This document shows positions 1 through 32,000 of a stretch of DNA of 32,000 bases, one piece after another. The notes below the pieces were generated by a model, which saw nothing but the letters and a program-made list of their open reading frames with translations, was not told where the DNA came from and searched no databases. The DNA comes from Candidatus Thorarchaeota archaeon (GTDB lineage: Archaea > Asgardarchaeota > Thorarchaeia > Thorarchaeales > Thorarchaeaceae), in the NCBI GenBank assembly GCA_008080745.1, contig SHMX01000003.1, positions 30,001 through 62,000 of the forward strand, written 5' to 3'. Both the position numbers and the translations under genes were made by a program. The stretch's first letter is position 1. Every line of letters starts with the position of its first letter.

Positions 1-34
1 TAGAGAACGTTGTTAGAAACAATCATTAACGTAG

Positions 35-397
35 GTGTCTATTATGGAAAAAGATAGCCATGTTGGAGCATTTCATTACATCGCACTGATTCTAGGAATC
101 CTTACTCTCACAATATATGCATGGTGGATTTTTTCTGTAGGTAGCTGGGTGCTTAATTTTATGGAAACCCTGTTTATTGCAGCTGGAATTTCCATGATCC
201 CTATCACACTCCTGATAGGCAAGTCAGATACTCGGTCTGGTCGAGTACTATTCACCATAATCTCTGCTGCTCTTGGAGGTGTTCACGGTTATCTGGTCTT
301 GGCTTTCTTTCCAACTACTGGTGCAATGATGTTTCTCCTTTTTGGTTTCGGACTTCTAATGACTGCAGCTTCTATAACATGGATACAAAAGGGATAA
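35..397 (+). CDS. Hypothetical integral membrane protein (about 4 TM helices)
   Basis: 120-aa ORF with four hydrophobic stretches and no recognisable motif; start could be GTG 35 or ATG 44. Confidence 0.65.
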   Translation: MSIMEKDSHVGAFHYIALILGILTLTIYAWWIFSVGSWVLNFMETLFIAAGISMIPITLLIGKSDTRSGRVLFTIISAALGGVHGYLVLAFFPTTGAMMFLLFGFGLLMTAASITWIQKG

Positions 398-407
398 GCT
401 AAAAGTC

Positions 408-1412
408 CTAGCTATCATCTTCTAATGGTGAGAACTGCACTATTGCCCAAGTGATATCGGTTGAAATAACTGGAAGACCATCAATCCCAATATCAAAGAT
501 CTCGCTTGAAACAGTTGGTTCTACCGACGAAACATCTTCAAACAGGATTTGAGTTTCAAGCAATGGTGAAGACATGGATAGTAATCGGTTCTTGAATCCG
601 AATTCCATATTGTGTTCTATGAGAACATCTGCATTGGCATCTCCATTATCTGGAAAGAAAAATGTAAGAAAGTAAGCTACACCACCAAGACATCTTACCA
701 ATTCATTGAGAAATTCTTCACTACTGGTTATATTGGTCAATCCCATATTGGTCGTAATGACCTCTACTGATTTTTCTTTGAAAGGCATCTTTCTAGCATC
801 AAATGCAATAAGGCTTACTTTCTCATAGATACCGAAATGCTCCAATCTATCCTTATTTCTCTGAAGAATACTTGGACTGATATCACTCAAGATGACAGGA
901 TTTTCCAATTCAGAGAATAATTCAGCGAATCCACCCATTCCAGATGCAATATCAATAATGACGCCTGTTTTATCAGAGAGTAATTTTTGTAGCTGTGTTT
1001 TCTTTTCTTGATATGCTTGAGTATAAGAACTAGTATATAGGTCCCTCACGGCTTCAGCTCTAATTTCTCTTGCAGTATCATAGTCTCCTCGCTCATCAAG
1101 AATCATTGAATGTAAGAGTTTGTCTGCGGGATTCAAATTATCCAAATCAGTTTGCATGAGTTTTCGTTCATATTCAGGATTGCTACGCAATGCCTTTGAT
1201 AGATTACTTTGCACAACTTTCCAAAAATCTTCATCATTTGATGCATCTAAAAGAAAAATAGCAATACCATTCTTTACAAAATAAGATTTATGACATGCGA
1301 TACAAGAAACCTCAGCATCAATAATCCGATGATCTGTTTCTTTTTGAATATCCCATGCTAAAGAATCATGACAGATAGGACAATAAAGCAAATTTTGAAT
1401 AGATTTTAGCAT
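408..1412 (-). CDS. Class I SAM-dependent methyltransferase with N-terminal Trm112-like zinc-finger domain
   Basis: N-terminal LYCPICH...VSCIACHKSYFVKNGIAIFL is Trm112-like; SAM motif I is IIDIASGMGG, followed by SDISPSIL and AFDARKMPF. Start moved to ATG 1412 (MLKSIQNLL); the 30-aa extension in the ORF track is AT-rich and looks intergenic. Confidence 0.85.
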   Translation of the reverse strand: MLKSIQNLLYCPICHDSLAWDIQKETDHRIIDAEVSCIACHKSYFVKNGIAIFLLDASNDEDFWKVVQSNLSKALRSNPEYERKLMQTDLDNLNPADKLLHSMILDERGDYDTAREIRAEAVRDLYTSSYTQAYQEKKTQLQKLLSDKTGVIIDIASGMGGFAELFSELENPVILSDISPSILQRNKDRLEHFGIYEKVSLIAFDARKMPFKEKSVEVITTNMGLTNITSSEEFLNELVRCLGGVAYFLTFFFPDNGDANADVLIEHNMEFGFKNRLLSMSSPLLETQILFEDVSSVEPTVSSEIFDIGIDGLPVISTDITWAIVQFSPLEDDS

Positions 1413-1558
1413 GAATATCAAAGATTGAAGATATTCGAAATCTAAAATAGATTTACAACTAAGCAAAATAAAGAAAATAGCCCATTCTATTTTAGAAAAC
1501 AATTCAGTAATTCACTCGTAAAGATTAAGAGGGCTCGTTAATAATTCTAATTTGAGAT

Positions 1559-1801
1559 TTGAGAATGAATGCCTCCAAACTAATGGCTATATTAACTGGA
1601 ATACTCGGATGTGTAATTCTAGCGATTAGCGGCTGGCTAATACTCTTTGGAATTCAATGGGCAATATGGAATGCACCATTATCAGGTCATCCTCCAACTG
1701 ATATTGCATGGTTAGTCAATTCTGCAGTACCGCTAGGTTTTTTTCTCTTAGGACTAGGTTTTATGATGATACTATGGAGTAAACCATTAAGTGTGCAATA
1801 A
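1559..1801 (+). CDS. Small 2-TM membrane protein
   Basis: 80-aa ORF with two hydrophobic helices; fills the gap between flanking genes. Confidence 0.55.
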   Translation: MRMNASKLMAILTGILGCVILAISGWLILFGIQWAIWNAPLSGHPPTDIAWLVNSAVPLGFFLLGLGFMMILWSKPLSVQ

Positions 1802-1929
1802 TCTCTGCAATCGGTTCTTATTTCATAAAAGAATGATATGATAGTGAAGAACCCAGATAGATAAAAAAGCAGAGGTGAATACTTTAAGATATTATTACCT
1901 CTAACAAAATTCCATCGAGAGAGTCATCT

Positions 1930-3771
1930 ATGAGTATGAGAGAAAAATTTCAGAAAGTCAGAAATGATAAGCTGTTCGATGAAATAAAAGAACATATGAT
2001 AATGGGCCAATTTAAAGACGCACTTGAGAAAATTGATCTTCTCGATTTACAGTACCATTCAGATGCAGAAAAGGCAAAACTAAGAATTAAAGCATGGGAG
2101 ATAATGTGCATCACCCGCCAGGGGAAATATCAGGAAGGTCTGCAACTTGCAGATGAGTTCCTCCAATCTTACAATGATGAAGAGCTATACAAAGAACCTA
2201 TTCTGGATATTATAATTGCAAAATCATACTCATTTAGTGCACTTGGTAAGATTGATGAAGGTTTAGAAATGTGTAGAAAGGCAGAAGAGATACTCAAGAA
2301 TCTCGACCTGACTACACGAGAGAATCGAGCTCGTCTGGCAAGTGTCTTGACTATTCAGGGATTGAATGCACTTCACCAAGGAGATCTCGACCTAGCAATA
2401 GAGATCTATTCACAAAGCTATCCAATATTGGATGAGCTGGGAAATAAAAAGAGCGCTGCTGCAGCACTGCATAATATTGGTAGCACATATAGAGTCATGG
2501 GATACCTTGACCGAGCTTTAGAATATGTCGAGATGTCTAGAGCAATATCTGAGGAAATAGGATATACTCCAAATCTGGCAGGTGCATACACAACAACCGG
2601 AATCATACTCTATCAAAAAGGACGCCTTAAAGAAGCTGCAGATAGTCTTGAAAAGAGTCTTGATATGTTCGGAGAGATTGGGCATAAGGTATACCTTGCG
2701 AGAGGATTATACTACGCAGTAATAATCGAGGTAGCTCAGAAAAATCTGGAACGTGCAGAAGAGTATCTTTTCCAAATGGCATCGATAAATGACGAGCTTG
2801 AGAGTCTACTCATCAGTCAACATTATCGAGTAGCTAAAGCTATCTGGCTTAAGGCAAAAGCAGATCCCGTATCACTCCAACAAGCACAAGAATTATTCGA
2901 TTGTGTTGTCGATGAAAAAATTACCTTCTTCGAAGTGACATTTCAATCGCTCCTTAGCCTTAGTGATCTTCTAATAGACCAAATGAAAAGATCCGAAAGT
3001 GAGAAAGATATAGCAATCATTAAGGAATATACTGAGATAGCACTTGAGTTAGCAACAAGTCAAGGTTCACACTGGCTTGAGGCGGAAACATATTGTTTAC
3101 AGGCACAGATTGCATTGGTTGAACTTGAGTATGAAGAAGCCAAGAAGCTTCTTACAAAAGCCCAATTGATTGCAGATGAAAGAGGTCTATATCAGCTTGC
3201 TAGACGAATCTCTAATGAATTCGATGAGCTACTTAGGAAGGAAGAGAGATGGACAGAGATAAGCAAAAAGGGTGCGACATTTTCTGAGAGAGTAGAGATA
3301 GCTCAGATAAATGAACGAGTAGAACGGATGGCAAAGATTCAGGAAGCTGTTCCTCTACAAGAATCTAAAGATCAGCCAATTCAATTCATGCTTCTCTCAG
3401 CACACGAAGGATATTGTATTGTTTCTAAAGAGTTTGAAACTACATTCAAAGTAGACGAGTCTCTTGTGAGTGGCTTTCTAAGTGCTATTACCAGTTTTAG
3501 CGACGAGGTTTTTTCGTTGCCTCTTGACAGAATCAAAGTTGGTGAGTTTATACTTCTGTTTAGAGCAATAGTACCATTCCTATTCTGCTATGTCTTCAAA
3601 GGAGAATCATATTCAGCGTTAAAAAAGGTTGAACAAATTATCGAATATATACAACAAGATGAAGACCTATGGAGTTCACTGGAAGACACAATAGATACTG
3701 GAAAACAGAATACTCTTGTAAATCAACAGATACAAAGAATGGTTACAGAAGTTTTTCAAATGACTGGTTAG
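1930..3771 (+). CDS. Tetratricopeptide-repeat protein with C-terminal longin/roadblock-like domain (Asgard type)
   Basis: TPR helices (AAALHNIGSTYRVMGYLDRALEYVE, AGAYTTTGIILYQKGRLKEAADSLE). The C-terminal domain has LVSGFLSAITSFSDEVF followed by beta strands, the pattern of longin-like domains common in Asgard proteins. Confidence 0.8.
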   Translation: MSMREKFQKVRNDKLFDEIKEHMIMGQFKDALEKIDLLDLQYHSDAEKAKLRIKAWEIMCITRQGKYQEGLQLADEFLQSYNDEELYKEPILDIIIAKSYSFSALGKIDEGLEMCRKAEEILKNLDLTTRENRARLASVLTIQGLNALHQGDLDLAIEIYSQSYPILDELGNKKSAAAALHNIGSTYRVMGYLDRALEYVEMSRAISEEIGYTPNLAGAYTTTGIILYQKGRLKEAADSLEKSLDMFGEIGHKVYLARGLYYAVIIEVAQKNLERAEEYLFQMASINDELESLLISQHYRVAKAIWLKAKADPVSLQQAQELFDCVVDEKITFFEVTFQSLLSLSDLLIDQMKRSESEKDIAIIKEYTEIALELATSQGSHWLEAETYCLQAQIALVELEYEEAKKLLTKAQLIADERGLYQLARRISNEFDELLRKEERWTEISKKGATFSERVEIAQINERVERMAKIQEAVPLQESKDQPIQFMLLSAHEGYCIVSKEFETTFKVDESLVSGFLSAITSFSDEVFSLPLDRIKVGEFILLFRAIVPFLFCYVFKGESYSALKKVEQIIEYIQQDEDLWSSLEDTIDTGKQNTLVNQQIQRMVTEVFQMTG

Positions 3772-3857
3772 CTACCAATAAGAGAGGATGCATTAAGAAT
3801 AACTTCAATTAGTAACTTTAAAACGAAAATTTTACAACTGAGAAATAGGTTATTTTC

Positions 3858-4142
3858 ATGCAAAACAAATGTACAAGATGTGGTCAAGAGATTGATGCGC
3901 GAAAAGCTAAGTTTATGCAAAAATACCAATCAAGCGAAGGACTTGTTTGTTTAAAGTGTATAAATGAAAGTATTAGGGAAACAGAAATTGAATACCCAAT
4001 ATGCACAAAATGTGCAGAACCCATAGATCCATCCCAATTGCAAATCTTTGCTATTAGTAAGACCAAGGAAACCATTCCAAAGTTATGTGAAGGGTGCCAG
4101 AGCAAAGACCATCCTAAGTTACCACCAAAACGTTTACACTGA
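3858..4142 (+). CDS. Small double zinc-finger protein
   Basis: Four CxxC pairs (CTRC, CLKC, CTKC, CEGC) in 94 aa. Confidence 0.7.
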   Translation: MQNKCTRCGQEIDARKAKFMQKYQSSEGLVCLKCINESIRETEIEYPICTKCAEPIDPSQLQIFAISKTKETIPKLCEGCQSKDHPKLPPKRLH

Positions 4143-4188
4143 CTCGGAATATAAAATTTCAAAGATGTGACAATTTAGTAATCTTTGA

Positions 4189-6006
4189 TTATTCCGCTCT
4201 CGGGAGCCAAATTATGAACTCGGTACCTTTTGTATAATCTCCTTCAACACGATTGTTAACATCAATTGTACCACCATATTTCTGTACCATATGTTTGCAT
4301 AAGTGAAGATCTACACCACCATATCGACGGGAAATATCAAACAGAGCTTCTTTTCGTTGATCGGGTATGCCAATACCATTATCTGAGATGCTAATGCGAT
4401 AACCATCATTGAACTCAAAGACTTGAATCCATACACGTTTGGATTCAGAAACGTTATGCTTGATAGCATTCTCAATCAGCATTATGAAGAGTTGTTCCAA
4501 TAGTGCATCTCCTACAATATTAGCTCGAGTATAATGTCCTTCTATTTGGATAGAAACTTCACCATATTTTGATTGGATATGATTGATTGTATTAGCGAGG
4601 GCAATATCCAATTGTCGTATAGCAATAGGATTAGATGTCAAAGATTCTGTTAGAGTCATTTTCGTAAGGAGGTCTCTACATTCTGCGATAGCATTCTCAG
4701 ACTCAATGATCAAGTTATCATGCTGTTCTCCTGTAGTCTCACGGGTTATGAGGTTCATGCAGGCAATTATGACTTGAAACTTGTTCATTATATCGTGCCC
4801 AATCAAATCGAGATAGAGAACTGCACGGTCCTTTGATTCCTCTAGACTTCTAACCATCTTATTGAGACTAATTGATAATGTCTTTAGTTCGGTAGTACTA
4901 TATTCAGTAATCTCGTGGTCAAGAACACCTTGAGAGATAATTTGCGCATCCTCTGCAATCTTATGAATTGGTTTTGTTAGTCTAGATGTCCCGAAATATG
5001 TGATAAGTGAAGTAAAGAAGAAAGTGACAATTCCCAGAAGTATATGATATCCAATTAGACTTGTTAGTTGATTGCTGATGATGGTGGTAGTATAGACCAA
5101 TTCGATTACAAAATCAACCGATTCGGTGGGATAATCGCCATTTGTCAGACTCAGAAATATGTATTTTGTAAGAGTATTCGAGGTTATGTTGGAAACGGTT
5201 CGGTCTTGTTCTGTGTCACGGACATCAAATACAATTTCCAATAGAGAGTTCGAAGGATGAAAACTTGTATCTCCTAGAAGATCTCCAAAAATGGAAAAGA
5301 TACGTATTGATTCTAGAAATGAATTGCCAGAAACAAATTCATCTGCTGCATGTAGATAGCTTAATTCACTCGTGAGTTCAGAAAATTCATCTATCACTAA
5401 GCCCAATTCAAACACGTATTGTCGGTCGGGACTTGGCATATATGCGTAAATTCTAACATCCCCTGTCTGAATTTCAGGAGAAACCCGATCCAGAGTAAAA
5501 TTACCCTCAAGTCGAATTTGGGTAAGTTGTTCATAAAAGGAACATGAGAAATCACTAAAATTTAGTCCCAAATCTGGTGCATAAGTTGTGGAAATAATAA
5601 TACCGTCACAATCAATAATATACAAATCGTATGTCTTATTCAATATCTCATAGACCTTTGTGAGATTCATATCTTCAACATTACGACCAACGTCCTCGTA
5701 TTCAGAAATGAAATATTGAAAACCATCAAGCATATCTGATTCGTAATTTTTTCCGATGGTGTTTAATCCAATGTCTACCAAATTGAAAGTAGTTTCAATA
5801 TCTTGCTCTATTTGATTCTGCATGAGCTCATGACTACGCTCAAGATTGACCTTTGCAGTATTGTAATCAGAATAGGATATGAAACTAATAAGTGGAATAA
5901 TCAAAAGCAGAATAGCTAAAGTCAATTGAATTTTAAATGACCGTTTTTTAAGGAAGTCAATCACATTTGACAATTTATCTGCCTCAAATGAAATATTCTT
6001 GTCCAT
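4189..6006 (-). CDS. Membrane sensor histidine kinase (TM - extracellular sensor - TM - HAMP - HisKA - HATPase)
   Basis: Two TM helices flank a ~290-aa loop. HAMP (LTKPIHKIAEDAQIISQG), H-box (LIGHDIMN), N-box (LIENAIKHN), G1 (DNGIGI), G2-like YGGVDL. Confidence 0.9.
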   Translation of the reverse strand: MDKNISFEADKLSNVIDFLKKRSFKIQLTLAILLLIIPLISFISYSDYNTAKVNLERSHELMQNQIEQDIETTFNLVDIGLNTIGKNYESDMLDGFQYFISEYEDVGRNVEDMNLTKVYEILNKTYDLYIIDCDGIIISTTYAPDLGLNFSDFSCSFYEQLTQIRLEGNFTLDRVSPEIQTGDVRIYAYMPSPDRQYVFELGLVIDEFSELTSELSYLHAADEFVSGNSFLESIRIFSIFGDLLGDTSFHPSNSLLEIVFDVRDTEQDRTVSNITSNTLTKYIFLSLTNGDYPTESVDFVIELVYTTTIISNQLTSLIGYHILLGIVTFFFTSLITYFGTSRLTKPIHKIAEDAQIISQGVLDHEITEYSTTELKTLSISLNKMVRSLEESKDRAVLYLDLIGHDIMNKFQVIIACMNLITRETTGEQHDNLIIESENAIAECRDLLTKMTLTESLTSNPIAIRQLDIALANTINHIQSKYGEVSIQIEGHYTRANIVGDALLEQLFIMLIENAIKHNVSESKRVWIQVFEFNDGYRISISDNGIGIPDQRKEALFDISRRYGGVDLHLCKHMVQKYGGTIDVNNRVEGDYTKGTEFIIWLPRAE

Positions 6007-6091
6007 CAGAATGATTATTATGAATTATAATACATAACTGATGTTTTATTATTTTAATATACTAGAGGAAGGAAGACAGCTATTAAAGACT

Positions 6092-6550
6092 TCAGTTTTC
6101 TAAGGTGGTTTGCGGGCTGTAATCTGATTCATCTACTTCAAGTGTGCCTAAAGAAGTACTCTCGTCCAACGAATGCATGACGGATAGTCCACCTGCTATA
6201 AAGAGTGCTGCTCCTGTGCCCCAAGAAGTTAGAAAGAGAGCGTCAGAAAATGTAGCAGAACCTTCAAGGATGGGCATAATTAAAGCAGTGATGAACATCA
6301 TTGTTACAATTACCACTGATACTGCCAACATGGTTGGTTTTATCCTACTTCTTTCAGGTTTCAGATAACCAACAAATGTAAAAATTAGAATTAATGGTGC
6401 AGGAAGCAACCAAGAAAGGAAAGACACTCTTGCTAATACGTATCCAGGATTTGCTAGTTCTAGATAGAGAAAGTTGAAAAAATACGCACTAAGCAATAAT
6501 ATGCCGAGCCAGAGAATGCAATATGGTTCACTGTCCTCACGTAGTTTCAT
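6092..6550 (-). CDS. Hypothetical 4-TM membrane protein with acidic C-terminal tail, probably co-transcribed with the FAD-NuoB gene
   Basis: Hydrophobic ORF starting 0-10 nt after the upstream stop (6560-6562); a GGTGA SD-like motif precedes ATG 6550. Confidence 0.7.
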   Translation of the reverse strand: MKLREDSEPYCILWLGILLLSAYFFNFLYLELANPGYVLARVSFLSWLLPAPLILIFTFVGYLKPERSRIKPTMLAVSVVIVTMMFITALIMPILEGSATFSDALFLTSWGTGAALFIAGGLSVMHSLDESTSLGTLEVDESDYSPQTTLEN

Positions 6551-6559
6551 TATCATCAC

Positions 6560-8500
6560 CTATGAAATAATCCCAAGAGCATCTTGGTTCTCATTCTTCA
6601 TCTGCCAGTGAGTGGTCCCAGCTCTGATCTTATTCTGGAGAATAAGATGAGCACGAATGAAATCTGATGGTTTTGGTGGACAACCGGGTAGATAGACATC
6701 CACAGGTACAACCTTATCCGGAGGAGTAACTAGAGAATATCCATCCCAGAACAAACCACCACTTGCAGCACATTGTCCGAAAGAGATAACGAATTTTGGT
6801 TCTGGCATCTGTTCGTAAATTCTTCTTAATCGGGGTGCCATTTTCTTAGTCAGACTTCCAGAAATCCAAAGTACATCAGTCTGACGTGGACCAAATAGAG
6901 GAAGCATTCCAAAGCGTTCCACATCCCAACGAGAAGCAACACCAGCTGCTCCATCAACCATACAACAACCAAGACCATATTGGATTGGCCATGGGCTATG
7001 GGCCCGACCCCAACGGAGAAGCCATTTAATAGGAGGTACATTTTGGAGCCATTTGAGAAGAATTGGTGCAATCCTACCAAAACCATTTCGAAGGAAATCA
7101 AAAGCTACCCACATGAAATATTTTCCAATGCGTAGGATAAATGGCAGCCAGTATGCGAAAATTTTTCCTGGATTTGAAATTTCCTTAGGATCATATTTCA
7201 GCTTCGCACTTCGAATCCGACTGAGTCTTTTCTTTCCAAAATACTCTGCGGCATAATTGGCAAACCATATTCCCGTTGAATGTGCATGTCCACCATGGCG
7301 TTGTGCAATTTTGAAAATGACAAAACTTTGAGACCATGATAACATATAGAACCGACGTCGCTCATCCTCAAGAAAATAGCCCATCATGGTAACTCCTGAT
7401 TTGGACGTGACATAGCCATCCACACCAGCCTTAGCCGATGCCTGTTCGAATTGAAAATCATCAAGAATAGCATGGAGATTTTCTAGAGGTGCAAAAGCCT
7501 GACCAACAACTAAAGTAGGTCCTGCTTTCTTTATCTTCATTGGATAGAAACGTTCTTCCCATTCGTGTTCAGCTACATGACGGTCATATATGGTACCTTT
7601 GTATTCCTCAACAACATTACGAACTATTCTAAGCCCAGCCTCTCGATCTTCATTACTTCCGTCGAATGCAAATAGCACTACGCAATGATGAACCGGATAT
7701 GGGAAAGGTGTATCTTTATCCCAGATTTTCTTCTTGAGATCAACATACTTGCTCTCTTTGAATTTAATAGTATGAGGTAGTGGTGCTTCTTCTATTATCT
7801 TCTCTATTGCCATGTTCATAAGATAATTTTCTGGGAAACTTGCAACGATTGGGTCGATGGGTGTAAGTTTCTTAGCTTTGATTCTTATCTTTGTGATGAT
7901 TCCAAGAATACCCTCTGTATCACAGAACAACTCACGTTCTTTGGTCTCGATGATTCTACCATTTGGGAGTACCACTTCAAACTCAAGAACACTGTCATTA
8001 ACTAATCCGTATTTCAACGAGCCAATACCATCTCCACCCTGAGCAACCCACCCACCAACAGTTGCTGAAAGACCTGATGAAGGGTAGCAACGAAGGTCCA
8101 AACCATGACGGTTAAGATGATGCTGAAGATGCGCCCAAGATATTCCTGGTTCGGTAATCACCCATTCTTCTTCCTCGTTTATCTCAAGAACACGATTCAT
8201 TTCTCGCATATCAACAATGATTCCGCCCTTACGAGGAATAGCTCCACCATAGCCAGATGTCCCAGCTCCACGGGGAACAAGGGGAACCTCCTCTTCGTTA
8301 GCAAATTTGTAAAGAGCCTTTACCTCTTCTGTAGTAACAGGCCTAACAAGAGCGTCAGGGTTGTTGTTCATCAGCCAACCAACCTGTTTAGGTAGAGACC
8401 CCACATCCTGGGAATGAACTATCAATTCGTGTTTAGCAGTGACCAATCGATGGTTGAATATCGCCTTGAGTTTCTCAAGCTGCTTTTCCTTCAATCCCAT
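6560..8500 (-). CDS. FAD-linked oxidoreductase (VAO/PCMH, GlcD-like fold) fused to a C-terminal NADH-quinone oxidoreductase subunit B (NuoB/Nqo6) domain
   Basis: FAD-binding motif PDALVRP...LVPRGAGTSGYGG and family C-terminal motif KYDPKEISNPGKI. Then RWGRAHSPWP...GLGCCM...PRQTDVL...KMAP...YEQMPEPK...GQCAASGG...VPVDVYLPGCPP, the NuoB signature. One uninterrupted 646-aa frame. Confidence 0.92.
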   Translation of the reverse strand: MGLKEKQLEKLKAIFNHRLVTAKHELIVHSQDVGSLPKQVGWLMNNNPDALVRPVTTEEVKALYKFANEEEVPLVPRGAGTSGYGGAIPRKGGIIVDMREMNRVLEINEEEEWVITEPGISWAHLQHHLNRHGLDLRCYPSSGLSATVGGWVAQGGDGIGSLKYGLVNDSVLEFEVVLPNGRIIETKERELFCDTEGILGIITKIRIKAKKLTPIDPIVASFPENYLMNMAIEKIIEEAPLPHTIKFKESKYVDLKKKIWDKDTPFPYPVHHCVVLFAFDGSNEDREAGLRIVRNVVEEYKGTIYDRHVAEHEWEERFYPMKIKKAGPTLVVGQAFAPLENLHAILDDFQFEQASAKAGVDGYVTSKSGVTMMGYFLEDERRRFYMLSWSQSFVIFKIAQRHGGHAHSTGIWFANYAAEYFGKKRLSRIRSAKLKYDPKEISNPGKIFAYWLPFILRIGKYFMWVAFDFLRNGFGRIAPILLKWLQNVPPIKWLLRWGRAHSPWPIQYGLGCCMVDGAAGVASRWDVERFGMLPLFGPRQTDVLWISGSLTKKMAPRLRRIYEQMPEPKFVISFGQCAASGGLFWDGYSLVTPPDKVVPVDVYLPGCPPKPSDFIRAHLILQNKIRAGTTHWQMKNENQDALGIIS

Positions 8501-8672
8501 TGCTAGACCTCTAGAAGATTTGGTTAGGAAACAACAGACTAATTCCGTACATAAAAAGTTAGCGAGTGATACAAAACGAACATGATAGTTATTTCCTCTT
8601 TCGAATACGTTAAAGATATTAGATACAATAGAAAAAAGAAAGATTATCTCCGCATTGTTAAAATGAATAGGA
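8501..8672. promoter_or_regulatory. Divergent promoter region shared by the FAD-NuoB gene and the CCG Fe-S gene
   Basis: 172-bp AT-rich gap between head-to-head genes, with TATA-like tracts (e.g. TTAAAGATA near 8610). Start sites cannot be determined. Confidence 0.4.
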
Positions 8673-9905
8673 GTGAAACGAATGGAATTTCCATCTCTAA
8701 AAGAACGTGGTCTAGATATTCACGCATTCACATGTGCCCAATGTAGCTTCTGCCAAGTTGGGCATGGAGCATGTCCCACCTACAAGGTGAAACGTGTAGA
8801 TAGCTATTCAGGAAAAGGAAAGATGCTGATAACTAGAGCTCTAGCTCAAAAAAGAATTAGTAAGGAAGAGGGTCTCGAAGGATTACGTGATGGAATATTT
8901 GGATGCACACTCTGTGGTGGATGTGAAGAAGTTTGCCAAGTAGATATTCCATTCATTCAAATATACCAGTTGATGCGATCAGACTTCAAGGATATGGGGA
9001 TGTGGCCCGAAGGTCTTGGTGATGCGAAAGCTATGCTCATGAAATCAAGAAATATTCAAGGCCAACCACAGATGGATCGAATTGAGGGATGGTCTTATTG
9101 GCATCCAGAGGAAGATTACCTACTTGATCGTGAAGGTGTAAAAAGTAAGACGGCAATTTTTTTGGGTTGTGCCTCATCCTTCAAAGCGGTACCAATTCAG
9201 GCTTCAATTGCAACAGCCATGATAATGGAGAAGATTGATGAAGAATTCACCATGCTTGGAGAAGAGGAATGGTGTTGTGGGGCCCCCCTCATAATGACAG
9301 GGGATTTCGAAGGAGCTAAAGAGTTTGCCCTTCATAATATTCGGAAATACAAAGAATTGGGAGTTGAGAGAATCGTCACTAATTGCCCCGGATGTTATAA
9401 GATGTGGGCTCATGAATACCATGAGTTTCTAGATATAGATCATGAGTTCGAAATAATATATGGTGCAGATTTCTTCATGCGACTGATTGACGAGGGAAAG
9501 ATGAACAATATCAGTAGCGATTACGAGGCCACCGTAACTTTTCATGATGGGTGCGATGCTGGACGAAATGCAGGATTCTATGAAGAACCTAGAAAAGTAC
9601 TTGAAAATCTCCCAGGGGTCACGTTTGAAGAGTTACCCCATAATAAAGCAAATTGTTATTGTTGCGGTTCGGGTGGAGTTCTGAGAGCTTTTGACAACGA
9701 ATTCGCACTTCAGATTAATGAGTTAAAAGTGGAAGATATTGAACAGACAAATACCGATATCGTAGTTTCCATGTGCCCATCATGTGTTGACTTTATGCAT
9801 GGTCAGCTACCTGTAGCCGGTTCCGAAAAGGCCTCGATGGATTTGGCTGTAATCATAGCAAAATCTCTTGGTCTTGAATGGGAGGGATTGGACGAAGTAT
9901 ATTAG
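8673..9905 (+). CDS. Fe-S oxidoreductase, GlpC/GlcF/HdrD-like (2x[4Fe-4S] domain plus two CCG domains)
   Basis: CAQCSFC...CP and CTLCGGCEEVC ferredoxin-type motifs; CCG domains EEWCCG...CPGC and HDGC...CYCCG...CPSC. Start GTG 8673 or ATG 8682. Confidence 0.9.
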   Translation: MKRMEFPSLKERGLDIHAFTCAQCSFCQVGHGACPTYKVKRVDSYSGKGKMLITRALAQKRISKEEGLEGLRDGIFGCTLCGGCEEVCQVDIPFIQIYQLMRSDFKDMGMWPEGLGDAKAMLMKSRNIQGQPQMDRIEGWSYWHPEEDYLLDREGVKSKTAIFLGCASSFKAVPIQASIATAMIMEKIDEEFTMLGEEEWCCGAPLIMTGDFEGAKEFALHNIRKYKELGVERIVTNCPGCYKMWAHEYHEFLDIDHEFEIIYGADFFMRLIDEGKMNNISSDYEATVTFHDGCDAGRNAGFYEEPRKVLENLPGVTFEELPHNKANCYCCGSGGVLRAFDNEFALQINELKVEDIEQTNTDIVVSMCPSCVDFMHGQLPVAGSEKASMDLAVIIAKSLGLEWEGLDEVY

Positions 9906-9906
9906 T

Positions 9907-11001
9907 TCAATCCATGAATAATTTAATGCTAAATAGTGGTCCAATGAAAATAGTCAGAAGAAGCGCAATCTCCCAGGGTAGCATAAGGCCCAGCATAAGA
10001 TAAGCAATACATAGTAATATGCCAGTAATCATGTGATTTTGAATGGTGCCTACATTAGCAGAAACAAGTTTTGGTATGGTATCAAAATTTGTAAGAGTCA
10101 CTATTGAGCATTTGATAGCAAGTGGAATCGTAATCAATGCGAGAAGAGTATGGAGATGTACATACCCTAGGAGCATTCCAATTATCAGAAAGATATAGGT
10201 AGCAAACATGATTAGACTGTATCCAATCGAGGCTTTTTTTCTGCCAAGTCTAACAACTAGAGTCTTCTTTCCAGCATCACGGTCAGCATCATGATCGGGA
10301 AATTCGTTGATGTAGAGAACCCCCATGATTAGAAAGGCGATGGGTAATGAAGCGATGATGGGTTCTATTAGAGCTTGGAGGAGAAGGAATGGAATTGATA
10401 GGAGGGGTTCAAGGAGGATACTTTGAACAGAATAAGGATATTGAACATAGTATGCACCGATTACCATTAACGTACCAAAATTCAGAGCAATAAAAAACTC
10501 ACCGAATCCGCGTGTCACGAGCTTGAAAGGAGGAGCGGTGTAGAAGAATCCAGAACCAACTCCAATGACTCCAAGCAGTATTATGAAAATACCCAATTGT
10601 AAGAACAGATAGATTCCAATCAGGGCTCCGATTACAAAAAAGACTAAAGAGCCAATTAATACCTCACGCGCTGAAAGAAACCCTCTTTGAATCATTCTAC
10701 TACCCCCTGTAAAGGGGCGTATGAATTCTTTGTTAATATCGTCTGATCCAGTCAGGTCTTCGCTATGATCAAAATAATCATTGGAAACATTAGCTCCTAT
10801 ATGAAGACAAATACCTGCAATTAATGTTAGGAGAAAATAGTCCAATCGAAACACCGAATGCAATCCCCAGGCAATAGCAGACCCTAGTAAAATTGGAATA
10901 GTAGATGCTGTAAGAAATGGAACTCTTAGCTCTATTAACCAAGCTCGGAATTTACCAGGATTCATTTTATCCTGAACTGGAATCGATTCGTCTTCGGTCA
11001 T
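9907..11001 (-). CDS. menA: 1,4-dihydroxy-2-naphthoate polyprenyltransferase (MenA, UbiA superfamily)
   Basis: NVSNDYFD, FYTAPPFKL..RGFGE and NEFPDHDADRDAGKKTLVVRLG motifs; multiple TM helices. Start reassigned to ATG 11001 (or 11010), because the longer ORF overlaps the divergent gene. Confidence 0.85.
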   Translation of the reverse strand: MTEDESIPVQDKMNPGKFRAWLIELRVPFLTASTIPILLGSAIAWGLHSVFRLDYFLLTLIAGICLHIGANVSNDYFDHSEDLTGSDDINKEFIRPFTGGSRMIQRGFLSAREVLIGSLVFFVIGALIGIYLFLQLGIFIILLGVIGVGSGFFYTAPPFKLVTRGFGEFFIALNFGTLMVIGAYYVQYPYSVQSILLEPLLSIPFLLLQALIEPIIASLPIAFLIMGVLYINEFPDHDADRDAGKKTLVVRLGRKKASIGYSLIMFATYIFLIIGMLLGYVHLHTLLALITIPLAIKCSIVTLTNFDTIPKLVSANVGTIQNHMITGILLCIAYLMLGLMLPWEIALLLTIFIGPLFSIKLFMD

Positions 11002-11120
11002 AAGAAACATGCATCCAAATCCAATCCAATAGAAAAGATTTGCCCCAGAACGAATTTGGTCCAGAATCGCAAGTGCTAATAAGTTAATTTTTCTACAAGC
11101 ACTATCACGGAGGAGCTCTC

Positions 11121-12191
11121 TTGGAGGAAAAACCCAAAGACTTGATGAAAGGTATACCAATAACTGATGGTGAAAAACTGATCAGGGATAACCAAGAAGA
11201 GATTATACTAAAGGAGTCCTTCAAGAAACTCTATAGACATCCAGCATTAGTCGAAAGAGTTACTAGAATTGAAAAGAGCATTCAGGATTTTATCAGAAAT
11301 AATGATGGTCAACCACAAATTCTCTATGATGCGGCCAACCACTTGATTCAAGCAGGAGGTAAGAGAACGAGGTCGCTTCTCTCTTTGCTCGCCTGTGAAT
11401 CAGTGGGTGGCGATACGGAAAAAGCCCTACCTCTTACAATAGCAGCTGAATTATTGCAGACAGCTTCATTGATTCATGACGATATCATTGATGCGGGGAC
11501 AACTCGAAGAGGGGTCGAAACAGTCCACCAAAAATATGGCCATCATATAGCAATCTTAGCAGGAGACCTCCTAATTGCAAAGTCAATAGAAATGATTGGT
11601 AAACATGGCTCAACCGAGCTTCTACAGCACATTGGAAATGGCGGTGTCAGGATGTGTGAAGGAGAGGCAATCGATCTTGCCCTAAGTACAGATAAGCCAG
11701 ATGTATTCTCAAAAGATCAATATTTCAAAATGATTGAACTAAAAACCGTCGCATTTCTTAGTGAATCAGCAAGGCTAGGAGCCATGATGGGAGAGGGAAC
11801 AGAAGATCATGTGGAGGTTCTATCCGAGTTTGGAGAACATTTGGGATATGCATTCCAGATTCAAGATGATATGCTTGATATGAGAACAACCCATGAAGAG
11901 AGCGGCAAGGTTCCTCTTGCCGATTTAAAAAGTCGAAGATGTAATTTCCTCTTGGTCCATGCGTTAGAGGTTTCACACCAGAGCCATATAGACACCATCA
12001 ATCAAGCGATAAATGAAGGTAAATTCTTTGATGCCGCAGAATATATTTTAGAAACTGGTGCAGAACAGGTAGCAATGGATTTAGCTGAAGGTTATGTGAA
12101 AAAGGCAAAAGAAACTCTATTACAAAGTAACCTAAGAGGCATAGACTTGCTCAATGAATTTGCAGACTCTGTAATTCACCGAAACCGTTGA
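11121..12191 (+). CDS. All-trans polyprenyl diphosphate synthase, probably medium/long-chain
   Basis: GGKRTR, FARM TASLIHDDIID..RRG, GEAID, KT, SARM FQIQDDMLD. TTG start preceded by GGAGG. Confidence 0.9.
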   Translation: MEEKPKDLMKGIPITDGEKLIRDNQEEIILKESFKKLYRHPALVERVTRIEKSIQDFIRNNDGQPQILYDAANHLIQAGGKRTRSLLSLLACESVGGDTEKALPLTIAAELLQTASLIHDDIIDAGTTRRGVETVHQKYGHHIAILAGDLLIAKSIEMIGKHGSTELLQHIGNGGVRMCEGEAIDLALSTDKPDVFSKDQYFKMIELKTVAFLSESARLGAMMGEGTEDHVEVLSEFGEHLGYAFQIQDDMLDMRTTHEESGKVPLADLKSRRCNFLLVHALEVSHQSHIDTINQAINEGKFFDAAEYILETGAEQVAMDLAEGYVKKAKETLLQSNLRGIDLLNEFADSVIHRNR

Positions 12192-12199
12192 TTTTGAAC

Positions 12200-13393
12200 C
12201 TAATTAAGAATCCTCGTTAAAGGAATTAGAATTTTTGACCCAAGCTTAACAGCAAAAGGCAATCTACATCTAATCAATGATTCAAGCAGATATGGACCAG
12301 CAAGGCTCATACAGATATGTGTTACAATATCATTAGACAGTACTGAATCTGCGATATTCCTAACAGCAACAGCTGAGCTAAGTGTTTGTCCAATCTCTGA
12401 GGTCCACCTTAGGGCATAATCTGATAGCGGAGTGGATTTCGAAAAGTGATCTAGTATTGTTTCTGCTGCTATCTCTCCACCAATAATAGCCGTTGGAATT
12501 CCCCCACCATTTGACGCCATAACATGACTTGCCGCATCACCCACTAACAGAACATTGTTACTAAAGGTGCGGCCAACGGGACCTCCAATAGGTATTAGCG
12601 CAGAAACTCTTTGTTCAATTTCTCCACCTCTCATAAGAGGAGATATCAGAGGATTGTGTTTCATGAGATGCTGCAAAAGTACTCGCAAAGGAGTATTGAA
12701 CTTGTTGAAGTGTTGTCTTAGACCGAGTCCAAAATTTACTCTCCCATCTCCTTTAGGGATAATCCACGCATATCCACCAGGCGCTATTTGCTCACCAAAA
12801 TACATCTCGGTAACATCAGGATTACAATGAGTGTTCTTTACCACGAATTGAATAGAGTGACTAACAGCAGAAGAATCTAGGATGTTACCAATGGAACGGG
12901 ATATCATCGAATTGGGACCGTCTGCACCTACTACAACCCGCGCTGAAAGTGTTCGAGTGCTGTTTCCTTTTCTGATTTTCAGTTTGTTCGAAGAAGACCT
13001 TTTTGCAACACTAGAATCCAGATATAATTCAGCACCAGAATCAATGGCTTCGTCTACCAGATGTTTGTCATACAATTTGCGATCAATAATGTTTGCTTTG
13101 AATCTGAATCGAGTTCTATTACCAAAAGGAGAAACCAGATGTGTCCAATAAGTCTGGTTTGTTACAAATCGTGAAGGAATGCAAGCAATTCTCTTAGCTC
13201 TTGATGAATAAGGAAATAGATCCGCACATTCTGTAGATGTTGGAAAATATTCACCACATTGGATTGGAACCCCGATTGTCTTTCTTCTCTCTATAAGTGC
13301 TACATGTAAACCATTCTCAGCTAACATGTGAGCTACGGTACTTCCTGCAGGACCTGCACCGACAACAGCAACGTCGTAATCAGTGTCTCGCAT
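12200..13393 (-). CDS. Geranylgeranyl reductase family flavoprotein (GGR/MenJ-like)
   Basis: VVGAGPAGS FAD motif, QCGE, PGGYAWIIPK, LVGDAA..V..SNGGGI. Confidence 0.9.
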   Translation of the reverse strand: MRDTDYDVAVVGAGPAGSTVAHMLAENGLHVALIERRKTIGVPIQCGEYFPTSTECADLFPYSSRAKRIACIPSRFVTNQTYWTHLVSPFGNRTRFRFKANIIDRKLYDKHLVDEAIDSGAELYLDSSVAKRSSSNKLKIRKGNSTRTLSARVVVGADGPNSMISRSIGNILDSSAVSHSIQFVVKNTHCNPDVTEMYFGEQIAPGGYAWIIPKGDGRVNFGLGLRQHFNKFNTPLRVLLQHLMKHNPLISPLMRGGEIEQRVSALIPIGGPVGRTFSNNVLLVGDAASHVMASNGGGIPTAIIGGEIAAETILDHFSKSTPLSDYALRWTSEIGQTLSSAVAVRNIADSVLSNDIVTHICMSLAGPYLLESLIRCRLPFAVKLGSKILIPLTRILN

Positions 13394-13420
13394 GAAGGGC
13401 CTCCAAAGAACTCAGAAATG

Positions 13421-13771
13421 TTACCATTTTTCGGAGAAAAATACTAGCCAAGCAACAACAGCCTCAAGATTGCTTAAGATTAATTCATCCAGTCTGAATA
13501 AAGTAGAACCACTCGAGGTCGATATATAATCTGATCCCAAACGAAATCTAGTGGAACCAGAGGAACTAGTAACAGAAGAATTACTGTATCTCCCAATGGT
13601 ACTACCGGATGAATTGGTAACATACCCATCTCGGACTCTGCCAATAGTGCTTCCTGAGCTACTCATGACTGAGCCAGATGAGAATCTTCCAATGGTGCTT
13701 CCTGACGAATTGGTGATGTAATCACCTCGAACATAACCAATTGTAGAACCACTACTGTTCATTATTCTCAT
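13421..13771 (-). CDS. Ser/Gly-rich tandem-repeat protein resembling 5-fold beta-flower repeat proteins
   Basis: Six 16-aa repeats with an [IV]x[NST]SSGST core and a hydrophobic C-terminal helix (LEAVVAWLVFF). Confidence 0.7.
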   Translation of the reverse strand: MRIMNSSGSTIGYVRGDYITNSSGSTIGRFSSGSVMSSSGSTIGRVRDGYVTNSSGSTIGRYSNSSVTSSSGSTRFRLGSDYISTSSGSTLFRLDELILSNLEAVVAWLVFFSEKW

Positions 13772-13904
13772 AGTAATCTAGATTAACCAGTCATAAAAGG
13801 ATATGAGTGTACCTACATGACATTTTGATAGCTGGAAATGTATTTGTAGCAGTTAGAAACAAATCAAAATACTACATAGCTTGAATGAGTAGTGGAGAGA
13901 TATT

Positions 13905-16505
13905 GTGAAAAAGCACACCCCTATGCAAAGACAATATTTGGAACTTAAGAAACAGTACAAAGACTGTATTCTTCTATTCAGACTAGGTGATTTCTATGAG
14001 ATGTTCAATGAAGATGCGAAGAAAGCTAGTGAAACGCTTGAAATCGTTCTTACCGCCAGGGGTGAAGGTATAGACAAATGGCCTATGTGTGGAGTTCCAT
14101 ATCATTCAATTGAAGGGTATATTGCAAAATTACTGGAAGCAGGATACACAGTTGCGATTGCAGAACAAGTTGAAGATGCCTCCAAAGCAAAGGGCCTAGT
14201 TAAACGAGAGGTTGTTCGAGTAATAACACCCGGTACCATTCTGGAGAGCTCAATGCTTGAAGATAGCTCTAATAATTATCTGGTTGCCGTGATAGAACAC
14301 GACCAACAAGTGGGTATTGCATCAGTGGATGTTTCAACGGGTGAATTTGTTACTACACAATTTCCGGGAACCCTACTGGGTGAGAAAACAATCAATGAAT
14401 TAGGAAGACTTGGTCCTGCTGAGTTGCTTCTCCCAGAATCAGCTATGGGGTCTCAAAGTGTTATGCAAGCTTTTGAACCACTGGAAACAAAGATAACCTT
14501 CCGAAGTGATCTGGATTTCTCAGCACGTCAATCTGAACAGCGATTGAAAGAACAGTTCAATGTGACAACACTGGATGGGTTTGGGCTAATAGAAAAAGAG
14601 GTAGCTATTGGAGCGGCTGGTGCGGTTCTAGCTTATTTGCATGACGTGTACAAAGAGAACGTAATCACTCTCACTGGTGTTAGGACATATTCTGTTGAAA
14701 GACACATGATTGTTGACAGGACTACTCAACGAAATTTAGAGCTTCTAAAGAACGCACGAGATGGATCGAAAAGAGGAACACTTCTGAGTGTTCTATCTAA
14801 GACTGTCACGCCTATGGGACGTAGGTTGCTAAAAAAATGGATACTTCAACCATTGATGGATATTGACGAAATAAATGAAAGACTGGATGCAGTGGAAGAG
14901 TTTGCAAGAAGTGCAATCGACCGACAAGAAACCATGAATAGTCTATCAAATCTTGGAGACCTTGAGAGAATAACAAGCAGAGTTGTTTTTGGGACTGGAG
15001 GAGCTCGAGACCTAGTCGCTCTTCGAAATGCTCTATCAAGAATCCCTAAAATTAAGAAAAAACTGAATTCATGCAAAGCAGATTTAGTCTACAAGTTATG
15101 CTCAGATATTGACCCATTAGAATTTTTACATGAAACATTGGAAAAAGCACTGATTGATGATCCACCTGTAAGTATCCGAGAAGGAGGGATGATTAAGGAA
15201 GGATTCAGTGAGGATTTGGACAAGCTGAAGCAGGGCATATCGGATGATAAAAAGTGGATTGCTTCATTGCAGGTTAGAGAACGAAGAAGAACTGGAATCA
15301 AATCACTCAAAGTTGGTTTCAACAAGGTCTTTGGATATTATATTGAAGTCACAAAAGCAAACATAGACAACGTTCCTGAGGAATATGAAAGAAAACAAAC
15401 CTTAACCAATGCAGAAAGATATATCATTCCCGAGCTCAAGGAAAAAGAAGCAAGTGTTCTGGCGGGAGAAGAAAAAATCAACCAACTTGAATATCGAATC
15501 TATGAAGACCTAAGAGCATTAGTAAAGGAGAGGGTTGACGCTCTGAGAAAAAATGCAGATGCCATTGCAAAGATTGATGTTTTGGCATCACTTGCAGAAG
15601 TGGCTGTTCTTAGGAAATATCACAGGCCAGAATTAACAAAAGGAAAAAGAATCAAAATTATTGATGGGCGACATCCTTCATTGGAGATGATGCTAGGGCC
15701 AAATGAGTTTGTACCAAATAGTCTTGAGATCGGCGATGGGGGAGCTACTTTACTCATCGTTACAGGGCCAAATATGGCTGGAAAATCAACCTATATGAGA
15801 CAGACTGCAATAATTGCACTACTAGCACAGATGGGAAGCTTTACTCCAGCAAAGGAAGCAGAAATCGGATTGGTTGATAGAATATTTACTAGAGTAGGTG
15901 CTTTTGATGATCTTACCGCTCGACAGAGTACATTCATGGTGGAAATGGTAGAAACAGCAAACATTCTGAACAATGCCACTGAAAGAAGTCTTGTCATTCT
16001 GGACGAGATAGGTCGAGGTACATCGACTTTCGATGGAATGGCACTCGCTTGGGCAGTAGCGGAACAGATAGTCCAAATAAAATGTCGAACCCTCTTTGCC
16101 ACACATTTTCATCAATTGACTGATATGGCATCATCCTATCATGGTGTGAAGAATGTACACACTTTAGCACGTGAAACGGGAAACACCATTGTGTTTCTTC
16201 ATAAGGTTGTGGAGGGAGGTACAGATAGAAGTTACGGAGTTCATGTCGCTTCATTAGCAGGTGTGCCAAACTCTGTTGTTCGACGTGCTCAACAACTTCT
16301 TATAAAATTAGAAAAAGAGAGTACCTTGGAACTTGGTAAAGGTATGGAGGATGCAGAAGAGGCAATTCAAACCAGTCTTGAGGCTCTAACAATTGATGAC
16401 CCAATTGTCGAACGAATTAAACACCTAGATCTTGACCGTATGACACCAGTTGATGCCTTGCTCAAACTTAAAGAAATGCAAGAAGAAGCTAAAAAACGAA
16501 GCTAG
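13905..16505 (+). CDS. mutS: DNA mismatch repair protein MutS (MutS1 type)
   Basis: HTPMQRQY, FRLGDFYEMF (Phe-X-Glu mismatch motif), Walker A GPNMAGKST, Walker B DEIGRGTST, HTH SYGVHVA. Confidence 0.97.
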   Translation: MKKHTPMQRQYLELKKQYKDCILLFRLGDFYEMFNEDAKKASETLEIVLTARGEGIDKWPMCGVPYHSIEGYIAKLLEAGYTVAIAEQVEDASKAKGLVKREVVRVITPGTILESSMLEDSSNNYLVAVIEHDQQVGIASVDVSTGEFVTTQFPGTLLGEKTINELGRLGPAELLLPESAMGSQSVMQAFEPLETKITFRSDLDFSARQSEQRLKEQFNVTTLDGFGLIEKEVAIGAAGAVLAYLHDVYKENVITLTGVRTYSVERHMIVDRTTQRNLELLKNARDGSKRGTLLSVLSKTVTPMGRRLLKKWILQPLMDIDEINERLDAVEEFARSAIDRQETMNSLSNLGDLERITSRVVFGTGGARDLVALRNALSRIPKIKKKLNSCKADLVYKLCSDIDPLEFLHETLEKALIDDPPVSIREGGMIKEGFSEDLDKLKQGISDDKKWIASLQVRERRRTGIKSLKVGFNKVFGYYIEVTKANIDNVPEEYERKQTLTNAERYIIPELKEKEASVLAGEEKINQLEYRIYEDLRALVKERVDALRKNADAIAKIDVLASLAEVAVLRKYHRPELTKGKRIKIIDGRHPSLEMMLGPNEFVPNSLEIGDGGATLLIVTGPNMAGKSTYMRQTAIIALLAQMGSFTPAKEAEIGLVDRIFTRVGAFDDLTARQSTFMVEMVETANILNNATERSLVILDEIGRGTSTFDGMALAWAVAEQIVQIKCRTLFATHFHQLTDMASSYHGVKNVHTLARETGNTIVFLHKVVEGGTDRSYGVHVASLAGVPNSVVRRAQQLLIKLEKESTLELGKGMEDAEEAIQTSLEALTIDDPIVERIKHLDLDRMTPVDALLKLKEMQEEAKKRS

Positions 16506-16514
16506 AAATTATAT

Positions 16515-17327
16515 GTGTTATATCCAATAAAATCTCAAATGATGGTCCATGAGAGGGAACAAGATAGACGACTCAAAACTATAACTGCTACATGTTGCCT
16601 AGGCTTCATAGTCATAGTTCTAATTGGGGTATTCTTCATTGATACGGATGATTATTTTCAGGGATATCTTATGTTGATTTGTCTGTTTGGGTTTCTTGGA
16701 ATTATTGGTCATCGCTGCTATAGGTCCTTAGTGATACCTCAACTTGATAAAGACAAGCTTGAGAAAGCGGGACCATACCTTCAAGGGAAAACTGTATGGT
16801 CTAGTGAAGTCATTCATGCACCACTCACTCGTTCAGATATCAAATATATTCTAAAACTATCCAAGAATGAAGACAAATATGGAATTTTAAAAAAAGGGGA
16901 AAAAATTGAGGTAATTCTTGAAATAGACACTGAAACAATAAATCTGTTTTCTGACAAGCGAAATCTGGATGCCTATTTGTATTATAGAATTGAGGAGCAT
17001 GAACGATTATGGCGGTTAATCAAGAGAACAGTAGTAATTGGGATAGTATGGTTTGGGGTCCTATATATTATTTTGACTCCACTCTTTCAGCATCCTATTC
17101 TCTCAATCCTTAATTTCTATGGCACTCTAAAAGTTCTTGTCGCTATATGGACATTTTTGCCTATAGCATATCTTATGTGGAGATACCACTTTGCTTCATT
17201 TGACTTTAGTATCTATCTAAATTATACAGAATTTATTGATGTGTTAGAAAGCTTGAAAGTTAGTGCTAAGACAAAATATGAGAAGAAAAAATTACAGAGT
17301 AGAATCAATAATCTTAGAGAAAAATAA
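16515..17327 (+). CDS. Hypothetical membrane protein (2+2 TM around a soluble loop)
   Basis: 270-aa ORF 9 nt after mutS with four hydrophobic helices; no family recognised. Confidence 0.65.
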   Translation: MLYPIKSQMMVHEREQDRRLKTITATCCLGFIVIVLIGVFFIDTDDYFQGYLMLICLFGFLGIIGHRCYRSLVIPQLDKDKLEKAGPYLQGKTVWSSEVIHAPLTRSDIKYILKLSKNEDKYGILKKGEKIEVILEIDTETINLFSDKRNLDAYLYYRIEEHERLWRLIKRTVVIGIVWFGVLYIILTPLFQHPILSILNFYGTLKVLVAIWTFLPIAYLMWRYHFASFDFSIYLNYTEFIDVLESLKVSAKTKYEKKKLQSRINNLREK

Positions 17328-17339
17328 CAGAACCCGACC

Positions 17340-17345
17340 TTTTTT
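17340..17345 (+). terminator. Possible archaeal oligo-T terminator
   Basis: T6 tract 12 nt after the stop at 17327. Confidence 0.3.
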
Positions 17346-17435
17346 GCCTAAGTAAGCCCCTAATATCTTTCTAATCTAGAACTCGTAATAATAACCGGAT
17401 GCTTGAGAACCACGACTATATCGGCTTATTTGAAA

Positions 17436-17590
17436 CCGTTGCACAGAACTTGGACAAAGGTGGACAGGTGTCCTCATCTGCTGTCTGTTTCCTGCTTCAT
17501 CGAGGCTGCATCACTGGTCACAGAGGACTGGTGTTGTCTTACTTCCTCTTCACAGGCGTTTTGGGCCTCCGTGCAACTCACGGCGGCATA
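17436..17590 (-). ncRNA. Putative TnpB omegaRNA (reRNA) scaffold; the guide would be the 3' flank starting at 17435
   Basis: Overlaps the TnpB-tail relic and ends at the right end (...GCAACGG). Visible pairings: CCGTG/CACGG hairpin (17569-17583), CCTGT/GCAGG, GAGG/CCTC, GACAG/CTGTC. The 5' boundary is approximate and expression is unknown. Confidence 0.6.
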
Positions 17591-17738
17591 CTTATCTTAG
17601 ACATGATTCCTAATAACCTCCACTTCTGATGGTCTAGGTATACACTCCTGGTGGCCGAGCTGCCGGTGCTACCGTATACAGGTCAATATATCAAAGAGTC
17701 AATCGATATATGTCCAAGCTTGTCCACGTTTTGATCAG
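17439..17738. repeat. Sub-terminal inverted motif triplets of the IS607-derived element
   Basis: Plus strand TTGCACA (17439), TTGGACA (17450), GTGGACA (17460) versus TGTCCAA (17711), TGTCCAC (17721), TGATCAG (17732); mirror-image 11- and 10-bp spacing. Confidence 0.7.
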
Positions 17739-18400
17739 CTATTGCATACCCTACAATTATAATCTCTACTATCGAACCTATTATAATGATAATCGAAATA
17801 TTATCAAATGATAGGCCAGGTGGTACAGTTGTATTGGTCGATGTAGTCCCATCAAGGACCGTGTCCATAACTTGGTCCGACACTGTACTACCAGATTGGT
17901 CGGATACCTCTATGGTAAAATTCCAAATGCCGCTTGAGAAATCGTATAAGAGAAGAGTAACAGCAGTCTGATTGGAATCAGCTACCCGCTATATTTCATC
18001 GTAAAAGAATAGGACATCATTTTCATAAATCGCGCAGCTAGTTGGAGTATTCTCAGTGATAATCCAAGTGATATAAACATCATTAACACCAGTTGTGAAT
18101 TTAATATCGAACGGATTGGATATCTCAAGAGGTTTTTTGTCAAGTGGATACTCTTCTCTATTACCCCATCGGTCATGAGCTGGTTTACCATCAGGGATCC
18201 AGTTTCTAGAAATAGGTGAACTGAAGAAATCAGAAGGTCATGCAGAAAAGCATCTCTACATAAAAAGTAAACGATTTGCCCTCCTTATAATTAGTGTCTG
18301 ACAGTAATGGAAATATCAATAATTTTCTGCAATATTATGTCAAAGGAGATTGCAAAAAAGAGAATCTCCTGACATTTTATAGGCTTATACTAGCATTCTT

Positions 18401-21400
18401 CTATCCATAATAGTATCCAGAACTACCAGTATTACCTCTAGCTCTGCAGATTTGTGCTATCACTATTATAATCACAACAAATGAGCCAATAGTAATAATG
18501 ATAGATATTGTATCAAAAGGGTTCCCTGGATTGGTAGTAGTTGTTGTTGTGTCGTTAGTAGTAGTTGAGGTCGTGTCAGCGATAACATAAACCATTACAG
18601 TATCAGATATTGCATTTCCTCCTTCATCTACAACAACAATGGTGTAGTTATACACCCCTATGTCCAGACCATTCAGAGAAATTGCAATTCCTATTTGATC
18701 TTGGTTATCTGGCTCTCCAAATTCACTTGATACTAGTACTGTGTCGTCCAGATAGACGACATAAGATGCGGGATTTGCTTCCGTTACGGTCCATGTGATA
18801 GATTCACCCAAGGTCCCAACTATAAATTCTATATCGGAAGGTTGGGATATTTCAGGGTTGATGGTATCCACAATGGTAACAATAGTACTAGAATTACCTG
18901 TATTTCCGCTAGTATCACGAAAGATCAGAGTATAATTATAGACCCCCAATGATAAATCATCCATTGGTAGCGTAATATCGTTTCCTGACCAAGATATCAA
19001 CTCTGAAATTGTACCATTGATATATATCGAATAACTATCAGGATACAAATCCGATGCTTGCCAGGTTAATTCATTACCAGAAGATCCCAACTCAATACTC
19101 ATCGAACTAATGCTTGTAACCTCAGGTCCAGTGGTGTCGAGAACATGAACCTCAATGCTATGACTTGTGAACCTTGAGAAGGAATCATACACAACTATCT
19201 GGTACTCATACGAACCCAGTTGAAGACCGTCCACAGAGAATACTAATTCAGAACCATCCCAAGATCCACTTGTTTCCAAGTTATCATTAATGAATAGTTC
19301 ATAATTACTTGGATTATCTTCAAGAAAAGTCCAAGAAATCACATTTCCGATTGTACCTGCTTCTATAGTATCGTTTTCAAATGATACAAGTACGGGAGGA
19401 TTCATGTCAAAATTGGTAGATTCCAATTCGCCCCATTCATTATGTAGCGGTTCGCCATTAGGGTTCCAGTTTCTTATGTAGAGATGGTCTATATACCATA
19501 TCTCACCTGAGATCGAACCTTCGGTCAGACAAGGTTGTAGATCGATATCGGGAACCAGAGTGGATGTACTATGTACCTGACTATTATCTTGATACCATGT
19601 TGCAGTATCGTTCTTACGAAAGAGGGTATACGAGTGTTGATCAGTGATGGATGATGGAAAATAGGCGTATTCACCATCGAAAGATCCAGAAACTCCGGTT
19701 TCGAAATAGAAGTAGTTTGCAGAATTAGAACCATAGGAATCGATCTTTGATACGTTTTCGGGGTAGCCAGTTCTCAATTCTACAAGATGAGTGTTTTGAG
19801 TGGACAGACCGTTGGCATAACCGCGAACTGTATATGCTGTATTATAGGAGATATTTACTTTACCATCTATACTTCCTCGTGTTCCATCTGTGGATATCAA
19901 TTCTAGGTAGCCATTTGAAGTACTGATGTCCCCACTGGTCATATTCCATTTGTTCAGGTCAAGGTCCGCATTGAAATCGTCAAAGAACAGGAAGGTGGCT
20001 TCGCCATCACTGATACTCTCAGCTGTGGGATTCCCATAGTAGAGATAGATGCTCTGGTCAACATCCAGCGTATCATTCATCTCCACCCAGACCGTAGCGT
20101 AATCACCTGAAGTGGATTCCTCAATCCAGTAATCAAGAAGCGTTATTCCATCATCATCTGTGAATCGGATATCAGCAAAGTCACTCTTGCAGAGTTCGTC
20201 AAGATAGACAGTTGACCCAGAATCCGTACCCGATCCATACTGTAGGTCGAATGCAATCTGATAGTTGGTTCCAGAGCCAACCGCTCCACTGATGTTGTGG
20301 GCCTTTCTGTACTGCCAACTGGTCAACCATGGGCTCTCCACTTCACCACTAGAGCTCACAGCAGGTTCATTATAGATATACTTTCGAACGTAGAAGTCGT
20401 CCAGCATGAACTCGTCACCCAGTCCATTTTTCCCCCAGCCATAGACCCGGAAGCAGCTGAACCCACTTATTGGGTCCTCTCGTCGGTTCTCTCCTGGATA
20501 GGTGGTCCCGTCAAGGGTGAGATTGGTCTTTCCAGCTGAACTGGCCTTGTACTCGAGATCATACCAGGTATCTGGAAGGGCACTGATTCCATCCTGAAAG
20601 TCATGCAATACCCCAGCAGTGTCACGATATGCAAAGTCGTACTGTATTTCCGTAAAAGCGGACACTGAGAAGGCAGGGTCCCAGGTATGTCTGTCTACGA
20701 TACTACTGATGAACTGATAGGCCCGGATCTCCCAGTAGAACTTGAAATGTACCGCAATGTTGGTATGTTCTTCAAAGTAGGTCCCGATAACCTGGGAACC
20801 CGTTCCAGTGGGATCTTCTTGAAGATGACCAACCATACCAGAACGACCACCAGGAGCTGCTGCAAGCTCCCAGGTGTCACCAGCCTCTGTTTCGTTTACC
20901 TCCCACTTGGACAGGTCGGCCTCAAAGTCGTCAAAGGCGATGAAGGTGGCTGTACCATTGCTGATAGACTCAGCAGCTGTGTTGCCATAGTAGAGATAGA
21001 TGGTCTGGTCAACATCAAGGTTATCAGCTATCTCTACCCAGACTATTGCGTTGTTTCCAATAGTCATCTCCTCCATCCAGTAGTTCAAGAGGGTGACTCC
21101 ATCATCGTCTGTAAAGCGGATGTCGCTAAAATCACTATTGCATTGACTATCGAGATAGATATCCCAGCAGATATCAGATCCGCTTCCAAAATGGATCGTG
21201 AATCGAACTTGATAATTATTACCTGCTCCCATACTACCTTTAATGGTTACAGATTTACGACATTGCCAATCATATAACCAATTAGATTCTGCAGAGAGAG
21301 ATGAATCTTTCTGCATATATCTCGATACGGAATCAAAGTCTTCAGAAATTTCAATCTGCGGCGTATAGAAAGCACTTAAGACAAAAAGCACAATCACTAT

Positions 21401-21430
21401 CACTATGGGTATTATTTTCTTTGCCCTCAT
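18401..21430 (-). CDS. Membrane-anchored surface protein: signal/TM - two DUF2341-like (plus LamG-like) modules - three Ig-like repeats - Thr-rich linker - TM anchor
   Basis: N-terminal hydrophobic leader; repeated W..RK...I.G..G.G.NYQ...DF.DIRFTDDDG.TLL.YW.E...A.VWVE...L....IYLYYGN..A; three D..[GN]P....ITW...[ND]P..Y Ig-like units; TTTTTT then a TM helix. Confidence 0.9.
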   Translation of the reverse strand: MRAKKIIPIVIVIVLFVLSAFYTPQIEISEDFDSVSRYMQKDSSLSAESNWLYDWQCRKSVTIKGSMGAGNNYQVRFTIHFGSGSDICWDIYLDSQCNSDFSDIRFTDDDGVTLLNYWMEEMTIGNNAIVWVEIADNLDVDQTIYLYYGNTAAESISNGTATFIAFDDFEADLSKWEVNETEAGDTWELAAAPGGRSGMVGHLQEDPTGTGSQVIGTYFEEHTNIAVHFKFYWEIRAYQFISSIVDRHTWDPAFSVSAFTEIQYDFAYRDTAGVLHDFQDGISALPDTWYDLEYKASSAGKTNLTLDGTTYPGENRREDPISGFSCFRVYGWGKNGLGDEFMLDDFYVRKYIYNEPAVSSSGEVESPWLTSWQYRKAHNISGAVGSGTNYQIAFDLQYGSGTDSGSTVYLDELCKSDFADIRFTDDDGITLLDYWIEESTSGDYATVWVEMNDTLDVDQSIYLYYGNPTAESISDGEATFLFFDDFNADLDLNKWNMTSGDISTSNGYLELISTDGTRGSIDGKVNISYNTAYTVRGYANGLSTQNTHLVELRTGYPENVSKIDSYGSNSANYFYFETGVSGSFDGEYAYFPSSITDQHSYTLFRKNDTATWYQDNSQVHSTSTLVPDIDLQPCLTEGSISGEIWYIDHLYIRNWNPNGEPLHNEWGELESTNFDMNPPVLVSFENDTIEAGTIGNVISWTFLEDNPSNYELFINDNLETSGSWDGSELVFSVDGLQLGSYEYQIVVYDSFSRFTSHSIEVHVLDTTGPEVTSISSMSIELGSSGNELTWQASDLYPDSYSIYINGTISELISWSGNDITLPMDDLSLGVYNYTLIFRDTSGNTGNSSTIVTIVDTINPEISQPSDIEFIVGTLGESITWTVTEANPASYVVYLDDTVLVSSEFGEPDNQDQIGIAISLNGLDIGVYNYTIVVVDEGGNAISDTVMVYVIADTTSTTTNDTTTTTTNPGNPFDTISIIITIGSFVVIIIVIAQICRARGNTGSSGYYYG
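19991..21050. repeat. Intragenic duplication of the DUF2341-like module (offset 951 bp = 317 codons)
   Basis: 19991-20099 aligns ungapped with 20942-21050, including ccatagtagagatagatg[c/g]tctggtcaacatc (31 of 32 nt identical). Confidence 0.85.
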
Positions 21431-21844
21431 AATTATTCCAACCTATATAGTAAACATGAAACTTTCTAAATAAATAAATCGGTTGTTGGTTCTGTGCTTC
21501 TTACTGTTGGATTAGTAATTTTAGGGCCCTATATTACTATAAATTGGAAAAGAAAAGTTGACAATTATGTGTATGACATATTCGATTCCGATTTTATATC
21601 AGTTCTAGAAAGACACGAGGAATTACAGGATGATGAACTATAATAAGAAATTATCAAAGGATAAGAAATCTACAGGAATCATAGTTTTACCACTATATTA
21701 TGAATTTACGTAAGTTATCCATAATAGGAATGACGAATAGAGTGAAGCTTAAATATCGCCTGACCGGAGCGAATCTTGAAGGATAGATTACATTTCTGAA
21801 GAGATCTATCATTCGACTCATTCAAATCTACGAGTAGGACCCCA

Positions 21845-22507
21845 ATGAAGCAGATAATTGCCCCTTCCATTTTGTCAGCAGATTTTACTAATCTCGAACA
21901 AGACATCAAGGCAGCAGAACGCGGTGGAGCTGACTATTTCCACATTGATGTGATGGATGGTCACTTCGTTCCCAACATTTCCTATGGACCAATCATGGTA
22001 AAGACCATGAAGAAAATAACGGATGTTCCACTAGATGCGCACCTGATGATAGAAAACCCCGACAAATATATCCCAGATTTTGTCAAAGCAGGAGCTGACC
22101 TGATTATTCCGCATGTGGAAGCTCCTCATGACATCTACAGATCTGTTCAGTTAATTAATAATCTAGGAGTGAAAGCGGGAATTGCTCTGAATCCAGGTAC
22201 GCCAATTTGCTGTATCGAGCCATTAATTGAACAAATTGATGCAGTTTTGGTCATGAGTGTATGCCCAGGGTTTGGTGGCCAGTCATTTCAGTTGGAAAGT
22301 CTAAGAAAAGTAAGAAAAATTAGGGAACTCCTAGATGATCTCAAACCTAGTGTTCACGTTGCAATCGATGGCGGAATTAAAAGACAGAATGTCGAAGAAG
22401 TTCAAAAAGCGGGTGCAAATTTCTTTGTGATGGGTTCGGCAGTCTTTGGTCAAGAGGACATAGAAAATACTGTTAGAGAATTGAAGGGAGTAGTAGAAAA
22501 TAGATGA
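21845..22507 (+). CDS. rpe: Ribulose-phosphate 3-epimerase
   Basis: IAPSILSADF, HIDVMDGHFVPN, DAHLMI, VMSVCPGFGGQ, IDGGI. Confidence 0.97.
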   Translation: MKQIIAPSILSADFTNLEQDIKAAERGGADYFHIDVMDGHFVPNISYGPIMVKTMKKITDVPLDAHLMIENPDKYIPDFVKAGADLIIPHVEAPHDIYRSVQLINNLGVKAGIALNPGTPICCIEPLIEQIDAVLVMSVCPGFGGQSFQLESLRKVRKIRELLDDLKPSVHVAIDGGIKRQNVEEVQKAGANFFVMGSAVFGQEDIENTVRELKGVVENR

Positions 22508-23346
22508 ACATTGAAGAGTTGAGGAAGCAATCCATCCATAATAGAATAGATATCATTGAGATGATTGCTGAGGCTGGTTCAGGTCACCCTGGAGGGTCGT
22601 TGTCTTGTATCGATATTCTCACAGTCCTCTACTTTGATAAAATGAATATTGATCCCGCTAATCCAGAGTGGAGTGATCGTGATAGATTTGTACTTTCAAA
22701 AGGACATGCCGCTCCTGCACTCTACGCTTGCCTAGCAGAGAAAGGATATTTTTCCAAACGCACATTACTCACACTTAGAAAGCTAAAATCAATTCTTCAA
22801 GGACATCCAGACTGTGTACGCACTCCTGGAGTAGACACCTCATCTGGTTCTCTCGGACAGGGACTTTCAATCGCGAATGGCATGGCTCTTGCGGCAAAGA
22901 TTGATGGGAAAGACTACCTTGTATATGCGGTACTCGGTGATGGTGAGATACAAGAAGGACAAATTTGGGAGGCAGCAATGACTGCAGCTCATCATTGTCT
23001 TGGGAATCTTATTGCGTTTGTTGATTGGAATGGATTACAGATAGATGGTCGATGTGATGAGCTAAAATCTATTTGTCCAATTGAAGACAAATTTTCAGCT
23101 TTCGGTTGGCATGTAATATCAATTGATGGGCACGACTTTGAACAGATTATCCGAGCTATTGAAGAAGCTCAAGGTGTTACTGATAAACCGACTATGATTG
23201 TGGCAAAGACAACCAAGGGAAAAGGTGTAAGTTTCATGGAAGATAATATTGGTTTTCATGGAAAAGCCCCTAATGAAGAAGAAACCAAGCAAGCATTACA
23301 GGAACTCCAAGAATCACTAGAGCAAGAAGGGGGTACAGATGAGTGA
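22504..23346 (+). CDS. tkt: Transketolase, N-terminal (ThDP-binding) subunit
   Basis: SGHPGGSLS, DRFVLSKGH, GSLGQG, GDGEIQEG..WEA, KTTKGKG, HGKAP; overlaps the rpe stop. Confidence 0.96.
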   Translation: MNIEELRKQSIHNRIDIIEMIAEAGSGHPGGSLSCIDILTVLYFDKMNIDPANPEWSDRDRFVLSKGHAAPALYACLAEKGYFSKRTLLTLRKLKSILQGHPDCVRTPGVDTSSGSLGQGLSIANGMALAAKIDGKDYLVYAVLGDGEIQEGQIWEAAMTAAHHCLGNLIAFVDWNGLQIDGRCDELKSICPIEDKFSAFGWHVISIDGHDFEQIIRAIEEAQGVTDKPTMIVAKTTKGKGVSFMEDNIGFHGKAPNEEETKQALQELQESLEQEGGTDE

Positions 23347-24305
23347 ATAAGGGAGACCTCTATGAAACTCGTGGTGCATATGGAGATGCCTTGGTAGAGC
23401 TGGGAGAAGAGATAGGCAAACAGATTGTTGTGCTTGACGCAGACCTTTCTGGCTCCACCAGAACAAGCAAGTTTGCTGCAAAATTCCCAGAACAATTCAT
23501 CAATATGGGAATTGCAGAGCAAGATATGATGGGGACAGCAGCAGGTTTAGCTCTATCCAGCAAGACTGTATTCGCTAGCACCTTTGCAATATTTGCAGCA
23601 GGACGACCATATGAACAGATTCGTAATTCAATAGCGTATTCGAAGCTAGACGTAAAAATCGTCGCTTCACATGGGGGAATCTCTGTAGGTCCCGATGGAT
23701 CATCACATCAAGCCATTGAGGACATCTCACTAATGAGAGCAGTACCAAATATGCGAGTAGTGGTGCCGTGTGATGCTCGTGAAACTATTAGTGTGATAAA
23801 GACAGCAGCAAAAACCCCCGGTCCGTTCTATATCAGAGTAATGAGACCCAAAACCAAAATTATCACTGAGGAGGATTATGAGTTTAAGTTAGGAAAATCT
23901 TCAACAATGCGAGCAGGTTCAGATATCACAATGGTCGCTTGTGGTCTTATGGTAGAGATGGCCTTGGATGCTGCTGAATTTCTAAGCAGAGAAGGAATCG
24001 AATGTGAAGTCATAAACTGTTCAACTATCAAACCAATTGATGAGGATACAATTACAAGAAGCACACTAAACACGGGAGCTTGTATCACCTTAGAAGAAAA
24101 CACAATCATTGGAGGATTGGGTTCTGCAGTAGCAGAAACTCTAGGTGAAAGAAATCCTGTTCCAATGCTCCGAATAGGCATTCAAGACAAATTTGGTCAA
24201 TCCGGAACACCTAAGGAGCTTATGGATACATATGGATTGAATAGAGCTCATATTGTGTATGCAGTACGAGAAACCCTAGCAAGAAAAGTTGAAAACGGGA
24301 GATAA
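23343..24305 (+). CDS. tkt: Transketolase, C-terminal subunit
   Basis: [35 protein letters not shown]. Confidence 0.96.
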
Positions 24306-24312
24306 AAGAAAC

Positions 24313-24960
24313 ATGAAATTCTTTATAGACACAGCAAATGTTGATGCAATCAGAAAGGCACATGAACGAGGAATGGTGGATGGAGTTACGACTAATCCTT
24401 CACTCGTTGCAAAAGAAGGAAAAGACTTTAGAAAGATAGTCGATGAAATCGCTTCTTTCGTCAAAGGACCAATTAGTCTTGAAGTGGTAAGTGAAGATGC
24501 AGAAGGAATGTTCAAAGAAGCAAAAGAACTGAATGGATGGATAGACAATGCTGCAATTAAGGTTCCCATGACATGGGAAGGACTTAAGGCTACTAGAATG
24601 TGCGCTGACGAGGGAATCGCAACAAATGTTACTCTTTGTTTTAGTGCAAATCAAGCCTTACTAGCAGCAAAGGCCGGAGCTACGTTTGTATCACCATTCA
24701 TTGGTAGATTAGATGACATAGGTCATACAGGAATGGATCTCATTGCTGAGACCGTTCAGATCTTTTCAAATTATGGCATGACTACCGAGGTAATCGTAGC
24801 AAGTGTAAGACATCCCATTCACGTCAAAGAAGCAGCAATCCTAGGTGCGGATATTGCAACAATTCCACCTTCAGTGCTTGAGAAAATGGTTAATCATCCT
24901 CTAACTGATATTGGAATTGAGAGATTTCTTGCAGACTGGGAGAAAGTAAAGAATAAGTAA
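24313..24960 (+). CDS. tal: Transaldolase (short Tal/Fsa type)
   Basis: [27 protein letters not shown] (Schiff-base Lys), [16 protein letters not shown]; start reassigned to ATG 24313. Confidence 0.95.
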
Positions 24961-25036
24961 TGATAAGATACTTCACACTGAAATGGGAAGACAGATATGC
25001 TCGTTGCATCTTGTCTTTCCTATCAGGGTGTGGATT

Positions 25037-26590
25037 ATGCAAATCGAGGCAGACCTTGTTGCTTTCAATGGTAATATCATTACAATGGATCCCGAGCTTC
25101 CAAAGGCATCTTGTCTTGCCATAAAAAGTTGGAAGTTCCTTACTGTAGGAGAAGAAGAACACATTGAGGATTTAATCACCACAGCAAAAAGAGTCATAGA
25201 TTTGGGTGGTAAGACAGTTCTTCCGGGTTTCATTGATGCTCATACTCATATCACCAGTGCAGGAATTCGAGCAAACCATATTCATCTTCATGCCATGAAT
25301 TCTATTGAAGAAATAAAGAATGCCCTGAAAGAGGCTTTACCCAGATACGAACAAGGCTCTTGGGTATTAGGTCACGGTTGGGATGAAAGTAAGTGGGCTG
25401 AAAAGAGGTATATTGTTGCAAAAGACCTTGATGATGTCAGTACGGACCATCTCATTCTTCTAGATCGAGTAGATGGACATCTAACCTCTGTCAACTTAGC
25501 TGCATTTCAAAAGCTCAAAATTCCCGAAGATCATGAAGGAATTATCAGAGATGAAAAAGGAAACCCTACAGGGGTCCTGAAGGACATTGAAGATCTACAT
25601 AAGGCCATAAAACTTACAGATAAGGAGATATTTGATGGGATTCTTGCTGCTGGGAAGATAACTAGTCGTAATGGTATCACTACTGCAGTGGATAATGCAA
25701 GAGCTGGAATGCTTCGACACCTCAGAACTGCAGAATTTAGTAATCATCTTCACGCGAGACTTGTTATCAATCCTCCTGTAAATATGATGGATTCAATGAT
25801 TAAACTAGGAGTCACCTCATGTTGGGGAAGTCCTATGCTAAGAATTGGAGGGGTTAAGATATTTGTCGATGGGTCAATAGGAGCTAGAACTGCATACCTC
25901 TCCAAGCCTTATGATGACGATTCAGAAAACAGAGGAATACTTCTCTATGATAAGAAAAAACTGAAGAAAATTATCGAAAAGGCAGTGCAAAATGATATCC
26001 AAACTGTAACTCATGCAATTGGTGATGAAGCAATTGAGATTGTAATTTCTGCCTTTGAAGAGATAGAGGAAAAAGAAGCAATCCGGCGACAAAGACATAG
26101 AATTGAACACGCAGAGATGATTAGTGAATATCAGATTCGGCGTGCGGTGGGACAAGGTCTCATACTCTCTATGCAACCTAATTTTGTGGGTGAATGGCAA
26201 CAGGAGGATGGCATGTATGTGCAAAGAGTTGGTAAAGAACGTACTCGTGGAATGAATATGTTTCGAGTCGCATTAGATAATGGAGCCAGAGTTTGTTTTG
26301 GTTCAGATGGTATGCCTTACGGTCCACTCTATGGTATCTGGTCTGCAGTGACTCATCATAACGACAGGGTGCGTTTAGATGTAGATGAAGCAATTCGATG
26401 TTATACCATGGAAGGAGCATATTCAGTATTTATGGAAAAAACTATCGGCAGCATTTCTGTTGGAAAACGAGCAGACTTTGTAGTTCTCTCCGAAAACCTG
26501 ACTAAAGCAGCCCCTGAAAGAATCAGAGATATAGCCATTGAATCGACCTTCGTAGGCGGTATAGAGGAATATTCAGCGCATCGTGTGTGA
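25037..26590 (+). CDS. Amidohydrolase 3 family (YtcJ-like) metal-dependent hydrolase
   Basis: PGFIDAHTH, KIFVDGSIGARTA, HAIGD, RIEHAE, FGSD; start reassigned to ATG 25037. Confidence 0.92.
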   Translation: MQIEADLVAFNGNIITMDPELPKASCLAIKSWKFLTVGEEEHIEDLITTAKRVIDLGGKTVLPGFIDAHTHITSAGIRANHIHLHAMNSIEEIKNALKEALPRYEQGSWVLGHGWDESKWAEKRYIVAKDLDDVSTDHLILLDRVDGHLTSVNLAAFQKLKIPEDHEGIIRDEKGNPTGVLKDIEDLHKAIKLTDKEIFDGILAAGKITSRNGITTAVDNARAGMLRHLRTAEFSNHLHARLVINPPVNMMDSMIKLGVTSCWGSPMLRIGGVKIFVDGSIGARTAYLSKPYDDDSENRGILLYDKKKLKKIIEKAVQNDIQTVTHAIGDEAIEIVISAFEEIEEKEAIRRQRHRIEHAEMISEYQIRRAVGQGLILSMQPNFVGEWQQEDGMYVQRVGKERTRGMNMFRVALDNGARVCFGSDGMPYGPLYGIWSAVTHHNDRVRLDVDEAIRCYTMEGAYSVFMEKTIGSISVGKRADFVVLSENLTKAAPERIRDIAIESTFVGGIEEYSAHRV

Positions 26591-26599
26591 GGAGTTTAC

Positions 26600-28396
26600 A
26601 TGTCAAGAATTAGAGTATTGGACGATGCCCTCGTGACATTAATTGCTGCAGGAGAAGTAATTGAAAATCCAGCTTCGGTTGTCAAAGAACTGATAGAGAA
26701 CTCTCTTGACGCTGGTGCAACCCACATCGATGTAAATATTCGTGGTGGGGGTATCGATAGTATCGTGGTTTCGGATAATGGTTCAGGAATATTGAAAGAG
26801 GACGTGCCTATCTGTGTTCTAAGACATTCAACTAGTAAAATATCCAAACGAGCTGATCTTGATGCGATAATGACTTACGGATTTCGCGGTGAAGCTCTAG
26901 CAACAATGACTGCAGTTGCGGATGTAAAAATTACTACTCGTCATAGAAGCGAAGAGATTGGTTCCCAACTTGTAGCACGGATTGGAGCAGATGTTTCTGT
27001 GACCCCGTCTAATCGATCGACAGGTACACGTGTAGAGGTTACAGACTTGTTCTCACGGGTTCCTGCACGGAGAAAACATCTTGGTTCGGAAAGAGTCGAA
27101 GGTCAACGGGTTCATGAAGTTATGATAAAACATGCAATTGTGAGAAATGACGTTGGATTTCGATTAATACGAGATGGAGAAGTCATTCTTGACTGTCCCG
27201 AGGGTCAGAGCGCAAGAGAAAGAGTTGCACTGTTATGGGGTAGTGATGTAGCAAAGAATCTGGTTGAGGTTAGATATAGGGAAGACCAGATTCAGATAAC
27301 GGGATTTATCGTTCGGCCTCCCGTTTCTAGAGGAAATCGTGGAAGAGAATATTTCTCAGTCCTAAAGCGTCCCATAGAAGATCAGAGACTTAGTAAGGCA
27401 GTTGAGAGCGCATATTCAACTCTGCTTATGTCAGGCCGATTTCCTATCTGTTCATTGGATATATCTCCACCCATATCTCATGTAGACGCTAACGTGCATC
27501 CTGCAAAAAGAGAGGTTCGTATCCAAAACATAGACGAGCTTGTTAGCACAGTCCGCCGAGCTGTGAAACTTGCACTCGAGTTGGAAACACCACCTGAAGT
27601 GACCGATACTCTTGACGCGTTTGTGGATGAAGAAACAGTACCCTATCGATATGATAGACAACCTTTCGAAACCACTGAGAGATATGAAGATACGTTGATA
27701 GAACAACAAAGTTTTGGACAAATAGATTCAACAGCTGATATTCTTCATCTGGAAGAAATTGGAGGCGTCTTTAGAGTAATTGGTCAAATTATGGAGGTTT
27801 ACTTACTCCTAGAATTTGATGAAGCACTAGTAGTTATAGATCAACATGCAGCTCATGAACGTGTGCTTTACGAAATTTTGAGAAAGCAAGTAAACGAGGG
27901 AAAAACTGCAGTGCAAGAACTGCTAGAACCAATTGTACTACATTTGGATACTAGTGATGTTGAGAGAATATTGGAGCTTGCTGATGTTTTGGAAGACATT
28001 GGATACTCTGTAAGCAGTTTTGGAGGAAACGAGATTCTTGTATCAAGTCTTCCTGAAATTCTTGGAAAACGTGCGAATGAGGATGAGCTGATTTCATTGG
28101 TTGACAGGATACTAGATATTGGAGAAGATGTAACAGAGAAATTTATGGATGATTTACTTCGAGTAACAGCATGTCACTCGGCAATACGAGCAGGACAGAC
28201 TTTGAGTAATAGCGAGATTCGAAAACTCCTCCTAGAGCTGTCAAAGACACCAAATCGGTATAATTGTGCTCACGGAAGACCAACAATCCTGCGAATTGAT
28301 AGAGAGGAATTAGACAGAAGATTTGGAAGAACTGGAGTAGCCTATTTCAAGCGGTACAAAGCCAGACATGGCATCAAAGATGATTTGGATTTATAA
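26600..28396 (+). CDS. mutL: DNA mismatch repair endonuclease MutL
   Basis: GEVIENPASVVKELIENSLDAGA, DNGSGI, GFRGEAL, DANVHPAKREV; C-terminal DQHAAHERVLYE, ACHSA, CAHGRP. Confidence 0.97.
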   Translation: MSRIRVLDDALVTLIAAGEVIENPASVVKELIENSLDAGATHIDVNIRGGGIDSIVVSDNGSGILKEDVPICVLRHSTSKISKRADLDAIMTYGFRGEALATMTAVADVKITTRHRSEEIGSQLVARIGADVSVTPSNRSTGTRVEVTDLFSRVPARRKHLGSERVEGQRVHEVMIKHAIVRNDVGFRLIRDGEVILDCPEGQSARERVALLWGSDVAKNLVEVRYREDQIQITGFIVRPPVSRGNRGREYFSVLKRPIEDQRLSKAVESAYSTLLMSGRFPICSLDISPPISHVDANVHPAKREVRIQNIDELVSTVRRAVKLALELETPPEVTDTLDAFVDEETVPYRYDRQPFETTERYEDTLIEQQSFGQIDSTADILHLEEIGGVFRVIGQIMEVYLLLEFDEALVVIDQHAAHERVLYEILRKQVNEGKTAVQELLEPIVLHLDTSDVERILELADVLEDIGYSVSSFGGNEILVSSLPEILGKRANEDELISLVDRILDIGEDVTEKFMDDLLRVTACHSAIRAGQTLSNSEIRKLLLELSKTPNRYNCAHGRPTILRIDREELDRRFGRTGVAYFKRYKARHGIKDDLDL

Positions 28397-28441
28397 AAAA
28401 GTATGAAGTAGAGAAAATCTCTACATTCATATCATCGAAGA

Positions 28442-29311
28442 TTAGTCCTTCTCGCCACTTCGTTTGTCCCGTACCTTGTCCATAAATTCTGCAGTGATAA
28501 CGGTGACACCCTCTTTTTTAGCCTCCTCAACAACACCAGCAAAAACACGTTTCAAAAATATTCGCGGCACACTAACAAGTTTAGCAGCAGCCTCCTCTGT
28601 CCACTGGACACTTGGATCAAATCTCTTTGCGGCGAACATAATCGAATTAACATTAGTATCGTGACGGTCTGTTATCTGGACTTTATAGGGTTTATTAGCC
28701 TCGGTAAACCAGAAATATATGTTATCTCGAAAACCATAATCAATTGGAAGTTTGGGAAATTTCTTTGCTTCCATACCATGAATGATTGCTTCTCGGTAAT
28801 CCTTCTGTAGATATATCTCATCTACTCGCAGAAGGAAGTGATTGCACTCGGGAGTTACTTCTAATGGAAAACTATCATCCCACGTGCACTCCATAATTTG
28901 AACAGACTCCTTCACAACTTCAGGATATTCGATACCACTTTTCTTTTCTTTACGCATCGAAGGAATTAGACTGAAAATACTATGCTTCATTTTCTCCTCT
29001 GTTGACTCACCTGGCCAACCAAGTTCAACACAACACTCCATGTACTTTTTATCATCTGGAATGAAATTCAAAGCACATACACCGGTTCTCCGGATGTTCT
29101 CAGCTGTATTGCTTGTTGATCTGGAAATAAACATCATCGCGTGTTCTCCAGGTTCACCTGCAATAATATGTGGAAAGACAAGAGAATAAGGACCAAGATT
29201 GGTCATTCCTGATTCTGAAACAGTGCTTACCAATACAACAGGCATTGGAAAGAAAGAGCTAGTCTGATAGAAATTATCAAGTATGCGTATTGATTCAAAG
29301 TCTGCGGTCAT
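28442..29311 (-). CDS. Flavin-reductase-like (FMN split-barrel) protein with C-terminal PCP_red-like helical domain
   Basis: PVVLVSTV....TNLGPYS, TAENIRRTGVCALNF; C-terminal WTEEAAAKLVSVPRIFLKRV...AKKEGVTVITAEFM. Confidence 0.75.
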   Translation of the reverse strand: MTADFESIRILDNFYQTSSFFPMPVVLVSTVSESGMTNLGPYSLVFPHIIAGEPGEHAMMFISRSTSNTAENIRRTGVCALNFIPDDKKYMECCVELGWPGESTEEKMKHSIFSLIPSMRKEKKSGIEYPEVVKESVQIMECTWDDSFPLEVTPECNHFLLRVDEIYLQKDYREAIIHGMEAKKFPKLPIDYGFRDNIYFWFTEANKPYKVQITDRHDTNVNSIMFAAKRFDPSVQWTEEAAAKLVSVPRIFLKRVFAGVVEEAKKEGVTVITAEFMDKVRDKRSGEKD

Positions 29312-29470
29312 AGTCCTTTATCGATACATACTGTCTTTTTTACCCTCTTGAAGATTAGAATGTTTTCTAATAATTTAATAATAATTGTGTGAATATTCTA
29401 TCGAAGAATAGTAAGAGTGGAGTATTGCGTTGTCTGATGTTTTCTTAAGGACAATCAAGAGGGAGGAGTC

Positions 29471-30400
29471 ATGAATGCTGAATCCCCTAGAAAAAATAAG
29501 TTGGCTTTCAATACCATAGTATTTCCAAATACTTCATCTGAAAATGATGCAGTTCTGTTGGCTAAGAGTATCAGAAAGAATGGAGGTAATCTCTCTGAGT
29601 TTCAAATTAGAATGTTTCAGCCAGCTATCAGTAAAGAGGTATCCCTCGATGCCAAAAGGCATCTAAAAGAGCTTGATGTGGATATCATTCAATTCAAAAT
29701 TAAGAATGAGAAGTTGACATTCCCATTCATGTCAGAGGCAATCGCAATGGCTGAAGCTGAAAAGTTGGGACTTAATGACTCAGAACAGATTGTGTGGTTA
29801 GCGAGGAATTCAGTAATCATCAGGGAACCGGTAGAACTTCTACTAAGAGAAAAAGAACAGTTACGATATAGACCCGTTCATCATATACTCATAGGATCAC
29901 GGTATAACGAAGACAAAGATGCTTTTTGGAATTTAGTATATCAATCTTGTCGGATAGATGATGACCAGATATTTCCCATGAGGACTCACATCGATAATAT
30001 AGAGATACGACCATATTTCAATGCGGGATGTCTGGTTACAAGGCCGGAATCGGGTATATTCCAAAAATACTTGAACAATTTTCAGCGAGAATATTTGCGA
30101 GATGATTTCAAAAGATTCTACCAGAAGAATGAACTATACATGATATTTATTCACCAAGCAATTCTCTCTGGAACGATAATATCAACCGTTCAGAAAGATA
30201 TGATGGTAGAGTTACCTAGCTCATACAATTACCCAGTTCATTTACACAATGATGACAGGACGGAAAACCGTCCCAGAGTTCTTGACGATATTGTAACATT
30301 CCGACATGAAGGATTTCATCAAGAAAGTGATTGGATGGATAAGATGCCAGCTTCAAGAGGATTAAAGAAATGGTTGAGTGATAGTCTAGTTCATAGATAA
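29471..30400 (+). CDS. GT-A fold glycosyltransferase-like protein (GT8-like)
   Basis: PYFNAGCLVTRP, DQAILS-like HQAILS, LPSSYNYP; the expected DxD position reads WLARNS. Confidence 0.6.
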   Translation: MNAESPRKNKLAFNTIVFPNTSSENDAVLLAKSIRKNGGNLSEFQIRMFQPAISKEVSLDAKRHLKELDVDIIQFKIKNEKLTFPFMSEAIAMAEAEKLGLNDSEQIVWLARNSVIIREPVELLLREKEQLRYRPVHHILIGSRYNEDKDAFWNLVYQSCRIDDDQIFPMRTHIDNIEIRPYFNAGCLVTRPESGIFQKYLNNFQREYLRDDFKRFYQKNELYMIFIHQAILSGTIISTVQKDMMVELPSSYNYPVHLHNDDRTENRPRVLDDIVTFRHEGFHQESDWMDKMPASRGLKKWLSDSLVHR

Positions 30401-30595
30401 ATCACATCAGATTCTCGCAAGGTGTAGATAAATTGTTACATTGGAATAGAGTCCGAAGTTTAGACCAGCTACACCTACTCGATTATCCTTTAGTTTGGCA
30501 TTAAGTATTCTTTCTGCGACAGAATGATCATCTATGATTAGGAGCTTATTTTCCGATACAAAATCATGGTTGGAATTCTAAAATCTGGAATATGT

Positions 30596-30973
30596 CTAAG
30601 AGGTTTCAGATTCCTCTTGCATCTTAGCCCGGACCATATCTATCAGTTCATCAACAGAAGACACGCTGTTCATCTTTTCAGCTGAAATGAAATAGGAAAG
30701 CTTTCCATTCTTCAGCAAAAAGGCAGAAGGAAAAGAAGGATTATCAAAGTTGTGTCTATTATTGAACTCGTCCTTATGCAAAATCTCCACAGAGATGTCC
30801 AAGGAGTCAAGGAAACTCTTCCATTCACTTATCATACCTGTATTGTTGTAGGTGACTGCACAGAGATTGCACTGATAGGTATCCGGAGAAATTAACCTAT
30901 GAAAGAAATCCTTGGTAGCATTCAGAATCCCACTATCAGCGTTATAAACGAAAATGATTTTCGAATTTGGCAT
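30596..30973 (-). CDS. Conserved-looking hypothetical protein with CxxC motif
   Basis: IIFVYNADSG...YQCNLCAVTY...WKSFL; start reassigned to ATG 30973 (MPNSK). Confidence 0.7.
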   Translation of the reverse strand: MPNSKIIFVYNADSGILNATKDFFHRLISPDTYQCNLCAVTYNNTGMISEWKSFLDSLDISVEILHKDEFNNRHNFDNPSFPSAFLLKNGKLSYFISAEKMNSVSSVDELIDMVRAKMQEESETS

Positions 30974-31096
30974 GGTAAAAGATAGGGAGAAACCTATTTG
31001 AATAAATGCTTTGAAGATATTCCATATAGATAACCTCCATCTTGTAGAAAATGACATCATTAGTTGACATAAAGTTCCAAAGGAAAATGAAATTCT

Positions 31097-32000
31097 ATGG
31101 TAAGAGAACTTCTATGGATAGATAAAGATCGAAGACTCAACGAACTAGAGATTCCAGATACTCTATTAGAACTTGATTTAGAACATATGGAAATCATGGA
31201 GATAGACCTTGAGCCATTGAGAGGTCTAGAAAATCTGGAAATGATCAACCTATCAAATAATCCAATAGAGTATATAGACCTTGAAGCCATAGCAGAATGT
31301 CCCAGCTTAAAAGCGCTAAAGCTCGCATATACCAACCTGGACAAGATTGATCTGTTACCATTTAAAGAAAATACCGAGTTGGAGGTATTTGACATCAAAT
31401 ATACAGATGTCAGCGAATTGGATCTTACCGCATTTTCAAATTGTACAAAACTGAGAGAACTACGTCTTGAATTTACCGAAATTCACAATCTTGATTTAGC
31501 ACCTTTAGTTCATTGTAAAAATTTGGAGTTCTTTTCAATAACATCACCAGAGGTTCTAGATTTTACGGTTTTTGCAGGACGTGATAAGCTGAGCGTTCCT
31601 GACACAGACTTTGTAGGTGACCCTCCGCATCTTGTCACATTTATTGGAGAAGAGCATTATCCCAATCTATCCCGTCGTGATATCAATTCTCATTTTCCAG
31701 TAATTTTTACTAGTCTTGATGTTATTGTAGAGATTCTTCCTCTTATCCAGAACCAAACTGAAACTTGGAAGTATATTCATCTATTTTGGAATATATGCAG
31801 ACTTACGGGTTTGGGTATGCTAGGCTTAGTTGAAGCTGACTTCGAACTGATATCTGATATGATAGGAGCTCGTGATTCACCAGATGCTCTCAGAGAAATT
31901 GTACTAGACAAGGTTCTGAACCATCTTGATAAAGGAGGAACAACATTGGGTTTAGACCTAGATTCTGCTTTGAAATATTCAGAAATCGCAATAAGAACGC
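31097..32000 (+). CDS. Leucine-rich repeat protein (IDLxPL type), 3' partial; absent from the ORF track
   Basis: Hand translation from ATG 31097 is open to the window end: MVRELLW...EIDLEPLRGLENLEMINLSNNPIEYIDLEAIAECPSLKALKLAYTNLDKIDLLPF...LDLAPLVHCKNLE...GGTTLGLDL (about 22-aa LRRs). Confidence 0.9.
   Translation, partial: MVRELLWIDKDRRLNELEIPDTLLELDLEHMEIMEIDLEPLRGLENLEMINLSNNPIEYIDLEAIAECPSLKALKLAYTNLDKIDLLPFKENTELEVFDIKYTDVSELDLTAFSNCTKLRELRLEFTEIHNLDLAPLVHCKNLEFFSITSPEVLDFTVFAGRDKLSVPDTDFVGDPPHLVTFIGEEHYPNLSRRDINSHFPVIFTSLDVIVEILPLIQNQTETWKYIHLFWNICRLTGLGMLGLVEADFELISDMIGARDSPDALREIVLDKVLNHLDKGGTTLGLDLDSALKYSEIAIRT

What the first reader, a model, noticed from the sequence alone, without database searches (positions are those of the whole stretch)
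6092..9905. Candidate three-component redox module: FAD-NuoB + divergent CCG Fe-S protein + 4-TM membrane protein
Seen: the GlpC/HdrD-like gene is head-to-head with the fusion across 172 bp, and a 4-TM gene abuts the fusion's stop. Established: GlcD-type flavoproteins often partner with, or are fused to, 2x[4Fe-4S]/CCG proteins (GlcD/GlcF, GlpC). Inference: a wire FAD -> ferredoxin-type clusters -> CCG and/or N2 -> quinone, with the 4-TM protein as anchor. Two potential terminal acceptor sites (CCG and N2) raise the possibility of branched electron flow, including disulfide reduction.
Basis: inference. Interest (0 to 1): 0.7.

Follow-up and report, generated by a model that had tools for sequence, protein, structure and literature searches.

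The report
Flavoprotein-NuoB head of Thorarchaeal complex I
The three genes are real and travel together in most Thorarchaeia, but they are not a free-standing enzyme: the NuoB tail of the flavoprotein is the missing core subunit of a neighbouring complex I-like ion pump, so the flavoprotein and its iron-sulfur partner form a previously undescribed redox head on that pump.

Summary
Observation confirmed. P0002 (6560-8500, -) is FAD_binding_4 + FAD-oxidase_C + a complete NuoB domain. A 2x[4Fe-4S]/2xCCG protein lies head-to-head with it, and a small membrane gene abuts its stop codon.

The module is not autonomous. Just before the window lies an operon NuoA-J-K-C-D-H-I-N-L-M-N with no nuoB. The fusion carries the genome's only complex I-type NuoB (tandem Cys). 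The other four PF01058 genes are CxxC-type [NiFe]-hydrogenase small subunits.

Across 86 related genomes:
- the fusion occurs in 60 of 70 genomes of genera g1-g12 and in none of 16 outside;
- the orthologous NuoD follows the same pattern;
- in 41 of 45 same-contig cases the fusion opens the operon, about 3 kb before nuoD.

A sister lineage keeps a free NuoB between NuoK and NuoC. Another lineage has the unfused flavoprotein plus CCG protein and no Nuo operon.

The CCG partnership is supported by one-to-one co-occurrence, adjacency and natural FAD-FeS-CCG fusions. The membrane protein belongs to the pump system and is not an anchor of a stand-alone dehydrogenase.

Substrate, acceptor and electron direction remain unknown: hydroxyacid-dehydrogenase motifs are absent and NuoD lacks the quinone tyrosine.

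I found no description in the literature searched. Earlier notes of this scan on the same genome reached the same core reading.

The parts
6560..8500 (-). FAD-NuoB fusion gene (P0002, 646 aa; stop codon at 6560-6562)
   Evidence: Pfam and NCBIfam matches. Orthologues of 72-90% identity occur in 60 of 70 genomes of genera g1-g12.
7151..8500 (-). Flavoprotein domain (res 1-450), VAO/D-lactate-dehydrogenase fold
   Evidence: AF2 pLDDT is about 90. Foldseek best match is mouse LDHD 8jds, TM 0.84-0.85, 22% identity. It lacks the HxGDGNxH and EHG motifs and carries the subfamily motif EWxERFYPMRxK.
7001..7150 (-). Linker (res 451-500): three aromatic and basic amphipathic helices, not a TM segment
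   Evidence: Helices 451-472, 474-485 and 491-501 have low pLDDT. Maximum Kyte-Doolittle hydropathy is 1.2. The first helix is ancestral to the flavoprotein: the fused Firmicutes model has a helix at the same place, H449-472. The unfused 499-aa orthologues align through residue 494-495.
6563..7000 (-). NuoB domain (res 501-646) with the cluster N2 ligands C512, C513, C577, C607
   Evidence: Tandem Cys (GLGCCM) as in complex I. It is 42-44% identical to the free NuoB of the G001 cluster and 35-37% to the genome's own hydrogenase small subunit.
6092..6550 (-). Small membrane protein 'TM4' (152 aa from the ATG at 6550), 3-4 TM helices
   Evidence: It directly follows the fusion in 28 of 28 assessable relatives, often overlapping the fusion's stop. 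Conserved motifs are LREDxDxYC and SPGIxDVSxLHYGP. No Pfam, NCBIfam or Atlas family matched.
8501..8681 (.). Divergent intergenic region with two conserved promoter-like blocks (8550-8566 and 8612-8624)
   Evidence: Alignment of 21 intergenic regions. Block 1, read on the minus strand, is CTCGCTA.(C/G)TTTTTATG, about 50 nt before the fusion's ATG. Block 2 is AAA..TATT, about 60 nt before the CCG ATG. Reading them as archaeal TATA/BRE elements is my inference.
8682..9905 (+). Iron-sulfur protein (P0003): 2x[4Fe-4S] ferredoxin-like domain plus two CCG domains
   Evidence: Pfam. Cysteines C18, C21, C24, C31, C75, C78, C81, C85, C163, C198, C199, C235, C238, C291, C327, C328, C365 and C368 are conserved. 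One orthologue per genome occurs exactly where the flavoprotein orthologue occurs.
35..397 (+). Second small membrane protein 'x120' (120 aa), on the opposite strand between TM4 and nuoA in relatives
   Evidence: Conserved at 49-58 bits across genera and always next to nuoA. No family matched.
9907..13393 (.). Linked prenyl-carrier cassette: MenA-like UbiA (9907-11160, -), polyprenyl diphosphate synthase (11121-12191, +), geranylgeranyl-reductase family gene (12200-13393, -)
   Evidence: Family matches. The same cassette lies next to the CCG gene in G011, G007 and G037, and in the unfused lineage g14.

Best explanation
The module is the redox head of a complex I-like ion pump. I split the reading into what is shown and what is inferred.

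Shown by genomics:
- The C-terminal domain of P0002 is the NuoB subunit (cluster N2) of the nuoB-less operon NuoA-J-K-C-D-H-I-N-L-M-N. That operon ends 124 bp before the window.
- In most Thorarchaeia the fusion gene is the first gene of that operon.
- The flavoprotein domain is therefore tethered to the pump's Q-module by a roughly 50-residue amphipathic linker.

Inferred:
- P0003 binds the flavoprotein domain, as in natural FAD-FeS-CCG fusion proteins.
- TM4 and x120 are small lineage-specific membrane subunits or assembly factors of the pump.

Most likely mechanism (inference, about 45%): the flavoprotein and P0003 act as the electron-input module that this 'headless' complex otherwise lacks. 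An unknown substrate reduces FAD. Electrons pass through the two [4Fe-4S] clusters of P0003 to the NuoI clusters, then to N2. They end at a non-canonical acceptor pocket in NuoD/NuoH, driving ion translocation by four antiporter-like subunits.

Substrate, acceptor and direction are not established.
For: (1) A nuoB-less operon lies upstream. A PF01058 search of the 98%-complete genome finds five genes. One is the fusion. One is the small subunit of a group-4 [NiFe] hydrogenase on C11, whose large subunit keeps RICGICSATH and DPCFSC. Three are CxGC-type genes next to NiFe large subunits. Only the fusion has the complex I tandem Cys.

(2) Phyletic match across 86 relatives. The fusion is in 60 of 70 genomes of g1-g12 and 0 of 16 elsewhere. 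The orthologous NuoD (at least 71% identity) is in 61 of 70 and 0 of 16. Five g1-g12 genomes lack the fusion, NuoD and CCG together.

(3) Linkage. In 45 of 45 same-contig cases the two are on the same strand. In 41 of them nuoD starts 2.9-3.75 kb after the fusion ends. Gene order is fusion-TM4-(x120)-A-J-K-C-D-H-I-N-L-M-N.

(4) The sister-family genome G001 has J-K-B-C-D with a free 152-aa NuoB. It is closer to the fused domain (157 bits) than to the hydrogenase subunit (106 bits).

(5) Genus g14 has the unfused flavoprotein (56-58% identity) next to the CCG gene and the prenyl cassette, with no Nuo operon and no TM4.

(6) The CCG orthologue is single-copy exactly where the flavoprotein orthologue is. 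In 34 of 48 same-contig pairs it is adjacent and divergent, and the other 14 lie within 10 kb. The closest non-Thorarchaeal homologues are 900-aa FAD+FeS+CCG proteins. One of these models as a compact unit, pTM 0.82.

(7) Two independent rearrangements cut on either side of TM4. In genus g1 it stays with the fusion. In G007 it stays with x120-nuoA.

(8) Established knowledge: complex I relatives differ mainly in their input modules (NuoEFG, FpoF, formate dehydrogenase in FHL, ferredoxin sites). This operon encodes none.
Against: - No physical evidence shows that P0003 or TM4 bind anything.
- The flavoprotein lacks the catalytic His/His/Glu motifs of D-lactate and glycolate dehydrogenases. Whether it oxidises a substrate at all is unknown.
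- Energetics (my estimate): a mid-potential flavoprotein donor could hardly drive four antiporter-like subunits unless the acceptor potential is high. Ferredoxin at NuoI would fit better.
- The NuoB N-terminus lies near the membrane surface in solved complex I structures (from memory). The linker and the CCG family also suggest a membrane-surface position. That favours contact through a lipid-soluble carrier over a direct wire to NuoI.
- NuoD has Met where complex I has the quinone Tyr (RLCM in place of RxDY).
- The genome lacks MqnA/D, MqnC, MenD and MenB, so the acceptor is unclear.
Confidence: 0.62

Rival explanations
1. Carrier-loop or exit module. The pump is driven by reduced ferredoxin at NuoI and reduces a prenylated lipid carrier. 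The tethered CCG/flavoprotein unit sits on the membrane surface at the heel of the complex. It re-oxidises that carrier (CCG site to Fe-S to FAD) to reduce a soluble acceptor. The same layout could also run in reverse, using the ion gradient to lift substrate electrons to ferredoxin. The fusion keeps both enzymes on one small local carrier pool.
For: - The MenA-like, polyprenyl synthase and GGR cassette is linked to FAD/CCG even in the unfused lineage without a pump.
- P0003's best NCBIfam match is TfrB of thiol:fumarate reductase. CCG proteins such as GlpC, GlcF and HdrD act at carrier or disulfide sites (plus established knowledge).
- The linker is amphipathic.
- Four antiporter-like subunits call for a large potential span, which ferredoxin gives (my estimate).
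- The catalytic motifs of hydroxyacid oxidation are absent.
Against: - VAO/GlcD-fold flavoproteins are normally dehydrogenases.
- The genome has other possible carrier-dependent enzymes: an NrfD-family gene and SdhA/FrdA-like flavoproteins. An exit module is therefore not needed.
- No known quinone head-group pathway is present.
Confidence: 0.25
2. One reading: an autonomous three-subunit membrane dehydrogenase (FAD to Fe-S to CCG and/or N2 to quinone, with the 4-TM protein as anchor), working without the Nuo operon.
For: The three genes are contiguous here and separated from the Nuo operon by 6.7 kb. FAD/CCG pairs do work alone in the unfused lineage.
Against: - The 6.7-kb separation is specific to genus g1.
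- The operon has no other NuoB.
- In all solved relatives N2 is buried between NuoB and NuoD and is fed by NuoI (established knowledge).
- TM4 is absent where only FAD/CCG exist, and it follows the Nuo operon in G007.
- TM4 carries a single His, so it is not a dihaem cytochrome b-type anchor, which needs four His ligands (established knowledge).
Confidence: 0.06
3. The flavoprotein domain is a non-catalytic remnant, an assembly or regulatory appendage of NuoB. The CCG gene is then merely a neighbour.
For: Catalytic motifs of the nearest characterised enzymes are missing.
Against: - The FAD-binding domain scores 138 bits. The whole flavoprotein is 72-90% identical across 12 genera, with its own conserved subfamily motif shared with unfused and CCG-fused relatives.
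- All 18 cluster cysteines of P0003 are conserved.
- CCG and flavoprotein orthologues co-occur one to one.
Confidence: 0.05

Closest known systems
Eleven-subunit 'headless' complex I relatives with exchangeable input modules (Fpo/FpoF of Methanosarcina, cyanobacterial NDH-1 with ferredoxin, E. coli FHL, Pyrococcus MBH/MBS)
   Same: - Core set A, J, K, C, D, H, I and antiporter-like subunits.
- NuoB with four Cys for the proximal cluster, here the complex I tandem-Cys form.
- NuoI with two [4Fe-4S] motifs.
- No NuoEFG.
(PMC7684303, PMC8165549)
   Different: - NuoB is not a free subunit. It is the C-terminal domain of a 646-aa flavoprotein.
- nuoB has left the K-C position.
- There are four antiporter-like subunits.
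- NuoD has neither the NiFe cysteine pairs nor the quinone Tyr. It keeps only the equivalent of MbsL C85.
- Two extra small membrane genes are present.
Two-component or fused FAD + Fe-S/CCG dehydrogenases (glycolate oxidase GlcD/GlcF, E. coli YdiJ, Shewanella Dld-II type, Dld-HdrD pairs of Asgard archaea in PMC9723677)
   Same: - FAD_binding_4 + FAD-oxidase_C flavoprotein with a D-LDH fold.
- A partner with 2x[4Fe-4S] plus two CCG domains.
- The partner is adjacent or fused.

   Different: - The HxGDGNxH and EHG catalytic motifs are replaced.
- Scores are far below the GlcD, GlcF, GlpC and YdiJ equivalog cut-offs.
- The flavoprotein C-terminus continues into NuoB instead of ending or continuing into the Fe-S/CCG domain.
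HdrD / TfrB / GlpC family of CCG iron-sulfur proteins
   Same: Domain order and all cysteine motifs. TfrB is the best NCBIfam match for P0003 and for the CCG half of the fused Firmicutes relatives.
   Different: - Below every curated cut-off (TfrB 156 bits against 385).
- The first cluster motif has a CxxCxxCx6C spacing specific to the Thorarchaeal clade.
- No cytochrome b (HdrE-like) partner is present.

Membership tests
NuoB / complex I 20-kDa subunit (PF01058, TIGR01957) | Score above the curated family cut-offs | tested here: met
   TIGR01957 172.5 bits against 142.7. NF005012 180.2 against 116. PF01058 83.9 against 27.
NuoB / complex I 20-kDa subunit (PF01058, TIGR01957) | Four Cys ligands of cluster N2, with the two N-terminal Cys adjacent (complex I type) rather than CxxC (hydrogenase type) | tested here: met
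   C512-C513, C577 and C607 are invariant in A4. The C11 hydrogenase subunit has CNGC. The criterion is taken from PMC7684303.
NuoB / complex I 20-kDa subunit (PF01058, TIGR01957) | Encoded with, and needed by, a set of NuoA, C, D, H, I, J, K, L, M, N genes | tested here: met
   It is the first gene of the operon in 41 of 45 same-contig relatives. The operon has no other nuoB.
NuoB / complex I 20-kDa subunit (PF01058, TIGR01957) | Physical assembly with NuoD, NuoH and NuoI | not testable with these tools
   The full complex exceeds the size limit of the complex predictor. No biochemical data exist.
GlcD / D-lactate dehydrogenase group of VAO-fold flavoproteins | FAD_binding_4 + FAD-oxidase_C domains and a D-LDH-like fold | tested here: met
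   PF01565 138.5 bits and PF02913 38.3 bits. Foldseek match to 8jds at TM 0.84, E 6e-32.
GlcD / D-lactate dehydrogenase group of VAO-fold flavoproteins | Equivalog score and the catalytic metal-binding motifs (HxGDGNxH, EHG) | tested here: not met
   TIGR00387 144.7 bits against a 567.9 cut-off. The motif positions read VTSKSGVTMMGY and HSTGIW.
CCG-domain Fe-S proteins (PF02754; HdrD/GlcF/GlpC/TfrB type) | Two CCG domains (CxnCCGxmCxxC) after a 2x[4Fe-4S] ferredoxin-like domain | tested here: met
   PF02754 112.4 bits in two stretches, and Fer4_8 39.9 bits. All cysteines are conserved.
CCG-domain Fe-S proteins (PF02754; HdrD/GlcF/GlpC/TfrB type) | Membership of a named functional equivalog (GlcF, GlpC, TfrB, HdrB, DsrK) | tested here: not met
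   All fall below their cut-offs: TfrB 156 against 385, GlpC 98 against 278, GlcF 55 against 333.
Quinone-reducing complex I proper | NuoD His38/Tyr87 quinone head-group ligands (T. thermophilus numbering) | tested here: not met
   The GPQHVSAHG loop is kept, but Tyr is replaced by Met (RLCM). The best PDB match is MbsL, 6u8y_L (PMC7684303).

The most novel reading that the evidence does not exclude
The flavoprotein/CCG unit and the pump form one covalently coupled machine with three redox ports: ferredoxin at NuoI, a non-canonical prenylated carrier or sulfur compound at the Tyr-less NuoD pocket, and a substrate or disulfide at FAD/CCG. That would be a branched or confurcating complex I. It would link a mid-potential substrate, ferredoxin and the ion gradient, doing the job of Rnf or Ldh-Etf with complex I parts.
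Probability: 0.2. Interest if true: 0.92.

Novelty: new variant of a known kind. Interest (0 to 1): 0.72.

Why it matters
- Complex I evolved by bolting different electron-input modules onto a conserved NuoBCDI-membrane core. All described modules are separate subunits.
- Here a core subunit itself is fused to a flavoprotein, throughout a major clade of Asgard archaea, the closest prokaryotic relatives of eukaryotes.
- The genomes preserve both parents: a lineage with a free NuoB in the operon, and a lineage with a free flavoprotein/CCG enzyme. The birth of a new module can therefore be reconstructed.
- It also names a concrete candidate for the unknown electron donor or partner of the 'headless' Nuo complexes that are widely reported in Asgard genomes and usually assumed to be ferredoxin-dependent.
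- It flags that public records name this protein 'NADH-quinone oxidoreductase subunit NuoB' or 'FAD-binding oxidoreductase', and either name hides the fusion.

Tried and rejected
- Complex prediction of full-length P0002 with TM4, each with its own alignment: ipSAE 0.00 in two runs, verdict 'no answer'. This is not evidence either way. FAD-CCG and CCG-NuoI docking were not run because the cap is one job. The whole peripheral arm exceeds 1000 residues.
- RNA sequencing runs: no RNA holder was listed, so co-expression could not be examined.
- TM4 and x120: no Pfam or NCBIfam family for either. For TM4, the Atlas feature search gave only unnamed clusters at chance-level scores, and structure matches had TM below 0.5.
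- Linker as a transmembrane hairpin: rejected, since maximum hydropathy is 1.2 and no window passes 1.6.
- Other FAD-NuoB fusions elsewhere: none. A length-restricted search of the NuoB part found only NuoB-NuoC or NuoA-NuoB fusions, inteins and mis-joined plant gene models. The exhaustive search collapsed the fusion clade to one representative, and no other flavoprotein-sized fusion appeared in the best 150.
- Possible selenocysteine in the G026 CCG orthologue ('1 TGA'): the TGA is the codon just before the start of an intact 407-aa ORF. It is not an in-frame Sec.
- Literature: seven searches found no description of a flavoprotein-NuoB fusion or of a nuoB-less Thorarchaeal Nuo operon (papers read).
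- Gene-calling or assembly artefact: rejected by 50 full-length copies without stops.

Full report
**1. The observation**

The window is G000:C3:30001-62000. The three ORFs exist as described.

- P0002 (6560-8500, -) has FAD_binding_4, FAD-oxidase_C and Oxidored_q6. It exceeds the curated NuoB cut-offs.
- P0003 (8673/8682-9905, +) has a two-cluster ferredoxin-like domain and two CCG domains.
- A 152-155-aa hydrophobic ORF, TM4, starts within a few bases of the fusion's stop.
- The head-to-head gap is 172 bp from the GTG, or 181 bp from the ATG at 8682 that orthologues use.

**2. What changes the picture: the surroundings**

A search of the whole genome for NuoD found a second copy just before the window. 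Fetching that stretch showed an operon on the same strand as the fusion. Its order is NuoA-J-K-C-D-H-I, an antiporter-like subunit, NuoL, NuoM, NuoN. It spans C3:18501-29876, ends 124 bp before the window, and has no nuoB.

The genome is 98% complete and has five PF01058 genes.

- One is the fusion.
- One belongs to a cluster on contig 11. Its large subunit keeps both NiFe cysteine pairs (RICGICSATH, DPCFSC) and its small subunit has CNGC. That cluster is a group-4 [NiFe] hydrogenase.
- Three are CxGC-type genes, each next to a NiFe large-subunit gene.

The fusion alone has the adjacent cysteines (GLGCCM) that distinguish complex I NuoB from hydrogenase small subunits. That criterion comes from PMC7684303.

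**3. Conservation across 86 genomes of the class**

Presence and absence:

| Component | Genera g1-g12 (70 genomes) | g13, g15, g16, g17 (14) | g14 (2) |
|---|---|---|---|
| Fusion, full-length or contig-truncated | 60 | 0 | unfused 499-aa orthologue, 56-58% identity |
| Orthologue of the operon's NuoD (at least 71% identity) | 61 | 0 | 0 |
| P0003 orthologue, always single-copy | 57 | 0 | 2 |

Five g1-g12 genomes lack all three. One of them is a single-contig assembly.

Position:

- Where the fusion and nuoD share a contig (45 genomes), they are always on the same strand.
- In 41 of these, nuoD begins 2.9-3.75 kb after the fusion ends.
- Annotated examples, including the complete genome CP070761.1, read: CCG (divergent) | fusion - TM4 - x120 (opposite strand) - A-J-K-C-D-H-I-N-L-M-N.
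- The 6.7-kb gap in this window is an insertion specific to genus g1. It holds a histidine kinase, a TPR protein and a methyltransferase, and is also seen in G026.

The sister-family genome G001 has J-K-B-C-D-H-I-N-L-M-N, with a free 152-aa NuoB between K and C. That NuoB scores 157 bits against the fused domain and 106 against the hydrogenase subunit. G001 has no orthologue of the flavoprotein or of P0003.

So three states exist: one lineage has the pump with a free NuoB, one has the free flavoprotein/CCG enzyme, and g1-g12 have both, joined.

The closest free NuoB in public data (62% identity) sits beside a NuoA gene on a short metagenome contig.

**4. The partners**

*P0003.* In 34 of 48 same-contig pairs it is directly adjacent to and divergent from the fusion. 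The other 14 lie within 10 kb, and in g14 it is co-directional.

- The nearest non-Thorarchaeal homologues of the flavoprotein part are roughly 900-aa proteins that continue into an Fe-S/CCG half. That half matches P0003 at 29% identity, E 6e-50, and has the same best family match, TfrB.
- One such protein models as a compact two-module unit with pTM 0.82. This is support by homology only.
- All eight ferredoxin-type and ten CCG cysteines of P0003 are conserved.
- The divergent intergenic region holds two conserved blocks (8550-8566, 8612-8624). I read them as back-to-back archaeal core promoters (inference).

*TM4.* It follows the fusion in 28 of 28 assessable loci, usually overlapping its stop codon.

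- It has conserved termini: LREDxDxYC and SPGIxDVSxLHYGP.
- It is absent from the g14 loci.
- In G007 a 22-kb insertion separates the fusion from the operon, and TM4 stays with x120-nuoA. In genus g1 it stays with the fusion.
- It is therefore a component of the joint system, not the anchor of a free dehydrogenase. It carries a single His, so it is not a dihaem cytochrome b.

**5. What the parts can and cannot tell about chemistry**

*Flavoprotein domain.*

- It is confidently modelled (pLDDT about 90) and has the D-lactate dehydrogenase fold (8jds, TM 0.84).
- The metal-binding motifs of that group are replaced.
- It belongs to a distinct subfamily, marked by EWxERFYPMRxK, that is always next to or fused with CCG proteins. 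The substrate is unknown.

*Linker.* Residues 451-500 form amphipathic helices, not TM segments. The first helix has a counterpart in the fused Firmicutes model, and the unfused 499-aa orthologues align through residue 494-495.

*NuoD.*

- It keeps the GPQH..HG loop.
- It has RLCM in place of RxDY, so the quinone Tyr is missing.
- It lacks the NiFe cysteine pairs.
- Its best solved match is MbsL of the sulfane reductase MBS.

*Carrier biosynthesis and other carrier-dependent enzymes.*

- A MenA-like prenyltransferase, a polyprenyl synthase and a GGR-family gene are linked to the CCG gene, even in the unfused lineage.
- MqnA/D, MqnC, MenD and MenB are not found.
- No haem-copper or bd oxidase is present.
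- An NrfD-family gene and SdhA/FrdA-like genes are present.

A lipid-soluble carrier is plausible, but its identity is open.

**6. Mechanism**

Firm: the NuoB domain supplies N2 to the Nuo-like pump, so the flavoprotein is tethered to its Q-module.

Likely: P0003 binds the flavoprotein domain, and TM4 and x120 are accessory membrane subunits.

Open: direction and route. My estimates are:

- about 45% that FAD/P0003 is the missing input module, feeding NuoI and then N2;
- about 25% that it exchanges electrons with the pump through a local lipid carrier, as an exit or reverse-flow module. This fits the energetics of four antiporter-like subunits and the membrane-surface features;
- the rest on branched schemes or a non-catalytic appendage.

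**7. Comparison and novelty**

It works like the modular complex I relatives (Fpo, NDH-1, FHL, MBH/MBS), and its head resembles GlcD/GlcF- or Dld-HdrD-type enzymes.

- It meets the tested defining features of NuoB and of CCG proteins.
- It fails the equivalog and catalytic-motif tests for GlcD, GlcF, GlpC and TfrB.
- It fails the quinone-ligand test for canonical complex I.

No other flavoprotein-NuoB fusion appeared in two database-wide searches, nor in seven literature searches.

After my own analysis I consulted the scan's notes. Earlier agents had already noted the nuoB-less operon, the Tyr-less NuoD and the missing flavoprotein motifs on this same genome. My results agree with them. They add the CCG and TM4 co-occurrence data, the G001 and g14 parental states, and the G007 rearrangement.

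Noticed in passing
L014 (G000:C11:1-16000) 2303-6436, minus strand: A second complex I-like cluster (NuoA-like, small subunit, NuoC, large subunit, NuoH, probable NuoI). It is a group-4 membrane-bound [NiFe] hydrogenase: both NiFe cysteine motifs are intact and the small subunit has CxxC.
   Followed up: partly
window 408-6006: An insertion specific to genus g1 lies between x120 and TM4. It holds a UbiE/MenG-like methyltransferase with a Trm112-like N-terminus (408-1502), a TPR protein (1930-3771) and a HAMP histidine kinase (4189-6006). G026 has the methyltransferase and TPR genes at the same place.
   Followed up: partly
G024:C5:93253-95186 and 98657-99782: In genome G024 both the fusion and nuoD appear as two overlapping pieces in different frames. 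Two breaks within 6 kb suggest assembly indels rather than a natural split of the fusion.
   Followed up: no
L015 1-9808; L052 14657-19999; L058 1-7099: Several further paralogous flavoprotein (about 573 aa) + CCG gene pairs cluster within 10-25 kb of the fusion in other genera. Some sit with amine-oxidase-like and PNPOx-like genes. Thorarchaeia carry about ten such pairs per genome.
   Followed up: no
L054 (JGI 3300035643 contig) 384-1369: The closest free-standing NuoB (62% identity to the fused domain) follows nuoA. It is divergent from a nuoJ fragment and followed by an unrelated gene. This may be an intermediate arrangement in which nuoB had already left the K-C position.
   Followed up: partly
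window 18401-21430: A 1009-aa ORF on the minus strand. It contains the only G+C spike of the window (0.495 at 20001-21000, against about 0.40 elsewhere).
   Followed up: no
G000:C14:10665-11510; G000:C3:300479-300859; G000:C2:212821-213186: An NrfD-family membrane gene and two SdhA/FrdA-like flavoprotein genes exist, although no known menaquinone head-group pathway (MqnA/D, MqnC, MenD, MenB) and no oxidase was found. The organism may use an unidentified lipid-soluble carrier.
   Followed up: partly
L013 4501-11281 (G000:C3:18501-25281): The operon has four antiporter-like subunits (510, 731, 505 and 508 aa) instead of three, and its NuoL is long at 731 aa.
   Followed up: no

Follow-up and report, generated by a model that had tools for sequence, protein, structure and literature searches.

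Within the window, the 32,000-nucleotide stretch of Candidatus Thorarchaeota DNA that was analysed here, a single gene joins a flavoprotein to a NuoB domain of complex I type. The fusion protein very probably serves as the NuoB subunit of an ion pump that resembles complex I and whose own operon has no nuoB gene. On balance we also favour the fuller proposition that the NuoB of this pump is tethered to a flavoprotein/HdrD-like module acting as a dehydrogenase, and hence as electron donor. Such a joining of a redox enzyme to the NuoB of a respiratory pump is apparently undescribed: as the initial annotation had supposed, no characterised protein of this architecture emerged from database searches or from the literature within reach (most subscription journals lay outside it).

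Complex I-type pumps swap their electron modules, which include NuoEFG, FpoF, ferredoxin-binding Ndh subunits, and formate or CO dehydrogenases. The gene fusion is direct genetic evidence for a flavoprotein/HdrD-type module seated on the NuoB of a headless archaeal pump, and it bears on how such pumps are fed or emptied. It also gives a stoichiometric, conserved complex that should lend itself to cryo-EM and enzymology, in an Asgard setting where energy metabolism is relevant to eukaryogenesis and to models of syntrophy in marine sediments.

Architecture and authenticity of the fusion gene

The gene and its parts are as follows:

6560–8500, minus strand: whole fusion gene (P0001, 646 aa), comprising flavoprotein, amphipathic tail and NuoB (single open reading frame, translation, domain profiles)
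7943–8359, minus strand: FAD_binding_4 domain, residues 48–186, with a conserved PRGAGTSGYGG loop (Pfam 1.6e-40; invariant columns)
7160–7810, minus strand: FAD-oxidase_C cap domain, residues 231–447 (Pfam 1.6e-09)
7019–7159, minus strand: amphipathic helical tail or linker, residues 448–494 (hydropathy, hydrophobic moment, unfused orthologs)
6563–7018, minus strand: NuoB domain, residues 495–646, of complex-I type, with predicted ligands for an N2-type [4Fe-4S] cluster (NCBIfam, PDB matches, tree)
6962–6967, minus strand: codons of the tandem Cys512-Cys513 (translation)
6770–6772 and 6680–6682, minus strand: codons of Cys577 and Cys607, respectively (translation)

The open reading frame thus has three parts, namely a VAO/GlcD-fold flavoprotein (residues 1–447), the tail (448–494) and a near-complete NuoB (495–646). 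The initial annotation had described one 646-residue frame with an FAD module at about residues 1–450, and the domains assigned by Pfam and NCBIfam bear this out.

It is hardly conceivable that two separate genes were merged by assembly or gene calling, and no support was found for this reading. An ortholog search of the class recovered the full-length fusion, free of stop codons, in 51 of 87 Thorarchaeia genomes, and the same 646-residue architecture recurs in more than 45 protein clusters (90% identity) drawn from NCBI, JGI, ENA and Logan. Two 47-kb Logan contigs with depths of 43 and 119, possibly from the source sample itself, cover positions 6000–10000 of the window with zero differences, indels or joints. 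Misassembly was rejected on these grounds: the in-frame junction is genuine, and the architecture that had been noted in one genome is present in its relatives. Among fusions of 12 genera, identity over the whole length is 72–90%.

The NuoB domain and its predicted cluster ligands

The C-terminal domain matches Oxidored_q6 at residues 523–617 (Pfam 9.9e-24; PF01058 83.9 bits against a cut-off of 27) and exceeds the cut-offs of two NuoB models, TIGR01957 (172.5 against 142.7 bits) and the NCBIfam subfamily PRK06411 (180 against 116 bits), the latter over residues 493–630 and profile positions 26–163 of 166. Its top PDB matches are NdhK, PSST and Nqo6 at about 1e-43, compared with 2e-30 for MbsJ, 3.5e-27 for MbhJ and 3e-24 for HycG. 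Judged by these matches, the domain is clearly of complex-I type and not of hydrogenase type.

Cys512, Cys513, Cys577 and Cys607, which had been singled out as cluster ligands, are the sole cysteines after residue 480. They lie in the motifs GLGCCM, FGQCAASGG and PGCPPKP, are invariant in 16 aligned fusion orthologs, and make up a predicted N2-type [4Fe-4S] ligand set (tandem CC, C, CP). Hydrogenase small subunits have CxxC where NuoB has the tandem CC. This contrast, drawn already in the initial annotation, holds within the genome itself, as its four other Oxidored_q6 proteins read CNGC, CYGC, CAGC and CWGC.

A complex I-like operon without nuoB

All core subunits of a complex I-like pump except NuoB are encoded in an operon of 11 genes, nuoA-J-K-C-D-H-I and four antiporter-like ones. 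In gene content its membrane arm corresponds to complex I, and one long subunit of the arm is of NuoL type. The operon's nuoA, on the same strand as the fusion, begins 124 bp ahead of the window's first position and about 6.7 kb from the stop codon of the fusion. The statement that no nuoA, nuoC or nuoD genes are adjacent is therefore correct only inside the window. In most relatives the operon is contiguous with the fusion. There the fusion heads the nuo operon, usually about 3.2 kb from the NuoD gene and on one strand; in one genome (G010) the fusion, a small ORF, nuoAJKCDHI and four antiporter-like genes form a single co-directional cluster.

Among 87 genomes of the class, the fusion, the ortholog of the operon's NuoD (73–92% identity) and a small membrane ORF described below occur in the same 12 genera, and the remaining five genera have neither the fusion nor this NuoD. 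No complex-I-type NuoB other than the fusion is present in the genome, all four other Oxidored_q6 proteins being CxxC hydrogenase subunits. That the fusion supplies the operon's NuoB is supported by its occurrence in the same 12 genera, its contiguity with the operon in relatives and the lack of another complex-I-type NuoB. The separate nuoB whose presence was to be checked does not exist, and the proposal of an input module that replaces NuoB on a complex I-like core stands only in part. A core would indeed receive its NuoB from the fusion; the fusion is the sole NuoB in the genome, hence no resident NuoB has been replaced, and the direction implied by 'input' is a matter of inference, discussed below.

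One further gene was considered for the missing subunit and rejected. The NuoB-like gene of the C11 cluster has a CNGC motif and belongs to a separate operon, complete from A and B through C, D, H and I, that also encodes a genuine [NiFe] large subunit. Both RICGIC...H and DPCFSC are present in that subunit (P0122), and C11 is a true [NiFe] hydrogenase.

A stand-alone membrane-attached dehydrogenase, whose own N2-type cluster would reduce quinone without a complex I-like core, had also been put forward. Such an enzyme would suit the ~6.7 kb between fusion and operon in this genome, where genes of no evident relation encode a histidine kinase, a TPR protein and a methyltransferase. The gap is, however, confined to genus g1, with contiguous genes elsewhere, the fusion strictly co-occurs with an operon that otherwise lacks any NuoB, and N2 is located at the NuoB-NuoD interface in solved complexes. 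The stand-alone enzyme is consequently very unlikely.

The arrangement in other genomes suggests how the fusion arose. Two of them (G001 and G101) have the order J-K-B-C-D-H-I..., so that a free nuoB occupies the position left vacant in the present operon. Another (G397) has the same vacant position together with a free, unlinked NuoB, which is sister to the fused NuoB domains in the tree (support 90/89). It is likely, on this evidence, that nuoB was at first within the operon, then moved out, and was then fused to the flavoprotein.

The operon's NuoD (P0121) is itself non-canonical. The head group of quinone is held in complex I by two NuoD residues, His38 and Tyr87 in the numbering of T. thermophilus. 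The histidine is kept in P0121 (GPQHVSAHG), and a methionine occupies the tyrosine position, with RLCM aligned to RWDY of NdhH and RICV of MbsL, its best PDB match (6e-58). The ligand motifs of group 4 [NiFe] hydrogenases, L1 RxCGxCxxxH and L2 DPCxxC, are also absent from P0121, which reads ERLCMLE and ends DPYPGWWDR. As far as these motifs tell, the site in NuoD matches neither that of a hydrogenase nor a canonical quinone site.

The flavoprotein domain and its tail

The flavoprotein has the FAD_binding_4 plus FAD-oxidase_C fold of GlcD and D-lactate dehydrogenase (D-LDH). Its closest PDB sequence match is LctD (2e-28), and its closest fold match is mouse LDHD (TM 0.77 by target). Membership of the GlcD/D-LDH group proper was rejected on equivalog scores and catalytic motifs: TIGR00387, the GlcD equivalog, gives 144.7 bits against a cut-off of 567.9, PRK11230 93 against 897 and YdiJ 95 against 1350. 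HxGDGNxH and GEHG form the metal-binding His-His-Glu triad in solved LDHD and D2HGDH structures, and the same motifs are visible in LctD in our alignment. A motif scan found neither in the query nor in its 120 nearest homologues, and the positions aligned to the LctD triad read ...TSKSGVTMMGY... and ...GGHAHSTG....

The missing canonical triad raises the alternative that the flavoprotein is catalytically dead and serves as scaffold, membrane anchor or NuoB assembly factor for an ordinary ferredoxin-driven headless pump; the amphipathic tail, for its part, could merely anchor NuoB. This is improbable. The triad is missing throughout the subfamily, including unfused and Fe-S-fused members, which marks its absence as a family trait and not as decay. 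The cap domain retains subfamily-invariant EW..R..PM..K..GP and DE blocks, the FAD-binding loops and many cap residues are invariant even in paralogs of 33–37% identity, and the fusion is conserved over its whole length in the 12 genera. It is conserved together with an HdrD-like partner, for which a docking position on the FAD side is predicted.

The linker had been called amphipathic-looking, and residues 448–494 are indeed amphipathic and not transmembrane (maximum Kyte-Doolittle value 1.23, high hydrophobic moment), with helices predicted at low confidence for 452–472, 474–487 and 491–501. Unfused orthologs of 498–499 aa in genus g14 align through residue ~494 and end ...PPLKW(I/L)RN; judged by this alignment, the tail is inherited from the ancestral flavoprotein. 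An AlphaFold2 model of the entire fusion, built on an 18-row, near-identical alignment, is usable for the flavoprotein half; the NuoB half has pLDDT below 50, and the model conveys no interdomain geometry.

A predicted HdrD-like partner

Upstream of the fusion and divergent from it lies the following gene:

8673–9905, plus strand: HdrD/GlcF-like protein, 410 aa (Pfam CCG x2 and Fer4_8)

The protein has two [4Fe-4S] ferredoxin motifs and two CCG domains (Pfam CCG x2, 7.3e-33), with invariant residues C21/24/27, C78/81/84/88, C201-C202-G203, C238/241, C330-C331-G332 and C368/371. Its best NCBIfam matches are TfrB and LdhH; the Hdr, Tfr, LdhH, GlpC and GlcF models all score below their cut-offs, and no equivalog identity can be given to it. 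Orthologs (62–90% identity) are restricted to flavoprotein-bearing genera and adjoin the flavoprotein gene in all of them. In genus g14 the HdrD-like gene is co-directional with the unfused flavoprotein, and this pair occurs there without any complex I-like operon. Related flavoproteins are fused to Fer4 and CCG domains in bacterial proteins of ~900 aa, which provides a Rosetta-stone link between the two.

Structure prediction points to binding of the HdrD-like protein to the flavoprotein domain, on its FAD side. The predicted complex has ipSAE values of 0.87, 0.88 and 0.88, against 0.00 for the best of three controls; 58 of 80 solved complexes attain this level, as do 2 of 110 mismatched pairs. 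The partner has a pLDDT of 89, and the runs agree in at least 96% of contacts. At the predicted interface, the invariant FYPM.IK..GP and DER blocks of the flavoprotein lie against the partner's first Cys-cluster motif.

A small membrane ORF and prenyl genes in the neighbourhood

Four further genes of the window may belong to the same module:

6092–6559, minus strand: 155-aa membrane ORF of no known family, abutting the fusion stop codon (hydropathy)
9907–11160, minus strand: MenA-like UbiA-family prenyltransferase, 417 aa (NCBIfam MenA models up to 147 bits, below cut-offs)
11121–12191, plus strand: polyprenyl diphosphate synthase, IdsA/GGPPS-like (Pfam polyprenyl_synt 1.3e-61; NCBIfam), linked to the module by position only
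12200–13393, minus strand: geranylgeranyl-reductase-family flavoprotein (TIGR02032 233 bits, above cut-off), linked to the module by position only

The 155-aa ORF has three strongly hydrophobic segments in a hydropathy scan, a single His, and zero matches in Pfam or NCBIfam; an ESM Atlas search returned unnamed clusters only (scores of at most 0.90, TM below 0.5). In 12 of 12 relatives sampled, the gene immediately after the fusion is a homologue (30–70% identity), and none was found beside the unfused g14 genes. The ORF is probably an extra subunit or anchor.

Synteny between the MenA-like gene and the HdrD-like/flavoprotein pair extends to many genomes, those of g14 among them; the gene is present in g1–g15 and absent from g16 and g17. 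Its product could make a prenylated membrane electron carrier. The canonical naphthoquinone-ring pathway was not found among the families searched in the genome: PF02621 is absent, MenB has crotonase-level matches only (164 against 343 bits), and MqnC reaches 32 bits, below its cut-off. Together with the non-canonical NuoD site, the syntenic MenA-like gene hints at an acceptor or carrier of a new kind. Neither the HdrD-like partner nor the small membrane ORF was noticed in the initial annotation, nor was it seen there that flavoprotein and NuoD have non-canonical active sites.

Proposed mechanism and direction of electron flow

We propose that the fusion is the N2-cluster NuoB of an ion pump of complex I type that lacks NuoEFG, and that the nuoB-less operon would encode its other subunits. 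At the membrane surface, its flavoprotein part would bind the HdrD-like protein to form a ~95-kDa flavin/iron-sulphur module that is permanently tethered by the acceptor pocket. An organic substrate, probably 2-hydroxyacid-like, would be oxidised at the FAD. Its electrons would go first to the HdrD-like protein, at its ferredoxin-type clusters, and next to the site formed by NuoB and NuoD, whether straight from cluster to cluster or by way of a prenylated membrane carrier that the MenA-like enzyme would make. In the membrane arm this electron flow would be coupled to ion translocation, possibly in reverse, lifting electrons to ferredoxin.

The donor direction is suggested by the closest solved relatives of the flavoprotein, LctD and LDHD, which are substrate-oxidising D-lactate dehydrogenases. 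The several paralogous flavoprotein/HdrD-like pairs clustered beside the operon in G010 are likewise what would be expected of a set of dehydrogenases. Against this direction, a 2-hydroxyacid/2-oxoacid couple, at about -190 mV for lactate, leaves too little drive to a menaquinone-level acceptor for a forward-running four-antiporter pump, and ferredoxin docking on NuoI could still be the real donor. The missing metal triad of the flavoprotein, the methionine in NuoD and the quinone-ring pathway that was not found count against the proposal as well. Moreover, the N-terminus of NuoB in complex I is near the membrane and the NuoH heel, away from NuoI, so that a direct wire from the module to N2 is not evident.

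The opposite direction is possible, though we consider it less probable than the donor reading. Ferredoxin on NuoI would drive the pump, and N2 would pass electrons, directly or via a prenylated carrier, to the HdrD-like/flavoprotein module, which would reduce a disulfide at its CCG clusters or a 2-oxoacid at its flavin. Textbook potentials suit this arrangement, as a four-antiporter pump could run from ferredoxin to an acceptor at -140 to -190 mV, and the general assumption in the literature is that ferredoxin drives the Asgard complexes without NuoEFG. No CCG cysteine is missing from the HdrD-like protein, which has its best family matches in TfrB and Hdr-type proteins; the missing quinone Tyr of NuoD and the quinone-ring pathway that was not found point the same way. 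Conversely, characterised VAO/GlcD-fold flavoproteins mostly oxidise their substrates. The energy-coupling site of the family is the NuoB/D/H pocket, to which a peripheral reductase would have to be coupled, and the unfused g14 pair functions without a complex I-like operon. With similarly tentative standing, such an output module may be likened to a hard-wired version of the chain from Fpo through methanophenazine to HdrDE, or to the ferredoxin:heterodisulfide oxidoreductase proposed for the Fpo-like complex and HdrD of Methanomassiliicoccales, an idea that is already in print (PMC6147122, citing Lang et al. 2015).

An extension of the donor reading, which is rather unlikely, describes a supercomplex made by gene fusion, in which the flavoprotein/HdrD-type dehydrogenase sits at the pump's acceptor channel and shares a new prenylated carrier with it. 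The pump would run backwards on ion-motive force and raise electrons from the 2-hydroxyacid level to ferredoxin and on to H2. If this were true, it would be a dedicated reverse-electron-transport machine for syntrophy in archaeal relatives of eukaryotes.

Comparison with known systems

Residues 495–646 of the fusion resemble NuoB/Nqo6/PSST/NdhK over almost their full length (~1e-43), with the same tandem-Cys, Cys and Cys-Pro ligands and with nuoA/C/D/H/I/J/K and L/M/N-type partners. They differ in that 494 residues of flavoprotein and tail stand in place of the N-terminal ~25 residues, and in that the gene is not found between nuoK and nuoC, the K-C slot of nuoB in relatives. The known NuoB fusions that were found are to NuoC and/or NuoD only, and extended NuoB proteins with no further Pfam domain (P0124–P0126) were set aside as unrelated, their C-terminal tails being Ala/Pro-rich repeats.

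Archaeal Fpo/Fqo, the Fpo-like complexes of Methanothrix and Methanomassiliicoccales, and cyanobacterial NDH-1 are eleven-subunit, NuoEFG-less complexes that share the core subunits A–D and H–N and have an exchangeable input or output module. An HdrD-type partner has been proposed for the Methanomassiliicoccales complex, to our knowledge as a proposal only and never shown; the HdrD-like protein here is predicted to sit on the flavoprotein. Unlike these complexes, the present system would have a VAO-fold module linked covalently to NuoB, one extra antiporter-like subunit and a NuoD without the quinone Tyr, and it has no FpoF: genes of the NuoF and FpoF/FrhB families are absent from this 98%-complete genome.

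In the Methanosarcina chain of Fpo, methanophenazine and HdrDE, a prenylated carrier likewise links a pump of complex I type to an HdrD-type reductase; here a MenA-like gene is syntenic. That chain differs in its HdrE cytochrome b, which has no equivalent here (the 155-aa ORF has a single His); the present system is instead gene-fused, has a flavoprotein, and its carrier is hypothetical.

GlcDEF, Dld-II/LdhH, YdiJ and LctD (Ldh-EtfAB) have the same FAD_binding_4 plus FAD-oxidase_C fold and a paired or fused Fer4 and CCG protein, whereas the fusion falls far short of the GlcD model (145 against 568 bits), lacks the His-His-Glu triad, and has the amphipathic tail and the NuoB fusion. Among the pumps derived from group 4 hydrogenases, which include the MBS and MBH complexes of P. 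furiosus, MbsL is the best solved match of its NuoD, and both keep only the first L1 Cys (RLCM against RICV). In contrast, its C-terminal NuoD motif is without Cys, its membrane arm has a long NuoL-type subunit and genes of complex I kind, and its NuoB is clearly more similar to the complex I subunits than to MbsJ and MbhJ.

Architecture of the fusion protein

The fusion gene is a single open frame of 646 codons at window positions 6560-8500 on the minus strand, in which Pfam recognises three domains:

Residues 48-186: FAD_binding_4 (E 1.6e-40)
Residues 231-447: FAD-oxidase_C (E 1.6e-09)
Residues 523-617: Oxidored_q6 (E 9.9e-24)

Residues 493-630 exceed the cut-offs of the NCBIfam NuoB subfamily models over profile positions 26-163 of 166, and membership tests place the domain within NuoB. 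The only cysteines beyond residue 480 are C512, C513, C577 and C607, which lie in the motifs GLGCCM, FGQCAASGG and PGCPPKP and are invariant in 16/16 aligned fusion orthologs. Solved complex I, NDH-1 and Nqo6 chains match the NuoB part at ~1e-43, as against 2e-30 for MbsJ, 3.5e-27 for MbhJ and 3e-24 for HycG among hydrogenase-type and related chains. By hydropathy, the interdomain residues 448-494 are amphipathic and not transmembrane. Domain models, cysteine positions and hydropathy thus bear out the initial annotation, which had described a flavoprotein, an amphipathic linker and a four-cysteine NuoB domain in one 646-aa frame.

Among solved proteins, the flavoprotein domain is most similar in sequence to LctD from the Ldh-EtfAB complex (2e-28) and in fold to mouse D-lactate dehydrogenase (TM 0.77 by target), with AGPS slightly behind. 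Membership of the GlcD/D-LDH group was rejected, as the domain scores far under the GlcD and YdiJ equivalog cut-offs, and the HxGDGNxH and GEHG metal/catalytic motifs are missing from it and from its 120 nearest homologues. Judged from sequence, it represents a separate, uncharacterised VAO/PCMH subfamily that is habitually partnered with CCG proteins.

Distribution of the fusion

The fusion junction is genuine and not a misassembly. Full-length, stop-free orthologs are present in 51 of the 87 genomes of the class Thorarchaeia, and contig-end pieces in about 10 more, all within genera g1-g12. Window positions 6000-10000 are also covered by two 47-kb Logan contigs from two marine-sediment runs, an independent assembly that may share its source sample with the genome studied here, with zero differences, indels or joints. 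Assemblies from NCBI, JGI, ENA and Logan yield more than 45 protein clusters (counted at 90% identity) with this 646-aa architecture, 72-79% identical to the query; named members are labelled Thorarchaeota. When longer proteins carrying this NuoB domain were searched, the combination PF01565+PF01058 was confined to the Thorarchaeia clade, the remaining long NuoBs being B-C, B-D or B-C-D fusions or having unrelated repeat tails. In one genome (G024:C5:93253-95186) the ortholog is split between two frames that overlap, covering residues 1-435 and 428-645, owing to a frameshift, a sequencing error or secondary fission.

A complex I-type operon without nuoB

The genes around the fusion lie within the window, which spans G000:C3:30001-62000, and immediately beyond its first position:

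G000:C3:18501-29876 (L019 6501-17876), minus strand: tightly packed nuo operon, stopping 124 bp short of window position 1
Window 408-1502, minus strand: Trm112-like/UbiE-MenG-like methyltransferase
Window 1930-3771, plus strand: TPR protein
Window 4189-6006, minus strand: HAMP histidine kinase
Window 6092-6559, minus strand: 155-aa membrane ORF
Window 8673-9905, plus strand: HdrD-like protein
Window 9907-11160, minus strand: MenA-like gene

The operon comprises nuoA, nuoJ, nuoK, nuoC, nuoD (377 aa), nuoH and nuoI, followed by four genes for antiporter-like subunits, namely one of 510 aa, one of NuoL type (731 aa) and two of 505 and 508 aa. This order (A-J-K-C-D-H-I-M'-L-M-N) is unusual, and nuoB is absent from the 11 genes. 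The earlier statement that no nuoA, nuoC or nuoD is adjacent to the fusion therefore holds within the window but not just outside it. Every Ni-Fe ligand is lost from the operon NuoD (ERLCMLE; C-terminal end DPYPGWWDR), the beta1-beta2 loop His is kept, and Met replaces the quinone-ligating Tyr. Its closest PDB chain is MbsL, by a narrow lead over NdhH and Nqo4, and by these residues it is neither hydrogenase-type nor canonical quinone-type, falling outside both groups in membership tests.

A search for a separate nuoB in the 98%-complete source genome found none of complex-I type besides the fusion. The Nuo-like cluster on contig C11 (order A-B-C-D-H-I) has RICGICSATH and DPCFSCTDR in its large subunit and CNGC in its small subunit, motifs that mark it as a genuine group 4 [NiFe] hydrogenase; the other three Oxidored_q6 genes encode group-3-type hydrogenase small subunits with CxxC. 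Since all remaining Oxidored_q6 genes thus encode CxxC hydrogenase subunits, the fusion is the only complex-I-type NuoB in this genome, in which no NuoF-family or FpoF/FrhB-family gene was found either. Three extra antiporter-like (Proton_antipo_M) genes outside both Nuo-like clusters (L021, G000:C5:159985-164420) may encode an Mrp-type antiporter or supply the C11 hydrogenase with its membrane arm.

Across the 87 class genomes, orthologs of the operon NuoD (73-92% identity) are limited to the 12 fusion-bearing genera and nearly always share contig and strand with the fusion, at a distance of ~3.2 kb; g13-g17 have neither. Genome G010 carries a single co-directional cluster of the fusion, a small ORF, nuoA-J-K-C-D-H-I and four antiporter-like genes. 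Only in genus g1 (G000, G026) is the fusion separated from the operon, by ~6.7-10 kb of unrelated genes that include the methyltransferase, the TPR protein and the HAMP histidine kinase; the last could regulate the nuo operon. Elsewhere the fusion and the operon adjoin each other. The family-less 155-aa membrane ORF directly adjoins the fusion stop codon and keeps this position in 12/12 relatives sampled (30-70% identity).

Other genes were observed in these regions. A Ras-family small GTPase gene directly follows the final antiporter-like gene of the G010 operon (L036 4772-5380, plus strand). The window itself encodes a full-length, bacterial-type MutS1 in an Asgard genome (13905-16505, plus strand; NCBIfam 1052 bits) and a 1009-aa ORF (18401-21430, minus strand) overlapping a GC peak at 20001-21000 (0.495 vs ~0.40 elsewhere in the window).

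A predicted HdrD-like partner and neighbouring candidate prenyl-carrier genes

The gene divergent from the fusion encodes an HdrD/GlcF-like protein of 410 aa, in which two ferredoxin-type cluster motifs are combined with two CCG domains and all cysteines are conserved. Its orthologs (62-90% identity) occur only in flavoprotein-bearing genera, adjoining the flavoprotein gene; in g14, where the flavoprotein is unfused, the HdrD-like gene lies immediately upstream on the same strand. Bacterial proteins of ~900 aa fuse relatives of the flavoprotein (34-39% identity) to Fer4 and CCG domains, a Rosetta-stone argument that the two interact. Structure prediction likewise supports binding of the HdrD-like protein to the flavoprotein domain (residues 1-500): ipSAE was 0.87/0.88/0.88, as against 0.00 for the best of three controls, with a partner pLDDT of 89 and run-to-run contact agreement of at least 96%. 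The ipSAE mark is reached by 58/80 solved complexes and 2/110 mismatched pairs, counts that are approximate here as the alignments were custom-built. In the predicted interface, the partner's first cluster motif faces the FAD loops and the blocks F-Y-P-M-x-I-K-x-x-G-P and D-E-R, which are largely invariant subfamily-wide.

Four more paralogous HdrD-like/VAO-flavoprotein pairs lie beside the nuo operon of G010 (L037, G010:C1:1496001-1516000, ~4900-19540), in a "dehydrogenase island" that ends at the MenA-like gene. PNPOx-like genes, a DUF7530 gene and an amine-oxidase-like gene are found in the island as well. In many independent class genomes, an HdrD-like paralog (35-37% identity) has one in-frame TAG (TGA or TAA in some) within the match (for example G017:C122:2661-3830, G030:C17:6396-7562 and G011:C16:54795-55967), which could reflect either Sec or Pyl recoding or a split that is conserved.

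Beside the HdrD-like gene are a MenA-like prenyltransferase (147 bits, under cut-offs), a polyprenyl-diphosphate synthase and a GGR-family reductase, with a UbiE/MenG-like methyltransferase further away in the same neighbourhood. A prenylated carrier is plausible; family searches of the source genome did not find a canonical naphthoquinone-ring pathway. In many genomes, including g14, synteny links the MenA-like gene to the HdrD-like/flavoprotein pair; the gene spans g1-g15 and is therefore not pump-specific.

Evolutionary origin

The same unusual operon order, with a free nuoB between nuoK and nuoC, is found in G001, from a sister family, and in G101, from a different Asgard family, and these NuoBs are 46-47% identical to the fused domain. 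In G397 (NuoD 51% identical) the nuoB slot is empty, with a K-C gap of 48 bp, and a free, 186-aa tandem-CC NuoB is encoded on a separate contig beside a HypD-like hydrogenase maturation gene (L046 1513-2073, minus strand, G397:C168). A second NuoD copy (51% identical) lies on contig C31 of G397, no further nuo gene being detected nearby. In the NuoB tree the fused domains are monophyletic (98/99), and their sister is the protein of G397 (90/89). The unfused flavoproteins of g14 (498-499 aa, 56-58% identity) already possess the amphipathic tail and terminate in ...PPLKW(I/L)RN, the point at which the NuoB W-x-R-x-x-S-x-W-P helix starts in the fusion; g14 has no complex I-like operon. Living relatives thus possess the two halves separately: a pump whose NuoB has been relocated, and a flavoprotein at the membrane surface.

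Mechanism and comparison with known systems

Taken together, the fusion very probably provides a headless complex I-type pump with its NuoB and tethers a flavin/iron-sulfur module to it. We favour a dehydrogenase role for this module, because VAO/GlcD-fold enzymes with CCG partners act in this way and because several paralogous pairs cluster beside the G010 operon; its electrons would arrive at the NuoB/NuoD site directly or via a carrier. A donor at ~-190 mV is too weak to push a four-antiporter pump forwards to a menaquinone-level acceptor, so that, if the module is the donor, the pump may run in reverse towards ferredoxin. Thermodynamically, a four-antiporter pump is better matched by the opposite direction, in which ferredoxin powers the pump and the tethered module acts as terminal reductase. 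Models for such a reductase would be the Fpo-methanophenazine-HdrDE chain and the published, untested proposal of Fpo-like plus HdrD in Methanomassiliicoccales, and we regard this direction as the main alternative, less likely than the dehydrogenase role. Complex I structures show the N-terminus of NuoB on the membrane surface, close to NuoH and NuoA, and the module would therefore sit beside the acceptor channel and not on NuoI, a placement that suits either carrier-mediated scheme.

The initial annotation knew of no characterised protein with this architecture, and our literature search agrees: no published description of a flavoprotein-NuoB fusion was found, and reviews of archaeal fusions give NuoB-C(-D) only. 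In its predicted mode of action, the fusion would resemble members of the modular complex I/group 4 hydrogenase superfamily.

Follow-up and report, generated by a model that had tools for sequence, protein, structure and literature searches.

Models of Thorarchaeia usually show fermenters or acetogens that have no defined membrane electron carrier. Yet the genomes code for a complex-I-like pump whose flavoprotein-NuoB head is unusual, and in that of a Candidatus Thorarchaeota archaeon the gene for such a head lies close to three genes that appear to handle prenyl chains. This raises the question of what these three genes make, whether their product could serve the pump, and where its head group would come from. 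The locus lies in a window of 32,000 nucleotides (contig SHMX01000003.1, positions 30,001 to 62,000), and all coordinates below are those of the window. Our preferred reading, put forward tentatively, is that the trio forms a side-chain cassette for a naphthoquinone-type membrane carrier with an imported head group.

Positions 9907-13393 are filled by three open reading frames, encoding a UbiA-family protein, a polyprenyl synthase (PPS1) and a GGR-family protein (GGR1) (Table 1). The contiguity described in the initial annotation is borne out by this layout and by its recurrence in related loci. The longest reading frame of the UbiA gene spans 9907-11160 on the minus strand and would overlap that of PPS1 by 40 bp, but this overlap is an artefact, as the start on record, which the orthologues share, is at 11010 and gives a protein of 367 aa. 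For PPS1, the Met at 11145 may be the true start. The strands of the three genes alternate (-,+,-), and the trio is therefore not one operon. Instead, the UbiA gene and PPS1 diverge from a single intergenic region, which is presumed to hold a bidirectional promoter for both, and PPS1 and GGR1 converge with a gap of 8 bp. The HdrD-like gene on the other side converges with the UbiA gene, at a gap of 1 bp.

Table 1. Features of the cassette and of the neighbouring redox genes, in window coordinates.
Feature	Coordinates	Strand	Basis
MenA/UBIAD1-type UbiA-superfamily prenyltransferase, 367 aa	9907..11010	-	gene on record and orthologue starts; PF01040
PPS1, cassette-specific trans-polyprenyl diphosphate synthase	11121..12191	+	PF00348, 208 bits
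GGR1, GGR-family FAD-dependent prenyl reductase	12200..13393	-	TIGR02032, 233 bits
Intergenic region common to the divergent UbiA gene and PPS1	11011..11120	.	inferred from recorded and orthologue gene starts
HdrD/GlpC/TfrB-like CCG iron-sulfur protein	8673..9905	+	CCG and Fer4_8 domains
FAD_binding_4 flavoprotein fused to NuoB	6560..8500	-	domain content

Of 30 Thorarchaeial loci, about 24 have the UbiA gene next to PPS1, and in at least 15 GGR1 adjoins the pair, a recurrence that is not due to chance. Orthologues of the UbiA gene occur in 65 of the 87 genomes of the class. Those of GGR1 are found in 59, nearly always adjoining PPS1 and the UbiA gene, and are restricted to genomes with the pair. 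PPS1 orthologues likewise follow the UbiA gene, and genomes without it keep only a second synthase type, the housekeeping paralogue PPS2, which is universal. The synthase is thus tied to the cassette, as had been proposed, since it tracks the UbiA gene across the class and is distinct from PPS2. With synteny kept and phyletic patterns nested, the trio is a conserved functional unit.

The UbiA protein matches PF01040 at 111 bits. Its best NCBIfam matches are all DHNA polyprenyltransferase models (147, 130, 130, and 124 bits), each under its cut-off; the top score of 147 compares with a MenA equivalog threshold of 264, and TIGR00751 gives 96.7 against a cut-off of 102.15. The nearest relatives outside Thorarchaeia also stay under the MenA cut-offs (144-177 against 264-277). 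The sole match in the PDB is UBIAD1 (8djk, E 2e-10). Along 301 aa (28% identity, E 8e-22) the protein is collinear with a characterised MenA, that of E. coli, and both Asp-rich motifs align (NDYxD...GSD and NxxxDxxxDxxxGKxTLVVRLG). The name menA given to this gene in the initial annotation therefore holds as far as the UbiA family and a MenA-like alignment, but it exceeds what the models allow, as all equivalog scores are below cut-off.

PPS1 scores 208 bits against PF00348 and falls under the cut-off of every chain-length-specific model (score/cut-off: IdsA 222/468, HepT 163/457, solanesyl 153/383, octaprenyl 126/412). Its best PDB match, at 155 bits, is a GGPP synthase; long-chain enzymes reach 118-124 bits. 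The first motif reads LLQTASLIHDDIID, with Ala at position -5, Ser at -4 and no insertion; the stretch around the FARM is QTASLIHDDIID, and FQIQDDMLD forms the second motif. Two DDxxD motifs with small residues at -5 and -4 are the pattern of a long-chain (C30 or longer) synthase. The stretch QTASLIHDD is unchanged across 16 PPS1 orthologues, and its pattern recurs in E. coli IspB as HTATLLHDD. The Ala at -5, from which a long chain had been deduced, is confirmed, and the motif is of the long-chain type; the argument is weaker than claimed, however, because PPS2 carries Gly and Ser, respectively, at positions -5 and -4. Consequently, the -5 rule cannot separate PPS1 from PPS2, and the residue was discarded as a discriminator between them. 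Judged by its motifs, PPS1 probably makes a product longer than C20.

GGR1 belongs to the GGR family (TIGR02032, 233 bits; cut-off 158.8) and is one of eight GGR paralogues in the genome. It falls below the equivalog cut-offs of MenJ (NF045655, 78.5 bits against 700) and of the lipid reductases (120-124 against 580-780). The best PDB match is 3oz2 (117 bits), to whose conserved stretches, namely the conserved Cys, the YxWxxP-type motif and the GDAA flavin motif, GGR1 aligns with PIQCGE, YAWIIPKG, and LLVGDAA. Among the 87 class genomes, no GGR1 orthologue was found in genera g7, g13, g15, g16, and g17, although the sampled genomes of g13, g15, and g16 still carry 8-11 other GGR genes. A role as the housekeeping archaeal lipid (DGGGPL) saturase is ruled out by this distribution, since GGR1 is missing in lineages that must saturate their lipids. 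As the initial annotation had suggested, this is a specialised paralogue that differs from the membrane-lipid reductase. GGR1 may act like MenJ without being a member of the MenJ equivalog, and it probably saturates a quinone tail.

The redox genes next to the cassette point in the same direction. The best NCBIfam matches of the HdrD-like protein are TfrB, the quinone-type L-lactate dehydrogenase LdhH and GlpC, and its gene adjoins the UbiA gene in about 10 of the 30 loci, making it a likely quinone-linked electron-transfer partner. Full-length orthologues of the FAD-NuoB fusion (74-90% identical) occur in genera g1-g12, and in g14 the protein is unfused; an orthologue search across Thorarchaeial genera found the protein to be absent from g13, g15, and g16. 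The distribution of GGR1 agrees with that of the FAD/HdrD module. Gene neighbourhood and matching distributions thus uphold the suggested link between cassette and module, and we propose the FAD-NuoB fusion as the user of the cassette's carrier. A dedicated, conserved tail cassette beside the FAD-NuoB head argues for a lipid-soluble carrier in Thorarchaeia.

The initial annotation had further assumed that the organism makes menaquinone itself, and had named the lack of a naphthoquinone ring pathway in advance as a refutation of its proposal. No men or mqn ring-synthesis gene was found above cut-off, either in this genome or across the class, so that by this criterion de novo menaquinone synthesis is unsupported. 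MqnA/D (PF02621) gave nothing in any of the 87 class genomes, and the search for MqnC yielded only 32 bits in this genome. MenD had no match in the genome and none above cut-off in 40 near-complete relatives. The search for MenB returned only crotonases (164 bits against a cut-off of 342.7), and no MenB passed it in any of the 40 near-complete genomes. Neither an isochorismate synthase or other chorismate-binding enzyme nor a chorismate synthase was found in this 98%-complete genome; chorismate synthase is also absent from 22 of the 40 near-complete relatives, most of which retain the cassette. The organism is thus without either known ring pathway and without chorismate synthesis. It does encode a UbiE/MenG methyltransferase (TIGR01934, 168.6 bits against 158.35; G000:C6:45504-46169) that is unlinked to the cassette, with orthologues in 44 of the 87 class genomes (E<=1e-40). 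On this gene content, quinone can still be synthesised if the ring is imported.

According to the reading that we prefer, PPS1 would produce an all-trans polyprenyl diphosphate, which the MenA/UBIAD1-type enzyme would move onto a naphthoquinol-type head group. GGR1 would saturate some of the tail double bonds, before or after transfer, and the unlinked UbiE/MenG-type enzyme would then methylate the ring. The product would be a lipid-soluble electron carrier for the FAD-NuoB, HdrD-like and complex-I-like module. Since there is no known ring pathway and no chorismate, the head group would most likely be taken up, with neighbouring menaquinone producers as the most likely source, which might supply, for instance, DHNA or a compound like menadione. 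Scavenging of the ring would make these Asgard archaea reliant on their neighbours for a respiratory cofactor, which is a testable cross-feeding link, and supplementation with DHNA or menadione would then be a hint for cultivation. Some observations count against import. The UbiA protein stays below every curated MenA equivalog cut-off, and UbiE is patchy, being missing in several UbiA-positive genera. In addition, ring pathways are lacking throughout a whole clade, whereas known salvagers look like recent losses; in this respect the pattern looks more like that of a clade with its own substrate than like salvage.

Known systems resemble the proposed cassette in part. Of the pathway, Porphyromonas pasteri keeps menA and ubiE alone and needs DHNA from outside, and some Tannerella are likewise bacteria with only the end of the pathway, MenA and UbiE (PMC9704088). 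The likeness lies in a prenyltransferase and a C-methyltransferase without menF/D/H/C/E/B, and in a life among menaquinone producers. However, the MenA of these bacteria is an ordinary one, orthologous to that of close relatives with the full pathway, whereas the Thorarchaeial enzyme comes from a MenA-like clade that is separate and ancient, and it is accompanied by its own synthase and reductase in an archaeal host. For the reductase, Archaeoglobus fulgidus AF0648 is described in a review (PMC10821996) as a menaquinone side-chain reductase (citing Hemmi et al., 2005). AF0648 and mycobacterial MenJ are, like GGR1 in its predicted role, GGR-superfamily flavoenzymes that form a dedicated quinone-tail paralogue beside the lipid reductase. 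MenJ is not orthologous to GGR1 (78 bits against a cut-off of 700), and AF0648 lacks the classical GGR motifs, as stated in that review (PMC10821996), while GGR1 retains them. The phylloquinone branch of cyanobacteria and plants also combines a GGPP synthase, a ChlP-type GGR and a phytyl-transferring MenA to give a partly saturated naphthoquinone tail. Its models score far under cut-off here (menA_cyano-plnt, TIGR02235, 130 bits; BchP-ChlP, TIGR02023, 124 bits), and that branch uses its own DHNA and a C20 tail, in contrast to the long-chain-type motif of the Thorarchaeial synthase. UBIAD1 (8djk), finally, the menadiol prenyltransferase of animals, prenylates a ring that the animal does not synthesise; by sequence comparison only, it is a distant eukaryotic homologue of the Thorarchaeial UbiA protein. 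Literature searches on quinones of Thorarchaeia, on prenyltransferases for methanophenazine and on an orphan menA of Dehalococcoides found nothing specific.

The MenA-like clade to which the UbiA protein belongs comprises 380 clusters at E<1e-30, spans many phyla and is common in uncultured anaerobes. All members tested lie below the MenA equivalog cut-offs, and MqnA/D and MenB are both missing in the sampled clade genomes (0 of 24, including three complete chromosomes). Longer forms of ~420-525 aa make up about one quarter of the clusters listed, and a PNPOx-like flavin domain is present in six of ten that were sampled; one member with this fusion, P0130, matches UBIAD1 (8djk) at E 2e-18. Of 80 clade loci, 18 contain long-chain-type synthases, all with Ala at -5, and five contain UbiE. 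Clade neighbours in bacteria include a molybdopterin oxidoreductase with an NrfD/PsrC anchor, CcmC, TatC, and cytochrome c maturation genes, and in several bacterial phyla radical-SAM genes (B12-binding or DUF3463-type) follow the UbiA gene. The same trio is carried by a Thermoplasmatota MAG, whose UbiA protein is not sister to the Thorarchaeial clade; the FastTree of 98 UbiA sequences gives coarse placement only.

These features bear on the main rival of our reading, a possible though less likely alternative in which the same tail cassette serves a head group that is made by the organism through an undiscovered route, or that is not a naphthoquinone at all (e.g., methanophenazine-like or another aromatic). 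The MenA-like clade would then mark a new prenylated redox carrier of Asgard archaea and many anaerobic bacteria. The size and breadth of the clade, the lack of MqnA/D and MenB in its genomes, the sub-threshold MenA scores of its members, the PNPOx-like fusions and the radical-SAM genes all favour such a carrier. So does Methanosarcina, where the gene cluster for methanophenazine pairs a prenyl synthase with a UbiA homologue and a GGR paralogue by the same three-enzyme logic, in service of the complex-I-like Fpo pump. The GFPS_Meth model scores only 148 against 600 here. Nonetheless, UbiE-type C-methyltransferases and NrfD-type quinol sites suit an ordinary quinone, and to our knowledge every member of the MenA/UBIAD1 subfamily that has been characterised takes naphthoquinone-type acceptors. 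The radical-SAM neighbours are without a close homologue in the Thorarchaeial genome: none was found for the B12-binding type, and the DUF3463-type matched only weakly and in part, at 27-29% identity across ~170 aa. No candidate ring genes were found near Thorarchaeial cassettes, and about half of the relatives are without chorismate synthase, which limits endogenous aromatic routes. If the ring is made by such a route, a widespread quinone pathway is still to be found. Taken across the clade, its members and their dedicated long-chain synthase (together with the reductase in Thorarchaeia) might yield a carrier with neither a Men nor a futalosine ring, implying a third pathway or a new head group that is common to Asgard archaea and many subsurface anaerobes and feeds the FAD-NuoB complex-I-like pump; we offer this as a speculative and less likely extension.

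It is improbable that the trio serves non-quinone isoprenoids (carotenoids, membrane lipids or polyprenols) and that its adjacency to redox genes is incidental. In g13 and g15 the PPS1-UbiA pair lies on one strand directly downstream of a crtI/lyeJ-like/cruF carotenoid cluster, and phytoene synthase is likewise missing from the five tested genomes without the UbiA gene. Yet the carotenoid cluster is on a different contig in this genome, and phytoene synthase occurs in just 13 of the 40 near-complete genomes (1 of 14 in g11), in which PPS1 and the UbiA gene are nearly universal; on this ground carotenoid synthesis was rejected as their main role. The best structural relative of GGR1 by sequence, 3oz2, is a lipid reductase, but a separate DGGGPS-like UbiA protein and the universal PPS2 handle lipid synthesis, and GGR1 is missing where lipid saturation is still needed. 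The MenA-like subfamily, moreover, consists of aromatic prenyltransferases.

Complete self-synthesis of menaquinone via the Men or futalosine pathway, with the trio as the final steps, is hardly credible given the negative searches in a near-complete genome for MqnA/D, MenD, MenB, a chorismate-binding enzyme and chorismate synthase, even though public annotation names the UbiA orthologues 1,4-dihydroxy-2-naphthoate octaprenyltransferase and, for the related Sif- and Jordarchaeia, KEGG-level matches have led to the assumption that complex I passes its electrons to menaquinone (PMC9723677 and its supplement). An automatically assigned "menA" label in a MAG, be it from Asgard archaea or from elsewhere, is no proof of menaquinone synthesis.

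Comparisons among further neighbours gave little resemblance. The gene beside UbiE in this genome shows no similarity to c48, a gene inside the cassette of other genera. The PNPOx-like Thorarchaeial neighbours c25 and c26 have only the Pfam family in common with the N-terminal domain found in fused members of the clade, with no pairwise similarity. CcmB/C, c25, c26, and c48 had no match in this genome. In two Thorarchaeial genera, Ccm genes flank the cassette.

The three genes of the cassette (a UbiA-family gene, the polyprenyl synthase gene PPS1 and the GGR-family gene GGR1) fill the interval 9907-13393 contiguously, and their families match those of the initial annotation by Pfam and NCBIfam. 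The recorded UbiA gene and its orthologues start at 11010, which gives a protein of 367 aa, and the strands of the trio alternate, so that UbiA and the synthase point away from each other and the synthase converges with GGR. The UbiA gene and the neighboring HdrD-like gene end 1 bp apart. The four top NCBIfam models for the UbiA protein are all DHNA polyprenyltransferases (147, 130, 130, and 124 bits), every one below its curated cut-off, and TIGR00751 gives 96.7 against a cut-off of 102.15. UBIAD1 is its sole solved relative in a PDB search, while E. coli MenA aligns with it end to end at 28% identity, including both catalytic motifs. Directly after the GGR gene lies a gene for a 116-aa beta-flower protein, seen in a similar position in one other genome only (L066).

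Coordinates of the cassette and of related features in the host (window; contig C6) and in other loci
Feature	Location	Strand	Assignment
UbiA-family ORF	9907-11160	-	Pfam/NCBIfam
Polyprenyl synthase ORF (PPS1)	11121-12191	+	Pfam/NCBIfam, 208 bits
GGR-family flavoprotein ORF (GGR1)	12200-13393	-	TIGR02032, 233 (cut-off 158.8)
5-fold beta-flower protein	13421-13771	-	PF21785, 66 bits
Methyltransferase-like protein, 364 aa	408-1502	-	UbiE/COQ5-type domain, weak (42 bits, aa 168-279)
FAD_binding_4 + CCG/HdrD-like pair	G000:C6:38454-41008 (L055:454-3008)
Bacterioruberin-type carotenoid cluster	G000:C6:21932-27838
CcmA/B/C directly beside cassette	L060:10936-13040 (G010)
CcmA/B/C directly beside cassette	L064:5614-7970 (G062)
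Apparent operon, bacterial MAGs	L143:4753-13896; L122; L120
Stand-alone PNPOx-like genes (g9)	L063:11943-13695
Second PPS-like gene (G062)	L064:10436-11308
Two PPS1-type copies (G029)	L067:17257-18336

The UbiA orthologue occurs in 65 of the 87 genomes of the class, including 21 of 24 high-quality ones, and is missing from the genera g16 (0/7) and g17 and from genome G079. The synthase is divergent to UbiA in about 24 of 30 loci, GGR then follows in at least 15 of the 30, and an HdrD-like gene stands on the opposite side of the cassette in about 10. The window covers positions 30001-62000 of contig C3 in the host genome (G000), which the public names of its nearest homologues, Candidatus Thorarchaeota, assign to Thorarchaeia. 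The host assembly (3.16 Mb, 19 contigs, 98% complete) holds two polyprenyl synthases, eight GGR-family genes, and four UbiA-family genes, the other three being DGGGPS-like, DPPR-synthase-like, and of the PRK12875 type. Orthologues of PPS1 (38-72% identical) track UbiA in their presence, and those UbiA-less g16 and g17 genomes in which any synthase was found have the second type only (about 30% identity); PPS1 is therefore specific to the cassette, and the second synthase, PPS2, is the housekeeping enzyme. Of the 87 genomes, 59 hold a GGR1 orthologue (38-63% identical), in nearly every case no more than a few kb from PPS1 and UbiA; g7, g13, g15, g16, and g17 have none. Since sampled g13, g15, and g16 genomes retain 8-11 other GGR-family genes, GGR1 is a specialized paralogue and not the lipid saturase. 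A full-length fusion of a FAD_binding_4 flavoprotein to NuoB (FAD-NuoB) occurs in g1-g12; g14 has the protein in unfused form, and g13, g15, and g16 lack it. Except in one genome, GGR1 and this flavoprotein module share a distribution, with the UbiA/PPS1 pair being wider. Several further FAD_binding_4 and CCG/HdrD-like genes are found elsewhere in the host genome, with one adjacent pair about 4 kb from a UbiE/MenG gene.

The Ala reported five residues before the first DDxxD of PPS1 is present, followed by Ser at -4 (LLQTASLIHDDIID), and QTASLIHDD is unchanged in 16 orthologues. The rule that a small residue here permits longer chains proved indecisive by itself, as PPS2 has Gly-Ser at -5/-4 and the GGPP synthase 1wy0 is the top PDB match of both enzymes. 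Long-chain models score PPS1 above PPS2 (HepT, 163 vs. 113 bits; Solanesyl, 153 vs. 112; Hexaprenyl, 139 vs. 102), whereas short-chain models score the two about equally. PPS1 also matches hexa-, octa-, nona-, and decaprenyl synthases in the PDB at 118-124 bits, and PPS2 matches short-chain enzymes only, above 1e-30. The PPS1 product is likely to be longer than C20. Three stretches of GGR1 (PIQCGE, YAWIIPKG, and LLVGDAA) align to their conserved counterparts in 3oz2, a lipid reductase of Thermoplasma; they correspond to the GGR motifs for the catalytic Cys, the substrate lid, and flavin. GGR1 is not MenJ-like at the equivalog level of NCBIfam. Its candidate substrates are a prenyl diphosphate, in the manner of ChlP, and a finished quinone, as for MenJ and AF0648 (PMC10821996).

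No known ring pathway accompanies these genes. MqnA/D (PF02621) has no match in the host or in any of the 87 class genomes, MqnC reaches only 32 bits in the host, and the host search for MenB returns crotonase-level matches only (164 vs. 342.7). MenD has no match in the host, and neither MenB nor MenD exceeds its cut-off in any of 40 genomes of 90% completeness or more. Isochorismate synthase and other chorismate-binding enzymes of the TrpE, PabB, or MenF type likewise have no match in the host. Control genomes came up positive as expected in every ring-pathway search, and within the limits of a 98%-complete genome these results exclude de novo menaquinone synthesis through any known route. 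The function first proposed for the trio is partly supported: the genes are read as a tail cassette, linked to the redox module and equipped with a reductase of its own, but not as a self-sufficient menaquinone pathway. The search for men and mqn ring genes, set beforehand as a check, found none above cut-off in the host or in the relatives covered. Chorismate synthase has no match in the host or in its congener G026, and among 40 near-complete relatives no more than 18 have it, regardless of cassette presence; the host is probably unable to make aromatic amino acids. A UbiE/MenG-type methyltransferase does score above its cut-off on contig C6 (168.6 vs. 158.35), with orthologues in 44 of the 87 genomes, none of them from a UbiA-less genus; in g11 the gene lies about 2 kb from PPS2. 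The methyltransferase-like protein of the window, with an N-terminal half of about 160 aa that has no assigned domain, is flanked by the complex-I-like operon on one side and the redox module on the other, and may be a second methyltransferase for the ring.

The absence of known ring pathways runs through the whole MenA-like clade to which the window UbiA belongs, and this makes a different head group, or an undiscovered ring pathway, a serious alternative. A search of 1.84 billion representatives returned 380 clusters below 1e-30, and members in named genomes span about twenty phyla, mostly anaerobic bacteria and archaea. The nearest members outside Thorarchaeia (40-51% identical) are encoded in Endomicrobiia, Anaerolineae, and Micrarchaeia MAGs. 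Shared motifs are RAPFLTA, NDYFDHxSGxD, PFSGGSRxIQxG, FYTAPP, and YINEFPDYEADxxxGKxTLVVRLG. All nine non-Thorarchaeial members tested fall below the MenA equivalog cut-offs, and no model matched P0124, a representative of the Thorarchaeial type, at a threshold of E<=1e-40. Neither MqnA/D nor MenB above its cut-off was found in 24 diverse member-holding genomes, three of them complete chromosomes, although one Deltaproteobacterium has a MenB/BadI-like protein at 257 bits. Because the completeness of most of these genomes is not established, the result shows a strong trend but falls short of proof.

Roughly one in four of the clusters listed is a longer form of about 420-525 aa. Among ten sampled, six proteins of about 500 aa carry an N-terminal PNPOx-like split-barrel flavin domain (P0129, P0130, P0131, P0147, P0154, and P0168), one from a Micrarchaeia MAG has a PAS domain instead (P0137), and three have no recognized extra domain. 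Stand-alone PNPOx-like genes lie between UbiA and the HdrD-like gene in g9 and g11, one of them joined to DUF7530. The best PDB relatives of one stand-alone protein are Rv2991 and 3f7e, which are mycobacterial F420/FMN-binding split-barrel proteins, and fused and stand-alone domains show no detectable pairwise similarity. The domain could reduce an imported oxidized naphthoquinone before prenylation, or join in ring chemistry.

The neighboring genes are taken as evidence that the clade would still make a working quinone. A polyprenyl synthase adjoins the clade member in 18 of 80 loci, and all 18 read [H/Q]-x-A-[S/T]-L-x-HDD, the pattern of the E. coli octaprenyl synthase IspB. UbiE adjoins members in five loci, CcmC in three, and TatC in several; in three loci the neighbors are FdhE, MobA, and a molybdopterin oxidoreductase whose membrane anchor is of the NrfD/PsrC type. 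The cytochrome c maturation genes CcmA/B/C and a second FAD_binding_4 + HdrD pair flank the cassette in g6 and g12; CcmB and CcmC are absent from the host genome. The top NCBIfam matches of the window HdrD-like protein are TfrB, the quinone-dependent L-lactate dehydrogenase LdhH, and GlpC. All three belong as subunits to oxidoreductase complexes associated with the membrane, and membrane quinones accept electrons from the LdhH and GlpC enzymes at least. CcmA/B/C genes also stand beside clade members in Aerophobetes (L129, L138, and L085). An apparent operon in bacterial MAGs comprises a molybdopterin oxidoreductase, NrfD/PsrC, an FdhE-like gene, in some cases MobA, the MenA-like UbiA, in some cases a synthase, and two radical-SAM enzymes, one with DUF3463 and one B12-binding. 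Both radical-SAM enzymes recur after UbiA in KSB1, Ignavibacteria, Aerophobetes, and Spirochaetales.

A role in carotenoid synthesis, suggested by g13 and g15, where the PPS1-UbiA pair directly follows two CrtI-type desaturases, a LyeJ-like UbiA, and a CruF-type hydratase on the same strand with phytoene synthase nearby, is rejected as the reason for PPS1, since phytoene synthase is confined to 13 of 40 near-complete genomes and the host carotenoid cluster lies on a different contig. That cluster holds two CrtI-type desaturases, phytoene synthase, a LyeJ-like UbiA (PRK12875, 281 bits), and a CruF-type hydratase (PF04240), and recurs in a minority of Thorarchaeia (L056-L058 and L069).

The logic of a prenyl synthase acting with a MenA-type transferase and a GGR-type reductase, as seen in the trio, has precedents in phylloquinone synthesis, in mycobacterial MenJ, and in the menaquinone-specific prenyl reductase of Archaeoglobus. 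DHNA-auxotrophic oral bacteria show the same pattern of menA and ubiE without ring genes (PMC9704088). For Sif- and Jordarchaeia, ubiE, two menA matches, and KEGG-level menB/menC matches had led to the assumption that Asgard complex I uses menaquinone as its acceptor (PMC9723677 and its supplement). New here are the conservation of the cassette in Thorarchaeia and its tie to the FAD-NuoB module, the documented class-wide absence of ring pathways, and the placement of the enzyme in a broad MenA-like clade with an equal absence.

The same GGR-PPS-UbiA arrangement occurs in a Thermoplasmatota MAG (L133), whose UbiA is not sister to the Thorarchaeial clade in a coarse tree, which suggests that the trio was assembled there independently. 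In the same coarse tree, the carotenoid-linked UbiA of g13 and g15, genera lacking GGR1 and FAD-NuoB, groups apart from the main clade (g1-g12 and g14), hinting at two lineages or two acquisitions. The second PPS-like gene of G062 adjoins PPS1; its product of 290 aa lacks the DDxxD motif and might serve as a non-catalytic partner of the kind known from heteromeric medium-chain synthases. The two PPS1-type copies of G029 lie 8 kb apart.

Follow-up and report, generated by a model that had tools for sequence, protein, structure and literature searches.

A gene-less IS607-derived miniature element carrying a conserved TnpB omegaRNA scaffold in a Thor-type Asgard archaeon

We describe a 313-bp repeat in the genome of a Thor-type Asgard archaeon that is likely to be a non-autonomous IS607 element with a TnpB guide-RNA gene as its right half, the RNA of which, if transcribed, would be loaded by a TnpB encoded on another contig (C2) of the same genome. 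The element probably borrows this protein, the genome's single matching TnpB. The reading is based on the exact borders of 12 near-full copies, the similarity of both ends to IS607-type sequences and a scaffold whose stems covary across 34 homologous right ends. The window, by which we mean the whole 32,000-nt stretch of DNA that was analyzed, corresponds to C3:30001-62000 of an assembly of 3.16 Mb in 19 contigs (G000). Five short contigs of this assembly (C14, C15, C17, C18 and C19) have 62–65% G+C compared with 39–43% in the rest of the genome and are likely bin contaminants. Features of the element and its surroundings are collected in Table 1.

Table 1. Positions of the miniature element, its parts and the adjoining host features, in window coordinates
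Feature	Position	Strand	Details and basis
IS607-derived miniature element (MITE), 313 bp	17436..17748	-	start TATGCAAT, end GTGCAACGG; 12 copies with divergent flanks
TnpB omegaRNA (reRNA) scaffold, 153 nt	17436..17588	-	tnpB 3' end plus right end; ends ...CAACGG
RAGATH-18-like core (CCUGU...GAGG...CCUC GAUGAA GCAGG AA)	17489..17556	-	Rfam RF03064
tnpB remnant, last 40 codons plus stop (...AAVSCTEAQNAC...KQETDSR*)	17474..17596	-	translation
tnpA (serine recombinase, MerR-type HTH) first-codon remnant	17617..17681	-	CTG for lost start; in-frame stop
TATA-like box B, TTTGATATAT	17686..17695	-	11/12 copies; putative function
TATA-like box A, ACATATATC	17704..17712	-	shared by the MITE copies and the IS607 left end on C1; promoter role inferred
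Direct subterminal repeats GTGGACA / TTGGACA	17711..17727	-	read from sequence; presumed TnpA_S binding subsites
TAM / target site AGGG	17749..17752	-	5' flanks of 12 copies and the full element read DGGG before TATGCAA
Would-be 20-nt guide UUUCAAAUAAGCCGAUAUAG	17416..17435	-	host flank; codes FQISRYS in the interrupted paralog tail
Interrupted host ORF, probable decayed partial duplicate of a DUF2341 surface protein	17376..18237	-	alignment after in silico MITE removal; Pfam

Results

A repeat family with exact borders

Searching the window's own genome with the element recovered 12 near-full copies with pairwise identities of 81–100% (median 92%); with differences of 0–19% among the copies, the burst in which the family spread was probably not recent. 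When the 12 copies were aligned together with 40 nt of flank, similarity began at TATGCAA and ended at GTGCAACGG in every copy, the flanks were unrelated, and 17748/17749 and 17436/17435 are the exact points of divergence. Shared ends of multiple copies in unrelated surroundings are as expected of a MITE. The element is made up of a left end, the opening codons of a tnpA for a serine recombinase, and the final 153 nt of a tnpB including the right end. The preliminary description had presented the locus as an orphan guide locus; it is rather one of about 16 right-end (scaffold) copies of a mobile family in this genome.

Contigs from two marine-sediment metagenome runs, both on record as probable DNA (the kind is a guess), enter the element from both flanks and stop inside it, and their summed depth within the element is 30–47 times that of the flanks. 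The insertion therefore does not stem from misassembly, and the sediment community contains many copies of the repeat. No RNA run is recorded as containing the stretch, which speaks neither for nor against its transcription. No empty-site allele was seen among the contigs of these runs, none of which bridges the repeat and which as contigs cannot show rare variants.

Parts of the element also occur in other arrangements. A derivative of about 143–147 bp at G000:C5:43644-43786 (locus L014) lacks the first stem of the scaffold (stem 1, below); only 22 nt of the left end precede the scaffold here, the two being joined at an AAAACG microhomology that they share, between an AGAGGG flank and a ...CAACGG end. 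The same left end (TATGCAACAGCTG...) is found twice on contig C4, at G000:C4:186182 (L021) and G000:C4:200863 (L019), preceded by TTAGGG and CAAAGG and joined to different internal sequence that is similar between the two, and the pair possibly represents another non-autonomous family using the same end. At the end of contig C8 (G000:C8:78117-78223), a left-end copy (ATGGGG followed by TATGCAAC...) matches the MITE for about 36 nt before continuing as different sequence to the contig end, and may be part of a longer, unassembled relative.

Origin from an IS607-type transposon

The right end of the window copy (17588–17436, minus strand, 153 nt) matches, at 90% identity, the 3' end plus right end of a tnpB element at G000:C2:235585-236977, the right ends of the MITE copies are 88–90% identical to it, and residues 372–411 of the C2 TnpB match the window remnant at 72.5% identity (tblastn). 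It had been proposed that a deletion removed most of tnpB and kept the last ~150 nt, which is borne out by this 153-nt match to the only intact cognate tnpB element. At the opposite end, MITE positions 17–121 share 73% identity over 105 nt with an IS607-like left end on contig C1, including the MerR-HTH/resolvase start of tnpA. The remnant of that gene reads YTVAPAARPPGVYT*TIRSG in the MITE versus FTVSQAARRLGVCTKTIRRW in the C1 tnpA, and no other part of the MITE varies as much. In other genomes, a serine-recombinase tnpA lies directly upstream in 33 of 80 homologous tnpB loci.

The left-end match, the tnpB right-end match and the tnpA_S neighbors of the homologs thus support, at the level of sequence, the earlier proposal of an internal-deletion derivative of an IS607-type tnpA_S–tnpB transposon, with both genes removed and with ends that come from a serine-recombinase tnpA plus tnpB element. 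The deletion joint (17589/17588) falls directly 5' of the first conserved RNA stem.

Two other assignments were considered and rejected. A reading as an IS200/IS605 (Y1) element was weighed because ISDra2 is the nearest solved TnpB; the tnpA_S remnant, the GG junctions and the tnpA_S neighbors of homologous loci speak against it. For a reading as a group I intron-bearing element (IStron), Rfam found no intron. Separately, locus L057 (G000:C1:299000-304500) contains, at about 1702–4290, an IS607-like element lying between fragments of a host ORF, with a tnpA_S broken by a TAG. Its 712-aa protein, unusually large for a TnpB, was missed by tblastn with the cognate TnpB and has a C-terminal Cas12f1-like TNB domain as its sole Pfam match.

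Signals in the left end

The preliminary description had noted a TATA-like sequence in the left end, and this sequence (TTTGATATAT, 17695–17686, minus strand; box B) is indeed present and kept in 11 of the 12 copies. Its counterpart in the tnpB-only C2 element, TGATATATT, stands at equal distance from the left end. A second TATA-like sequence, box A, precedes by 23–31 nt the CTG (17681–17679) that stands in place of the tnpA start codon, and in the C1 IS607 left end the ATG follows box A by 26 nt; for this putative promoter element, the spacing is closer to the usual archaeal TATA-to-start distance than for box B. The GTGGACA/TTGGACA repeats are conserved both among the copies and at the left end of the C1 IS607 element, recur as inverted and direct copies in the right end (~17452–17474), and are presumably TnpA_S binding subsites.

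A TnpB omegaRNA scaffold with covarying stems

The retained 153 nt overlap the 3' end of tnpB, stop at the right-end border and abut host flank in the position of the guide, which is the arrangement of an omegaRNA. They comprise stem 1 (GCC-CCGUG/CACGG-GGC), a RAGATH-18-like core, a 3' long-range helix (ACAGA/UCUGU) and an inner hairpin. We aligned the window scaffold with 33 homologous right ends (34 sequences in total; alignment A1) from its own genome, Thor- and Hermod-type archaea, Chloroflexia, Actinomycetota, Omnitrophota and one unclassified bacterium. RNAalifold on this alignment recovers stem 1, a CCUG/CAGG helix and the 3' long-range helix, with nine covarying pairs. We also took a structure of 31 pairs from the window copy and scored it over the 34 sequences: standard pairs fill 88.9% of pair cells, compared with 34–52% when partners are slid by 1–3 columns, both-sided changes occur in 20 of the 31 pairs, and the observed values were reached by 0 of 500 shuffles. 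The long-range helix switches en bloc between ACAGA/UCUGU and CCGAA/UUCGG, and the terminal ACGG is invariant in all 34 aligned homologs. Folding energy was no better than that of shuffles for either the scaffold (z = -0.38) or the whole element (z = -1.14), so support for the structure comes from covariation and not from energy. The earlier suggestion of a retained omegaRNA scaffold, for which covariance analysis of homologous copies had been named as a check, therefore holds: the conserved scaffold is kept in full and its stems do covary.

Of four pairings put forward previously, CCGUG/CACGG, CCUGU/GCAGG and GAGG/CCUC belong to covarying helices across the 34 homologs, but GACAG/CUGUC is weaker: it is paired in 69% of cells, its outer pair occurs in no genome but the window's own, and two helices with better support, ACAGA/UCUGU and GGACA/UGUCC, compete with it. 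At A1 columns 143–146/162–165 (window ~17484–17481/17467–17464) we observed an ACA-N / N'-UGU contact with one covarying pair (UA in 15 sequences, CG in 5, GC in 3). Since this one GACAG/CUGUC pair covaries, the contact could be a tertiary contact, a pseudoknot or an alternative scaffold fold.

At gathering thresholds, Rfam returned no match on the whole window. With lax settings, RAGATH-18 (RF03064) matches over the full model length at 25.3 bits (E = 0.021), below its gathering score of 44.9, and the core thus resembles RAGATH-18 without being a member by Rfam's rule. In terms of length, ISDra2 TnpB binds an reRNA of ~150 nt including a 16-nt guide, so a whole scaffold can be accommodated in 153 nt.

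Target sites and guides

Across the 12 MITE copies and the tnpB element, DGGG precedes every copy (AGGG in eight, GGGG in four and TGGG in one). All copies read DGG-G/TATGC at the left border and ...AAC-GG/ at the right border, as expected of a GG crossover at a G-rich target, and the last GG of AGGG is presumably the crossover dinucleotide. Both the guide (17435–17416) and the TAM-side flank (...TAGGG, 17753–17749) are as the preliminary description gave them, and the assignment fits published IS607 rules, namely a TGGG target/TAM and a scaffold ending in ...UCGG (10.1101/2023.11.20.567912).

The 13 guides belonging to the 12 MITE copies and the tnpB element are mutually unrelated flanks, and each has one exact genomic match, which is its own flank beside ACGG and so without a TAM. 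A genome-wide search for GGG-flanked second sites with at most two mismatches in 16 nt found none for the 13 guides, bar one probable chance match, and the window guide has no match within three mismatches in the neighboring gene for a 1009-aa surface protein. The guide had been described as directed against a surface-protein gene. It does equal the sequence of the paralog tail, but it is merely the flank of the insertion and has no other TAM-flanked target in the genome. Because each guide copies its insertion flank and has a single match, it is 'against' that gene only trivially: the surface-protein match follows from where the element landed and does not mark a regulatory target, a reading that we rejected as no credible second site exists for any of the 13 guides.

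The interrupted host ORF

The MITE interrupts a host ORF 20 codons short of its stop; the ORF also contains an in-frame TAG (17989–17991) and lies next to an upstream gene for a DUF2341 surface protein of 1009 aa (18404–21430). Once the MITE is removed in silico, the ORF can be aligned over 149 aa, at 40% identity, with the 1009-aa protein, where the match covers the C-terminal repeat, the membrane anchor and the tail. This alignment crosses the joint uninterrupted (...IIIVG/FQISRYSRGSQASGYYY versus ...IIIVIAQICRARGNTGSSGYYY), and as the paralog runs straight across, the insertion point is independently confirmed. Being only a fragment and carrying the TAG, the ORF is probably a decayed partial tandem duplicate, or pseudogene. 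It has no DNA match in 25 related genomes, and the empty site was therefore compared only with the neighboring paralog.

Constraint among copies within the genome

Among the 11 full-length copies, stem 1 (0.05 minor alleles per column) and the 3' core vary least, and the tnpA remnant (~0.9–1.05) and a hairpin that is also variable across the family vary most. We defined family-conserved scaffold columns as those conserved in ≥90% of 30 foreign homologs; among the MITE copies, 7 of 52 such columns are variable versus 37 of the 101 others (Fisher p = 0.0026), a test that is indicative only, because related copies are not independent. In the 16 right ends of the genome, 25 of 592 pair cells are broken, a single truncated copy accounting for eight, and a few of the changes are compensatory. 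The window copy departs from the family-conserved base at four positions, three of which are in pairs that are still standard; two of these three pair with each other in the 3' long-range helix. This constraint on scaffold columns and pairs argues that the RNA mattered, at least while the family spread. Part of the right-end conservation need not reflect RNA function, since transposase recognition also needs the right end.

Partners in trans

As the preliminary description had suggested, we searched the genome for IS607 tnpB genes and found a compatible, intact one. The cognate tnpB is present as a single intact copy (C2:235704-236936) within a 1.4-kb tnpB-only element and encodes 411 aa with OrfB_IS605, TNB zinc-ribbon and HTH domains and the RuvC motifs VGVDLG, VIEDL and DRDHNAA; its nearest solved relative is ISDra2 TnpB (E = 3e-75). 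Thus, the MITE itself contains only gene remnants, and the compatible effector is encoded at a distant site of the genome, as for a stand-alone omegaRNA. For the transposase, no intact IS607 gene was found in the 98%-complete assembly. The two tnpA_S genes detected are both truncated, at 142 and 121 aa, and cover positions 2–77 and 2–51 of the 145-position resolvase profile. The assembly as it stands thus encodes nothing able to excise the element, empty sites may no longer arise, and what we see may be a fossil. Absence of the transposase is not proven, however, because contigs end at repeats and an intact copy could have been left unassembled.

Discussion

If the element is transcribed, a transcript starting in the left end (from box A or box B), or reading through from the host ORF, would cross the scaffold into the flank. 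The C2 TnpB would bind this transcript and trim it to an omegaRNA, with the last 16–20 nt (UUUCAAAUAAGCCGAU...) serving as the guide. The loaded complex would spare the occupied site, because ACGG is no TAM, and would cut the joint AGGG+UUUCAAAU..., which is present only after excision or the entry of an empty allele. Repair from a filled copy would then restore the element, amounting to retention or homing.

That this machinery is simply dead is unlikely in our judgment, though it is the alternative to which we give most weight. The element would then be an inert MITE whose right end was kept only as a DNA site of a past serine recombinase, with the scaffold as a passenger, and this would agree with the truncation of both tnpA_S genes in the assembly, the divergence of copies by up to 19%, the decay of the host ORF itself and the existence of a derivative without stem 1 at C5:43644-43786. 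Against this stand substitutions that avoid positions conserved in the omegaRNA family (p = 0.0026), a stem 1 (135–153 nt from the end) with almost no variation next to a variable tnpA remnant, and stem changes in the genome's own copies that are few and mostly pair-preserving. The genome also maintains an intact TnpB that looks catalytically complete, and with assembly breaks at repeats an intact transposase may be unassembled. We are doubtful of a proposition in the opposite direction, that selection still keeps the MITE scaffolds despite the loss of any working transposase from the genome and that the single TnpB with its ~16 guides acts as a transposase-independent drive on element-free alleles. 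If true, the drive would convert alleles arriving by Asgard DNA exchange, and the system would be one of population-level homing and not an aid to repair after excision.

Exaptation as a regulator appears highly improbable. Here the guide RNA would direct a TnpB-like protein to the surface-protein locus, comparable to TldR-type TnpBs acting on flagellin genes, and would control expression or recombination between surface-protein paralogs. The guide is coding sequence of the paralog tail, the element is co-oriented with that gene, and exapted RNA-guided relatives of TnpB have precedent in the literature. But the guide matches only its own flank, beside the non-TAM ACGG, and leaves the 1009-aa paralog unmatched within three mismatches; all 13 guides are unrelated flanks; the ORF into which the element inserted is itself a decayed fragment containing an in-frame TAG; and the TnpB keeps its nuclease motifs and is encoded in a mobile element, not beside the target. 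We retain, as the likely reading, a non-autonomous IS607 element with a TnpB guide-RNA gene.

Elements of this type have been published before, as stand-alone omegaRNAs and protein-less omegaRNA elements, and the present family adds a well-delimited Asgard IS607 case to the protein-less elements that carry TnpB guide RNAs. The set offers exact borders, a predicted DGGG TAM, 13 natural guides and a single cognate nuclease, which makes it a convenient natural system for asking whether a lone TnpB acts in trans with guides from many loci. A compact TnpB/omegaRNA pair with a G-rich TAM for editing could also come from it. For annotation, the element accounts for a GC-rich island and a truncated surface-protein ORF, both of which are prone to being misread by gene callers.

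Comparison with known systems

Stand-alone omegaRNAs are described (Altae-Tran et al. 2021 via PMC10691335) as mobilized without effector or transposase and working in trans, and PATE-like protein-less elements in Geobacillus stearothermophilus encode omegaRNAs (PMC10055086). The window element resembles both in combining a mobilized scaffold with transposon ends but no nuclease or transposase gene in cis, in having a compatible nuclease elsewhere in the genome, and in taking its guide from the insertion flank. Unlike PATE, which is a bacterial element of IS200/IS605 type with a Y1 transposase and hairpin ends, it is of IS607 type, with a serine-recombinase remnant, a GG core and a G-rich TAM, and resides in a Thor-type Asgard archaeon. 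Within the IS607 group, a close parallel is CboIStron of Clostridium botulinum, whose transposase inserts at TGGG with a strict GG and whose TnpB needs a TGGG TAM; its omegaRNA scaffold ends in ...UCGG, and the occupied TCGG is spared by discrimination at position -3 (10.1101/2023.11.20.567912). The two share an NGGG target/TAM, a GG crossover, a scaffold ending in ...CGG and a guide directly after the right end. They differ in that the window element is archaeal, has no genes and has no group I intron (no Rfam match), and in the base before GGG, for which its family prefers A or G and CboIStron T.

IS607 TnpBs have been reported with AGGAG or GAGGG TAMs (PMC11061315). The RAGATH-18-derived reRNA of ISFba1 shares with the window scaffold the core CCUGU-GAGG...CCUC-GAUGAA-GCAGG-AA and a G-rich TAM (PMC11061315; RF03064); it measures 207 nt including a 20-nt guide, compared with 153 nt for the window scaffold, which scores 25.3 bits against the RF03064 threshold of 44.9. 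ISDra2 TnpB of Deinococcus radiodurans uses an reRNA of ~150 nt including a 16-nt guide (PMC8612924; PDB 8EXA, 8H1J), which likewise spans the tnpB 3' end and right end and takes its ~16-nt guide from the flank; unlike the window element, ISDra2 belongs to IS200/IS605, with a Y1 transposase and a TTGAT TAM.

Follow-up and report, generated by a model that had tools for sequence, protein, structure and literature searches.

What is the 313-bp segment that interrupts the end of a surface-protein reading frame in this 32,000-nucleotide stretch of a Candidatus Thorarchaeota genome (the window)? A preliminary description had proposed that positions 17436-17748 hide a miniature mobile element of the IS607 family, with boundaries revealed by restoration of the host frame on its removal. 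On the minus strand, in agreement with that description, the junctions read ...ATT GTA GGG | TATGCAAT...GTGCAACGG | TTT CAA ATA AGC..., and the segment has a G+C content of ~0.5 against 0.3-0.4 in its flanks. Because GG is present at both junctions, the element can be placed at 17436-17748 or equally at 17438-17750. We searched the genome to which the window belongs (G000; 19 contigs, 3.16 Mb, 98% complete) by blastn with the 313-bp stretch and 100-bp flanks. The search returned 11 full-length copies of 310-316 bp plus one clipped at a contig end, with the limits of similarity falling within 0-3 bp of 17436 and 17748. These sharp ends, common to all 11 full copies, confirm that the segment is a discrete miniature element, and the further copies that the preliminary description suggested looking for do exist. 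There are in addition three right-end-only fragments, one 147-bp derivative and a few left-end pieces. Pairwise identity among the full copies ranges from 83 to 100% with a mean of 91.5%, so most copies are old. Two of them, C2:279776-280088 and C10:10388-10700, are nonetheless identical over 313 bp at unrelated sites, which indicates recent transposition; gene conversion is less likely.

The ends of the family are sharply defined. A MAFFT alignment that includes 45 bp on either side of the copies shows flanks that are unrelated among copies, and the only target duplication is the shared GG. In each of the 11 full copies, GGG immediately precedes TATGCAAC (GATGCAAC in one variant copy) and the terminus is CAACGG, as in ...GTGCAACGG|. 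The proposal that the element inserts at GG without a longer target duplication thus holds for every full copy (GGG|...CAACGG|). The five bases preceding the copies are TAGGG, GGGGG, GAGGG, TGGGG, ATGGG, AGGGG, TAGGG, GAGGG, TAGGG, AAGGG and AAGGG. The GGG of the left junction (17749-17751, minus strand) comprises the GG crossover dinucleotide and one upstream G, and represents a target motif that is presumably also the target-adjacent motif (TAM) of TnpB; from the left flanks only, we infer this TAM to be RGGG. The left end begins with a terminal core, TATGCAAYAGCTGATC (17733-17748, minus strand), that is kept in all copies, in a tnpB-only element of the same genome and in a miniature element of another genus, both described below. 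The right end terminates in GTTCTGTGCAACGG (17436-17449, minus strand), with the GG crossover dinucleotide at its end in the copy alignment. The terminal bases share a direct TGCAAC, and inversion between the two ends is limited to subterminal heptamers. Once the element is removed, the insertion sites of the other copies lie mostly in intergenic DNA or at the very end of an ORF, within its last few codons.

The host of the present copy is a partial tandem copy of the 3' third of the neighboring gene (18401-21430, minus strand), which encodes a 1009-aa surface protein with two DUF2341 domains. The upstream part of the host (17749-18206, minus strand) opens after a stop, has no evident start codon and contains an in-frame TAG at 17989-17991, so that it counts as a pseudogene regardless of the order of events. 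This TAG carries no other letter in the contigs of two metagenome runs. Beyond the element lie the last 19 codons and stop of the interrupted frame (17376-17435, minus strand), encoding a cytoplasmic tail that ends in SGYYYEF. In tblastn with the insert removed, residues 860-1008 of the paralogue align through the junction and along the tail (...IIIV-QI-R--RG---SGYYY; E 7e-32); if the insert is left in, the match ends at residue 990. The host frame is therefore restored by excision, as had been claimed, since the paralogue reaches the C-terminal tail only without the 313 bp.

The empty site is thus reconstructed from the paralogue comparison. The empty allele that the preliminary description hoped to see was not found: a junction-spanning 24-mer has no exact match in public genome and metagenome contigs. 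A DNA search of 30 relatives yielded no orthologous flank, and a protein search of five relatives found only remote paralogues with 36-43% identity and different short tails. The locus itself is present in two marine-sediment DNA runs from one study, in which the contigs break within the repeat. No joint across the element and no polymorphic site was seen in the contigs of these two runs, where the summed contig depth at the element ends is ~30-38 times that of the flanks. Among the sequencing runs that contain the stretch, none is listed as RNA.

The left 160 bp of the element consist of an IS607 left end followed by the decayed start of a tnpA gene of the MerR-HTH/serine-recombinase type. 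Element positions 17-121 are 73% identical to C1:303186-303290, a tnpA-bearing remnant on contig C1 whose corresponding stretch comprises a left end and the first tnpA codons. The C1 ORF begins MFTVSQAARRLGVCTKTIRRWD... and contains MerR and Resolvase domains (Pfam); its counterpart in the element is the decayed LYTVAPAARPPGVYT*TIR. The decayed HTH start noticed in the preliminary description is thus real. It comprises the first ~26 codons of tnpA (17604-17681, minus strand), including an in-frame TAG. Mean pairwise identity is 86.2% in this tnpA stub, the least conserved segment, against 94.8% in the left end and 92.8% in the RNA and right end described below, as one would expect if both the ends and the RNA were of importance to those lineages that were still spreading. 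Upstream of the former tnpA start by ~27 nt is ACATATATC (17705-17713, minus strand), which directly follows the second left heptamer, is conserved in the copies and is also kept in the C1 parent. This motif resembles an archaeal TATA box, and we infer a promoter role for it from sequence and alignment.

Published work on an IS607-family element places the binding sites of the serine transposase, TnpA(Ser), in inverted 6-7-bp motifs, with ~60 bp of each end sufficing for transposition (10.1101/2023.11.20.567912). Candidate sites of this kind are present at both ends of the element. On the left, GTGGACA occupies element positions 22-28 and TTGGACA positions 32-38; this pair (GTGGACA-agc-TTGGACA, 17711-17727, minus strand) matches the right end in inverted orientation and recurs in the other genomic IS607 relics, and we presume that it binds TnpA(Ser). 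On the right, TGTCCAC at 283-289 and TGTCCAA at 293-299 are accompanied by an extra GAGGACA at 274-280; in the alignment these three heptamers (17450-17475, minus strand) repeat with a 9-10-bp period and double as the 3' hairpin of an RNA. The KTGGACA pairs have 10-bp spacing, lie within 40 bp of each end and are mutually inverted between the ends. Of the mirror-spaced heptamer triplets that had been proposed, two clear and inverted KTGGACA motifs per end stand, whereas the third is degenerate or oppositely oriented. Identical heptamers are found at the ends of the tnpA-bearing relics on contigs C1 and C16. Another family of miniature elements, ~190 bp long and present in at least 15 copies, also has them at its ends. 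A single type of transposase probably serves the miniature elements, the C1 and C16 relics and the ~190-bp family.

In a six-frame search of this 98%-complete genome, the only two Resolvase matches were those on C1 and C16, truncated at profile positions 77 and 51 of 145, and no intact tnpA(Ser) was found in the assembly. The same type of search gave no match to the Y1 transposase (PF01797, Y1_Tnp). The heptamer motif is present at many contig ends which, together with the 30-38-fold depth at the element ends, makes unassembled copies or other carriers likely. An intact tnpA may lie in these unassembled repeats.

The right 153 bp (element positions 161-313) match the 3' end of the genome's tnpB, together with the DNA that follows it up to GTTCTGTGCAACGG, at 88% identity. 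They include the last 37 tnpB codons with the stop (17474-17587, minus strand), which show 72% identity to residues 363-402 of the genome's TnpB in tblastn. The TnpB-like tail previously noted is therefore genuine and corresponds to the C-terminus of the one such protein in the genome. This sole typical tnpB (C2:235731-236936) is intact. Its product contains OrfB_IS605, Cas12f1-like TNB and HTH_OrfB domains (Pfam), aligns end to end with the structurally solved TnpB of the IS605 element ISDra2 (E 2e-74) and retains the RuvC Asp/Glu/Asp residues and the CxxC...CxxC zinc ribbon. The match to the 384-aa chain 8iaz is weaker (E 9e-53). Pairings between TnpB and transposases are known to be polyphyletic (PMC10691335). 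All relatives of this TnpB returned by a related-locus search are bacterial, the best being from Moorella (59%).

The tnpB gene lies in a 1393-bp tnpB-only element (C2:235585-236977), whose left end reads GGG|TATGCAACAGCTG followed by TTGGACA-aag-TTGGACA. It has the left-end core, the heptamers and the right end in common with the 313-bp element and is thus a parent with these ends, as the preliminary description had called for; the C1 tnpA-bearing remnant shares the left end. The idea of an internally deleted derivative is likewise borne out, with tnpA fused at about codon 27 to tnpB at about codon 365.

The right half has a further property. For an alignment, we took the last ~165 nt of the copy linked to tnpB, of four miniature copies and of two right-end fragments, together with seven homologues from two genomes of other genera in the archaeal family (G004 and G008). 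RNAalifold predicts 40 base pairs in eight helices, 15 of the pairs having compensatory changes on both sides. Paired cells amount to 96.5% as observed, and to 28-42% after a shift of the 3' partners by 1-3 columns; the 15 doubly changed pairs compare with 0-8 in the shifted alignments, and none of 500 column shuffles (0/500) reached the observed values. The double changes represent few events, since most of them separate two clades, yet they occur in seven of the eight helices. Changes that preserve pairing also occur between copies, for example from A-U to U-G in the 3' hairpin. Folding of the sequence on its own gave no informative signal (z of -0.6 and -0.2 for the two strands). The predicted structure spans from the first base kept from tnpB to 7 nt short of the right end, and its 3' hairpin is formed by the right-end heptamers. 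Since the structure starts at the first retained tnpB base, the deletion spared the whole scaffold and nothing more. Judged from this covariation, the right half is a complete, structurally conserved TnpB guide-RNA (reRNA or omega RNA) scaffold and goes beyond a mere TnpB tail. It extends over 17436-17588 (minus strand) to the right end, with 40 pairs and a score of 184 bits against our covariance model of the alignment, R1.

Within the scaffold lies a core resembling the RAGATH-18 RNA (17489-17556, minus strand; Rfam RF03064, 25.3 bits, E 0.021, gathering score 44.9). This was the only Rfam match in 17300-17900 at a permissive threshold, and it covers the full model. All 13 listed genome-wide RAGATH-18 matches at E<=1 fall within the 313-bp repeat family. 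Scores are 20-28 bits across this family and 25-27 bits for homologues in two other genera, so the gathering threshold of 44.9 bits is not reached. The same RNA is found directly 3' of tnpB at five loci (L001, L007, L018, L105 and L108). Two other kinds of RNA were considered and rejected. Signal recognition particle RNA, suggested by the size and GC content, gave no Rfam match at the gathering score or at E<=10, and no Rfam intron match at E<=1 that would point to a group I intron or IStron was obtained for three G000 copies and relatives.

By the homing model for TnpB, the predicted 20-nt guide of the present copy would be its 3' flank (17416-17435, minus strand), and the empty site is its one match. 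When the 16-nt flanks of all copies were scanned against the genome, no second TAM-adjacent target was found. Each RNA's only evident target is therefore its own vacated site.

The distribution of scaffold and nuclease was surveyed in 41 genomes of the archaeal family, with model R1 for the RNA and the first 360 residues of TnpB as the protein query. R1 has matches in 14 of the 41 genomes and in 7 of 16 genera, and TnpB in 13 of the 41 genomes. The ratio of scaffolds to tnpB is 16:1 in G000 itself, 39:6 in G004, 21:1 in G031, 24:4 in G040, 9:0 in G046, 35:19 in G051, 7:7 in G045 and 9:8 in G035; the sister species G001 has neither scaffold nor tnpB. The genome of the window also encodes actin (438 bits) and an ESCRT-II EAP30 domain, consistent with its Asgard assignment.

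In G004, which belongs to another genus, the orphan scaffolds reside in a ~280-bp miniature element with the termini GGG|TATGCAACAGCTG...GGGCAACGG|. These termini are the same as in the 313-bp element, whereas the interior is different and the breakpoint lies ~20 nt further upstream, so the G004 element represents an independent deletion; it too keeps the whole scaffold. Two further genomes, G035 and G008, carry tnpA(Ser) genes of 185-190 aa that cover Resolvase positions 2-142 of 145 and have a stop overlapping the start of tnpB. The adjoining tnpB (401-409 aa) belongs to the same clade, with 59-62% identity, and has the same RNA downstream. The lineage therefore includes autonomous IS607 elements, as full tnpA(Ser)-tnpB-RNA units, in another genus of the family. 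The N-terminal HTH of the G035 and G008 TnpA differs from the HTH whose stub the element carries.

These observations very probably identify the segment as a non-autonomous, ORF-less miniature derivative of an IS607 element, which keeps the transposon ends, a decaying tnpA stub and a ~153-nt guide-RNA scaffold overlapping the right end. It has the IS607 traits of GG at both junctions, an RGGG target, subterminal 7-bp motifs, an absence of terminal inverted repeats and homology to a serine-recombinase tnpA. Because it has no protein genes, the element depends on TnpA and TnpB in trans. Mobilization in trans, as raised in the preliminary description, is plausible because two identical copies lie at different sites, although the only tnpA genes of the assembly are the two truncated ones.

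By analogy with work on IS607 and IS605, TnpA(Ser) supplied in trans would bind the heptamers and excise a double-stranded circle through both GG dinucleotides. The circle would then reinsert by crossover at the GG of an RGGG site without duplication. Transcripts starting at the retained tnpA promoter, or reading through from the host, would cross the 80-nt stub and the scaffold into the flank, so that the 3' flank would act as guide of the resulting scaffold RNA. Processed and loaded in trans by the single TnpB, this RNA would direct cutting of the vacated site, recognized as the RGGG TAM plus the flank, after which recombination would restore the element. At the present locus, the empty site GTAGGG followed by TTTCAAATAAGCCGAT... 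would offer an exact TAM plus guide match. The occupied site would be spared because AACGG rather than RGGG precedes the guide match. The present copy would have inserted into the tail-coding end of a partial DUF2341 paralogue that was already dead or died subsequently.

More tentatively, and with less than even confidence, we suggest that the miniature elements may be working mobile guide-RNA genes, in which one TnpB serves ~16 dispersed scaffolds with captured tnpA promoters, each guarding its own site. If so, selection for such guarding would explain why independent deletions in two genera retained the full scaffold. The family would then represent a natural IS607 state with one nuclease and many guides, intermediate between transposon guide RNAs and arrayed guides.

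The strongest competitor to such activity is that the family is a dead relic, an IS607-derived repeat that no longer moves in this lineage, with an RNA part that has no present function and a conservation reflecting recent common descent. We regard this as rather unlikely. The tnpA genes of the assembly are all truncated, as a relic would have it, although intact tnpA may sit in unassembled repeats given the heptamers at many contig ends, and an intact cognate TnpB is present in the genome. The divergence of most copies (5-17%) has to be set against the two separately located copies that show no difference over 313 bp. Neither an empty nor a polymorphic site was found in the contigs of the two metagenome runs or in public collections, which would also fit an immobile repeat. 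Common descent alone is harder to reconcile with the conservation of the ends (95%) and the RNA part (93%) relative to the tnpA stub (86%), with inter-copy changes that preserve pairing (A-U to U-G in the 3' hairpin), and with the retention of the whole scaffold by the independent miniature element of another genus.

Two other readings concern the parentage and role of the element. Its similarity to ISDra2 at the level of the cognate TnpB might suggest instead an IS200/IS605 palindrome-associated transposable element (PATE), moved as single-stranded DNA by a Y1 tyrosine transposase and inserted 3' of a GGG-containing target; the IS605 scheme would likewise make the left flank the target and TAM, and removal would yield the same empty site. 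This reading is largely refuted and barely credible, since no Y1_Tnp match occurs in the genome, the left half shares homology with a serine-recombinase tnpA, GG is present at both junctions, the ends bear direct 7-bp repeats with 10-bp spacing in place of the subterminal hairpins of IS605, and autonomous relatives couple the same tnpB clade to a serine recombinase. Alternatively, the RNA might have been domesticated as a stand-alone, TldR-like guide gene that targets or regulates the surrounding surface-protein gene through TnpB. The guide does lie within host coding sequence, and scaffolds are far more numerous than tnpB. However, this is very improbable: the guide of every copy is its own 3' flank, with no second TAM-adjacent target in the genome, RGGG is absent from the occupied site, the nuclease residues are retained in the TnpB, the host frame is a pseudogene, and the copies bear transposon ends and lie at scattered sites. 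The preferred reading thus remains that of a miniature IS607 derivative carrying a guide-RNA scaffold.

On this reading, IS607 elements, like those of IS605, give rise to gene-less derivatives that keep the guide-RNA scaffold of the nuclease, and orphan scaffolds exceed tnpB by up to ~20:1 in one Asgard archaeal family. The element would provide natural evidence that TnpA, TnpB and guide RNA are modular and act in trans, for which the published model comes mainly from bacterial IS605. It adds a well-bounded case to an already known kind of mobile element; the high ratios of scaffold to nuclease and the independent origin in a second genus are of note, and mechanistic understanding is unchanged by it.

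Comparison with known systems places the element within a well-described framework. An IS607-family element has been shown to require a strict GG core, with an upstream preference yielding TGGG, which is the TAM of its TnpB, and the IS607 mini-elements of that study were built in the laboratory (10.1101/2023.11.20.567912). In vitro, IS607 TnpBs recognize the TAMs AGGAG or GAGGG and use guide RNAs derived from RAGATH-18 (Ren et al. 2024, PMC11061315). PATEs are ORF-less derivatives of IS200/IS605 that often still encode an omega RNA and depend on TnpB in trans (Meers et al., PMC10055086). Asgard TnpBs have been catalogued mainly with Cas1-like transposases (PMC10691335). Naturally occurring miniature elements that derive from IS607 and carry a guide scaffold were not found described in a full-text literature search of limited coverage.

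Like IS607 of Helicobacter pylori, the CboIStron mini-IS of Clostridium botulinum and ISFba1, the 313-bp element has a GG core, a G-rich target that is also the presumed TAM, no longer duplication, 6-7-bp motifs within ~60 bp of the ends, an ancestral tnpA(Ser)-tnpB order and a guide RNA that overlaps the 3' end of tnpB and the right end. Unlike them, it has lost both genes, resides in an Asgard host and lacks a group I intron, and its cognate TnpB is nearer to that of ISDra2 than to the 384-aa chain 8iaz. The engineered CboIStron mini-IS differs further in that the 313-bp element is natural and multicopy. With PATEs the element shares the lack of protein genes, the retention of transposon ends and a TnpB guide scaffold, and the need for TnpA and TnpB in trans, whereas its ends and parentage are of the serine-recombinase rather than the Y1 type, terminal hairpins are lacking, and a putative tnpA promoter survives along with the stub. 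The RNA resembles the RAGATH-18 reRNA (RF03064) in its closing helices, the CCUGUG-AG ... CGAUGAAGCAGGAA motif, its position at the 3' end of tnpB and a presumed GAGGG-type G-rich TAM, but scores 20-28 bits against the gathering value of 44.9 and has an inner hairpin and extra 5' and 3' stems specific to the archaeal clade. Lastly, the element is similar to classical prokaryotic MITEs in being a short, multicopy, non-coding internal deletion of an insertion sequence that lies mostly at gene ends or between genes. It is a MITE in the broad sense, with no intact ORF and with ends common to a longer parent. It differs from MITEs in the strict, classical sense in having neither terminal inverted repeats nor a target-site duplication, its inversion being confined to the heptamers.

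In the genome to which the window belongs, two IS607 relics (contig C1, 301365-303300, and C16, 9200-9938) retain a tnpA gene of MerR/Resolvase type, truncated in both cases, and downstream of it a very long ORF that resembles TnpB. A GVDRGL motif resembling RuvC-I is preceded in this ORF by more than 490 residues, and the N-terminal part has no match in Pfam.

Heptamer motifs of the kind carried by the 313-bp miniature element are also present at many contig ends (C1:37-53, C1:668828-668844, C10:4-20, C11:58-74, C11:54676-54692, C12:37-53 and C5:559-575). Elements of the transposon community that bears these heptamers are evidently where the assembly breaks off, and an intact tnpA could be concealed at such ends. 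Five short contigs, C14, C15, C17, C18 and C19, have a G+C content of 62-65%, compared with ~41% elsewhere in the genome, and are probably contamination of the bin.

A second miniature family of ~190 bp, with at least 15 copies in the genome (for example C2:112277-112470, C4:131446-131638, C5:95742-95937 and C3:404265-404455), shares with the 313-bp family the TGGACA heptamer pairs at its two ends. In two C4 copies (about 186182-186369 and 200863-201050) the ~190-bp family is joined with the left-end core of the 313-bp family, TATGCAACAGCTG. The 313-bp family itself has shortened relatives. A 147-bp derivative (C5:43640-43786) fuses 26 nt of the left end to the last 128 nt; the left heptamers are missing from it, as is the first stem of the RNA. 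Two fragments at C2:539333-539496 and C1:555778-555942 comprise only the right-end guide-RNA scaffold, with neither left end nor tnpB, and have termini mutated to CAATGG and CAACAG.

The window encodes a 1009-aa surface protein (18401-21430, minus strand) that has two DUF2341 domains and PKD-like repeats, together with a Thr-rich stalk and a membrane anchor at the C-terminus. It is followed, at 17376-18206 on the same strand, by a tandem copy of the last third of the gene, now decayed. Both share an unusual SGYYY tail, in place of which paralogues from five related genomes have a short basic one.

Also within the window, at 13905-16505 on the plus strand, is an 866-aa MutS of bacterial type, for which the nearest protein-atlas clusters are without exception bacterial. 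For P0001, the TnpB of the 1393-bp tnpB-only element (C2:235731-236936), the nearest relatives found beyond its own archaeal family are bacterial, from Moorella (59%) and Peptococcaceae (54%), which hints at transfer between bacteria and Thorarchaeaceae archaea.
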